From positions 11,780,001 to 11,844,000 of the forward strand of contig NC_087436.1 of the NCBI RefSeq assembly GCF_036321535.1: a DNA stretch of 64,000 nt. The letters are read 5' to 3'. The stretch's first letter is position 1; every line of letters begins with the position of its first letter. The notes under the pieces are model-generated. The model saw only the letters and a program-made list of their open reading frames with translations. It did no database searches and was not told the origin of the DNA. Made by a program: the position numbers and the translations under genes. Source of the DNA: Camelus dromedarius (lineage: Eukaryota). Below, in pieces: positions 1-64,000 of this stretch.

Positions 1-430
1 CATTTTTAAAAAGTTAGGTAGTTTTTGACTAACAAAATTAGGAATTTTTCTATGGGAAAATATATGGCAAAAAGTAAAAAAAAAAAAAAAAGTCTAGAGT
101 AAGAAAATATTTGCAAAGCTGCATGATAAAGAAGAAACTTGTACTTAATATACAATGAACATCTATAAAACAATAAGAAAAATAGAAATGTGATAGAAAA
201 ATAGACAAAGCTTGCAGTTAAGCAAGATACATAAGATGGAATGTGGATGGCCAATGGCAATGTATGAAATATATGAGAAGAATTCAACTTCTCTAATAAA
301 AGAAATACAAACTAAAACAAGTTATTGAAATGAAAAGCAGATAATAAGCTCCATTGCTGGCCATGGTGTGGGTAGGCAGACACTTTCATATATTGCTGAT
401 GGATGTGAGAATTGCTGTGACCTTAAATAT
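1..430 (+). mobile_element. Old degraded L1 (L1M-type) ORF2 3' fragment
   Basis: A-rich sequence with decayed L1 motifs (gaaaatatttgcaa, atggccaat...tatgaa, ttgctgatggatgtga). Confidence 0.6.
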
Positions 431-1036
431 TCATATCCGTCTATGTAGATAGGGCTGTATAGGTTTTTATTTGTTTTGGTTTCATGCAATTTCATGTGCA
501 ATTTTTCTGTTTGATTTTTTTGTTATTTAACTATCTTTGCAGAAAGAAATTCTTTTCTCTTGCTGGGTTTGGGATACAGTTATTTATCTTTTGAGCTGAT
601 AAGCAGTTATAAAATCTTTTTAAGTGGGAACTGCTGATCCACATGATGATTTGTATCATTAAAGTTGAAAACAGACAGCTGTTTATTTTGTTCACCAAGA
701 AATGTTTCAATAAGAATGTTTTTGACGAGATCTCAAACCATCCAAATACAACATCTTAAATAGCTTTAAAAAAATTGTGAATTTATCAGCAGAAACAATG
801 ACAAGATTCAATATAATATTATGTTGACATTTTGGGATTGTAAATATGGTTTACCTGGGATCACGTGAAGTTAAGGATGATCAGTTAACATTTAGGACAG
901 TATTTCTTTATTGTCTTTATTTCTTCATTGAAGCTATGTGGTTTATATTTTATTTAGCAAAACATTTCAATATTGTTTTTACTTGCGAATGCTTGTGGAA
1001 CATTTCTTTACATTAACATTAAAGAATCCCTATGGG

Positions 1037-1902
1037 GATCAATAGGCACATGAAAAAATGCTCAATATCACTAATTATCAGAGAAATGCAAATCAAAACT
1101 ACAATGAGGTATCACCTCACACCAGCCAGAATGGCCATCATTCAAAAATCCACAAATGACAAATGCTGGAGAGGCTGTGGAGAAAGGGGAACCCTCCTAC
1201 ACTGCTGGTGGGAATGCAGTTTGGTGCAGCCACTATGGAAAACGGTATGGAGATTCCTCAAAAGACTAGGAATAGACTTACCATATGACCCAGGAATCCC
1301 GCTCCTGGGCTTTTATCCAGAAGGAAGAACCCTACTTCAGGATGACACCTGCACCCCAATGTTCATAGCAGCACTATTTACAATAGCCAAGACATGGAAA
1401 CAGCCTAAATGTCCATCAACAGGTGACTGGATAGAGAAGAAGTGGTATATTTATACAATGGAATACTATTCAGCCATAAAAACCAACAACATAACGCCAT
1501 TTGCAGCAACATGGATGCTCCTAGAGAATATCATTCTAAGTGAAATAAGCCAGAAAGAGAAAGAAAAATACCATATGAGATCACTCATATGTGGAATCTA
1601 AAAAACATAAACAAAAAAACAAAGCATAAATACAAAACAGAAATAGACTCATAGACATAGAATACAAACTTGTGATTGCCAAGGGGGTGGAGGGTGGGAA
1701 GGGATAGACGGGATTTTAAAATTGTAGAATAGATAATATTATACTGTATAGCACAGGGAAATATACACAAGATCTTATGGTAGCTCACAGAGAAAAAAAT
1801 GTGACAATGAATATATATATGTTCATGTATAACTGAAAAATTGTGCTCTACACTGGAATTTGATTCAACATTGTAAAATGATTATAAATCAATAAAAAAA
1901 AA
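1037..1902 (+). mobile_element. Young 5'-truncated L1 with open ORF2 C-terminus
   Basis: ORF 1032-1601 is the L1 ORF2 C-terminal domain (HMKKCS...CWWEC...[10 protein letters not shown]); poly(A) tail; TSD aaag(a/g)atccctatggg at 1021-1036 and 1903-1918. Confidence 0.95.
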
Positions 1903-2594
1903 AAAGGATCCCTATGGGAAGGGAAAAGTAAAACAGTAATATGAACTAATATAAATTATTGTAAGATGAGAAATCTCTAGTCTTTTGGGGACCCACGTAT
2001 ATCCAAGTTATTGTCTCTTGACCTTGGATGAGACTTGTCCATTATTTTACTAATCTGTTCTCTTCATTTGAAAAATTCTCTGTAAGTCTTATCTTAATCC
2101 CTAAAGAAATAAAGAGTAGCAGAAAATGGGTGAGATGGAGTGGGAGGTAAAATGAGAATAGTTGCAATCAGTAAAAATCTTGAAAGTACTTTAGTGAGAG
2201 AACTATAAACAAAATATGATAGTGCATATACTGTAAGAATCCATGATTACTCATGATTTATTCAGAAGCAGAGTTATTTCAGTAAGCCCTATGATATTCT
2301 ACCATCTTCCTGCATCTAATGTTGAATTCAGTATACACCAGCAGATTCTTTTTTGTTCATACAGTTTACCATTTATAGTGAGCCTTAGACCTCAGGCCAT
2401 GTAGTGGCCTCCAAAATTAAGCTGTGTGCTTTTGGCTGGGAGTGTGCACTCAACCTTGCTTGGAGTGAGCCAACAATATGCAAAAGCACTCAAGTTTCTA
2501 AAGAGATCTTTTATTATTTAGAAGTCAGTCTCTCTTGCTTGCTCTTTCTTTTCCCTACTCTTGATTTTGGAGGTTCCACATAGTCTTTCTGCAC

Positions 2595-2748
2595 TCAAAG
2601 AATGATCACAGACAACAGCATGGTATCCCCTGGGAGATTCCTAGAGCTTCAGGCTCTCAGGCCCCACTGCAGACTTGCTGAATTGGAATTTGCATTTTAA
2701 CAGTACCTCCAGGAGATTCACATGCACGTCCAAGTTTGAGGAGCCTGC
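2595..2748. mobile_element. MER5-like hAT DNA transposon remnant
   Basis: cagc...cctgggag...tctcaggcccca...gaatttgcattttaaca...aagtttgagga pattern; similar remnants at about 4165-4300, 45340-45470 and 49150-49300. Confidence 0.65.
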
Positions 2749-3124
2749 CATGTGGAATAAGTTATTATCTATACTCTTGAAGGATTGGTTAATTTTCCAA
2801 ATCCACTTAGGTTCCATAGGTCTTTGAAAGATCCCATTGTCACCTCATATTCCTGTTAGATGATTCTAACTTCTTCTGTCTCAAACAGGGGAGATTGTTC
2901 ATATTATGATAGCAACGTGTGTCATGGGCAATATTATTTCCATTTGTTGGTTACCTGCTAGTTGTGGGGCATGGTGCAAAATGTCTCATCTCTGTATTTT
3001 CTGATTTAATCCTCCCAACAACACAACAAAAGAGATTTTAGTAAGCCAAGTTAGGGAAAAGAATACTGGGGACAGGGGAAGGGGTTGCTTGAAGAAGTTT
3101 AGATACATGCATATGCGATGTTAG

Positions 3125-3666
3125 TACTACCAAATTCAGTTTTGGCTGCTTACTGCTCAAAAGCCAATAATTTGAAAGGCAAGTGTCAGCAGAAAGGAAA
3201 GTTGCTTTAATCAGAAAAGCCAGCAATCTGGGGAGAAGGTGGACTCATTTCCTGAGACCAACTCAGAAGATTTTGCTCAGCCATGATAGTTTTTAAAGGG
3301 AAAAATGGGGGAAGAATCTCTGAATCATCATCAAGGCAGGAAGTTTGGTTCCGCATCATCTCCATTGTGTGCAGACTGGCTGATTCTCTCTTCAGATGTT
3401 ACGTTGCCTGCATTGTCTGCCTGCAGGATTGCTGAGGGGTTGTTGGGGGTGGACAGCTAGTCATTCTTGAACTGCTTAATTCTTCATTCTCACTTCTTTT
3501 CATCCAGGAAAAGAACCAGTTGGCCAGGCATGGTGTGCATTCAAGAGAGCGTAAGTCAGGGGTTAGTTTCAATTACTTAGTGATCTCATTCCTGTAATTA
3601 GGTTCTTTTAAGGTTAGAGGGGGACAGAAATGGGCAAACAAGAAAGGGTCAAAAGAGCTGCTTTCA
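3125..3666 (-). mobile_element. ERV1-type solo LTR inserted into a MIR
   Basis: 4-bp TSD ttag (3121-3124, 3667-3670); ends ...gctgctttca; MIR-like sequence resumes on both sides (about 2930-3120 and 3670-3715). Confidence 0.7.
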
Positions 3667-6024
3667 TTAGAGTTGAAATTCAAACACATGTTTGTCTCAC
3701 CTAAGTCCATGCTGCCCCCTCTCCCAGCTTTTTTAAACAGTGCCAAATTGTTGCCATGCTGCTCTGGGCCATCTGCAGGAAGGAAGTGCAAGCAATAGTC
3801 TCCCGTTTGTCTGGAACAGAAAACCAGCCTGTGTAAGAGATGCTTATGGTGGCTGTGATCTCCCCTCTTTCCTGACTTGTGAATGTCTAGTCATATGATT
3901 CCTTAAGTTTGTAAGATTATTGCATAATTTTGTGGATTTTTTTCTTTGCAAATATGAGAGAAGAGAATTCATAGTTTTGTTTAAATCAAATTCTCAAAAA
4001 AGTTCATGACCCACAAATTGAAAAGAACTATTACCCTTTTCAATCTATATCCCAATGGCCCTTAGCTGTTGGAATTCCTACCTGACTGTTGGCATAACTG
4101 AACTCCTCCCACACTAAACTTTCCCTACACCTACGTCCCTAACCACTCCTCCTTCCTGGAAGGGTGTCAGAATCACCTCTAGATCCTTAAAAAAATACAC
4201 GTGTTCAGGTCCCTGCTCAGACCTTCTGAAGTATGATCTTTGGTAATGGAGCTCAGAAATCTGTATGTGTTGCAAGCCCACAAATGATTCTGACCTATAG
4301 AATTGTTAAGTCAGCAAACTTTTCTTCAAAAGCTCTGGGGAAGAAAAAAAAAAGAGGATGCTTCATGAATGCCCTGATACGCAGTAATCTCTTGGAGGGA
4401 GACCTGGCAGACCCAGCCCTCCCACAGGTGAGTCATCTCCAGCTCGGTACTGGCTTCAGTGCTGAGGCAGGAGAAAGACTCAGACTTGATTTGGTCCTTT
4501 ACTTGTCTTTAAAAGCTTCTGCTGTATTGCCTACTGCTTCTGAGACTGGTATATGCCTAGCACTGCAAGTCTTCAGTTATGATGCTGAAAGAAATAACAC
4601 CCTGAAGATGTTTTGACAAATAAACTTGACTTTTGAGTTATCTTCTTCTTGAGAGAATTAAAAAGGAAGTTTCAAAGAATTTCTGGGGAGAGATTGTTCA
4701 ACCAAGCTTTAACATCGCTCATTTTTTGTAGGTAGTTACCCTTGCTACCACTTTATCTGTTTTTAGCAAATTGAAGTTTTTCTTCTTCATTCATCCGCAT
4801 CTGCTAGAAATGCTTGACATTTTCCACCCACACAGGTTCTGATGACGTCACTTTTACTGGTCCTCTCAAATGTTCACCTTTGAAATAAGATGAGCTCTTT
4901 ATTCATGAGCATAGAGAGATGACTGCTGGAAATAGACTCGTGTTTTTCCATGACTCTTTGTAATCATGTCTTAGCTCACTGAGATGATCCAGCATTTTCT
5001 CTTTGTTTCAGAGAACTATCAAAATTGTCAACTAACATGTATTGAGAACATGTATCTGATTTGTATGGGACACATTTAGAAGCTTGAATACCAATAGTTT
5101 GTCAAAGGTCTTCTTTTGATGGAATCACAGGATGTTGAAGAGACCATCCAGCCCCACCTGTGTGCCATGTCGCTGAGATACTTTTGTACCTTCTGGGGGA
5201 ATTAATGATTTCGTTGCAGCCAACCGGTCTTCCAGCAGCTCTAGTTGAAAGAAATTTGTTCTTCACCTGTGTTAAATGCTCTCTCTCTGAACCTTCTAGT
5301 TTCGGTTCTAGTTTTGTCTTCTGGAGTTGTGCAGAATCAATCAAATCCCCACGTAACCACCTGAGGAAACTTAAACAACCTGCAACTTTCAGAAACGTGA
5401 TGCTGTACCTAAATTTCTCTTCTCAAGCCACAAAATCAGTTCCTCAAGGGCATTGTTTTCCAAAATAAACATACAGATCACAACCAAATATGTTGATGAG
5501 AGAGTCGGTAAAGACCTGAATCATAATCACTTCTCTAAAACCAGTCCTTTCCTGTTTATTTTACCTTATTTCTAGTGCCAGTTCATTGAATTCTGTTCTG
5601 TTCTTGGCCTCTTAGATAAATTTTATCTTTACATTTTACTTTATTTGATAAGAATACTGGTAAAAGACAGTAGAACCTTTTAAGAGAGTTATCTAAAATA
5701 ACTAGAAATTAATACTTCTAAAAGATGCTTTATGGTCCAAAAGCCATCCTCAGTAAATGAGTCCACAGAGGCATCCTGCCGTACATTTGAGGAGGTCTGT
5801 CACTGTCGTCGTGCTTTGCAGCAATTCTGTGATCAATATTATACAAAGATTATAAAGCATGAAACTACATCATTAAAACCATCTCTGCCTTATCTCATTT
5901 CTGTATTAAAAGTTGTATTCACTTCATGATGCTCTTAAACAAGTCAAACTTTTTTTTTTCCCTGAATCTAAAGCCTTTTGTAGGCAGTCTCTCTTTAGTA
6001 GTTATAAAGTGTTTAATGTAACAA

Positions 6025-6147
6025 TTTTTTTGGGGGGGGTGATAATTAGGTTTGTTTATTTATTTAGTTAATGGAAGTACTGGGGATTGAACCCAGGACC
6101 TCATGCATGCTAAGTACATGCTCTGCCACTGAGCTATACCCTCCCCC
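6025..6147 (-). mobile_element. tRNA-derived SINE, Vic-1-like (camelid)
   Basis: Reverse complement gggggagggtatagctcagtggcagagcatg...gaggtcctgggttcaatcccc (Pol III A and B boxes) plus A-rich tail. Confidence 0.85.
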
Positions 6148-6722
6148 TTCATGTTACTAATATTAAATAGCTAATTTCTCTGATTTTTAAATTATAAGTT
6201 TCTATATGAGTGGGCGTGAAATTATATTGCCTTTTCTACTGTGAAGATAGCCTCGTAGGTCAAGACTGTAGGAAGAAAAAAGAAACTTTGAATACCTGAA
6301 ATTGCTGATAAGTATTTTAGAAAAACTATTTAATAGGTTAAAGTGAATTTTTTTTCATTGATTTATTATGGCCAGTTTCAGAGCAAAGAGTGATAGAATC
6401 CAGTGCATCAATAACTTCTGGGGTAATTAACTCAGCTCCCAAATTTCCCACTTCTCTCTACCTTTCCTCCCTCCTAGAATGATAATGATGCAGTATTCTG
6501 GAAAACAGCTCTATCTCAATACAAGAAAAACCCAAACAAACCTCTTTTAAGTCTTCCTGTGTAAAATTAAACATAAAAAATTAAACATAAAGAAAGACAT
6601 TAGGGTAGAGGCTAGCCAGATTATCTTATCAGGTGTTTGAAAAGTCTTCAGGTTTCTTAGACCTCAGATTCCCTTCTGGAGAACTTACGACGAGACATAC
6701 ATCCCAAGTAATTGCTCTGCAT

Positions 6723-6910
6723 AGCAGTGATGTGCTGGAGTAGGCTTGCACTGGCTTATGAGATCTATTTTGCTATTCAGTATGTGTGTGAGCCAGTTGA
6801 CCTCACACAGAGAGCCTCATACTGGCTGTGGTGGCAGTATTTACACCATGGAAATTGGCAAATGCTACAGATCAGAGCTGCTTGTTAAACATTTACCAGC
6901 TTCTCATTGT
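6723..6910 (+). mobile_element. MER63-like hAT MITE
   Basis: cagtgatgtgctggag ... gtatttacaccatggaaattggcaaatgctaca ... gttaaacatttaccagc. Confidence 0.65.
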
Positions 6911-8599
6911 ATCTAGCATGCCTGTATGAAAACAAATATTTTAATTTCAAAAAAGTTGAAGGTATTTGTTAATATTAAAACTCAGACATTGTATTTGTAA
7001 GGCTGGAAATAGCTTCTGGTCTTTTGTTTACCCTCTTTTTTTCAAGTAGGCTATTACTAGGAACATTCTAGATACCAATTGTAAGAGAACTTTAAAATTA
7101 TGTGTAATTTCTAACACACAATTACTATTTTAAAAAATAATTCTGTAGTGTATCTCTGCATACTAATTCTGTAATATATTCTATGTCGAGTGCCCATTAA
7201 AATCAGATGAAGCGAGATTTCACTTTCAAGGTGTCATGCTAATTTAGTTATTTTAAAATGTAACTTGGAAGAAGGGAGCAAGGTATTATAATCTTCTAAC
7301 TCAGCAATTTCTTTTGCAACTGTTTTTTGTTCTTTTGCCTTTCCTTGGTTTCTTTCTCCCTTCCTTCTTTATCTCTGCCTCATCTGGCATCTATTTTTAT
7401 AAACATACCCAGTTTCTTCCTTTGTTTATTTGGCCCCTGAAGATTTGCATTTCTTTCAGGAATATACTCAGCATTTTAGGCTGCTAACATGTGCTGAAAC
7501 AGGAGCCAATTAATGACATATTATCCACAAGTATTGGGGAACTTATGGGGCTCATTCTGCAAGTGTGATTTGTAGGCTATAATATGTTAGAATGTCAAAC
7601 AAGTGGAAACCATTATTAGCACTAATATCTTAACCTCAGGTTTACCACTGAGGGAGGAAAGTCACTGATTAAACCCCATGTGTTCCACAGGCGTGTCCAA
7701 CTTGTTTGCACAGCCTTTTGTGAATCAACTCAGTTCAGTGATTGTGCCATTTGTATAGCTGGTTATCTGTTTCTCAAAATCAGTGGTTATGTGCACATTT
7801 TACCATCATATCTTTGGGAAGTGGGGTTTTATTTTTGTATGCTATAGTTATTCAGCAATGTGTTTAGTATATTACATATAGCAGGAACATGTATTTTGAA
7901 ATCAATGAGTTAAGTATGTATCTTTCAAATGAGTTATGGGACTTATATTTTTGACAGTAGTTTGATGTTGGGGGAAGAATAGATTAATCTCATTATGAAT
8001 TTCATCTCTGCAGGATGAAAGATGAAGGGTCTTGTTATTATAATCAAGTTCCTTTAAACACCCTTCATCTACTTATTTTTTCTAAACAATGATGCTGTAC
8101 TTGTTAGATAGAACTTCCGATTTACATCCTACTTTCACATTTACCTCATTTTCCATGAGATACTTTCCCTCTGCTGTTTTCTTCCCATATACCGGTCATT
8201 GAATAATTGACTCTAAGATTTGAAAGGGACTTAAATCTGATCAGTTACTCTCTACCCAACAGTCAGCCTATCTGTCAGCTATTTCCAACAGGAGAAAATA
8301 TTAGAGGGACAGAAAGGCTGACCATTGGATCAAATACGGGGGTGACAATGAATTTTCCTTTTTGTGGAAAGGCAGACAATATTATTTATTCACTTTTGCC
8401 CCTTTATTAGATCATTTTTTTCAGGCTCAGCCTATTTTTTATGGATTCTGCTTCAGTGGCTCTCTGGTCACCTTAAAGCCTCCCATCTGGGGGCTTTGCC
8501 AGTCTGCTGTCAGCTGCAGACTTCACCCACGTGCTGAGCCTAAGGGTGTGGGGTTCTGGGGTGCAAAATACTTATGTTTTATTTTTAAAGCAGTAGAAA

Positions 8600-8700
8600 C
8601 TTCTTTATTCCTTCCTTTCTCCCTTTCTTTCTTTCTTCCTTCCTTTCTTTCTTCCTTCTTCCCTCCCTCTCTCCCTCCCTCCCCCTTCCCCTCCTTCCTG
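8600..8700. repeat. Pyrimidine-rich (CTTT/CCTT)n low-complexity tract
   Basis: Directly visible. Confidence 0.85.
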
Positions 8701-8979
8701 ACTTAGTTATTTCAAATCACATTAATACAATTGGGGCAAATTAAGAATTACAAGTGTGAAACTGAAAATCACTTACTTGCTCCAGTTTGGGATATAATAT
8801 TTCTGACTTTGGTAAAAATTTGGCGCTTTTGTTAAAAACAAATAAATCTTAATAGTTACTCTTATCTTGTTCTGATGAGAATGCAGATCCAGTCTGAAAA
8901 CGTTATTTGTCCTGTGACACAGATAAGATAGACACTCAGCCCAGCCAGGCTGAATGTGGTTTGTGAGGTGATCGTCTTT

Positions 8980-10030
8980 TACGGATGGCTTGCTGGAGGG
9001 CCGTGTGCCACGCGAAGTAACTGGAAAACTGATTACACAGAATTGTGGAAAAAATTGATGTAACCGGGAAGCTCTCCTTCCTGAGTCGCTGCAATGCGTT
9101 CTGTACAAATATGGTTCCTCGGCTGCGGGATCAGGAGCTCCGGGTAACTATCAGGTGAAAAGGGCAATGAATTAGATAGTGAGGGAAGTAAGACGAATGT
9201 GAGAGCAACCGTCCGCACGTGCACACGGAGGACGCTCGCGGCTTCTCGGCCAGTTGCCGGGAGCGCTGAGCCGGCGTCTGCGCGCGTGCGTCACAGTGAC
9301 AGCCGCGGGGCATGACGTCCCTGTTCCCCGGGACGTGTCCCCTGCAGACGCTGTCAACAGGACCGCGTGTGTCATCCGTTTAAAATCTGTTGTAAACTCC
9401 ATCTTTATAGCCGCAGGAAAGAAAATGAAGTGCTGATGAAAAGCTGTCACTCTGTTCAACAGATTGAAGGTCAGTTGACACAGAGAGACGCTTTTGTCCA
9501 AGCACAAAGTCTTCCCTTTTGTGTCTATTTTTGGGCTAAAGATGGTGAAGGCAAAGTCTCTCCAGAACCCTCTATTTAGCCCTTACAACAAAAATAGCCT
9601 TAGGGAGCTGCTTGCCTAGAGGGCTTCTGTGGTTCGCTTGTGACCATGGAGATTAAACTTCCTCCTGGGACATCAGCTGTTCCTGCCGTGCTGCCTTCAT
9701 TCCCAAAGAAGAATTTCCATTCCTGCCTGAGGATGCGGGGTGGCGCCGCAAGCGCTGGGGCCTCGGGGCGCGGACTCCCTGGTACTGCCTCGCCCCCCTT
9801 CAGTTACTCAGTTATCCCCCTTGGCTGTTGCGGAAAGGTTTGCAGGGGCCGTGACTGCACCTGCATCTCAAGGGCATGTCGGTCCCGCTGCCAGGGCGTG
9901 GGATTTAGAAGAAGACCATTCATCTATTCACTTACTCATGGATGCATTTAACGGTGTCACTGCGCTCTCACTGTTTCGGACTCCGTGCTGGGCGCAGGTG
10001 GTGCATTGTGAGCTGACTCGGGCACATCCC
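8980..10030. promoter_or_regulatory. CpG-rich patch in intron 1, candidate regulatory element
   Basis: Dense CpGs (e.g. ccggcgtctgcgcgcgtgcg at 9271-9290) against an AT-rich, CpG-poor background. Confidence 0.45.
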
Positions 10031-10500
10031 ACTCCTAACAGACACACAGTCCGGGGTGGGGGATTAAACAAATCATCACAGTGATTACTGCACATTTTCA
10101 AACCGAGATGTTAAAAACAACAAAGGAGCTGGACTTGGATGTGAGATGCTCTAAGGAAACCCTAGTTATCCGTGAGCAGAAGGCTGAGCGGGCACAGCGT
10201 GTGTGAAGAGTGGACAGCATGGTGGGGAGAGCCCTGCGCTGGAGGAGGCGTGGGTGCCTCCGGAGAGGAGAGGTCCTCAGGCCAGACCCTGTGGGGTTAG
10301 AGGTCCCGCCGAGGACTTTGGTCTTTGTGAGGAAGGCCAGGGGGAAGTTAGCTGATGGATTTTCAGGTAGAGGGAGCTGATGAGGACTGCACTGTGTAAA
10401 GACAGCTCTGGCTTTGGGAGGGAAAGGGGCTAGAGAGAGGACAGAGGGGTGGTAGTAACATATCAGTTTGGAGCCTTGAAGCTGGTTGGTTATGGATCCA
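9930..10500. mobile_element. L2 LINE remnant
   Basis: ttcatctattcacttactcat terminus and purine-rich body typical of L2 3' ends; other L2-like remnants at about 16740-17420, 17980-18350, 32620-33150, 48600-49450 and 53260-54970. Confidence 0.55.
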
Positions 10501-11896
10501 ACATTCACCGTTACCTCCCTCCTGTGCACTGTTCGTGTGCATGTCTGTGTCCTCCGGACCCTCCACTCTTTGAGTTTAGGAGTGCCCCTCTACCTGCCTC
10601 AGGGCCTCTGTAGCATCTGACACTGGGATTTGCATATTTGCATATTTTCAACAGCTGCTGTATTTAAACTGTGGCTCTTCTCCATCTCACATGACATGTC
10701 TGTAGGCTTAAAAGATCACAGCCCTTCTGTATTCTGGTGCCAGCATTATCTAGTGATCCAATTTATTCCTGAAGATGGAAGAAGTGTATAAAACTACGCT
10801 TTGCTTTTCTTTCGCTAAGTCATCTATGCCTTACTTTTTATTTCCATACATTGATAGCTTCTAGAAAGTGACCTTGACAGTCCCATCTTTGTGTCAATCT
10901 AAAGCATTTCTATTGTCATTATTATTACTATCTCCTTACAAATGTAACAGGCGTATTGGGGGAGACTTGTTCCTGAGATTTCCCACAGAGCTGAAGAAGC
11001 AGGACCACACTGACAATGTCCTGATTCTGAAACCACAAATAAATAAAGCAGCGATAGGGAGCGGTGTGGCTTGGGGCAGAACTGAAAGAACATGCTCTAC
11101 CCCAAAGCATTCAAATTCAAACACAAGCTATGCAGTGACAGCCAAACAAAACACTGGGGTGCCACATTTGGCTAAGTGACTGTGCGTTTGCTACTTCTCC
11201 TTTAAATGATTAAAGTTCTTTTTTTTTTTTTAATCCAGAGGAGTAATAAAACATTTCAGCGTGCTCACTCTTTATGCATTGTGGGTCAAGCCCTTTTAAG
11301 TGTCCGAAGCTTCAGTGTTGTGTTGGGGTAAGGCAGCAGGACCGGAGTGCCTCCGACAGTGCATTCTCAAATAACTTTGGGAGGCGGGCCTCTGACATCC
11401 CCCTGGCTTCTTGGTCTCTGTTTTCTTTCGTAAAGGACCACGGTAGTTTCCTCTGTGCCTCAGTCCCATTAACACAGCCACTAAGGGGGTGACTTGGACA
11501 GAAAAGAAGATGATTATGACTTTTGAAATCAGAAGCAAAGAAAACGTCTCTTCTCACATACCTCCTGGGTGAGTCCCTGGGGTTAGTTCTGTTAGAGACA
11601 TTCCCTCAAAGTGAAAAACGAGAGGCCTATAAATAGCACTGACCTTGTTCCTGCCTGATCCTTAGATTAAGATTAGCTTCATCTCAGGCTGAGCGGTCAC
11701 ACAGGGCATGGTTTCTGTGGTTAGCAGTCACTCAAAGCACAGACCCAGGAATCTCATGAAAGAATATTTACATAATATATTTCTAGGAGAAAGGTAATTC
11801 CAACTTTTATGTGTTTTTTAACCAGAGGTGAGCAGTTCTAGTGATTTTGTAAATGGGAGGAATCTTTCCCACTGAAGAAATTGGGCCAGTTGGATG

Positions 11897-12491
11897 TGAA
11901 GTGGGAGGAAAGGGGGCAGGGTGCAACTGTTGAATGAATGACACAGCAATGAGGACAGGACAAGCTGGTTAGAACCAAGATGGCAGAAGATCTGACTTCC
12001 AGTAGACCTTGAGCCTCATGGCACACCCTCAGGTGCCATGACAGTGCCTAGGCTGAACATAAAAGGTCCAAAAGTAGGTGGTGAGGGGTGTTCCCTGGAA
12101 ATCCTTGGCCCTTCCCCAAAGTGGTTGGAATAATCCTCCTACTCATTAGCATATGAAATTACCCAGCCCATAAAACCTATCAACCCCGCACCTCGTGGTC
12201 GCTGTCTCTCTTGCCTTCTTGAGACTGCCCGCACTCTATCTATGGAGTGTGTATCTACTTTTTCTTTAAACTCAACACCCCACACCTATTGGCTTCTCTC
12301 CCTCTCGCCTTTCTGAGATGGCCACATTCTGCATATGGACTGTGTATCTCCTAAGCCGCTCTCCCTTCTGAGTGAGACGGCCCGCACTCTGTCCATGGAG
12401 TGTGTCTCTATAAATAAACTTGCTTTCACTTTACCACGCCTTGCTCTTGAATTCTTTCCTGCACAAGACAAGAGCCTGTTCTCCCACAACA
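11897..12491 (+). mobile_element. ERV1-type solo LTR, family B copy 1 (sense to CPE)
   Basis: TG...CA termini, perfect TSD gatg (11893-11896, 12492-12495), AATAAA at 12413-12418; homologous to 58932-59520. Confidence 0.9.
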
Positions 12492-12759
12492 GATGGATGA
12501 AACAGAAAGGAGCAGAACAAGAGGACTGAGATTACTTGGCTGCTGTGCTCTGCAATTTTATTCCTCCTCCTAAACTGCAACGAAACAGGCATTTATGATT
12601 TATGTTTGCATTCTGGGTCCTTCAGCAGAACTTACGCTCTTTGGCTGATTTCTACAATAACAATAATAAAAATACCTTTCTGTGTTTTAGTGGGCTGTTA
12701 TAAAGAGAATGCTAGATTACGTGTGGTAATGACAAGATAATATGATGTAAAAGTAATAC

Positions 12760-13000
12760 GAAAAATAATGATAGCAAATACATAGCACTTTTTTTTTGCC
12801 AGGCACTGTTCTAAGCATTTACATGCATTATTTTACTTAGTTCTTATAACTTTATGAGGTAGAATCTAGTATCTCATTTATAGATGGGGAAACAGAGCCA
12901 CAGAGAGCTAAAGTAACTACTGAAGGCCAGCCAGTGATAATTGGTGCCAGGATTTGAACCACAAAGACTGGCTCTAGAAGTTAATGCTTTTAGTCACTAT
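12760..13000. mobile_element. MIR SINE
   Basis: gccaggcactgttctaagcatttaca...tatagatggggaaacagag...ggatttgaacc core; other MIRs at about 13030-13190, 17445-17650, 42790-43040, 50800-50955 and 58740-58920. Confidence 0.75.
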
Positions 13001-13251
13001 GATTGGGAAAAAAAAAAAGTATAGATTTGTAACTAGATGAGAAGGCTAGCATTTGAATCCTGGCTTCATTAGCTGCGTGACTGAGGCCTGGCCTCTTCCA
13101 CGTCTGAACTTCAGTTTGCTCACCTTAAAGATGGCTAATACCTGTTTTTAGATGTTTGACGAAGACTAAGTAAGAAAACATGAAAGTTCTGTGTTTAATT
13201 GATAGGAGGCACATGATGTATTATTATGAATTATTAGGGGTGGGGTGGTAT

Positions 13252-13803
13252 TGTTAGCCTAAAAGGGGAAAGGAAAAGACCCCAGTTATTGTCTCACCAG
13301 AAAGAGAAGAATTCAGACAGGAGGTAAAGTGTTGTGTAGTGAAACATTTTAAAGGATTTATTAGCAAAGGGAAAGTACCCCTCCAAGAATGGGAGGCGGG
13401 CTGATCCAAGGGCGGGTAGCGATGGTCTTTGCCCTTTCCCCTTACACTCTCGCTTGGAGGTGGTCTCTTGATTGATTGACAGTTCTTGCCCCTGGAGTGC
13501 CCAGTCATGTTTGTCCCCTTTTGTGCATGTCCTTACCCATGATGCACACAGGAAAAATCCATGGGGTGGGGGCCTAAACCACAATGGTAATTATATTACA
13601 ATGAGTACTGGGTCATGTCTGGTTAGGTCCTTGTCGCTACCACACAGTTGCGGCTGTCAGGTTCTAACTGGTTTCTGGCTGGCTCTCATTTAGAGGAAGT
13701 AAAGCCTCTTTATGCTGGAGGTGGGCACACCACCATCTCCTGGACCGTCCTCCCTCGCCTGCACCTGTCTGCCTGGTGCCCCCACTTACCTAACCACCTA
13801 ACA
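13252..13803 (-). mobile_element. ERV1-type solo LTR, family A copy 1
   Basis: tgttag...ctaaca termini; TSD gtat/gtgt; homologous to three other copies in the window. Confidence 0.9.
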
Positions 13804-13805
13804 GT

Positions 13806-14208
13806 GTGATTGTCTGCTCGGGCTGCCATAACAAAATACCACAACAGGCATTTATTTTCTCACGGTTCTGGAAGCTGGAAGTCCAATATCCAGGTGCCAG
13901 CAGCATTGGTTTCTGATGAGGTCCCACTTCCTGGCTTGTAGGCAGCTGCCTGCTCTCTGTGGACTCACATTGCCTTTTCTTCATGCTTGTGGAGAGAGGG
14001 ACAGACAGACAGACAGACAGAGATGGAAGCGGGGGGGATTTTTGGTGTCTATTCCTTTTCTTATAAGGACAACAGACCTTTTGGATTATGACTTCATTTG
14101 ACTTTAATTACCTCCTTAAAGGCCTTATCTCCAAATATAGTCACATTGGAACTTAGAGCTTCAATATATGAATTGGGGGCTGGGAAGGGCACAATTCAGG
14201 GCATAACA
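13806..14208. mobile_element. MaLR MLT1-type LTR
   Basis: gggctgccataacaaaatacca...atttattttctcacggttctggaagctggaagtcca...cataaca; other MLT-like remnants at about 32130-32628, 53660-54000, 55005-55270 and 56280-56480. Confidence 0.8.
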
Positions 14209-14421
14209 GGTGGGAAGCTGGGGAGAGAGAATTAGGATCGAAGGGGCATTGGGAGTATTTTATTTTTAAGGTGGATTTCTTAGGCATCAATTCTGGAGGG
14301 CAAAGAAGTTACCAGCTGTGTGTAATAGATTAGTAACTGTATGATACTTTTTGCGCTGTATGCCATTTGCCTTGTGTTTGGTGCTATGGAGTCTGCATGC
14401 TATCTATTTTTGGGGTTTTAG

Positions 14422-14618
14422 GTGAGCCTGAATTTAAATACATCGGCAACATGCATGGCAATGAGGCCGTTGGACGGGAGCTGCTCATTTTCCTGGCGCA
14501 GTACCTGTGCAACGAATACCAGAAGGGGAATGAGACAGTGGTCCAGCTGATCCACAACACGCGGATCCACATCATGCCTTCCCTCAACCCAGACGGCTTT
14601 GAGAAGGCAGCATCCCAG
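14422..14618 (+). CDS. CPE: Carboxypeptidase E coding exon 2 (197 nt)
   Basis: ttttag|GTGAGCCT ... TCCCAG|gtgggt; encodes (G)[21 protein letters not shown]...GFEKAASQ with the M14 zinc-binding HxxE motif (HGNE). Confidence 0.98.
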
Positions 14619-15002
14619 GTGGGTGCGGCCCACAGCAGGGCGCTCGCGTTATTTTACGTCTGTCTCGTCTGTGTGCTCATCTATAAGGAATGTGCGCGCA
14701 CGAAGCTGGCAGGGTGCAGGGGAGGGTGTAAGTGGTGAGGTATTCAATTTGCTGATAAGGAAAAAATTCCGAAGGTAAGGGGTACTGGGTGGGTTTCTTC
14801 AGCAGAGATTGCAAATGAGAAATTTTGTTGTTAAGTCAATATTTAATTAATACTTTATTTTCATTGTTAAGTAAATCACATTTATTCATTCACCTTTGCG
14901 ACTAGATAAATTTCTTTCTAAAAATCTAGAAGTCTGAAAAAATAACCTACAGCCATGTAGTGAAGAGTGAGGCCTTTGTTGACTCTGAATTAGGCGATGT
15001 TA

Positions 15003-15021
15003 TAGCGCCCTCTACTGGAGC
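15003..15021 (-). promoter_or_regulatory. CTCF-like motif
   Basis: Reverse complement gctCCAGTAGAGGGCGCta closely fits the CCASYAGRKGGCRS consensus. Confidence 0.7.
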
Positions 15022-16284
15022 CAAGGAATAAAGATTTTTGGCTACATAACGTTTCACTGTTTAATCCTTGCTTTTATATGATGAATAAAGTAAAAAAAAC
15101 AACAACAAAACCCTCCTATTTCTAAACAAAAACCAATTCGATACATCTTTACTGTTAGAGAAGCTGAAAAGTAATGATGTTTTCAGAGAAGATGTATGAT
15201 ACGTGCTTCCTTCTTTGTTTGGACAGGGGTGGAGGACATTTTATTCCTTGTTACAATTTGAAATAATTTTCTTATGGGAACAAATTAAAGTCTGTATTTA
15301 GTAAGTTAATCTACAGTTAAGAAGTTGATTTGCACTTTAAAAATATAAGATACAGTAACCTGATAGTTTGGCCTTGTAAGAAACCCAGATAGTGAATTTC
15401 TGTAAATACAACATTCATACAATTTCTAAAGTTGTGAGCGACAAATTACAGTAACTTAGAGAATGAAATTATTTACTGTTTTAAGGTGATATTCAGATCT
15501 ATAAGACCGGATGGACACAAAATTATCATTGCTATTTTCTGTCTTACAGGTTTTTATTCTGCACAATTTAAGATTTTATTCTGCACAATCTGAGCTTACA
15601 TGACTTTAGGAATATGGGAATTTATACTATAGATTTAGTATAATTTAATAGCAAAACAAGGAAATCTTCATTATGGAATTTACCTGAATATTGGAAATTT
15701 ATTAAAATTTTCAGATTCTATCATTCGTGAAATGAAGGGTTTAAAATTGAACAGAAATTTTTCAACTTACAAAGTTGAAACAAAAGTTCTAGAGCTCATA
15801 TTTTTTTTCACAGAGACTATGAGAGAGGTATATTATTAATATGTAAATAATTTATGTGAAACTCATTTTAAGCATCTGACCTTTAGTAACTATTCTTTTG
15901 AATATTTAAAAGTAGATTGCTGTGGATTTCAGAGGCAGTGAGTATTTTACTTAAACCAAGTACACAGTGGTGTGCTATGAGACGCACCATCTATTATTAA
16001 CTCATATGGACTGTTTCTGTAGTTTGATGTTAAATATCTTTGAATTATTATAATTATTAATATTTAAAGTATTATTTATTGAAAATGTTATCAAAATATC
16101 CATGACAAATACTTTAAACCTGATACCTTCATGTGTGTATCAGTAAGAAAGTGAAAATGCCATTGTAGGAAGAGATTATTGAAATGAATAATCTTAAGTA
16201 ATTATTATAAAAATCATTAATGAAGACCTTAAATAATGGTAGCAATGATAATAAACTGATGACTTTCCTCTGATATTTTTTTAG

Positions 16285-16452
16285 CCTGGTGAGCTCAAGG
16301 ACTGGTTCGTGGGTCGAAGCAATGCCCAGGGAATAGATCTGAACCGGAACTTTCCTGACCTGGACAGGATAGTTTATGTTAATGAGAAAGAAGGTGGTCC
16401 AAATAATCATCTGCTGAAAAATCTGAAGAAAATTGTGGATCAAAACACAAAG
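16285..16452 (+). CDS. CPE: CPE coding exon 3 (168 nt)
   Basis: tttttag|CCTGGT ... ACAAAG|gtagag; [26 protein letters not shown]...DQNTK with the M14 DLNRNFP motif. Confidence 0.98.
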
Positions 16453-19444
16453 GTAGAGGACATGTATGGTTTTCATGAAATATGTCTGTATCTCTCTCCT
16501 AGTGGAGGACACAGGAGTCCTGTGAAAGCTTGTGGAGGGTTCAGTGGAGCTGTGAAAGCCAAGGCTGGAACCCCTGGGGCCTGGAGGTTAGTCCTGCCCC
16601 TAGGACTAGCCAGGCGTGTAGGGAGGTGGGGGGTAGGGATGGGGACAGGAGGGAGGAAGCCAGTCGTGGGGGGTTTAGAAAGTCTTTCCAGCCTGTTCAG
16701 AGGCCCTTTGTCAGCATATCTGATCAGGTCCGCCAATAGCATTTCACACAGCAGTTTTTCTTCTTTTCCAGAACTTTTTCCTCCTTTGCTTTGCACAACT
16801 CCCCCTACCTCTTATGCTGCCTTTCAAATCACTACTCAGTTTCTTTCCCTGCTTCTTCTGCCTTGGCTTAAACGCTGGCCTTCAGGGCCCCTCTGCTGCC
16901 CCAACTCTCTCCCTTGCTTTCCATCCCCTTGGACCTTCAGTGACATCACTTATACAGAGTCTCCCAGACCTCACCCCCAACTCCCGGTCTCCATGGAGCT
17001 CTGTTTCTCTCTTTTACTTGCTCACCGAACCCCTTTATCTGGTGACACCCAGGGCCTCAAGCTCAACATGATAAGGAACAAGTCTTTCCCTAAGAAAACA
17101 CTGTTCACTCATTTATTCGAACATCAGAGCCTTGATTTTTCCATCTCTGTCACCACTCACTAGCCATGCTTCCAGATCTCAGCGATTTGGCCTTCTGACA
17201 CCCTTCAGTCTTTCCCTCCTCTGCAAACTCAGGCTCTGTCACCTGCTCTGATGAGGTAGGTGGCCCCCATTCTTGGTTTGGGTCCAGCCCCTCCCAACTC
17301 TTCTATCTTCTGAAATTTCTCCAGAGTGATCTTCATACACAAATTATTGCTCTGTGGCTTAAAAAAATCCTAAACTTGCCAGCTCTCCACTGCCCAGAGG
17401 ATAAAGTAGAAACTCAGAATGTCAGAATCGCATGATACCTTAGTGTGAAGACTTTAACCATCTACCTTGGTTAAAAGCCCAGTTCCACTCTTGCTGTGTG
17501 AGTTTTGGAAAGTTGTTTGACCACTCTGTGCTTCTGCTGCTTCACCCGAAATAGGGAGATGACTAACAGTAGTATCCACCTCACAGGTGGTTATGAGGAC
17601 TGAATGCATTAGTTCATGTAAAACGCTTGAGGTTGGGACTTAGAATTGTTATTACCGCGTCAGCATAATTCCTGAGTACTCTGGTAAGTACCACTGAGTG
17701 AGATAGACACACTGACACACCCGCTAAACACTTGGTGCCTTCAAACCAATCCTGTTGAGTACTGTTTTCAGTTCTGTGGAGGCTGGCGAGCCCATCAGGG
17801 CTGAATGGTGGGGACTGCCGGGGGCAGCTCTCAGTGCATCTTGCGTCTTTCCAGGCAATTCTGCTCTGGCTGATCAACTTCTCCTAGGATCTTTCCTAAG
17901 TGAGAATTTGGAAAGAACAGTGTCTCTATTTATTGTAGTTCCAGGGCCATTCAAGTTTCCCGTGGCCCCCGGCAGCCGCCAGCTCACTCACTCCTTAACC
18001 TGGCTTTGATGTTCCATATACTCCGGTCCACACACTCCTTTCTGCTCCCTAAGCGTACCATTTTCTAATACTTTTACGTCTTCGTATGTGCTGCTGTTCC
18101 AGCTGTCTACAGTGCTTTTGCCTCTCCTCCCACGTCACCTCCTCCGTGAAGCCTTCCGCTGCTCTTCCAGATGCATCCTGTGGAGTCTTCCTTTGTGTTC
18201 TTCACATGTACTTCCAGGATAGTGCTTGTAGTTACATAGAGCTTTATATGTGTTATAATCATTTGTTTATACAGCTGTTTTTCTTTTTCAGTCTAGACTT
18301 GAATCCCTCGATTGCAGGAATTACAAATCCTTTTTGAGTCTGACACATAGCAGGCTGACAGCCTGTTACAAATGAGTCCAGTCCAGCCTGGCAAGCAGGT
18401 CACAGTGTCTGAAAGTCCACCTCCTAGTTCCTGACATGCCCTCAGCATGTGGTTGGGACCCTGGGGAGAGGACCCAGGAGAGAGGGAGTCTCAGATCATT
18501 GGCCTAAAGTTCTTAAAATTCTCCTGCCAGTGTTTAGGATTCATTCCAGAAACCTGGGCTGAACCTACAAGCGGGGACTGGTCTGGCAATAGGGCTGCCA
18601 GGGGCTGAGGATTTTGGCAGAACCTGAGAAGTGAATGACTTACACATGCCTGCTTCTGAGTCATAGATTTGCAATTTCGCAGCCCCCAAACCATCTTCCC
18701 TGGGAGAAGGGAGAGCTGGCAGAGCAGAGGGCTGGGGTAACCAGAGGTGAAAGCAGGTCGCCCTGCGTGATAAGCTATGAGGCATAAGACAGAAATGAAG
18801 AACTGTTCTGTTAGCCCAGTGGGGATATACACCCCCAAACTTTCCCCAGTGCTGTCTGTTAAATCTGAGAAACGAGAAAAATAAATCCTATCACCTTATC
18901 ATAGAAGACTCGTGAAATAAACTCATGCTGACAGGATCTTTGATTAGCAGCCTTGGTGCAAATGGCATTATTTTTGGCCAGCACCATCTTCCCCTCCCCC
19001 AGTGGAATCTGTTTGATATTTGCATAATCTTTATATTGGATGTCTCCATACATCTAGTTTAAGGAATACTTTAAAAAAAGATGCCTGTTCATGGTACTTA
19101 AAAATTAGAGCTTTTATTAAAAAAATCTCAATGCCAATGCTTTTTCTGGGTAAAGGTAAAATAAAGGGAAATACATACAAATTAAATTTTAGTCTCTTTT
19201 CTGGAACAGAAACAAGATTTGTTTACGTTATATGAAATCTTCAGTAAACTGCTTGAGTCATGGGTGGGTATTGCCCACATCTGGTCCGTCTCCTTTCCCC
19301 GTCTTTGTCAGTTAGACCGAGACTTTTTGGACCCAGCCTGGTACAAGGTGTATAGTAAGCATTTCATGAGTGTTGTTACACATCCTGCCTTCCTCACTTC
19401 TTCTTAGCCTTATAGAGGTGTGTATGTATGCAGGTATGTATGTA

Positions 19445-19790
19445 TGTATTTATTTTTATTGAGGTATAATTGACATGTAATGCTATTTTAGTTTGAGGTT
19501 CTATATATGTATATATTGTGAATTGATCACCATAAGTCCAATTAATATCCATCACTGCACATAGTTACACATTTTTTTCCCTTGTGGTGAGAGCTTTTAA
19601 GATCTACTCTCTTAGCAACTTTCAAATGTACAATACAGTATTGCTAACTATAGTCTCCATGCTGTACATGACATGCCTAGGACTTATTTATTTTGTAACT
19701 GGAAGTTTGTACCTTTTGATCCCCCTTCACCCCTTTCACCCACCTTCAACCTCCTGCCTCTGGCAGCCACCAATCTATTCTCTGTATCCT
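19445..19790 (-). mobile_element. L1 3'UTR fragment
   Basis: tttttattgaggtataattgaca...gatctactctcttagcaactttcaa...caatacagtattg. Confidence 0.8.
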
Positions 19791-19850
19791 TAGAGTGGTT
19801 TGTAAATTTCTAGGGTTGCAGGAATCAGGGGTTAAAAAAATGCAGATTCC

Positions 19851-20375
19851 TTATTAACAATAGCCAAGATATGGAAGCAACCTAAGTGTCCATCAACAGA
19901 TGAATATAAAGAAGATGTGATATATATACACAATGGAATACTACTCAGCCATAAAAAAGAAATTTTGCCATTTGCAACAACATGGATGGACTTGGAGGGT
20001 ATTATGCCTACCAAAATAAGTCAGACAAGCTAAAAAATAAAACAAACTAGTGAATATAACAAAAAAGAAACAGACTCAGAGATACAGAGAACAAACCAGT
20101 GGTTATCAGTGGGGAGAGAGAAAAGGGGAGGGGTAAGATAGGGGTAAGAGATTAAGAGATACAAATGAATAAAGTGTATATATATATATATATATACCCA
20201 TACACAAATGTACGAATTTACAAACTAAGTAAGTTACAGAGATATATTGTACAGCACAAGGAATCTAACCAATATTTTATAATAACTGTAAATGGAGTAT
20301 AGCGTTTAAAAATTGTGAATCACTACTTTATACACCTGAAACATAATATTTTACATCAACTATACCTCGATAAAA
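19851..20375 (+). mobile_element. 5'-truncated L1 with TSD, inserted in a MER5-like remnant
   Basis: ORF2 end (atagccaagatatggaagcaacctaagtgtcc) plus 3'UTR; TSD aaaaa(at/cc)gcagattcc ending at 19850 and 20389. Confidence 0.88.
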
Positions 20376-21823
20376 AAACCGCAGATTCCCATGAGTGCTG
20401 AATCAGGAAGTTTGGGGGGTGTATGCTATGCGAGTGAATGATGGAAAGGAACCTACATTTTTACCAGCTCCTCTAGACACATTCCTTGCTGTTCTGAACC
20501 TCTCTGAGTACAAGCTCTCTCCTGCTCCCCAGCGTTCCTGCTGAGTCATTTCTCTTGTGCTCAGGAGCTCTTCAGCCTGGTCCCCTCCACTGTTATCTAG
20601 GCTCCGTACATGAGCCTTGGCTCTTGATTGCATGAAAACAGAGTGATTAAAATAAATCAAATAAGTTCTGAATTTATACTTGTCTTTAATGGATAGAGCT
20701 GTGAAGAAAATGGATTAAGTATAGCTTCAATATATTTTAAGAGCCAAAGCCATCTAATTATAGAGTATAACATTTGAGCTATATTTACAGACTTTAAATG
20801 AAAGTTTTAAAGATAGGTCATAATTGACTCTCAGCTCTACTGAGTTCCATGTCAGGAGTGCTCCAGAACCTTTTCTGTGGATTAGTTAAGTACGTGATTA
20901 TAGTACCCAGGAGTTTTCAGCTTTAGTCAGTCTAATAGACTCTATTAATAGTCATAGAGAAACTAAGGTTAATTGATCAAATTGTGGAGTTTGCTTGCTT
21001 GAAGATCTGGTCATGGATATTAGCAATAGTAAATGTGTAAGAGCTAACAGTAGGCTAAACCTAATCGCCACTCTGACTTTGTGTAGTATGTGTCTTTAAA
21101 TCTGTTTAAAAAATAGTTCGTTTAAAAACTTTATTAAAAAATTAATATTTTCATTATAATCAAAAAGATAGAGCAAATATAAATAAGGAGTAAAATGACC
21201 CATTACCCTACATTCTTAAATGACTACCATTCACATTTTGGTATGTATCCTTCAAAATTATTCATTATGCTTGAATCAACATATGCACATATGGAAACTT
21301 GCCATTTTGAACCCTTTCAGGTGAATAATAAATATGAGAGTACAGTCCTTTACAGGATGGCTTTGCCCCCTGGGCTCACACTCAAACCTGCCCTTCGGCC
21401 CAGGGAGTATTTCATTGCTTCCCTGCTCACATCTACCTTATTTTCTCCCCGAGACATTATGAAGTCCCTCTTCCTTCCTGAAGTCCTCGATGATTCTCCA
21501 CACCAGAGACTTCTGTCTCTTCTGAACTCAGTGAAACATTTCTCAGTATCAATCACTGGGTCTGAATAAATAAGGAGAATGGGGCAGATGTACAAGCAAG
21601 AGGGCCGTAAAGAGACTGAGCAGAAAAAGAAAAACTTTGAACAGAATATTATGGAAGAATGTGCTCTAAACCCACATCATATAGTATTGATGCCATTTTT
21701 AATTGATTGAACTTAATAAACCATAAATTCATTGCAAACAAATCATATGCATTATAGATTTTTTTAATTAAATGCCCTATGTTATTTATATTAAGGTTGA
21801 TTTAAACCAGAACTTAAACTGGA

Positions 21824-21963
21824 TTCTTTTTGTTTGTTTTGCTTTGTTTTTTGTGGGGGGAGGTAATTAGGTTTATTTATTTTTAATGGAGTTACTGGGG
21901 GTTGAACCCCAGGACCTCATGCATGCTAAGCATGCACTCTACCACTGATTTATACCCTCCCTC
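21824..21963 (-). mobile_element. tRNA-derived SINE, Vic-1-like (camelid)
   Basis: Same family as 6025-6147; TSD taaactgga at 21815-21823 and 21964-21972. Confidence 0.88.
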
Positions 21964-22019
21964 TAAACTGGAGTTGATTTAAATTAATTTAAACTTTAGA
22001 AACAAATCTAAGTGTGCAT

Positions 22020-23770
22020 AAGAATTTAGTATGTAATAAGGGAGTGTTTCAGATTATTGTAGAGAGAAAAGCTTATTCAATACATGGAATTGAGACAAAT
22101 CCGTCTCACAAATATCAGCATAGATCAAAATAAAATCTAGATGCATTACAACTTAAATAGAAAAATTATGGACCTAGTAAAATTTTTTGGTAAATATATC
22201 GTTTTTCTAGGGGGACAGAGCTTTCTGAATCCCTTATATAGAAAACTGGCACATGGTGGCCGGCCACTTAATACTTACTGAATAAAGATGAAATATAAAG
22301 GGAGAGGAAAAGACCACAAAAAAAGGCCAGTAGATTTGGCAACATAAATATCTTAATGTTTTGCATTTTAATGATTAATATTCTTAAATCTGAAAGGCAA
22401 TAATGAACTTGGAAAATACCTATAGATGTAGTAGATACAGGTTAATATTTTTACTAAATAAACAACTCTTGCAAATTAATAAGGAAATATTTACATTTCA
22501 ATAGAAAAGTCTGTTAAACCATAAATAAATATGTCACCAAGGAGTAAACAGAAATGGTCATTAAGCATATGAAACAACTGATTTAGTTTTATTAGTTAAT
22601 CAGAGAAAGAAAATTTTAAAAATTCTGTTTGTCATGTATCAAAATGACAGACTTAAAAATACAAATCCAATGTTGATCAGAGTGATTAGAAATGATGGGT
22701 CTAAATACACTGTTGCTAGGTATATTGTAGTATCTTACAGGGAGACAGTCCGGAGTACATTTTATAAAATTAAAAAATATGCTTAGTGTTTGGTCAACTC
22801 ATTCCATTTCTAGGGAAATTTCCCTTTAAAAAGTATAGATCTGCACAGAGTAGTTACAAGTGTGTTCGCAGCATTTTTTTCATAGTAAACAAGTCTATAC
22901 CCAGCAATTGGAGATTCTCCGCCCCCTGTTTTATTGAAGTATAATTGACAAATAAAAATCGTATAGATGTGCAGCGTGATGATTTGATATATACACATGC
23001 TGTGAAACGGTCACCATAATCAAGCTAACATGTCCATCACGTCACATTGATACCTTTTTTTTTCTTTAGTGGTGAGAACACTTGTAATCTGTTCTCTTAG
23101 CAAATTTCAAGTACACAATACAGTATTATTAAGTCATCTGGGGATTCATTAGATCCTTAGAACTAATTCGTTCTAAAACTGAAGGTTTATACCCTCTGAC
23201 CAACATCTTCCCATTTCCCCCTCTCTTCCCACCAACTGGAGATTCCTAGTGCTTGCGGAGTGGCTCTCAGCTAGACTGCTCCCAACAGCGTGGCCTCATG
23301 CTGTTCCCTGACTCCTCTGAGTCTCAGTTTACTCATCTCTAAACTGGGGGTATGTGCAGTCCCTATCTCACAGGGTAGATGTGAAAATTCCGTGTGTCAC
23401 CAGAAAGTGTTTAATAATATTAGCTGTTACTTTATTCATGTTTAAGAATGAACATTGAATATTTACCATACATTCAACACCATACATTGAATACTACTCA
23501 GCCATTAAAATAATGATTTAGAAGGATATTCAGTGACATGAAGAAGTGTTATCTGTTGCCAAGCAAAAAAGGTAGTATACAAACTGGTATATAAATGAGC
23601 ACATTTGAAAAATTACGTAAGTGCATTGGAAAAAGACTGAGAAAGATATATATGAAATGTTAGCGAGTGGGTATCTTTACATGGTAAAATTATGCGTAAT
23701 GTTAATTTCCTTTCTTTGTGTTTGTCTCCTCTACATTTTTGACAATGAACATCTTTCATAGTGAGAATAA
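22020..23770. mobile_element. Old L1M fragment (+) interrupted by a younger L1 3' end (-, about 22925-23230) and a MIR
   Basis: Decayed ORF2/3'UTR motifs; inner element flanked by cccagcaattggagatt / cccaccaactgggagatt. Confidence 0.65.
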
Positions 23771-24958
23771 GATAAACCAATCAAACAAATAATAAAGACA
23801 ATGCCGTATTCTAAATTACACTTCTCCACAATTGTGAGTAACCTACGTGAAAAATAGTATGGTTTTGATACATTAAACCTGACATACTGAAAATCACGTG
23901 GAGTTTATAGTTTCACAGACTGGATTTGAATCTTAAGTGTGTGAACTTGTCATTAACTCCCCAACCCTCAGATTCACCCCTGCAAAGTGGGGATGGATAT
24001 CTTTGCCTATCCAGTGAGGATGCTGTGAAGCTCAATAAAATAGTGTATGCAGAAGCTATCCGTATACTGAACAGAGACATGCAGATACAAAGTCTGATTA
24101 TAATCATCAGGCCCCACTGATGCTCTTAGATTTTCTGTCCCAAAGAACAATGTCAATCTCATATCCAGTAAAAGCATTAAAAATAAATAAATGAAAGAAG
24201 TACCTGGGAGTTTGAGAATCTTCTTAGTTGCTATTAAAAACTCATCACATAAAAGTATCAAGCTTTTGGCTCAGGTTAATGCTTTGGTATAAATTTCTTT
24301 CCTCCTTTGTTTTGTTTCCAAGTTACGAGGGGCTATGAATCATTCAAAAGACAGCATGAATTCCTGAAACTTTTGCCTTTGTTTTAAAATTTAAGATGAC
24401 CATCCCAAAGTAAACTGATATTTGACAGTGAAATCTGAAAGAGACCCAATTTAATTTTTTTATAGGAACAATGTTTGAAATAGTTGAAGGGAATTGGAAA
24501 AATAGTAAGCAAAAACTGGAAATAAAATCGACCACATGTTTCTAGAGTTGAACCACCATAAAGAAAGAACCCTCTTCTGTGGTTCAACTATTTTCTTTTC
24601 TCCTTGTTTTATCCTTAGTTATTATTAACAAAGATCAGATGGAAATGTCCCCAAATTTGTAAATGATATGTATGCTAGTTTTCAAGTTACAAAGAAAGAA
24701 AGCTGGCAGCCCATAAAAGTAGAACTTCTAAGGAAATATAAACACTATTGAAATTTTTTTCCTTATAAGTTTGAGAAAGATAGACATGGGGAATACTGCA
24801 CTTTTTTTTTTTTCTTCCTAAGAAAACAGTCACAAAATGCTTGGAATATGACCAGCTTTCAGTTGTTGGTTTTTGTTCTTGTTTTCACCTTTTCTGTGTC
24901 TTTTCTGTGGAGTGATTCCACCAATGATTGCCACATTTATAATCCTTTTAATCTCTAA

Positions 24959-25189
<231 letters not shown>

Positions 25190-26538
25190 TAAGTGATTTT
25201 GCCTGTAGAAATACATCCGCTGAACAGGAACATCCCCTAACTATGCAGTGTGGCATTGGCATATATATCTGGCAGGAAAAGACTGTAACTTTTGAAAAAG
25301 TTTAGTTTGAAGAGAAATGTGATCTTGAAGAATACTTAGGTAAGAAAAAGGGAGAAAACAGAAGTCGTGAACTTGGGTCAATCTTGGTCCCTGGTAAAAT
25401 GGAAAAATAATAGAATTTATATAGGTTTGTGTACAAGATGGCTTAAAAGTGGAGGCAGCCTTTTGGTGCCTGATTGGGGCCCATTTATATCTCCATGTGT
25501 GTCTTACCTGCACTCACACTTTTGCATTTGGAACTTGTTTCTTGGTGGTGTCAGGGAGGGGCAGTGATGCTTGCTTTTCTTTAATTAGGTTCAGTGAAGC
25601 TTCAGGCACGGCAAACTTTAACCAGATAGATATTTTCAGCTTAATTGCTATTGCTTCAGGAAATTTCGTGCTTTGGATCAATTCTCAGGGGCCTTGGAAG
25701 AGTTAGGTCTTTGTAAACACAGGATAATACTTTTTAGGTATTGGAAACTTTGACTTTTGAAGAGTCTTTGGTAAAACGTCCTTAAAGTTTGGAGATTTTG
25801 TGGTTTGTCAATAGCTGGGAAATTTAAAAGACTGGCATATTTTGTAATACAGAATAAGAATACTATATATCAAAATAGATATTATGTATTTCAGTAATGC
25901 ACATGGGAGACTTTAAAAACTCTAAACTCATACTGAGAATCATGTGTAAGAGTGGTTCATAGTGCCTATGAGGTTGGTCCAGGTCTATTAAAAACATTTT
26001 TTTGATAATTTGTAAACCACTGTCCTTTTTTGGGGGGGAGGGTACAGGTACATTTTTAAAATTAAGAGCTAACAATGAAACCCTCCTTACTGCCTTCCCA
26101 GGTCCAGTTTACCATGAGCTTGCCACCTTTTCTTGTGAGGCTTCCCATTTCATAAGTAGAATGTACATTCTACCCAATTTCTACTTTGTGATATTAGGAG
26201 TGGATGTTAAATAACCTAAAACTTAATTGTTGAGTGCTCCTTTTGCATAGTGATGTAGCTAAAAAATACATCAGCAAGAGATAACACTAAATCACTCTTC
26301 AGAAAATATGCAGTGCTCCTTAGTCTGGCTCAATTTCTTTAGCCTTGTGGGTTTATTTTCTTTTTCTTTATTAAAATTTTTTTTATTATAGTTTGACTCT
26401 ACATACACAATATATTGCATATAAATACATATATACTGTATACTGCACTTTTTTTTTTTTTTAAAGTTTACATATATGTACTAAATGTTGTTTCTGAGAA
26501 CAGGTTAGATCTTCAGCTTGTGGGTTTATTATTTCTAG

Positions 26539-26721
26539 GCAGTGCCCATGAGTATAGTTCCTGCCCTGATGACGACATCTTCCAGAGCCTGGCGCGGGCG
26601 TACTCGTCCTTTAACCCCCCGATGTCGGACCCGGACCGGCCCCCGTGTCGCAAGAATGATGACGACAGCAGCTTCGTGGAGGGAACCACCAATGGCGCCG
26701 CGTGGTACAGCGTGCCTGGCG
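26539..26721 (+). CDS. CPE: CPE coding exon 5 (183 nt)
   Basis: ttctag|GCAGTG ... GGCG|gtgaga; [60 protein letters not shown]. Confidence 0.97.
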
Positions 26722-27624
26722 GTGAGACTCCGTTTCGCTCTTTTGAGGATGTGATTAGCGGCTTTAAAATAATTACCATTTATATTTAGAGAGACTTCAG
26801 TCCTCCTCAGTTATTAAGAAATAGACTGAACCTGTAGTTCATTCATTAAAATTAGTCAGCATGAATGATTGCTGTCTACGGGTTTTTTGTTGTTGTTGAT
26901 TTTTAAAAATCAAGATGCTAGCTGAAGAGCTATAGGAAACGAACTGAAGACGTCCACTGGAAAACTGTAAATCGAACATCGTTAATTACCCTACTTTTCA
27001 AATTCTGGCCTTAGAGAATAATGAAGCATCCTGATTGCGTGTTAGTCATGCTTTACCTGCAGGTAAAGGTGTATTTTAGACGGCAGACTTTGGACTTTAG
27101 CATACCTTGGTCCAATACCTTTTTGTGCTTGTTTAATGGTAGGATAATGGGGACTACATGATACGGAATATTTATTTTGTATTCACTACGGCGGTAAGCG
27201 CTAATGGTAGATCAGGACGCTCTGCACCTTTTAACAGTTCTGAAAAGGCAAAAGCCCACGCGCAGCACAGCTGGAGGGGGCGTCTCTAGCCACCAAGGCA
27301 GCCCTCCTGGCTCTCTGTTCCTGTGTGGATTTTGCAGAGTTCTCATTTTTCTGGTTGCCTCGACCACTTACAGCTGTGTGGTATCACCTCTACCAAGGAT
27401 GAAGAATGAAGTGTCAAGATGTTGATATGTATTTTTCCCCTCTGCCTAAGAGCAATTTTTTATGGTTCACCTGGAAGTGAAAAGAAGGATTAGTTAGGAC
27501 AGTAGCAGCAGTAGCTAATTATAGGATTAATTTATTTAATTTGCTTTTATTGTTGTTGTTGTTGAATTAGGCCCTGAGAAAAATATTATTCCTGATTTTT
27601 TTCTTTATGATATATATCTATTCT

Positions 27625-30010
27625 GTTTTTTAAAAATTGAGGTATAGTTGATGTACAGCATTATATGTTACAGGTACACAACATGGTGGTTCATAATTTT
27701 TAAAAGTTGTTCTGAATTTATGGGTATTATAAAATGTGGGCTATATTCTGTGCTATGCAATATATCCTTGTAGCTCATTTATTTTATACATAGTAGTTTG
27801 TACCTCCTAATTACCTACCCCTATCTTGCCCCTTCCCTTGTCCCTCTGCCCACTGGTAACCACTAGTTTGTTCTCTATATCCATGAGTCTGTTTTCTTTT
27901 TTGCTATATCCACTGGTTTGTTTTATTTTTTAGATTCCACGTATAACTGATATCATACAGTGTTTGTCTTTCTCTAACTTATTTCACTGAGGTTAATACT
28001 CTCCAAGTCCATCCATGTTGTTGCAAATGGCAAATTTTTATTCCTTTTTATAACTGAGTAGTATTCCATTATATATATATATGTATGTATACACACACAT
28101 ACACATACATACACCACATCTTCTTAATCAATTTATCTGTTGTTGGACACTTAGGTTGCTTCCACATCTTGGCAATTGTAAATAATGCTGCTAGGGATAT
28201 TAGGGTGCCTGTGTCTTTTTGAATTAGTGTTTTTGTTTTTGTTTTTTGGCTATATACCAAGGAAATATAGCCAAATTGCTGGGTCACATGGTAGTTCTAT
28301 TTTTAGGTTTTTGAGAAACCTCCATACTGTTTTCATAGTAGCTACACCACTTTACCAATTTACATTCCCACCAACACTGTAGGAGGGTTCCCTTTCCTCC
28401 ACATTGTTGCCATCGTTGGTTATTTGTGTTCTTTCTGATGATAGTGAGGTGATACCTCCTTGTGGTTTTCATTTGCATTTCTATGATGATTAATGATGTT
28501 GAGCATTTTTTCATTTGCCTGTTGGCCATCTGTATTTCTTCTTTGGAAAAATGTCTTTTCAGGTCTTCTGCTCATTTTTTAATTGAGGTGCTTGGGTTTT
28601 TGATGTTGAGTTGTTTAAGCTATTTATATATTTTGGATATTAGCCCCTTATCAGTCATATCATTTGAAAATATTTTTTCCCATTCTGTAAGTTGTCTTTT
28701 TGCTTTGTCAGTGGTTTCCTTTGCTGTGCAAAACTTTTAGGTTTAATTAGATCCCACTTGTTTATTTTTGCTTTTGTTTCCTTTGCCTGAGGTGGCAGAT
28801 CCAAAAAAATATTGCTACAACTTATGTCAAAGATTGTTCTATGTTTCCTTCTAGGAGTTTTATTGGTTTCAGGCCTTACATTTAGCTCTTTAATCCATTT
28901 TGAGTTTATTTTTGTATATGGTATTAGAAAATGTTCCAATTTCATTCTTTTACATGTAGCTGTCCAATTTTCCCCAGCTCCGCTCAGAGAAAAGACAATC
29001 TTTTCAATATTATATATTCTTACCTCCTTTGTCATACATTAGTTGGCCGTAAGTACATGGGTTTGTTTCTGAGCTCTTATTCTGTTCTATTTACCTATGT
29101 GTCTGTTTTTATAACAGTGCCATACTGTTTTGATTACTGTATTACTTTGATTGATTTGTAGATATTGAAAAATCCTTGCATCCCTGAGATAAATCTCATT
29201 TGATCCTCATGTACGATCCTTTTAGTGTATTGTTGGAGTCGGTTTGCTAGAATTTTATTGAGGATTTTTGCATGTATGTCCATCAGTGATACTGGCCTGT
29301 GACTTTCCCTTTTTGTGATATCTTTGTCTGGTTTTGGTATCAGGATGATGGTGCCCTCATAGAACGAGTTTGGAAGTATTCCTTCCTCTGCAATTTTTTG
29401 GAATAGTTTCAGAAGGAAAGGTGTTAACTCTTCTCTAAATGTTTGGTAGAATTCACCTGTGAAGCCATCTGGTCCTGGACTTTGTTTGTTGGGAGTTTTA
29501 GAATTCCTGATTCAATTTCAGTGCTCCTAATTTGTCTGTACACATTTTCTGTTTCTTCCTGGTCCAATCTTGGTGATTATGACTTCCTAAGAATTTGTCC
29601 ATTTCTTCTAGGTTATCTATTTTATTGGCATATAGTTGTTCATAGTAGCCTCTTATGATCCTTTGTATTCCTGTGATGTCAGTTGTAACTTTTCCTTTTT
29701 CATTTCTGATTTTATTGATTTGGTCCCTCCCGCCCCCCTTTTTTGATGAATCTGGCGAAAGGTTTATCAATTTTATCTTTTTAAAGAACAGGCTTTTAGT
29801 TTCATTGATCTTTTCTGTTGTTTTTTTTTAAAGTCACTGTCGAATTTATTTCTGCTGTGATACGATTTCTTACCCTCTACTAACTTTGTAAGGTTAGGTT
29901 ATTTATTTGAGATTTTTCTTGTTTCCTGAGGTAAGCATGTATTACTATAAACTTCTCTCTTAAAACTCCTTTCTCTGTGCCTCATTGTGTTTTCATTTTT
30001 GTTTTTCTCT
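27625..30010 (-). mobile_element. L1 (3'UTR plus ORF2) with an internal deletion at about 29150
   Basis: Minus ORFs 28069-28287, 28284-28529, 28655-29035 and 29498-29770 are L1 ORF2 pieces; alignment to the + L1 jumps from about 37150 to about 36275. Confidence 0.9.
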
Positions 30011-30469
30011 CTAAACAGCCAACACTCATAGCAGTTTGGGGAAGGGTGTCCGAGCTCAGTGAAAGCGATCCTATAGGCACCAACAGCATCCACTAATCAT
30101 TTAGATTAGGTTCAAATTGAAATTATTCTGGATTCAGATCTTCTCTTTGGTGCAATTTGAAGTATTATTATCATTATGTCTTATACCTAAGATAGTCAGT
30201 GATTGTTGAATTAATACATAGTATGATATCAAGACACCCAGTCTGTCAGAAGTACACTGTGGTCCTGGTTGGACTTAAGGAACAGAAGAGTGTGTCAGAT
30301 CAGCTTACATAACATACCTTACATCTTACATGATCTCCAAGCTCTTCGTTGATAGAAAGATAGGCTTAAGGGAACACACATTCACTAGGAGGCCAGCAAT
30401 GATCAGTCTTTTACCCTGTTGTCTTCTTTTTAAAACTTTTTAGTAGTATTTATTTATCATTTTAACGAT

Positions 30470-31180
30470 TTTATTATTTTTTCCAACTTTATTGAAATTA
30501 ATTAACATATAACATTATGTAAGTTTAAGGTGTACAATATAGTGATTTGAAACATGTATGTATTGCAAAGTGATGACCACAGTAAGGTGGGTAATACATC
30601 TCTCACCTGAAATAATAGACATTTTTCTTGTTTTGTGGTGAGAACATTAATGATCTACCCTCAGCAACTTTCGAGTATGTAATACAGTATTGTTAACTGT
30701 AGTCACCATGCTGTACATTACATGTCTAGAACTTACTCATCTTATAACTAGAAGATGGTACCCTTTGACTGACATCCCTTCAATTCCCCCACCCCCAGCG
30801 CCTGGTAACCACCACTCTACTTTGTTTCTATGAGTTCTACTTATTTAGAGTCTGCATACAAGTGAGATCACACAGTATGTGTGTTTCTCTGACTAATTTC
30901 ACATAGCATAATGCCCTCAAGGTCCATCCATGTTGTCACAAATGGAAGGTTTTCTTCTTTTTATGGCTGAATAACATCCCATGGCATGTATATACCACTT
31001 CTCCTCTATCCTTTCATCCACTGATGGACACTCAGTTGCCTCCACATCTTGGCTACTGTGAAAAACGCTGCAGCAAACACGAGAATGCAGGTATCTCTTC
31101 AGGATTCTGCTTGTATTTCCTCTGGATATACATCCAGAAGTGGGATTGCTGGATCATATGATAGATCTACTTTTAATTTG
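30470..31180 (-). mobile_element. L1 3' end (L1MA-like)
   Basis: ctttattgaaattaattaacatataaca...ggtccatccatgttgtcacaaatgg...gggattgctggatcatatg. Confidence 0.85.
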
Positions 31181-34012
31181 GTAGGTACTTTAATAAGTAC
31201 TTTTATGTAATTAGTACTTTTCACTTGTATTCACTAAGCATTTCACCAAGTACATTATCTAATCTTCCTGAACTTTAATGGTAGCAGTGATGATCTGATG
31301 ATGTATGATCTAATTCGCTGTTGACAATCTTTCCAAACTGAATTTGGCTCTACTTACTTAGATTAAAATCTCAAGTCCCTTTTGAATAAAGCACCCAAGA
31401 TAATAAAACAAAGTGATATCTGGAAAGAAAATCATGCACTCTTAACAACAACTCATTTTTGGCTTTTTCCTCAGGAAACATACAAACAAATGTTGGACCA
31501 GATACTTCTAAATTGAGGGTCTATAGACTAGATTAACTCTTGTCACAATAGTAGAATGTACTAAATGTAATATTTTGAATTAAAAAATCTAGATTCTAAG
31601 GGCATTACAGCATATAACTATGGGAAAGCTAATAAGCTAATATGGAGTATTTCTTTCCAGACTGATGAATATATAACCCAATAATCTTTAAAGGGTTGTA
31701 GAAAATGTTTGATGATACATAAATGGATAACTAGGAGAAATTTTGATGTAGGAGTAGAGCAAGAAACTAAAAAAATTGTCTACACTATAATTAACATGCC
31801 TCTTTAATTAATTCAGTCAACACTTGAGTATGTCTATATGCCAGATGCTAGAGACAGAGGGTCCTCTCAGTCCCGGCTCCTCACTGCTTCTCAGCTCTGC
31901 CCTCTCTTCTCCACTCCTGTTTCTACCACCCTACATCAGATCCTGTGCTCTCTGGTAACTCCAGTGTCCTCTTGTCTGACCCTCGCCCCACTTTTGGTCC
32001 ACTCTGCACAGAACTACTTGGTAGCCACTCTCCAGAAACGGTCCTTACTAAACACCTCTGTGGTCTCCACACCTTACGAGTGCCCGCCCCCAGGGAGTGG
32101 GAGCTGGCCCTGGGTAGCCCACAGGTGGTGGTGGAGGCGGCGCTGTGGGGCTTCTGAAGCTGGGTCATAAGACACCTTTCAGCTTTCTCTCTGGTCTCTT
32201 GAAATGCTCATTTGGGGGAAGCCAGAAGTCATGTAAGAAGGCTGATTACTGGAGATGACAAGCTATAAAGAGACCCAAGCTAGTCACAGAGAGGAAGGGG
32301 AGAGGGAAAGGGAGAGAGATGCCAACCAGCCCCAGCCCAGGAGCCAGACAAGCGAGTGAAGGGACCACCCTGGATGTTCCAGGCACACAAGACACCATGT
32401 GCAGAAGGACTGATGCCTCAGATATATGCTCCAGGAGAACCACACCAGAGCCATGTCTCCAGCCTTTCAAGCCAGCCCAGCTGCAGCCCTGGGCACTGGG
32501 GAGCAGAGACAAGCTGTCCCCATGTGCCCTGTATGAATCCTGCCCATGTATTGTGAGCATAATAATATGGTTATTTCGTGTCTCTACATTTTGGGATGGT
32601 TGTTACACAGCAGGAGAAAACCAGAACAGCTTCTGTGACATTTCCACAGTGCAGCTATCATCATGCCATCCTCCTCCTGTCACAGCCTCATCATCACTGG
32701 GATAAAATCAACTTTCTTTGATGTGGCTGAGAAGGTACCTTATGTCATCTTCCCATTTTATCTCCTACCACTCTGCCAACACGGTCTGAACTCTAATCTC
32801 ACCGAACCAACTGAATGCACTCATTCTCTCACACCTTTTACACTTACATATTCTGTTCTCTCTGCCTGGACTGCCCTTCTGATTCTTACCCACCCCTATT
32901 TTGCTGGCAAACTCATATTCTCTTTTAAAAACTTGCATCACACATCTGAGCCGCGCTGACCTCCCATCTCTATCCCAGGAATGATTAAATGCTCCTACTG
33001 GGCCCCACAGCAGTCTGTGATCATCTGTTACCTCACTGGCTGTTCCTCTAGTCATGAGTAAAGAATTTTATTTTGTTAATCTTCTCATATCTAGCACTCC
33101 ACGACAGTGTCTGCCACACAGTAGGCACTCAAAGTGTGTCCATTAAATACAAATAGTAGTGTCTTCCTCTCCTCTGTATTTCTAGGATGCTAAGATTGTA
33201 CATCTCCCAAACACTTTCCCATAATTTTTCTTATGAAAACTATTAGAGGAAATGTGTCTTATTGCCCCCAAGCAGGATGAATATCCTTGGGGAAGAGAGC
33301 TAAAGTTTATACAATTTTAAATGCAAGACATACAAAGGAAAAACTCGTTTCACTTCCTCCAAATGCAGCGTGTTCATAAGCTTTTGTGCCCTGATTTCCA
33401 CAGGCTACAAAACCTACTGAAAGAATAAACCCATGAAGAGAAGCTTCTCTCTCCAGTGATCGGGTGGCTGACAAAGGCAACCTCAGGTGCAGAGAGACAG
33501 AGGCCCCAACCAGACGAAGCAGCTGCACAGGCTCTGAAGGGGAGAGAAGCCTGGGAAGGGTGGGATGTGAGCCTCAAGGGCTAAATCTAAAGGAAGAGGC
33601 TCAGTCTGGAGTAGCTAAACTTGGCTACCCTGGGTGACTTCTTCCAACTCACAAGGTGGTGAAATCACTTGGCTTGAGAACATTGTGTTTACATCACAAT
33701 TCTTTCAGGTGTCTAGCTGTGGGGAGAATGCCAGTTCCCCAAAGGCCCCTGTTTCAGACTGTTTAATATTTGCAGGCTCCTGCTGTGGGTCAAGTACAAA
33801 ACCCCAGTGTCTGACGATTTCGGGAAGCTCCTCAGGAGTGAGGACACACAGTCATTTACACAACCGACTAGTCAACTGGCTGCGTTTCTCAACTTCCAGC
33901 TCAAAGATCACTGGCTGTCACTACACATACAGGATCACAAAGTTACAAAACAAAGCAAAAGAAAGGAAAAATACGGTGTCACTGTACACTGCGAAAAGAA
34001 AACTACTCTCAC

Positions 34013-34122
34013 CTTCTCTCCTGAGGAAATGGTAAATTTGTCGCTCGAGATTAAGCTGCACACTTGCTCAGTGTCGAGGTTGAGAAATTCCTCACTGAGC
34101 ACGACGTCTGCAAAATGCTGCT
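34013..34122 (-). pseudogene. KLHL2: Orphan duplicated exon of KLHL2 (Mayven), BACK domain, unprocessed fragment
   Basis: Minus strand: ttttctctgtaatctccaaacag|AG CAG CAT TTT ... GAG AAG|gtgagagt; 110 nt encoding EQHFADVVLSEEFLNLDTEQVCSLISSDKFTISSGEK, matching recalled KLHL2 EQHFADVVLSEEFLNLGIEQVCSLISSDKLTISSEEK; no other kelch-family exon seen in the window. Confidence 0.88.
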
Positions 34123-34306
34123 CTGTTTGGAGATTACAGAGAAAATCCATTAACACCAGCATTCTGTTCTGGAAGGGTACTTTTAAGAACTGAAAAGATA
34201 AGCCACAGACTGGGAGAAGATCTTTGCGAAACACAGCTATAACCAAAGACTAGTATCCAAAAAAGTTCAGCAACAAGAAAATAAACAACCCTATTAAAAA
34301 TGGGCA

Positions 34307-37300
34307 TCTAAAATGCATTTGAAATTAAAAGATCAGCAACTTAAAACAATCATTTATATTTATAGATTTCTATACCAAAACCTTATGGTAACCACAAACC
34401 AATGTAACTCTACAGCCATCAAACCACAAGAATAGAGAACAAAAAGAAGAAAGAGAGAGAAAAAAAAAAAAGACCTAAAAATAAACCAAACAGTGAACAA
34501 AATGGCAATAAGAACATATGTATCAATAATTACCTCAAATGTAGATGGATGAAATGTTCCAACCAAAAGACATAGACTGGCTGAATGGATACAAAAACAA
34601 GACCCATTTATATGCTGTCTACAAGAGACCCACTTCAGAGCTAGAGACATATGGAGGCTGAAAGTGAGGGGATAGAAAAAAATATTCCATGCAAACAGAA
34701 ACCAAAAGAAAGCTGGAGTAGCAATACTTATATCAGACAAAATAGATTTTAAAATAAAGACTGCTACAAGAGACAAAGAAGGACACTACATAACTCTCAA
34801 GTGATCAATCCAAGAAGACAGAAGAATTGTAAATATATACGCACCCAACGTGGGAGCACCTCAATATATAAGGCAATTGTTAATAGATGTAAAACATAAA
34901 AAGAAATCAACAATAACATTATAATAGTGGGGGACCATAACACCCCACTTACATCAATGGACAGATCATCCAGACAGAAAATCAAAAAGGAAATACAGTC
35001 CCTAAATGACACCAGATGGACTTAATTGATATCCATAGAGCATTCCATCCAAAAGCAACAGAATACACATTCTTCTCAAATGCATGTGAAACATTTTTCA
35101 GAATCGGTCACAAGTTGTCCCACAAAACAAGCCTCTGCCTCAGTAAATTTAAGAAAATTGAAATCGTACCAAGCATCTTTTCCAACCACAATGCTGAGGG
35201 ATAGGAATCAACTACCAAAAACAAACAAACAAAAAAACCCTGCAAAAACTGTAAACACTTGGAGTTTGCAATATGGAGTAAACATGTGGAGTAAACAATA
35301 TGTTACTAAACCACCAATGGATCACTGAAGAAATCAAAGAGGAAGTCAAAAAATACTTTGAGACAAATGAAAATGAAAACACAATGATCCAAAACCTCTG
35401 GGATGCAGCAAAAGCAGCTCTAAGAGGGAATTTTATAGTGATACCAGCCTACCTCAGGAAATAAGAAAAATCTCAAATAAACAACCTAACCTTATACCTA
35501 AAGCAACTGGATAAAGAAGAACTAACAAACCCCAAAGTCAGTAGAAGAAATCAAAAAGATTAGAGCAGAAATAAATGAAATAGAGACTGAAAAAAATCAA
35601 TAGAAAAGATCAATGAAACTAAAAGCAGGTTCTTTGAAAAGGTAAACTAAATTGATAAACCTTTAGCCAGATTCGTCAGAAAAGGGGGGCAGGAGGGACC
35701 AAATCAATAAAATCAGAAATGAAAAAGGAAAAGTTACAACTGACATCACAGGAATACAAAGGATCATAAGAGGCTACTATGATCAACTATATGCCAATAA
35801 AATAGATAACCTAGAAGAAATGGTCAAATTCTTAGAAAGTCATCATCTGCCAAGATTGGACCAGGAAGAAACAGAAAATGTGTACAGACAAATTACCAGT
35901 ACTGAAATTGAATCAGGAAGTTTAAAACCCCCAACAAACAAAAGTCCAGGACCAGATGGCTTCACAGGTGAATTCTACCAAACATTTAGAGAAGAGTTAA
36001 CACCTTTCCTTCTGAAACTATTCCAAAAAATTGCAGAGGAAGGAACACTTCCAAACTCGTTCTATGAGGCCACCATCATCCTGATACCAAAACCAGACAA
36101 AGATATCACAAAAAGGGAAAATCACAGGCCAATATCACTGATGAACATACATGCAAAAATCCTCAACAAAATAGTAGCAAACCGACTCCAACAATGCGTT
36201 AAAACGATCATACACCATGATCAAATGGAATTTATCTCAGGGATGCAAGGATTTTTCAATATCTGCAAATCAATCAATGTGATACAGCACATTAACAAAT
36301 GGAAGAATAAAAACCATATTATCATCTCAGTAGATGCAGGAAAAGCTTTTTATAAAATTCAACATCGATTTGGGATAAAAACTCCGCAGAAGGTGGGCAT
36401 AGAGGGAATATACTTCAACATAATGAAGGCTGCATATGACAAACCCACAGCTAACGTCATACTTAATGGTGAAAACCTGAAAGCATTTCCTCTAAGGTCA
36501 GGGACAAGACAAGGATGCCCACTCTAACCACTTTTATTCAACATAGTTTTGGAAGTCCTAGACATAGCAATCAGAGAAGACAAATAAAGGGAATACAAAT
36601 CAGAAAAGAAGTCAAACTGTCACTGTTGATGGATGACATGATACTATACATAGAAAACCCTAAAGAATTGACCAGAAAACTCCTAGAGCTCATCAGTAAA
36701 TTTGGTAACGTTAAAGGATACAAAATTAATATACAGAAATCTGTTACGCTTCTATACACTAGGAAAAAATAGCAGACAAAGAATTAAGGAAACAATCCCT
36801 TTTACCATCATACCAAAAAGAATAAAATACCTACCCAAGGAGGCAAAGGACCTGTACTCCAAAAACCATAAGACTCTGATGAAAGAAATTGAAGATGGCA
36901 TAAACAGTTTGAAAGATATCTTGTGTTCCTGGATTGGAAAAATCAATATTGTCAAAATGACCATACTATCAAGGCAATATACAGATTCAATGGAACGGCT
37001 GTCAAATTACCAATGACATTTTTCACAGACCTGGAACAAAAAAAAAGTTAAAATTTGTATGAAAATACAAAAGACCCCAAATAGCCAAAACAGTCTTGAA
37101 AAAGAAGAATGGAGCTGGGGGAATCACGCTCCCTGACTTCAGACTATACTACAAAGCTACAGTAATCAAAACTTTATGGTATTGTCACAAAAACAGACAC
37201 ATAGATCAATATGGAACAGGATAGAATATCCATAAATAAACCCACACACTTATGGTCAATTAATCTATGACAAAGGAGGCAAGCATGTACAATAGAGGAA

Positions 37301-38170
37301 AGACAGTCCCTTCAACAAGGGGTGATGGGAAAACTGGACAGCTACCTGTAAAAGACTGAAATCAGAACATTCTCTAACACCGTGTACAAAAATAAACTCA
37401 AAGTGGATTAAAGACTTAAATGTAAGACTGTATACTATAAAACTTCTAGAGGAAAACACAGGCAGAACACTCTTTGACATAAATCACAGCAATATTTTTT
37501 CAAACCAGCTCCTACAGTAATGGAAATAAAAGCAAAAATAAACAAATGGGATCTAATTAAACTTAAAAGCTTTGGCACAGATAAGGAAACTATAAACAAA
37601 ATGAAAACACAGCCTACAGAATGGGAGAAAATATTTGCAAATGATGTGACCAACAAGGGACTAATTTCCAAAATATACAAACAACTTGTACAGCTTAAAA
37701 AAAAAAAAGCAACCTAATTGAAACATGGGCAGAAGACCTAAACAGACATCTCTCCAAAGAAGACATCCAGATGGCCATCAAGCACATGAAAAGATGCTCT
37801 ACATCACTAATTGTTAGAGAAATGCAAATCAAAACTACAAAGAGATATTACCTCACACCAGTCAGAATGGCCATCATTTAAAAGTCTACAAATGATAAAT
37901 GCTAGAGAGGGTTAGAGAAAAAGGAACTCGCCTATACTGTTGGTAGGAAAGTAAATTGGTGCAGCCACTATGGAGGACAGTATGGAGGTTCCTTAAAAAA
38001 CTAAAAATAAACTTACCATTTGATCCAACAATCCCACTCCTGGGCATATATCAGGAGAAAACTGTAATTCAGAAAGACACCTGCACCCCAGTGTTCACAG
38101 CAGCACTATTCAGAATAGCTAAGACATGGAAACAACCTAAATGTTCATCAGATGACTGGATAAAGAAGTG

Positions 38171-38201
<31 letters not shown>

Positions 38202-38615
38202 CACAACAGAATAATACTCAGCCATAAAAAAGAATAAAATAATGCCATTTGCAACAACATGGATGGACTAGAGAATGTCATTCTAAGTTAAGTAAGCCAG
38301 AAAGAGAAAGAAAAAAATACCATATAATATCACTTATATGTGGAATCTAAAGAAAAGGACACAAATGAACTTATCTACAAAACAGAAACAGATTCACAGA
38401 CATAGAAAACAAACTTGTGGTTACCAGGGAGTAAAGGGGATGGAAAGGGATAAATTGGGAATTTGAAAATTGCACCTCCTGGGGAGTGATGGAAATGTGA
38501 GCTATCCTGATTGTGGTGGTGGTTTTATTGGTGTATACATCTATCAAAATTCATCAAATTGTACATCTGAAATATGTGCAGTTTACTGTACAGGAATCAT
38601 AGCACAATAAAGGTG
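34307..38615 (+). mobile_element. 4.3-kb L1 with full-length but frameshifted ORF2, nested in an older L1M fragment
   Basis: ORF2 start ATGGCAATAAGA at 34502; EN, RT ([26 protein letters not shown]) and C-terminal pieces; TSD ttaaaaat(t)gggca at 34294-34306 and 38616-38629; host L1M at about 34190-34306 resumes at 38630-38760. Confidence 0.95.
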
Positions 38616-38759
38616 TTAAAAATTGGGCAAAGGATCTGAACAGACACCTCACCAAAGAAGAGATATAGAAGACAAATTAGCGAATGAAAAGATGCTCAAC
38701 TTCATAAATCAATAGAGAACTGCATATTAAAATATCAGTGAGATCCCACTACATACTTA

Positions 38760-41700
38760 CAGCGTACAAATCTTTCATCTCCTTGGTTAAATTTATTCCT
38801 AAGTATTTTATTGTTTTTGATGCTATTGTAAATGACTTTATCTGTTTTTTGGATAGTTTATTTTTATATATATATATAAATAAATATATATGTGCATATA
38901 TATATATGCAACTGATTTTTGTATGTTGGTTTGATATCCTGCAACTGTAATAAATTCTCTTACTAGTTCTAACAGTATTTGTGTCTGTGGGGTCTTTAGG
39001 ATTTTCTGTATGTGAGATCATATCATCTACAGACAGAGATAATTTTACTTCTTCCCTTCCAGCTTGGATGTCTTTATATTTCTTGCCTTATTTCTCTGGC
39101 TAGGACTTTCTAGTACTATGTTGAATAGGAGTGCTGAGTAGGCACTCTTGTCTTTTTCTTGTTATTAGAGTAAAAGCTTTAAATCTTTCACCATGGAGTA
39201 TGATGTCATATCATATATGGACTTTACTTATGGGCTTGTCATATATGGACTTTATTGTGTTAACATCTGTTCCTTTTATACCCAGTCTGTTGAGGGTTTT
39301 TATCATGAAAAAATGTTGAATTTTATCAAATGCTTTGTCTACATCTTTTGAGATCATCGTATCATTTTTATCTTTCATTCTATTAATGTGGTGTATTTAT
39401 TGATTTGTGTATGTTTAACCACCTTTGCTTCTCAGGGATGAATTTCATTTGATTGTGGTATATGATTTTTTTTAATGTGCTGTTGAATTCAGTTTGCTAG
39501 TGTTTTTTTGTTTGTTTGTTTTTAGAATTTTTGTGTCTATGCATCAGAATAAGTAACCTGTAAATTTTCCTGTAGTCTCCCTATCTGACTTTGGAGTCAG
39601 CACAATGTTGGACTTGTAAAGAGTTTAGGAGTGTCCCCTCCTCTTCAGTGTTTTGGTTGAGTTTGACATGGACTGGTGTTAATTTTTCTTTAAATGTTTG
39701 GTAGAATTTACCAGTGAAACCATCTGGCCCTGGGCTTTTCTTTTGGGGAAGTTTTTGATTACTGATTCAATATCCTTACTAGTAATTGGTCTGTTTCAGA
39801 TTTTCTGTTTCTTCATGGTTCAGTCTTGGTTGGTTGTATATTTCTTGGAATTTATCCATTTCTTCTAGGTTAGCTGTTGGCTTATAGTTGTTCACAGTAG
39901 TCTTTTTTGATCCTTTGTATTTCTGTGATATTACCTGTAATGTCTCCTCTTTAATTTTTTATTTTTTTGAGTCCTTCTTTTTTTCCTTGGTAAGTCTAGC
40001 TCAAGGTTTGCCTATATTGTTTTTATTTTCAAAAACCAACTCTTAGATTTATTGATCTTTTCTGTTGTTTTTTCGATCTCTATTTCATTTATTTCTGCTT
40101 TGATCTTTATTATTTCCTTCCTTCTGCTAACTTTGGGCTTGATTTTTTTCTTTTCCCAGTTCTTTAAAGTGTAGGGTTAAATTGTTTATTTGAGATATTT
40201 CTTTTTTCTTAATGTGAGCATTTATCATAATTAACTCCTCTCTTCAAACTGCTTTTGCTGCATCCTATAAATTTTGGTATGTTGTATTTCTATTGTCATT
40301 TGTTCAAGATGTTTTGGTTTCCTTTTGATCCATTGGTTGTTAGAGATTGTGTTGTTCATTTTTCTACACGTTTGTGAATTTTCCAGTTTTCCTCCTGTTA
40401 TGACTTCTAGTTTCGTGTCAGTGTGGTTGAAAAAGATACTTTCTATGACTTCAGTCTACTTTGGTTTGCTAATAAGCTTTGCTTTATGATTTATACGATT
40501 TATCCAGGAGAATGTTCCATGTGTGCTTGAGAAGAATGTTTAATGTACAGCTGTTGGATGGTATGTTCTGTATGTCTGTTAGGTCCATTTGGTATGAAGC
40601 ATAGTTCAAGGCCAGTGTGTCCTTACTCATATTCTGTCTGGATGGTCTGTTTATCCATTATTGAAAGTGGGGTATTGAAGTCCCCTACCATTATTGTACT
40701 GTTGTCTATTTCTCCCTTCAGATTTGTATTTACTTAATGTATTTAGATGCTCCAATGTGGAGTACTTATGTATTTTTGATAGTTATGTCCTTTGATGCAT
40801 TGACCCCTTTATCAAAATGACCTTCTTTGTCTCTTGTTACAGTTTTTGGCTTAAAGTGTATTTCAGATAAGTATGGCTACCTCTCCTCTCTCTTGGTTTC
40901 ATAAGCCTGGAACACCTTTTTCCATCCCTTCACTTTGAGCCTATGTGTGTTCTTAAAGCTGCAGTAAGTTTCTTGTAGGTAGCATACGGTTGGGTCTTTT
41001 TTTTTTTATCCATTCAGCCACTCTATGCCTTTTGATTGGAGAATTTAATCAATTTAGATTTAAAATAGTTATTGATAGGTAAGTACTTACCATCTTACTG
41101 TTTTCTGTTTTGCAGTTCCCCTATTCCTTTCTTCTCTTCTTGCTCTCTTGCTTTGTGAATGATGATTTTCTGCAGTGGTCTGTTTTAATTCCTTTCTCTT
41201 CAACTTTTTTGACTCTACTGTAGGTTTTTGGTTTATGGTTACCATGAAGCTTACATAAAACATCTTACAGCTTAACAGGCGGTTTTATGTTGTCGACAAC
41301 CTAACTTTGACTGCAAACAAAAAGTCTACCCTTTGACATCCCTCCCGTGACATATAAAATGATATTTTGATGTCACAGTGTACATCTTTCCATATTGTGT
41401 GTATCCATGAACAAATGATTGTAGCTATAGTTACTTTTAATATTTCTTAACGTTTATACTAGACTTAAGTGATGAATACACAACCATATTACAGTGTTAG
41501 AATGGTCTGAATCTGACTACATACTTACCTTTACCAGTGTGTTGTATATTTTCATATGTTTTCATGTTACTAATTAGGTCTCTTTTGGCACCAAGCTGTG
41601 CCACCTTAGAGAAGGGGTGATGCAGATACAGTGAACCTGTTCCTCTTACTCCCTTCAGTGTGTCCAATCTTGAATTATTTTTATTTTTTGCTCCAGTGGT

Positions 41701-41810
41701 GTGCTGGAACTTTTCCATTGGACTCCTAGACTTTCACAAAGGCACTCTATTCATGGATAATTGCCAAAATTGGGGTTCTTTGGGGAGGGGAGACAGTAGG
41801 AAACGCCTGT
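38760..41810 (-). mobile_element. Older L1, 5' region plus EN/RT, lacking its 3' end
   Basis: Minus ORF 38749-39021 (HTENPKD...IKYLGINLTKEMKDLY) and T-rich antisense ORF2 sequence; stops in mid-ORF2 at about 38760. Confidence 0.88.
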
Positions 41811-42146
41811 TGCACGCTTCGATGAAGTCACTCCCTGTTGTGGTCGGGGAAGCTGCTTGCAGCGGCGTGGAATGTGGCTGACCGCTCTAGCACCCTGCAG
41901 CGGCAGTGCGTTGCGCTAAGTGACAGCTTAAGAACCCGAGAGAGTTTGTGCCTGTGCGGTGGTAACTGTCTCCCGAGTGTGTGGTCCCATCCCTTATGAC
42001 AGGTGATTTCCCTTGCAGTTTCCCACAGTCTCCCTGAAATGCACTGGCTGGTACACCTTTCCTTGGCTTTCAGTTCAGCAGAACAGCCTGTGTAGCGTTT
42101 TAGTCACCACACGCCTGTTTTGACTTTTCATTCGGTGTTTTGACAG

Positions 42147-42286
42147 GAATGCAAGACTTCAACTACCTCAGCAGCAACTGCTTTGAGATCACCGTGGAGC
42201 TTAGCTGTGAGAAGTTCCCGCCCGAAGAGACCTTGAAGAGCTACTGGGAGGATAACAAGAACTCCCTCATTAGCTACATCCAGCAG
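42147..42286 (+). CDS. CPE: CPE coding exon 6 (140 nt)
   Basis: tgacag|GAATG ... CAGCAG|gtaagc; [47 protein letters not shown], catalytic Glu in ITVELSC. Confidence 0.98.
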
Positions 42287-42599
42287 GTAAGCGGTCTCCA
42301 GCGTATAGTGAGAGACTTGAGAGCATTTAAACCGGGTGCACGATAGTCTCCTAAGAGGATCCCAGTCTAGGGGAATCCATCGGACCCAGAATGAGGACAC
42401 GGCATTTGGAAAATGTGTCATTAGTGGTTCAAATAGGCTGTCATTTGTCATAGGTGTTGTGGTTCATGAATATGCTAAGAACTGGTTAAACTGGAGAGTT
42501 GCCGAGAGTGGGGGGGAAAGAACCCCTGTTTTCTTTCATATTGCACTGAGCAAGGGCGACCCTCCTTCCCCCTGATCACCTTGGGTCTGTTGGGCATCC

Positions 42600-42756
42600 T
42601 GGGCAGGACCTAGACTAGAATGAGGTAAGTGAGCCACTCAGGATGCAGAATTTAAGGAGCCTTTCACTCTCAGGGTCATGCAGGGACAGGATCAGCACCT
42701 GAGAGTGAACGCCTCCTTAAATTCTGTGCCCACTTGTCTCACCCTAGACTCAGCTG
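42600..42756. mobile_element. Palindromic hAT MITE (MER96-like)
   Basis: Arms gcagaatttaaggag..ttcactctcagg (42645-42673) and cctgagagtgaa..ctccttaaattctgt (42698-42727). Confidence 0.7.
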
Positions 42757-42767
42757 GATTTGAGGTA

Positions 42768-42790
42768 ATAATAATAATAATAATAATAAT
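42768..42790. repeat. (AAT)n microsatellite
   Basis: Directly visible. Confidence 0.9.
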
Positions 42791-44398
42791 GACAACTTAC
42801 ATTTATTGGGCACTTGCTGTTTCCCAGGCATTGTTCTAAATGTCTTCCATGTAATAATTAATTCATTTCAGTATTATAACAACACTGTGAGGGAAATTGT
42901 AGCATCATCGTTGTCGTCTTCTCCATCATCATCATCCCTGAATTAAAAACGAGGAATCAGAGGCACAGAGAAGTTAAGCAGCTTTCCTGAAGTCATTCAG
43001 CCAGAATCCAAGCTCTAGTTCCAGAGTTACCATGCCATATTGCTGCTCATGACATACGCTTAGATCTTTACCAGAGAGAGAGTCGCAGTACAGAATTTGG
43101 GGGAAATCTCACCATGTGTCAGAATAAAATACCTACCTACTCAAACTCCACCCAGGCCAGTGCCCAGCCAGCCCTACCCCTCTGTGCCAGGGAGACACTG
43201 GCATCCAGGGCGGTGCTGGTGGGAAAGACTTGAGGACTCTGCTCCTTGCCTGCAGCACCTTCACAGTTTCACATTGCATCCCATATGTGGCCATTGACAC
43301 CCAAAGTCTAGGAGACTGATGTTAGTTTCACGTGCTAGCAGATAGTCCAGACTGATTTTTAAACTAATTTGACATAAACAAATGCTATTAAATAGACATG
43401 TTAGCTATTGGCATATATATGTACATATAAGCATATGCATATGAACCCAGTGCAGTAAAAAGTGTAAAATCAGCTTGAGAATCCTTTTACACATGTCAAA
43501 TATCCATATTACATCTTAGCGAAAGGAATTATCATGGAATAGCTCCACTGATGACAGACAGTGGTTAAAGGACACCCATTACGCAGGATTTTTTTAATCG
43601 GCGGAATCCTGCTGCATGTTAACATAAAAAGGTGTTTTTCAACAACAAAACTAAACATGTTGGCCCTGGAGCAACCTTAGTGGGAACCCCGGTAGAATGT
43701 CCTTTAAGGAGAGTTGTATTTGGATGAATCTTTTAAGAGCAAAATTAGAAAATGTGTTTTTGGGTAGAGGAAGTAAGATGGGCCTGTTTGGTGTGTTCTC
43801 TGCTTAGATATCAAAGCAGACTTCCTTGATACAGTGCTTTTCCTGTTATTTACATGTTTTCTCAACAGAAATTTACTGAGCTGCTTTTGTGACCTAGGCA
43901 CCCTGTGAGGCACTGAGGATAGTGACTGCCCTCCATGAGGCTCTGTATCAGTGGGGTTCAGACATCCAGATCTAATTAAAGAGAGGATGATAAATGCTAA
44001 AATAAAGAGTAATGGCAGCAGTGCACAGAAGGGTCCCTCGCCCAGTCCTGTGAGTTCAGAAAAGGTTTCTTGGAGCTATGCTGTCAGACTCATGATACTT
44101 GATGTCCATAAGATTATCACTCCGATCAACAATTGAAAAACAAGTTCAGCCGCTGCTTAAGTTCTTTCTTGGTTCAAACCTGCAATACAGAGCGAAATAA
44201 AACCCAAACGTGTGCCGCCAGAAAAAGGAGAATGCTTGTCGTATTTAGGGTGGCAGTTGCATTAATCCATCTAAAAGCTGTATCAGTTTATATAATAATA
44301 AGCTGCAAAGAAGAAGGACCAGGTCCTGCAGTTCTGTTTTATGTCACTTGGAAGGAGAACTTGATCTTCCCACAAATCCCCGTGACCCACACTGATAT

Positions 44399-44945
44399 TG
44401 TCACCCCAAAAGGTAAAGACCCCAGTCCTTGTCATATCTGAAAGGTAAGTTTACCATCAGGAGACGGTGCGTTGTGTAGTGAAAGATTTTTAAAAGATTT
44501 ATTTAGAAAAGGAAAAGCATACCCCCAAGAACGGGAGGCGGGCTGATGCACGGGAGGAAAAGCAGCGATTTTTGTCTCCCCTTCTCTCATACCCTCGCTT
44601 AGAGGGGGTCTCTTGATTGATTGACAGCTCTTGCCCCTGGAGTGCTCAGTCATGCTCGTCCCCTTTGTGCATGTCCTTACCCATGATGCACACAGAAAAA
44701 CCCATGGAGGGGTGCCTAAACTGAAATGTTAACTATAATACAATGAACATTGGGTTGTGTCCAGTTAAGTCCTTTATGGTACTGAGCAGGCGTGGCTGTT
44801 GGGGTCTAACCGGTTTCTGGCTAGCACTCATTTAGAGGAAGTAAAGCCCCTTTATGCTGGAGGCGGGCACAGCGCCATCTCCCTGACCATCCCCCCTCTC
44901 TTCCACCTGCCTGCCCGGTGTCCCCACTTATCTAACTGCTTGTCA
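44399..44945 (-). mobile_element. ERV1-type solo LTR, family A copy 2
   Basis: TG...CA termini; TSD atat/gtat; homology to 13252-13803. Confidence 0.9.
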
Positions 44946-46915
44946 GTATGACTTCGGTGTTGTGGTGCAGGCTGTGTAGAAGCAGTCAGAGTGGTGTTTA
45001 CCATGCACTCACACAGCCCACCTCACAGATCGCTCCAGTTCAGGGAACCCAAGGCTGGTGACAGATCAGTGGAGACTGCCAGATGTCCTGTGCTGACATT
45101 GTTTTCTTGACAGTGAAGCAGTATGGTAGTGATTAGTAATTGAACACCTGGGCCTGAAATCTTAGCATGGACCAGTTTTACCACTTGTGGAAAATAGGTG
45201 ATTAGGAGCTCTAATTCAGTGACTGGCTGAGAGGAAATCTCTTGCAGGGTTTTACAGGGATGTTTGTAGGGACTGGAATCAGAGTTAATTAGGGTGAACA
45301 GTTTGCTAAGAAGCGCTCCCATTCAGTAGTTTTGGAACCGTCTAGTTCTCAAAGTTTCCAAAGAATTTGTCAAAGAATGGTTCCTGGGCACCTGCATCAG
45401 AATTGTCTGGGTTCTTGTTGAAAATGAGTTTCCTGTCCCAGAGCCATTTCAGCAAACCCTCTGGGTGACACTTAAGTATTCGAGGATTTAAAGGCTATCG
45501 ATACAAACAATTCTAGCAACAATGAAGAATCTTCTGGGTTTCATTTATTTATTTATTTTTTTAGCTTTGGTTGATTGAAATGTCCTGGAATCCTGGGAGA
45601 GAGTGATAGGAAGGACAAGTGTAGCATGGTAGTTTCTGCAGGAATGAGTGAAATTCAGACTTCTGGAATTTCCTTTGCAAGAGCCATGAAACGACAGTCT
45701 TTCCCAGTCTGCATTCGTGTGGAGTCGTGACAGCCCGTAACACTTCGGTTGAGACTTATTACTGCAGCGGAATTTTTCAGACAGAAAAGTTGTGCTCCAC
45801 AGTTGGCATTTCAGAGATAGGCACCGACTTATTTAACTCTGTTAATCGCATACTGTAATAGAAAGTCTTGGGTTTCAGAGACAGAGAAAGTAAAGTCACA
45901 AATAGTAACTGGGCAAATTTGTGCCTAATGTAGGTGAATTATGTTTTTGGAGTGATTATTTTCCAACGATGAGGAATATTTCAAACCTTCATTTCTCTAA
46001 GGTTTATAGTATTGATAATATCAAATTATTGTGCCTCAAGATGAATGGATGCATCTCCACAATGTTTCTGATCCCACTGACTTTCTCCGTGTTAATTTCA
46101 TTCAGAAAGCTGAATTTTTATGTTTCCACTGGCTAAATTTCAGTCTTTTTCAATTTTAGTTGGCTTATCCATAGGTAAGTCTTGGAGGAAAGTCACTAGC
46201 TCCTAAAAATTTTTTTTCTAGATGTCTTTACTCTCTTCTCACCCTACTGGTTACTATTAAAATTATTGTTTATTATTACTGACAACATGGATAACTTTTT
46301 ACCATTGGTAAATTGCCTTTAGAGAAAAGAATTGTGTGTTACTTTTATAGACTTTTAGAAGTTTTGCTTTAAAAAAAAAAATAACAAATGCAAAAACAAA
46401 AATTTGCTGATAACCAAGGGCATCTCTTTGATGAACATTATACCACGGCCAGATTTATTCCCCCATGACTAAGGGACACACGAGACTCATTCTATTTTCT
46501 GTAAGGAAATATTCAAATATCATTAGTAGCAAAAGAAAATTCATTTTCTGGGGCCAGACTGAGTGAAAAGTAACTGGGGCATTTTCGGGGTGGGACATGT
46601 TTTGTTAAGTAACCAAGCTTGATAGAATATCATTTGATATTTCAGAAGCAGTACTTTCTCAAAGAATTTAAGTGACTTTCTGTCACTTCAAATACATACT
46701 GACAGTTGAATGTTTAAAAATAAACCTGTTTCTGTAGTTTGCTCTGCAATTGTTAGTTGAAAATGGCAACTGAATTCAGGGGCTTGTTCTCAATAGCAAG
46801 TCCTTCATTTTCTTTCTAAGCCCACTTTTCAGTTAATAAGTTCACTGACCTTTCATGCCATGGATTTTCAACCAAAATAGTATCGTTAGTGGGTTTAATG
46901 CAAAAGTGCTCACAG

Positions 46916-46980
46916 TACAGAAACACTATGCTGTACACCAGAAATGGACACGTTGCAACTGACTATACTTCAATTAAAAA
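46916..46980 (+). mobile_element. Very short (about 65 bp) L1 3'-terminal insertion
   Basis: tgctgtacaccagaaat...actgactatacttcaattaaaaa; degraded TSD aaaagtgctcacag / agaagtactcccag. Confidence 0.7.
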
Positions 46981-47444
46981 AGAAGTACTCCCAGAATATA
47001 TCCTTTTCTCTATAAAGAACAAGTATTGAAGGGCTGTAATGTAAGATCTTGTTAACTGACAGTGGGCATGTAAAGTAAACACAAGTGACCACATTTATAA
47101 TAGAAAGCAATGAAATGTGTGAAGACCAGAACTATTTTACAGAGTTAACAGACTTACTTTTTTTGTTTCATTTTTTTGTTTTGTTTTGATGGTTTGGAAG
47201 ATACTGCAGGGTCTTTGACTCAGAACAAGACACCGGTTTTCAGGGGGTTACTTCTCATTTGCCTGCTTGAGAAAAAGCAGAGTAAAGAGTGCACAAAAAA
47301 ATTCAGTGACTTTTGGAGCATATTTTGATTCTTAAACAAGGGAGATCTGCAGTATTTTGCTAGAAAATCAGGAGATGCTTGATAGGAAGCATGTTTTTAG
47401 GTTGTTTCTAATATGAATGTCTTGGTTCTTCTTGACCTTCACAG

Positions 47445-47544
47445 ATACACCGAGGAGTTAAAGGATTTGTCCGAGACCTTCAAGGTAACCCAATTGCCAA
47501 CGCAACCATCTCCGTGGAAGGAATAGACCATGACGTCACATCCG
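47445..47544 (+). CDS. CPE: CPE coding exon 7 (100 nt)
   Basis: tcacag|ATACAC ... TCCG|gtgggt; [33 protein letters not shown], start of the transthyretin-like domain; not in the ORF track, read by hand. Confidence 0.97.
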
Positions 47545-47756
47545 GTGGGTGTTCTCCGTGTGATCCGAGGCTCTGGCATTGCACACGAGAGCCTGATGAC
47601 TTGTTGACATAGATCTGCTTCTTACACTGTTCTAAGCAGTGCAATTAAATGCCTCATATCTCTCTACCTCGTCTCTCCGCCAGCTTTGCTCTAGTTAAAT
47701 TTCCTTTGGGGAGCAGGTCAGGCAGTGAGGAGGGCTGCTGTGGTTGGAAGCCGGGG

Positions 47757-47773
47757 TGCAGCAGGTGGCGCCC
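47757..47773 (+). promoter_or_regulatory. CTCF-like motif
   Basis: tGCAGCAGGTGGCGCcc, one deviation from CCAGCAGGTGGCGC. Confidence 0.5.
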
Positions 47774-49718
47774 TTTCCTCAGCTGTGTCTCCCCAGAGCT
47801 CATCAGAGAGTCTGCAGTGCTTGAGGCAAAGGAAGGTGGACCAGCGGGAGCCAGAATAGCGTGTCTTTCTGATCTCTCCTAGGAGAAGTGCTGATGAGTT
47901 GTTAACTGGTGGCCCTCAGGCGGGAGCCGAAGAGTGGGAAAGGAGATAACTGTCAAGTGTATTGTGTGGCTAGGATTTCTTCCTTTAATCCGTATCCTAA
48001 ACCCAGATGTATTTAAGGCTGAACAGGATGTTACAGGGTCGAGGTTGATGTTTGTCATTTCTGGGTTTAAAGCCCCATTTCCACTTGCCTAGTTTGGGGA
48101 AAATGATGCATTTCCCTGGCAAACCTACCTACTCCTGGGAGTAAGCAGCCGTCCCGCTCATTTGAGCATCACTCTCATTTGTTGGGATCTTTTCAGCAAG
48201 AACAGGATCTTTTTAGCTATGAACTTTTTACAGGTTTCTTGACCTTAGCATTAATTAACCTTTAACTTATCTTCCAAACATCCTATACCATTACTTCTTT
48301 CTTAACCTCCACATTTATAATTTGTATTTTTTAATCTGTAACATTCATTCTCTAAAACTCCATTTGTTTATTCATTCAACAATTCTTATCAACCCCACAA
48401 AGTGCCAGCACACCTTCCCAACCAATATGCCCGAACCTGTGCCGAGTGACTGCTCCCTCGCCCTCAGGGAGGGGGTCCTGAAGGACCCCAGCATGTCCCC
48501 TGTGGCCACAAGAAGCCACTTCTGTCTGTTAACTCTAGTGTGACATGCAAACATTATTTTCTCTGCATTTCATAATGTGGAAACTTTAGGAAAATCTGAT
48601 GCTGGGAATAAATATAGGTAGAAAAGAATGAAATCTGAGGACTGGGCTCAGGGACCCTGCAGCTTTTCGAGGGCTGGGTAATAAGGAGGGATGAGAAATG
48701 GAGTCTCAGGTGGAGATGAAACCCAGTGCATTGTCCTGGGAGCCTGGAATGGTTTCAGGAACGAGGGAGGGCTAACCAGTGTCAGCTACAGGAACCTCGT
48801 GGAGGAGGCCGTGTGGAGAGTCCTGACAAGTCTGTTTCAGTGGACCAGTGGGGGCCCCACTGGGAAGGATCTAAGAGAGACTAGGAGAGACGTTAGAAAT
48901 GGAGAGTACTGGCAAGTCTTTCCAGAAATTTCGCTGTAAAACAAAGAAGATAAATGAGGCACTGGCCGAAGGAGGTGCAGAGTCCAGAGGGAGATTGGAA
49001 GGGATGGTGATGGGGGCTCATTTTTCCCGATTGTTTCCATATTCACAGTGAAACACAGTGTGAAGCATCAGCTGAGAGTGAGGATGCAGAGGATGCGTTA
49101 GAGGTGTTAGGAGAAAGGAGAACGTGTGAAAAGAAAGTCCACTAGGCCTAGCTCTTCAGAGTATGGTGCCCAGCAGCAGCTGGATTCAGTGTCACCTGGA
49201 GCTGGTTAGAAGTGCAGACTCTTGGGCCTCACCCCAGAGCTGGTGAAGGAGAGTTTGCATTTTACCATTTCCCAGGTGATTGGTACGCACTCATCTAGGA
49301 AATGGGGGAGTGAAGGGAGCCGGGAGGAAGACAGGGCAGGACCCAGGCCTGTGGAAGGCTGCTGTTTGTGGATGGGAGACAGCTCAGCAGGGTGTGTGTT
49401 TTCTCCAGCTTCCCGCAGCCACAGGGGCAGGCATAGGGTAGAGACGTGGGTGTTACCCAGAGCTGGGGGTTTGCCAGGCCTGTAAAGCAGATGGGGAACA
49501 GCAGACCAGCTGAAGGCTACATGTGAGCGTGGCTGACTGGGGGGGTTTGGGAGCCTAAGCTGCGACAGGAGAGAGGTGGGGGCTCACGGGGAGGAGGGGG
49601 AGTGGGCGCACAGCTCGGAACCCTCTGGGGGTGGTTGAAGATGGGTTCCTATGAGGCACGCCAGGCCGGCTGTTCTGAGTCTTTAGCAAGCTCAGTTTCT
49701 GACAGGTGCCTGAGGGTT

Positions 49719-50266
49719 TGTTATCCCCCAAAAAGGAAAAAAAAAAAGTCCTTGTCTTACCCAAAAGACAAGATTACAGATGGGAGATGGAGAGCGTTGT
49801 GTAGTGGAAGATTTTAAAGGATTTATTTAGGAAAAGAAAAGTACCCCTCCAAGAATGGGAGGTGGGCTGATCCAAAGGGCGAAAGCGTCGATCTTTGCCC
49901 GTTTTCTTACACCATCGCTTAGAGGTGGTCTTTTGATTGATTGACGGCTTGCGCCTGGAGTGCTTAGTCATTCGTGTTTGGCCTCTTTGCACATGTCCTT
50001 ACCCATGACGCACACAGAACAACCCCTGAGGGGCGGGGCTAAATGGCAATGTTAATTATATTACAGTGAGCACTAGGTCATGTCTGGTTAGGTCCTTGTC
50101 GCTATGTGCAGTTGCAGCTGTTGGGTCCTGACCAGTTTCTTGCTGGCGCTTATTTAGAGGAAGCAAAGCCCCTTTGTGCTGGAAGGGGCATAACACCATC
50201 TTCTGGATCCTTCTCCCTCTCCTCCACCTGTCTGCCCGGTGCCCCCACTTATCTAACCACCTAACA
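49719..50266 (-). mobile_element. ERV1-type solo LTR, family A copy 3
   Basis: tgtta...taaca termini; TSD ggtt/gctt. Confidence 0.9.
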
Positions 50267-50603
50267 GCTTGACAAGTGCCTTTAGGCTGCGCTTTGTGAG
50301 ACATTGACCTAGACTCTCAGAGAACCGGGGCTTCACAGCCAGATACTCGGCAAGAACTGAAACATGGTGCCAGACAGTCGGATCCCACTGCCTGGGGACT
50401 TCATGTAGCTGCTTACCTGTGCTACTGCTGACATGATTACAAAGATTCATTATCTTAGAAGATTTATTAGATAATCTAACATTAATATCTGTAAAATTGC
50501 CATAAGAAGTGATGCCCTCTAGAGATGTGATGCTCTTTTCAATGGAATTTCATCAAATTCTGTGACCATCTACTTTAAAGACAGAGAATCAAAACTGAAC
50601 TAA

Positions 50604-50804
<201 letters not shown>

Positions 50805-52357
50805 TAAGACTTATGAAGCACTTGCTGCGGGTCAGGCATATTTAAGGCTCTTATATTTAATGTTCATGATAACCTTAGAAACTGTCACTATCCCCATTTA
50901 ACAGATGAGAAAACTGAGGCCTAGCAAATTTAAGTGACTTGCCCAAGGGCTCAGTGGTTGATTTAATACCACTCAATGTGAAGCCCTGTTACCATTTCCC
51001 AGTTTTTGAAGCGATCCTCCAAAAAAATCAAATAAAACTTTAAAACATTCAACTCTTATTTGCTGACCCTTGATTTCAATCTAAGTGATATTCTGTTTGA
51101 TTTATCTTCTTACTTCTAGCACCTGGAATGATACCTTACACAGTAAGTACTTGGAAAAATAAATTAGTCCTGCAGGGTAATTTTAGGCCTTAACTAAACA
51201 TTTATTAAGCACCTGCTATAAGCAAGGCCCTCTATGCTAAGCACTACCAAAAATGACACCTTCTTTAAGTAGATACCATGTATCTTACTAGGAAGGTGAT
51301 GGGGAGGAGACCACAGGTCTCTTGGAGCAGGGTGTTACTACTGTCCTTGTATCACATCACTGGGACTATGGAATGGCCTACAGGGTTTCCAATTAAATGG
51401 CTTACTTGAAATGAATTTATTGTGTTTGCACCCAAACTTGGGAGTATAAATGCTTGTTTTTGCAAACTAAATATCTTGAGTTTTTAACCGGTGCTTTGGT
51501 TTCGATTGTGTGTATGCGTACATTAGGTTGTATGTGTATTAGAATCGGGAGGTAAATTTGGGCAAATGAAACCTGGAAAAATGTAGCTCCAGAACCAGGT
51601 TGAAAAACGTTCTGCTATTTTGACCCTTAGCCTTTCTAGCAAGTGTTAGTTCAAGGAGGTGGTGAGTAATAACTTTCCTAATAACCAGAGGTGTAAGTGG
51701 CCGAATCAGAGAACTCTGAGTTCCATCTGGAAGGGGGGCATGGGTATTTCGTGGGCCCAGGGAGGACTGGCGTTGGGAGCTGCAGAGCCTGAACAGTCCT
51801 TTACGCAGAAGTGCATGAACTCTCCATACCTGATGAGGACGCCCAGTTCACATGCGAGCTGAGTTCCTGAACCACTGGCCTTCATGGTGGTTTGAGTATG
51901 TGTGTGTTCCCATCAGTTCAACAGACTCAGGATTCTAGAAAGTGGAACCCTGTGATTTGGGACACCAGGACACTCAACTGCATTCTTCCATATTCCCCCA
52001 GCTTTTAGGAGAAAATTCAAGGTTGACAGGAGAAGCTCATTGAATAGTCAAAAGCAGAAGACTAATTATAAGTCACATCTTTTATGGAGGGCGGGGGAAG
52101 AGTGCTTTTAAATAATCTGCTTTCCAACAATCCTACAAAGCTACTAGATCAAAGCATATTTCAAACATAATGGCTTTTGATATTCTTGTCCCTGAAAGTA
52201 TCTTTCTGCTTATCATGAGAGATTTTTTAGGATATACTTACATTCAGGAGGCAGGGTTGCACTTTATTCTAATAAACTATAAACCTGCTCTTTTCTAATT
52301 TGTTTTTAAAAGTGCATAATCAGTTTGATAACAGTATATTCTTATTTTCTCCTTTAG

Positions 52358-52456
52358 GTTGATTTTGAACTGGAGTCATTTTCTGAAAGGAAAGAAGAGG
52401 AGAAGGAAGAATTGATGGAATGGTGGAAAATGATGTCAGAAACTCTAAATTTTTAA
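52358..52456 (+). CDS. CPE: CPE last exon (9), coding part to TAA
   Basis: ctttag|[38 protein letters not shown], the CPE-specific amphipathic membrane-binding tail. Confidence 0.98.
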
Positions 52457-53145
52457 AAAAGCTTCTAATTAGCTGCTTTTAATCTCTATATAATGTAGTA
52501 TGATATAATGTAGTCATTTTCTTTTAGATTTTGTGCAGTTCATATTTAACATTTATTTTTTACGCATTTAAATATTAATAGACATTACATAAATAGACTC
52601 TTAGGTAAAAATATAAGAACTTGGTCTATAACATCCATTTTCCTACATACATGACACAGAGGACCATAGAAGAGATTTCAGTGATTTTGCCATTTTAGGC
52701 TTAGATGCAATATTCCACATGTTATTTACAGTAGAGAACTTTTTGAGTAATTCTAGCTTTTAAAAATTAGTGAGGCCTTTTAATGTAATCGGTGACAGTG
52801 TCACATAATGAATGCCATTGGAAAGGTCAACAGCTACAGCTTGAGTTGTGAACACAATATATTGCAAGACTTAATTAGTCCAGTGTAAATCGCCATTTGT
52901 CTCTTGTGCTGACCAGCTACATAAGCATGATCTTGTTACTGCATTCTTGACGGGAAGAAAATGTAAATGTTTAGCAAGAGGTTTTATGAAGGGAATAGAA
53001 ATTGACTTCTTGCTTGTTCATATGAGGGCACTGCTATGGTATTATTCAGTCTGTTAACACTACTTCAGAGTGTAGGGTTTCTCTTGGTTGTAGATTGTCC
53101 CAGAATTGCATTCTGAATGAATAAAGGTTAAAAAAAAGTCCCCAT
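52457..53145 (+). other. CPE: CPE 3'UTR (end approximate)
   Basis: AT-rich, repeat-free sequence after the stop, ending shortly after AATAAA and followed by T/GT-rich downstream sequence. Confidence 0.8.
53120..53125 (+). terminator. CPE: Polyadenylation signal of CPE
   Basis: ctgaatgAATAAAggtt, with GT/T-rich sequence at about 53145-53200. Confidence 0.85.
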
Positions 53146-53573
53146 GGTCTGTATTTTAATTCTCTGTGATTTTTTTGGTCTGGAGTTGTGGTCTTGTGAT
53201 TTAAAAAAAAAGCATGCCCTTGACAGTGGCATCTCACTGGTCCATCCTCTGTACTTTGAAATGCATTACGTGACTGCTGCATGCCAAGCACAGTGCAAGC
53301 TCTGAGCACTGTTTTGGTGGACAAGGGTCTGATTCCATGGATCTTAGGGATCAGTTGTGGACACAGACTTTAAATAAACTTATGCACAAATGAATATGTA
53401 CTTACGCATTGTGATGAGTAAATGACAGGAAGGACTGGTATGTAGGGAAAGAGTGTCAGAGCAACTTCCGTTAGCCTGGATGAGGGCGCTCAGGGGTGGC
53501 CTCTCATGCATGTGAGCCCAGATGTAAACTCTGAGTAGGTGTCAGCAACGCAGAGTGCCTGAGCGCAGGGGGA

Positions 53574-53592
53574 GTGTGTGTGTGTGTGTGTG
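53574..53592. repeat. (TG)n microsatellite
   Basis: Directly visible. Confidence 0.9.
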
Positions 53593-55596
53593 CACGCATG
53601 TACGGTAGTGGTGGTATGAATGCTCAACTCTCTAGGTACAGATTTTTGTTAAAATAGTGCTAACTGTTGTAGTAACAGACCCCTGACTATATAATGGCGT
53701 AAACACAATAGAAGTGTATTTCTTATTCAGGTTCCTGTACCGGGCAGAAGACAGGAAGATGAGATGGTTTTTCTCTACGCAGTCATTCTTGGGTTCATTC
53801 TGACAGAAGATCTGCCAACTTGTACATTTTGCCACCAAGTTGCCTGCTGGGCATCTCCATCTCAGCTGTTGGGAAAGAGGAAAGAGTGTGGAGGAGCGTG
53901 TGGGGATGTCTGTATGGGCCACGTTACTTCTGCTCACATCATATCACCTAGCATTGTGTTGTCGGGCCATAATAACTGCAGAGGAGTCTGGGAAACGTAG
54001 TCTAGCAGCACCCCTAGGTAGGTGAGGAGGATGTGGTCTTTGGCAAGCATTTAACAGTCCGCCAGGTGGAAGGAACGGTACGTCCATCGGCATTGGCACG
54101 GGAAAGAACGTAGCTCACTGGAGGACTACAGAAGGGCCAGAATGGGTGGATCAGAGATGTGGGAGGTGGAAGGTAAGACCAGGAAAGTCGACAGGGACAA
54201 AATCATGCAGGACCTTATGGACCAGAATTGAAGATGTAAGATTTTATTATTTTTAGAATCACTGAATGGTCTTAAGCTAGGAAGGGACATGATTGAATTT
54301 AACTTTTAAAGGTCATTCTTGCTGCTGTGTCAAGAGTAGAAGCAAGAGTAGGGAAGAGTTAGGAAGCTATCGCTGGGATGGCAGTAGAGATGAGAAGAGG
54401 CGGGTGAGGTCGTGCTTTATTTCAGAGGTAGAATTGACAGACAGCTCTTGGTGAGAAACTGGATGTGGGTGATGAGGGGGAGGCAGGTGTCACAGATGAC
54501 ATCATGTTTCTAACTTGAGCAAATGGGTCCATGGCATGTGGTGTTTTGAAGAAGCAGCAGATTGGAAAAGGTGAGAAGAAAAAATGTCAATATTGGAGAT
54601 GTTAAGCTTGAGATGCATATGCTTGTGAGATGCACAGATGGAGTTGCTGAGTTTATGGTTGCATGGTCTGTGTGCGAAGTTCTCTAAAAGAGGCTCGGAT
54701 TGGAAATAGAGATTTGGGTGTAACTGACATACAAATAAAGTGCTCTGTTATTTAATTATCCAAACCCGGGGCAGTTTTGAGAATGAAAGGGGCACAACTA
54801 ATTTTGCCAGGACAGCAAGTGTAATCCAAGAGCTGCCTGGGGCAAGTTTGGGAGTCGGCTCTCCTGCATGTCAGTGGTGTTTAAAGTCATGGGAGAATAT
54901 AAGATCCCCTAGGAGGAGCCCACAGAGTTAGAAGGAGAACAAGACCCAGACTGAGCTCTGAGGAACTTCTGAATTCTCCTCCTTGTGGTTTATATGACAG
55001 TACAGCTCGTCTATGCTTCAGGAAGAAGCAGCCCTGACTCTCAGTGGTTTAACTTAACAGTAATTTCATGGAATGTGTGTAGGCCTGTGTAACTCTCTAG
55101 GAGGGCTGTCCTGCATGCGGTGACGCAGAGTGGAGGATGTGTCAGGCCTGTGGCTCTGCGTTCTTAGCATAGCTTCCTCAGCCTCTCGTCTGGGTCACAG
55201 GAGCAGACACCTGGGGTCACTGCCATCCACAGCTCACTGGCCAGACCAAGGCATGTAGCCTTGCTGAACCACGGCATTTGTAGTCTCCCCTTCAGGTCAC
55301 CAACATACCTTTGCTCTCCTTTTTCCAAATACAGATTTTAATTAACCCCTCCAGAGGAGAGGGTGCTTAGAGTCAGATCAAATCAAGGCTTGAGATTTTT
55401 GTGGAATCCCACGATAGCCTCTGTATCAGGCCTGTATATGGTCACTCTTGCTTCAGAGACTTATGAACTAAAAAGACAGGTTGTATGAACCCCCCACACC
55501 CACTGCATGATGACAGAGCAGAGTCAAGATAGTGTCAGCAAACATCCCTTTTGGAATCGTGCGCTCTGCAGCATGAGAGGGGTGCAGCATTCACTG

Positions 55597-56076
55597 TGTT
55601 ACTGAAGGCAAGTTCATGTGCCCGCCGCACCATGAGACCAGACAAACTGACATATCAGAGTTTGGAGCAGAGAAAGGTTTAGTGCAGGGCCGAGCAAGGA
55701 GGACGGGGTGTCTCATTCCCAAGAAAACCCCGAACTCCCCGAAGGGTTTCAGCCAAGCATATTTAAAGGCAGGAGGGGACGGGGGCAGTTCTGCAGGGTA
55801 TGTGATCAGCTTGTGCACAATCTTCTGACTGGTTGATGTCGAGGGAACAGAGCGATCAACAGTATCAATCCTGAGATGCCAGAAGACCTGGGGGCCACGT
55901 GCTCTCCATCACCAAGTTGTTCATTTCTTCCTTTTGGTGGTGGTTTTCAGCATCTGAAACATTCAGGAAATATACATAAGATACTGTTATGTGGATGATT
56001 CCGGGAGGAGCTACAGCAGAGGCCATGGGGAAGGGGTCTGACCCTGGGAGGCCTCACGGGGCCTTGCTCGGCCACA
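55597..56076 (-). mobile_element. ERV1-type solo LTR (separate family)
   Basis: tgttactga...gccaca termini; TSD actg/gctg. Confidence 0.8.
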
Positions 56077-57191
56077 GCTGGTCTGCAGAAATTCTTACGT
56101 CTTCCTGAGCGGCTATTTCACAGGCCTCGTCTCCTGGGGATGGAGACGGTTCCTGGCTTCAGAACCGGTTCTACACTCTGGAAAGCGCTTCCTTCTCTCA
56201 TCATTCCCCCGGCCACGGCCTTGCCTTCTTGAACTTCTCTCTCATTCACTCAGGACTAGGTTGACCGATGCCCCACTCAGCAAAGCTGCATCATCTGGAA
56301 CGTGGGACCTCCCGGGTCACTGCAGCACAGGGAAAGAGAGACCCAGGAACCAAGGACGGACTGGACACAGGCCGCAGGGGACACGTCTGCCCTGCTCACA
56401 ATTCACTGGGCAGGACTAGTCACGTGGCCTCGCCTAACCGAACGGGATGCTGGGAACAATGGGCGGGGGGGCAAGTAGAATGTCTGTCTCTGCCACGTGG
56501 CCATGCAGACCGATTCGCCACCCATTCGGCTGTTGGAAGGAAGGTGTTAATTTCATGTAGCCTTGCCCTGCAACCATTTGCAAGTATGATAAAAGGTTTC
56601 AAAGGTCTGAGCTCTCCTGGTCATGGTCTCTACATGCTCTGATTTTATCTGATGAGGAGTCAAGAACTGACTGATATTGAGAAGGAACCTCCTTTCATTT
56701 GGTCAATGTTTCTATGTTGAAGGGCCCCTACTGGAATCAGACTCTTGGCTCCTAGTCCACTACTCACTCACTCCTTCCTGCAGAGAAGCCAGCCACTTAA
56801 TTGTTTGTTAGGTGATGACAGGTGTTCCACCAATTGGGTAGAACAAATCTCTAAAAGGACTGTAAGCCTTTCCTTTCCCTTCCTTCCCTGCCCCAGGCAG
56901 AGGCAGCTCCAGACTCTCCCCTGAGAGCTGAGGGAGGCTTTGAGTGTGTGCACTGGGGTGCAGGGCATGCTTGTAGGCACAGCAGGCTCTTTTGTCCACA
57001 GATCTAATGTCACTTTCTCCAATTCGTTTATCAATAATAAAACTGACAGCGTAACCTGTCTGCTGTTTTCCTATGTCTTATTTTCCAGCTGGTTCTGAAT
57101 TCGTGGATATTGCGTATTGAATCTCTAAAACCTTTAAAAGACATAAATACTTTAATATGTTAGGTGTGGCTTTTTTTTTCAAAAGTGAAAT

Positions 57192-57439
57192 AGAAGGGAT
57201 AAATTAGAAGTTTGAGATTTGCAGATACTAACTACTATATGTAAAATAGATAAACAGCAAGTTTCTTCTGAATAGCACAGGGAACTATATTCAATATCTT
57301 GTAGTAACCTATCATGAAAAGAATATGAAAAGGAATATATGTATGTATATACATGACTGAAACATTATGCGGCACACCAGAAATTGACACAATGTTGGAA
57401 ACTGACTATACTTCAATAAAAAAGAATGCAAATTAAAAA
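57192..57439 (+). mobile_element. L1 3'UTR insertion with perfect TSD
   Basis: TSD aaaagtgaaat at 57181-57191 and 57440-57450; AATAAA and A tail. Confidence 0.9.
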
Positions 57440-57472
57440 AAAAGTGAAATGGGGCCAGCACCTCGTGCATTC

Positions 57473-57543
57473 TTTTTTAAAAATTTTATTGACATACAGT
57501 TGGTTTCCAATGCTGTGTCAATTTCTGGTGTACAGCACAGTGA
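57473..57543 (-). mobile_element. Short L1 3'-terminal insertion
   Basis: ttttattgacatacagttgg...tttctggtgtacagcacagtg flanked by tgcattct repeats. Confidence 0.75.
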
Positions 57544-58931
57544 TGCATTCTGAACACTGTACTTCTCTCATCTCCAAGATGATACTGACCTTTTTTTAGA
57601 GGTTATGTCACATTGTTGCCTCACATAAACTTACCATAAATGAAAACTCTGAATTAAGGTTTTCGATTTGGTTTGAAACTACAGGTTGGGGCAGACAAGA
57701 ACACGGAGGATGTGAGAACTGAGGGGTAAGTTAAGCAGATCGGATATGGACAACAAGAAAAATTGTGTTAGGTAACAAAAATCAGAAAGGGAGGGGACTG
57801 GACAGTTGATTTTAATGAAACCATGAACATATTTGAACTTCACTCTCCTCACTGACAAGGAAAATCAGATCTTACTATGAAAGGAATAGCTAATCTCAAT
57901 CCACATTTGGATTTTCAATTCTTCACATAAACAAAGACAAACTTTACTTGCAGAAAGAGAACTATGGACTCTGATATTCATATTTTATTTATGCAACCTC
58001 TGAAATCTTTCCGCAATTTGGTGTCATGGGAGACTAAAAACCCATCATCTGTCCCAACATATGACTCAACTTCGCTTTTCAGAATCCTCCTGATGGTTGT
58101 CTTCTGTGGTTGGGACTGAATGGCATTTGGAGTGTCTGCCTCAGGAAAGTGCGGACAGAAGACACACTTTATGTCTGTGCTACTTCCTGTTTTGGCTGTT
58201 CTTTGGCAAACATCATTCTACGTACTTACACATGTTCTGATTCTTCATCCTTTATTTCTTTCTAATAGACAACCTGTAGATCAACTCAGTCATAACTTGA
58301 GTTTCTAGAATAGTGTAGGACATACCTTTAGTTTCATGTGATAATTTAAATCACTGCAAATTCCCTGAGAATCAGAGTTTTTAAAAACAGAGCAAAACTT
58401 GGGTGCATCAAGGGTCCTCAGTGCAACCTAAGCAGGTATTGAAATAGCCTGTAATGGTTCAGAAAAGAAGAATCACCTTGATCAAGCTTATTGGAAATGT
58501 TTATGATGCCAGGGGCGGCGAGGCTGGTTCTGTAGATTGCTTTACTTTCTTCTGCCTTCTAGTTTTTAATCTATCTTGGCTTTTTTCCTCTTTTCTCTTC
58601 CTCCTCTTTTCTTCATTCTTTCCTTTTGACGTCTCCTTCAGCAGTTACCAAGTGCTCATGCTGTGGTCTCATCTCCATGGTCTGTGGCCCTGGCCCCCAC
58701 CACTGCAGTCGCCATCATTACACGACTGTCATCCTCCCCGCTACTGAGCATGTGTCTGTGCCACACGCTGCGCCGGGCCCTTGAAAGGCCATATTTTGAA
58801 CCCCTCCTGCAGGACTGTAAGACAGGAAGTGTTGCAGCATCTCTGTTTAACAGATGAAGAAACATGCACAGAAAAATTCCTCACCTCACACAGCTGGTAA
58901 ATGGCAGACCAACACAAAATCCTGATGGCTT

Positions 58932-59520
58932 TGAAGTAGGAGGAAAGGGGTCAGGGCACAACCATTGAAGGAATGACACAGCCACTGAGGACAGGACACA
59001 CTGGTTAGAACCAAGATGGCAGAAGATTCAACTTCCAGTAGACCTTGAGCCTCATGGCACACCCACAGGTGCCGTCACAGTTCCTAGGCTGACCATAAAA
59101 TGGCAAAAAGTGGGCGGGAGGTGTTTCCTGGACGTCCTGACCCCTTCCCCAAAGTAGTTGGAATAATCCTCTGCTCATTAGCATATAAATTTACTGACCC
59201 CATAAAACCTAACAACTCCACACCTCATGGTCTCTCTCTTGCCTTCTGAGACGGCCCACACTCTGTCTATAGAGTGTGTATCTGCTTTTACTTTAAACTC
59301 AACACCCCACACCCCTCAGCTTCTCTCTGTCTCTCACCTGTCTGGGATGGCCACATTCTGCCTACGGAGTGTGTATCTCCTAAGCTGTTTTCCCTTCTGA
59401 GTGAGACAGACCCCACTCTCTGTGGACAGTGTAACTTTCTAAATAAACCTGCTTTCACTTTACCACGCCTTGCTCTTGAATTCTTTCCTGTGCGAGGCAA
59501 GAACCTGTTCTCCTGCAACA
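58932..59520 (+). mobile_element. ERV1-type solo LTR, family B copy 2
   Basis: TG...CA termini; TSD gctt/gcct; homologous to 11897-12491. Confidence 0.9.
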
Positions 59521-59920
59521 GCCTGACCCTGGGTCCATCCTGTTTCCACTCTATCCCATTTCTTTAGCATGACCTGGAAAGAGTTGTAACCTCCTTGATT
59601 AAACACATCTTTATTTTATATTCTTTTGACTACTCGCACATGCCAATTGCTATACTTTGAATTTCTGGGGAGTATTTATTACTTATTCTGATAAAAACCC
59701 TTTAAAGATAACTTAAAAAATTTGCAGATAAAGACAATGAGCCTATTTTATAACTTTGTGCTACATGGAATTTCTGTGAATCAGTTCCATTCATTTCCCT
59801 GTGAACATGGTGTTGTTTGGCACAGATGTTACATTTGGACTGACATAAATGCTGGAGAGACACACATTTCGGGGTTTACCAGGGCGTGTCAGTAACTGAT
59901 AGCAAAGCAGGGCAGGTAAG

Positions 59921-60393
59921 TGTCGATGGAAATAAACACACAGCCTAAAAGTTGAGAGTTATGCTTTATTTGGCGGACATTTCTGAGGACTGGAACCCCT
60001 TCCGAGCCCAGGATGACAGCCTCTCAGATGGCTCTGAGGGGCTGCTCCAAAGAGGCAGGGGAGGAGCCAAGATATACAGGAGCTTTACAACAAAGACCAG
60101 GTAGTTGGAACACTAAAGGTTTACTTGTGAGCTAAAGAAAACCGGACATCTCAAGTTACAGAATTTAGTGCTTTTCTATGTATGAGAGGGAGCAAACATT
60201 TGGGCTCATTGAAATCATTCCTTTGACAAGCACCTAGCTATCTAGGGTCTGTCCTTTCACATTCTGAGTCCCCTCTGGCTGCAGAGGCTGGGCTGCAGGC
60301 TTGTCTTCACTGGGGGGTGGCAGCAGCACTGATGACTTGATGGCTTCAGCATTCTTTGTTTACCGATATGGTTTGTAGTGTTTTTGGTTCACA
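59921..60393 (-). mobile_element. ERV1-type solo LTR (separate family)
   Basis: tgtcga...ttcaca termini; TSD taag/tgag; tttatt (antisense poly(A) signal) near 59965. Confidence 0.8.
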
Positions 60394-60822
60394 TGAGGAA
60401 AGCAGAGCCTGGCACCATGGCTGCCTCCCGTGGCCCCTTCCTCCATGGGAGCAGGGGTTTCTGGGGCGGCCGACCCACTGTGGATTATGGTTGCAGAAGT
60501 TGTGTTTGTCCTGAGGTTGCAGTCAGGGCCAACTACAGCAGGGGTGGAGGGACGGTAGTAGATGAGGTAGTCGGGCCCTAAGGTCAGGTAGAAATTGATG
60601 GAGACAGCACTTCACTAAAGGGACGAAGGGACTCAGACTCTTGTGTCAAGGCAGCTGTCCATGCAGAGTGAGGCTTCTGCTCCTGGACAAAGGTTCCTGG
60701 TCAGACTACAATCTTACGAGGAAGGCCAGCAAGGAGAGGCCTGTGATGCACATAGTAAATGAATTAGTGTGTGTCAGGCATTTGCAAAACTGCCTGGCAT
60801 GGAGCAAGTGCTTAAAAATGTC

Positions 60823-60849
60823 ATTATTATTATTATTATTATTATTATT
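60823..60849. repeat. (ATT)n microsatellite
   Basis: Directly visible. Confidence 0.9.
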
Positions 60850-61318
60850 TTATTATCATCAATATCATCACTCAACAATATGTTATTCTTACTCAAAGGT
60901 GTATTACTTTACTTTTATTACTACTGTCATTATTGCAAGGTAAGTTATGATATTTGCTACTGAGAAACTGGGGCCATGGAAGAAATCTTGGCAAAAGACC
61001 CACAGGTGGGAACCAGTGCTTGGAAATGAAGTGAAAACAGAGGTGTGATGGTGTAACCCAGGGATCTAGGTAAGACCCTTGGAGCTGTTTAAATACCCTT
61101 CTGTTAGATCAGGATGAGCGTAGGCACCTAAAGTTGACCTGAGTCCGATGATAGTTCAGTGAACAGTGGAGAGAAAGAGCTGTGGGCCTCGTTCAGTAAC
61201 AATTTTAGTGTCAACTGTAGTAGTACTTGAAAAACGTAAAATTATGTAAAATAATTATTCATATTTTTCTACTCTATGTTGTGTTTCATCAGTAGCCACT
61301 TAATATTAAGGCCAGAAT

Positions 61319-61863
61319 TCTTAAGCAGTTAGATAAGTCGGGGCACCAGGCAGACAGGTGGGGGAGAGGGAGGAGGGTCCAGAAGATGGCGTTATGCCCG
61401 CCTCCAGCATAAAGGGGCTTTGCTTCCTCTAAATGAGCGCCAGCCAGAAACCAGTTAGAACCCAACAGCCACGACTGCTTGGTACCATAAAGGACTTAAC
61501 TGGACACAACCCAATGTTCATTGTATTATAGTTAACATTTCAGTTTAGGCGCCCCCACCCCCAACCATGGGTTCTTCTGTGTGCATCACGGGTAAGGACG
61601 TGCACAAAGGGGACAAACATGACTGAGCACTCCAGGGGCAAGAGCTGTCAATCAATCAAGAGACCCCCTCTAAGCGAGAGTGTAAGAGACAAAAACTGCT
61701 GCTTTTCCTCCCTTGGATCAGCCCACCTCCCATTCATGGAGGTGTATTTTCCTTTTTTAAATAAATCTTTCAAAATCTTTTGCTACACAATGCACCATCT
61801 CCTGACGGTAAACTTTTCTTTCAGGTATGACAAGAACTGAGGTCTTTACCTTTTGGGGTAAGA
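61319..61863 (+). mobile_element. ERV1-type solo LTR, family A copy 4
   Basis: Reverse-complement homologue of 44399-44945; perfect TSD gaat (61315-61318, 61864-61867); termini tctta...taaga. Confidence 0.88.
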
Positions 61864-64000
61864 GAATGATAATATGAAAAAGAGAAATGAAACCATAATG
61901 AATCTATACTTCAGGATTTGTGAGGTTAGCGTCCAACCTACATTGTGAAAACTTGGTGTTTATGAAATGTCTAAACAGCCAAGTGGAGGGGACAGTGGTG
62001 GAAGATGGTGGGCTCAGGGTAACTGGGTGTGGATGTCTCTCCACGAGTACCTGTTGGAAGGATGATGCTGTGAGAGAGGAGAGGTGCGCGGTGTCGGGTG
62101 AGCAGCCTGCTGGTGAACAAAGGTGTCCCAACACTGACCTACAGATAAATCAGAGCCTGATCAACAGCAAGCAATTTGACACATTTAGAAAACTTACAGG
62201 AAAGACAATGCTGATGAAACAGACATAAACAACCCTGCTCGTTTTACTTTATAAACACTTAAGCATTTACCAACTGCAACTGCTGTAAAACTGGAAGAAA
62301 TACAGTCCTTTTCCTCGTATTTCTATTCTATGATTTTTCAGAGTTAAACTGTAACTAGTTCTGTGTGTTAAAATTGATCTGGCAGAAATCCTATTTGTGG
62401 ACTTGAAAAAAACTGACTAATGAATATTTAATGAAATTCTAAGAAATCACTGATTGATTTTACCATAAAACAAAGCATAACACATGTACAAAATATGTAA
62501 ACCAGAAAATGATACGACTTTTTTGAATCAGTGGTTAAGTTAGTCAAGTTTCAGGAGTTTTAGTGTCATAATAATGCATTCTTCTTATTGTCCTGATTAG
62601 ATGACTTACAGTTTTTCAGTGAGCGTTCTGGCTAACACTTCTGCTTCTTTTTACCCACATTTACACTAATATTTACTCTAGAAATTCCTGAAACATCAGC
62701 CCTGACACCAACAGGCCCACTTCCATCTCTGCCCTTGCAGTGAAACCATCTAAGAGCAGCTGGCCACAGTCATTTGCCCACACCTACGTTTGCTCCAGAA
62801 ACTTCCCAGCAGGTTTTCCTCTGTGTTTATTTTAAACCTTACACTTGAAGAGCCAGATGTTGAGATGAACACGTTGAGCCTGACCAGGGCTCCTTGCATC
62901 TGCTGCCCGGCTCCTCTGGACACGTGAAGCGGGGCTGTGGGATCCGGGGTCTGGTCAGGGGAGACGAAAGCTGCTGTGGTGCAGCCTTCTTCACTTTAAA
63001 CCTAAAATATCTTTCCCTGTGCACTAAACACATGGAGGTATTTCAAAGCCAAGTCTGTGTGTAATTAAAGAAAGCGCCAGCTGTGAGCGGACACCGCACG
63101 GTCCAGCCGCACGTGCTCTTTGTCAGTCTGTGGGCAGCGCCAGCAAACACGCAGCGTTGACAGGCAGATGTGAGAAAAGGATGAAGTGCTGGATTTTGGG
63201 TTGAGTCCTTTGCCCAGTGGATGGTCCTGCGGGCTCCTGCCTGCACAAATGTGGTCATGTTATCTCTTCTTTTATTCACCTGCACAGATGTGAGAATGTA
63301 GCTCCCCGGAATCAGAACACAAGATAACCCGAACTCTAGCACCGTAACTGGGGCAGCTCTGAGCCGCCCATCTGTAACTGGCCTACTTCGGGGATTGGAT
63401 AGTGTGCCCAGTAGTGACAGATGCTTTGGGATTGTACCTGAACGAAAAATAGAAAAGCAGAAAGCCACTCTTTTCCCCACACTTAGGGATCATTTTTTGG
63501 AGTTTTTGCAACACAACAGCGTGTGCCTGTTGCTCCTGCGTTTCTACTTTTCTGTTTCTGCCTGTGTCTTTCTGCGTCTCCTGCTTCCTCTGTCTTTGCA
63601 CGCTTGCACCCTTTTCCTCTACACCCTGGACCTCTCTGGGTCACGACTGCGTTTAGCGGGGAAAGCGGCTGAGGTCCAGCAGCAGGTGCTCTGCCTCCGC
63701 CTCCCCCCTCCCTTGGGAAGGGCCTTCCTTGGCCTCAGCCTTTCTCTGGCAGCTCACCTGCTAGAGGACCCCCCTGACCTTGTACTCAACTTCTAACTCC
63801 CCCAACCCCAGCCCTGACCCCAGGAGCCCAGATCCTAATTCTGGAGTCTCCTGGCTTATCTGAAATCAGGTCCCTGAATGAAGCAGAAATTTAGTAAAGA
63901 ATGAAGTTGCTTCTTGCATTATTGACAAATAGGGGAAACTGTAACCAAAATAACCTAGCCTCAGGAAGAATGAGTTTGGAAAATCAGGCAGCATGGTGGG

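Follow-up and report, generated by a model that had tools for sequence, protein, structure and literature searches.

Duplicated gene fragments, templated insertions and pseudo-exons are familiar features of genomes, and a duplicated segment of at least 1 kb with at least 90% identity is by working definition a segmental duplication. Pseudogenes and their parents can exchange sequence by gene conversion. Tremblay, Jasin and Chartrand reportedly described in 2000 that a break in a LINE was repaired in mouse cells by gene conversion from ectopic LINE copies, and Moran et al. are said to have demonstrated in 1999 the mobilisation of exons by L1 through 3′ transduction. A further class is formed by the templated sequence insertions (TSIs/TSIPs) of class 2, break-repair 'patches' for which a distant locus served as the template, as set out by Onozawa & Aplan (PMC5110952). 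Their review favours RNA templates for TSIs and treats an end consisting of AATAAA plus A residues as a feature of class 1. The locus described here is a copy of an exon of KLHL2 that lies, together with intron sequence from both of its sides, inverted within an intron of CPE.

The window, i.e. the whole stretch of 64,000 nucleotides that was analysed, spans C1:11,780,001-11,844,000 of a 2.3 Gb genome and carries Peptidase_M14 exons on its plus strand. One of these matches carboxypeptidase E at 97% over its full length; for the carboxypeptidase D proteins listed with it the identity is 52-76%. Protein mapping places CPE exons at approximately 14397-14621, 16240-16455, 24968-25111 and 47439-47543, in addition to the two that flank the host intron (Table 1). 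The copy is thus antisense within a CPE intron of 15 kb, as originally predicted; this would be intron 5, provided that exon 1 lies upstream of the window. From this anatomy the copy should be transcribed passively, in antisense, within the CPE pre-mRNA, which consequently carries sequence antisense to KLHL2 as had been proposed, while any effect of it is speculative. The 593-aa KLHL2 protein maps exon by exon to the plus strand of C1 between 11,574,963 and 11,673,298. An exon of the fatty-acid-hydroxylase family at C1:11,695,989 (+) lies between KLHL2 and CPE, so that the predicted order KLHL2-MSMO1-CPE, all on the plus strand, is consistent with the map, MSMO1 being assigned at the family level only. 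The hydroxylase exon at 11.696 Mb may be that of MSMO1.

The pseudo-exon sits in a block of 3,538 bp (window positions 30627-34164) that reproduces KLHL2 genomic DNA in inverted orientation. The parent lies at C1:11,649,998-11,653,965, about 164 kb upstream on the same contig, and was the single partner, other than the block itself and repeats, in genome searches and local BLAST. Copy and parent agree at 3,293 of 3,508 aligned bases (93.9% identity; 215 differences; K2P 0.0645), so that in both length and identity the block lies above the limits for a segmental duplication. Apart from the BACK-domain exon it contains 42 nt of the preceding intron, the greater part of the intron that follows and, from within the latter, the body of an L1 fragment. 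With the L1 terminus included, the whole alignment pairs window positions 30471-34164, inverted, with C1:11,649,998-11,654,114. The parent alone has an extra 416 bp at C1:11650788-11651203. This piece is a 5′-truncated L1 3′ end with AATAAA and an A run and is therefore a later insertion into the parent; for the same reason we rejected the idea that it is a cryptic intron spliced out of the copy. The homology span originally suggested, 31200-34300, came close. The true block of 3.54 kb runs further to the left, however, and holds only 42 nt of upstream intron. Allowing for indels, no homology was found beyond the block edges: the scores obtained there were reached by 839 of 1000 and, past 34164, by 113 of 1000 shuffles, which eliminates a continuation of the homology past the edges.

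The assignment of the exon to KLHL2 by the original prediction is borne out by the parental locus. With the parental read-through ORF as query, 113 of 134 candidates had E<=0.001, and among the matches listed every specific name was kelch-like protein 2 or KLHL2, the remaining listed names being generic or blank. The C1 exons near the parent are 75-97% identical to the KLHL2 protein (nine of ten at least 84%); the paralogous locus on C3 reaches 58-83%. The parental exon is intact and in order, between the exon for aa 126-182 and that for aa 218-259, the latter starting about 200 bp past the end of the copied interval. The segment in the window is thus neither the only copy of the exon nor identical to the parental locus; at 93.9% identity it is a diverged copy and not the mis-assembly that had been named as a way in which the prediction could fail. 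Since 3.3 kb of downstream intron was kept, in addition to the 42 nt upstream, the copy is not a processed pseudogene, again as anticipated.

Table 1. Features of the KLHL2-derived block and its surroundings (window positions)
Feature	Position	Strand	Remarks
CPE exon 5′ of host intron	26538..26810	+	approximate limits; P0182 aa 209-297
Single-copy left flank, CPE intron	30011..30422	.	genome search with 30011-30470
Degenerate A-rich stretch	30423..30470	-	56% T on + strand, 48 nt, counted by eye
L1 3′ terminus with AATAAA and short A run (L1-R)	30471..30626	-	foreign to parent
L1 body fragment from parent's intronic L1	30627..31195	-	98% to C1:11653401-11653965
Copy of KLHL2 intron 3′ of exon	31196..34012	-	K2P 0.073 over 2,790 aligned intron bases
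KLHL2-derived pseudo-exon, 110 nt	34013..34122	-	BACK-domain part, ~aa 183-219 of 593-aa KLHL2
Parental upstream-intron piece, 42 nt, with CAG acceptor	34123..34164	-	homology stops sharply at 34164
Old L1 ORF2 C-terminal fragment (L1-C part 1)	34165..34303	+	adjoins block; best non-self 84%
Younger 5′-truncated L1 (L1-B) nested in L1-C	34304..38624	+	RVT_1 at 35667-36769
L1-C part 2, after L1-B	38625..38770	+	L1-B ruler 3424-3543, 73%
CPE exon 3′ of host intron	42134..42325	+	approximate limits; P0182 aa 266-330

On the minus strand the pseudo-exon reads ...tctccaaacag followed by AGCAGCATTTTG...GGAGAGAAG and then gtgagagt, i.e. a pyrimidine-rich stretch with a CAG acceptor on one side and the donor AAG/GTGAGA on the other. 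Its translation is QHFADVVLSEEFLNLDTEQVCSLISSDKFTISSGEK. Sequence, splice boundaries and peptide are those given by the original prediction. In a family scan of 128 ORFs between 27.0 and 42.1 kb, six of which had any family match, the stop-to-stop ORF window:33938-34249:- matched Pfam BACK with an E value of 1.7e-7 and 31.7 bits, the cut-off being 20.9 bits. The parental exon (C1:11,650,040-11,650,149) encodes ...NLGIEQVCSLISSDKLTISSEEK and differs from the pseudo-exon at 9 of 110 nt, all of them transitions, 4 non-synonymous and 5 synonymous. The four residue changes noticed earlier (G>D, I>T, L>F, E>G) are therefore real and located in the window copy. The parental peptide is the same as KLHL2 of other mammals at all four positions, hence all four amino-acid changes occurred on the branch of the copy. 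On the acceptor side all 42 of the 42 intron bases kept are identical to the parent, and at the donor only position +6 differs (GTGAGA in the pseudo-exon versus GTGAGT in the parent), leaving GTGAG in place. Judging from these signals, the pseudo-exon may still be recognisable to the spliceosome. The neighbouring KLHL2 exons are absent beside it, the flanks being L1 and CPE intron. When the ORF of the copy was searched against the protein collection, 17 matches were obtained, the best with 83% identity over at most 65% of the query and none corresponding to this copy, a search that says nothing on other species.

The exon has diverged by 8.2%, no less than the intron with 6.9%, and there is consequently no sign of constraint on the copy. 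The pairwise dN/dS of 0.18 (4 non-synonymous and 5 synonymous changes) comes from too few sites and mixes a constrained with a free branch, and is no evidence of selection. Together with the four amino-acid changes on its branch, the divergence agrees with the view of a decaying copy that had been put forward, and the segment looks like a decaying, apparently functionless gene fragment.

At the left end of the block the identity to the parent drops abruptly, from 98% (30631-31195) to 72.6% over the terminal 156 nt (30471-30626; K2P 0.34). The L1 body fragment on the inner side is about 97.5-98% identical to the parent versus 73-77% to other L1 copies. The switch point lies around 30612-30640, in an A-rich stretch common to both sequences, and the two L1 3′ ends are collinear and in register across it. 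Since the terminal 156 nt diverge so sharply from the parent, the KLHL2-derived segment is the 3,538 bp between 30627 and 34164. The parental L1 is bracketed by a duplication, AAGTACTTA..AAGTACC (score 12.5), so that the parental terminus is native and that of the copy foreign. This duplication is only modestly significant, its score being reached by 22 of 500 shuffles. Of the target-site duplication around the parent's intronic L1, the intron part of the copy (31196..34012) contains the 5′ member, while the left edge of the copy excludes the 3′ one. A comparison with ten L1 relatives of the common body could not tell which terminus is native, as nine of the ten match both termini comparably and one (L034) has no usable match; the parental flanking duplication was used instead.

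Compared with genomic L1 3′ ends, the terminus of the copy (L1-R) is at best 75-79% identical over its full length and up to 85% over a part. Most likely, L1-R is an old L1 that was present in the CPE intron before the event, and the A-rich stretch next to it is most simply read as the decayed tail of this resident element. A genome search with 30011-30470 (460 bp) returned only the query itself, and further to the left there is a minus-strand L1. L1-A1 (27631-29141, a 3′ part) is collinear with L1-D (38770-41156, without the 3′ part) on the minus strand. A flanking duplication for L1-A, sought to show that the left flank is ancestral, was not found.

At the right end the block abuts directly on L1-C, of which part 1 gave 41 matches in a genome search. 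In an alignment with four other L1 copies and L1-B, the last bases of the block, AGCATTC, overlap with the AGC-TTC that the L1 family has just before TGTTCTG. As judged from this alignment, the right junction is a join by AGC(A)TTC microhomology into a pre-existing L1 without its upstream part. L1-B within L1-C is flanked by a duplication of about 11 bp (AAAAATGGGCA / AAAAATTGGGCA), and its best genomic copies are 87-93% identical over 100-180 bp. No target-site duplication was found around the block, the best flank-to-flank score of 7 being reached by 171 of 500 shuffles. TTTTAA words, potential endonuclease sites of the TTTT/A type, occur in both flanks. Twin priming from the same RNA was rejected since the inverted neighbour L1-C has matches of at most 84% genome-wide and is unmatched at the parent. 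The L1 landscape as a whole is only partly explained: L1-A2 is an internal fragment, both ends of L1-C are missing and L1-D is without its 3′ part.

We interpret the block, with a probability of roughly 55%, as a non-functional KLHL2 fragment that was copied in inverted orientation into CPE intron 5 by ectopic repair synthesis or template switching at the DNA level. A break or a stalled fork would have occurred in the old L1 3′ end resident in the CPE intron. The broken L1 could then have paired in register with the homeologous, oppositely oriented L1 fragment in the KLHL2 intron, and DNA synthesis would have run for about 3.5 kb out of the L1 and through KLHL2 intron and exon. Finally, the AGC(A)TTC microhomology would have served to attach the new strand to the second end of the break, which lay in a different old L1 fragment, and the target DNA in between would have been lost. 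Afterwards the copy would have drifted neutrally while exchanging tracts with the parent by gene conversion. That an L1 was resident, that target DNA was deleted and in which direction synthesis ran are all points that we infer from this one locus. The in-register switch, the 3.5 kb of unique sequence synthesized, the microhomology, the missing duplication, the old tail and the nearby donor are together all accommodated by a DNA-level event. In particular, a donor that is near (164 kb), inverted and on the same chromosome would fit local template switching, while random retrotransposition would land so close with a probability of the order of 10^-4 by our own estimate (400 kb of 2.3 Gb). One observation that sits uneasily with this mechanism is that the L1 termini are only ~73-77% alike, which is poor for homologous pairing; the in-register switch may for this reason owe more to A-rich microhomology than to homeology.

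It is possible, though doubtful, that the copy was made from RNA, with unspliced KLHL2 pre-mRNA being reverse-transcribed by the L1 machinery and integrated in a non-canonical manner (endonuclease-independent or with target deletion). Reverse transcription could have started on the poly(A) end of an L1 RNA and switched in register to the L1 in KLHL2 intron RNA. Template switching by reverse transcriptase would likewise give the observed in-register L1/L1 chimera, which counts against the DNA-level event, as does the end of the composite on the sense strand (30471), which lies 17 nt after AATAAA, a hallmark of polyadenylated RNA, and is followed by the A-rich stretch. The truncated 5′ end joined by microhomology resembles many L1 5′ junctions, and for human templated sequence insertions PMC5110952 describes both polyadenylated intronic or intergenic fragments moved in trans and duplication-free insertions that serve as break patches. 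However, canonical features of an L1 retrocopy are lacking: there is no target-site duplication, and in place of an untemplated poly(A) 10-30 nt past a polyadenylation signal of the donor transcript there is an AATAAA/A-tract terminus that is not derived from the donor, with a degenerate A tract (56% A over 48 nt). A reverse-transcribed copy would thus need the non-canonical integration invoked above. The terminus moreover resembles only old L1s and not a family active at the time of an event that is ~6% diverged, and a donor 164 kb away is very unlikely for integration that can occur genome-wide. A second route, in which the pre-mRNA was prematurely polyadenylated at the signal of the intronic L1, was rejected as it is contradicted by the terminal 156 nt, which do not come from the parent's L1. 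The original prediction had proposed a local inverted duplication derived either from genomic DNA or from pre-mRNA. The inverted local copy stands, while the junctions point to a DNA-level origin rather than to pre-mRNA.

A larger inverted insertion of the KLHL2 region, whittled down later to 3.5 kb by deletions, L1 insertions and L1-L1 recombination, appears distinctly unlikely. The site is a nest of broken L1 pieces, which may record a more complex or multi-step history than the DNA-level event set out above, and L1-D and L1-A1 could once have formed a single element, which about 9.6 kb of inserted material has separated into two halves. The identity switch inside the L1 could in that case be the scar of a later recombination. 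Yet nothing further from the 40-kb surroundings of the parent turned up in the window above repeat-level identity, both edges of the block are sharp and the left flank is single-copy.

The differences between copy and parent are strongly clustered, with identical runs of 246, 177, 157, 138 and 100 nt. In a run-length simulation (n=2000) the longest run measured 93.5 nt on average and never exceeded 220, and runs of at least 100 nt, of which 5 were observed, numbered 0.37 on average and at most 4. On the basis of the aligned sequences, this mosaic divergence suggests later gene conversion with the parent; it may in part also come from alignment trouble near indels or from cross-talk between paralogues in assembly polishing. 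Assuming a neutral rate of 2.2e-9 per site per year, the event is estimated to be about 15-20 million years old (K2P from 0.0645 to ~0.086). The full block gives the figure of ~15, and that of ~20 million years results when hundred-base bins with fewer than 4 differences are left aside, which retains 25 of 35 bins at an average of 8.1 per 100.

That the copy is anything but inert is very unlikely, whether through ongoing conversion, as a substrate for inversion, through double-stranded RNA formed by CPE antisense sequence that is edited or damps KLHL2, or through splicing on the minus strand. If it were so, conversion within a 3.5-kb inverted repeat whose arms are 164 kb apart could feed damaging changes into the BACK-domain exon of KLHL2, the repeat could mediate an inversion that breaks both KLHL2 and CPE, and in neuroendocrine cells the CPE pre-mRNA, abundant there and over kilobases almost perfectly antisense to KLHL2 pre-mRNA, could pair with the latter to give double-stranded RNA in the nucleus. 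We consider it highly improbable that the copy is functional in the stricter sense, with the exon being spliced into a minus-strand transcript or CPE antisense sequence pairing with and modulating KLHL2 RNA. The acceptor context unchanged from the parent, the GTGAG retained at the donor and the antisense orientation inside a transcribed intron would be compatible with such a role, as would the 40 identical runs of at least 21 nt between copy and parent, the longest of 246 nt. Against it, the four amino-acid changes on the branch of the copy affect positions that are invariant between the parent and KLHL2 of other mammals, the exon has diverged no less than the intron, and a 110-nt exon stands here without reading-frame context and with no promoter or partner exon evident. 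RNA-labelled runs contain 0.24-0.37 of the sampled words of the block as contigs, and two more contain 0.06, values that are blind to strand, splicing and expression.

An assembly artefact, i.e. a misplaced or duplicated piece of a KLHL2 contig, can practically be discounted: nothing specific favours it, although near-identical tracts could in principle come from polishing across paralogues, whereas 215 of 3,508 aligned sites and the 416-bp indel set the two copies apart, and 14 DNA-type runs from at least 7 studies contain 85-90% of the block's sampled words, so that the block must be real and common in the organism.

In the literature on KLHL2/CPE duplication, as far as titles and the openings of abstracts tell, no account of this copy was found. 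The locus is of some interest for its L1-seeded, in-register junction and for what appears to be continuing exchange with the parental interval that bears the exon. It represents a clean and datable case of a single exon with working-looking splice signals that was planted in the intron of a neighbouring gene, and annotation pipelines may mis-call such pseudo-exons. The in-register L1/L1 chimera and the microhomology suggest that scattered L1 fragments may act as starting points for templated insertions nearby, in which unique sequence of a gene is carried with them. Should the mosaic reflect ongoing conversion, the fragment would be a possible source of mutations in the BACK domain of KLHL2; it is also a potential substrate for a KLHL2-CPE inversion, the consequence of which is hypothetical.

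How does this locus compare with the systems mentioned at the outset? With the mobilisation of exons by L1, and with class 1 TSIs, it has in common an exon with intron flanks beside the 3′ sequence of an L1 with AATAAA and an A run at its end. It differs from both in having no flanking duplication and no pure untemplated poly(A), and in a terminus that is not the donor's; the AATAAA-plus-A end seems here to be that of the resident L1, unlike in class 1. In the repair of a break in a LINE, as reported, the broken L1 likewise takes an L1 at a non-allelic site as its donor, and synthesis can continue further and be completed by end joining. That system is experimental, whereas the present case is an evolutionary inference with L1 partners ~73-77% alike, and here 3 kb of donor flank that is not L1 (intron and exon) was carried along. 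As in pairs of a pseudogene and its parent, a decayed partial copy lies near the parent and is a mosaic of identical and diverged tracts, but the copy contains just one exon and the direction of the tracts is not polarised. Class 2 TSIs resemble the block in the copying of a stretch that includes intron, without target-site duplication and with microhomology of the end-joining type; in the block the duplication is absent, there is microhomology at the junctions on both sides and the donor is at C1:11.65 Mb. In contrast to class 2 TSIs, the donor is found nearby (164 kb) in inverted orientation, one of the junctions falls in register within L1 homeology, and the insert of 3.5 kb is apparently common or fixed in the species. 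Finally, whereas PMC5110952 favours RNA as the template, we judge a DNA template to be more likely here.

The inverted copy of a piece of KLHL2 genomic sequence within the CPE intron (the KLHL2 block) is surrounded by L1 pieces inserted in the same intron. L1-D and L1-A1 are collinear, both lying on the minus strand, and they could be the two halves of one old L1 that has been split by ~9.6 kb, the KLHL2 block included. The younger, 5′-truncated L1-B is nested in an older L1 fragment, L1-C; its longest open frame is 286 aa and its flanks carry a duplication of ~11 bp (AAAAATGGGCA / AAAAATTGGGCA). Of two short microsatellites that are also present, one falls within the 3′ region of L1-B and the second sits where L1-C meets L1-D.

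Coordinates of L1 pieces, microsatellites and KLHL2-related matches (C-numbers, contigs of the genome searched; L014, the sequence containing the parental KLHL2 locus)
Feature	Position	Strand	Description
L1-A1	window 27631-29141	minus	3′ part of L1, end at ~27631
L1-A2	window 29137-30009		internal L1 fragment, 85% identity to L1-B
L1-B	window 34304-38624	plus	5′-truncated L1: end of ORF1, ORF2 start ~34489, RVT_1 35667-36769
L1-D	window 38770-41156	minus	L1 without 3′ part
(TA)n / (CA)n microsatellites	window 38160-38200 and 38865-38910
L1 3′ end, 416 bp	C1:11650788-11651203 (in L014)		AATAAA and A run
Window / KLHL2-intron pair	window 1228-1881 and C1:11631228-11631874	inverted	89% over 661 bp
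KLHL2 exon (~aa 10-53) matches	C33:1337091-1337219, C35:232443-232571, C31:1052069-1052194, C27:26683142-26683273, C26:25594840-25594968, C82:2448402-2448533, C96:501853-501981

The 416 bp L1 3′ end is found in the parental KLHL2 intron and is missing from the copy, and was therefore inserted after the duplication. The window and the KLHL2 intron share one more inverted match, at 89% over 661 bp. Because the parental stretch concerned is also 68-80% identical to sequence at several further places in the window, the pair consists of two fairly young L1 3′ ends and is no additional KLHL2-derived piece.

KLHL2-related sequences also occur outside the window. Among the protein sequences, the 199 aa P0104, from a contig of another source, has an open reading frame that runs through several KLHL2 exons without introns and decays afterwards. 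This resembles a processed pseudogene of KLHL2 in some other organism and has no relation to the copy in the CPE intron. Mapping of the KLHL2 protein onto the genome gave at least seven further exon-sized matches to the exon encoding ~aa 10-53, with 77-86% amino-acid identity, all on other contigs, several of which are small or carry the match close to one end. These matches may represent a dispersed duplication family that involves this other KLHL2 exon.
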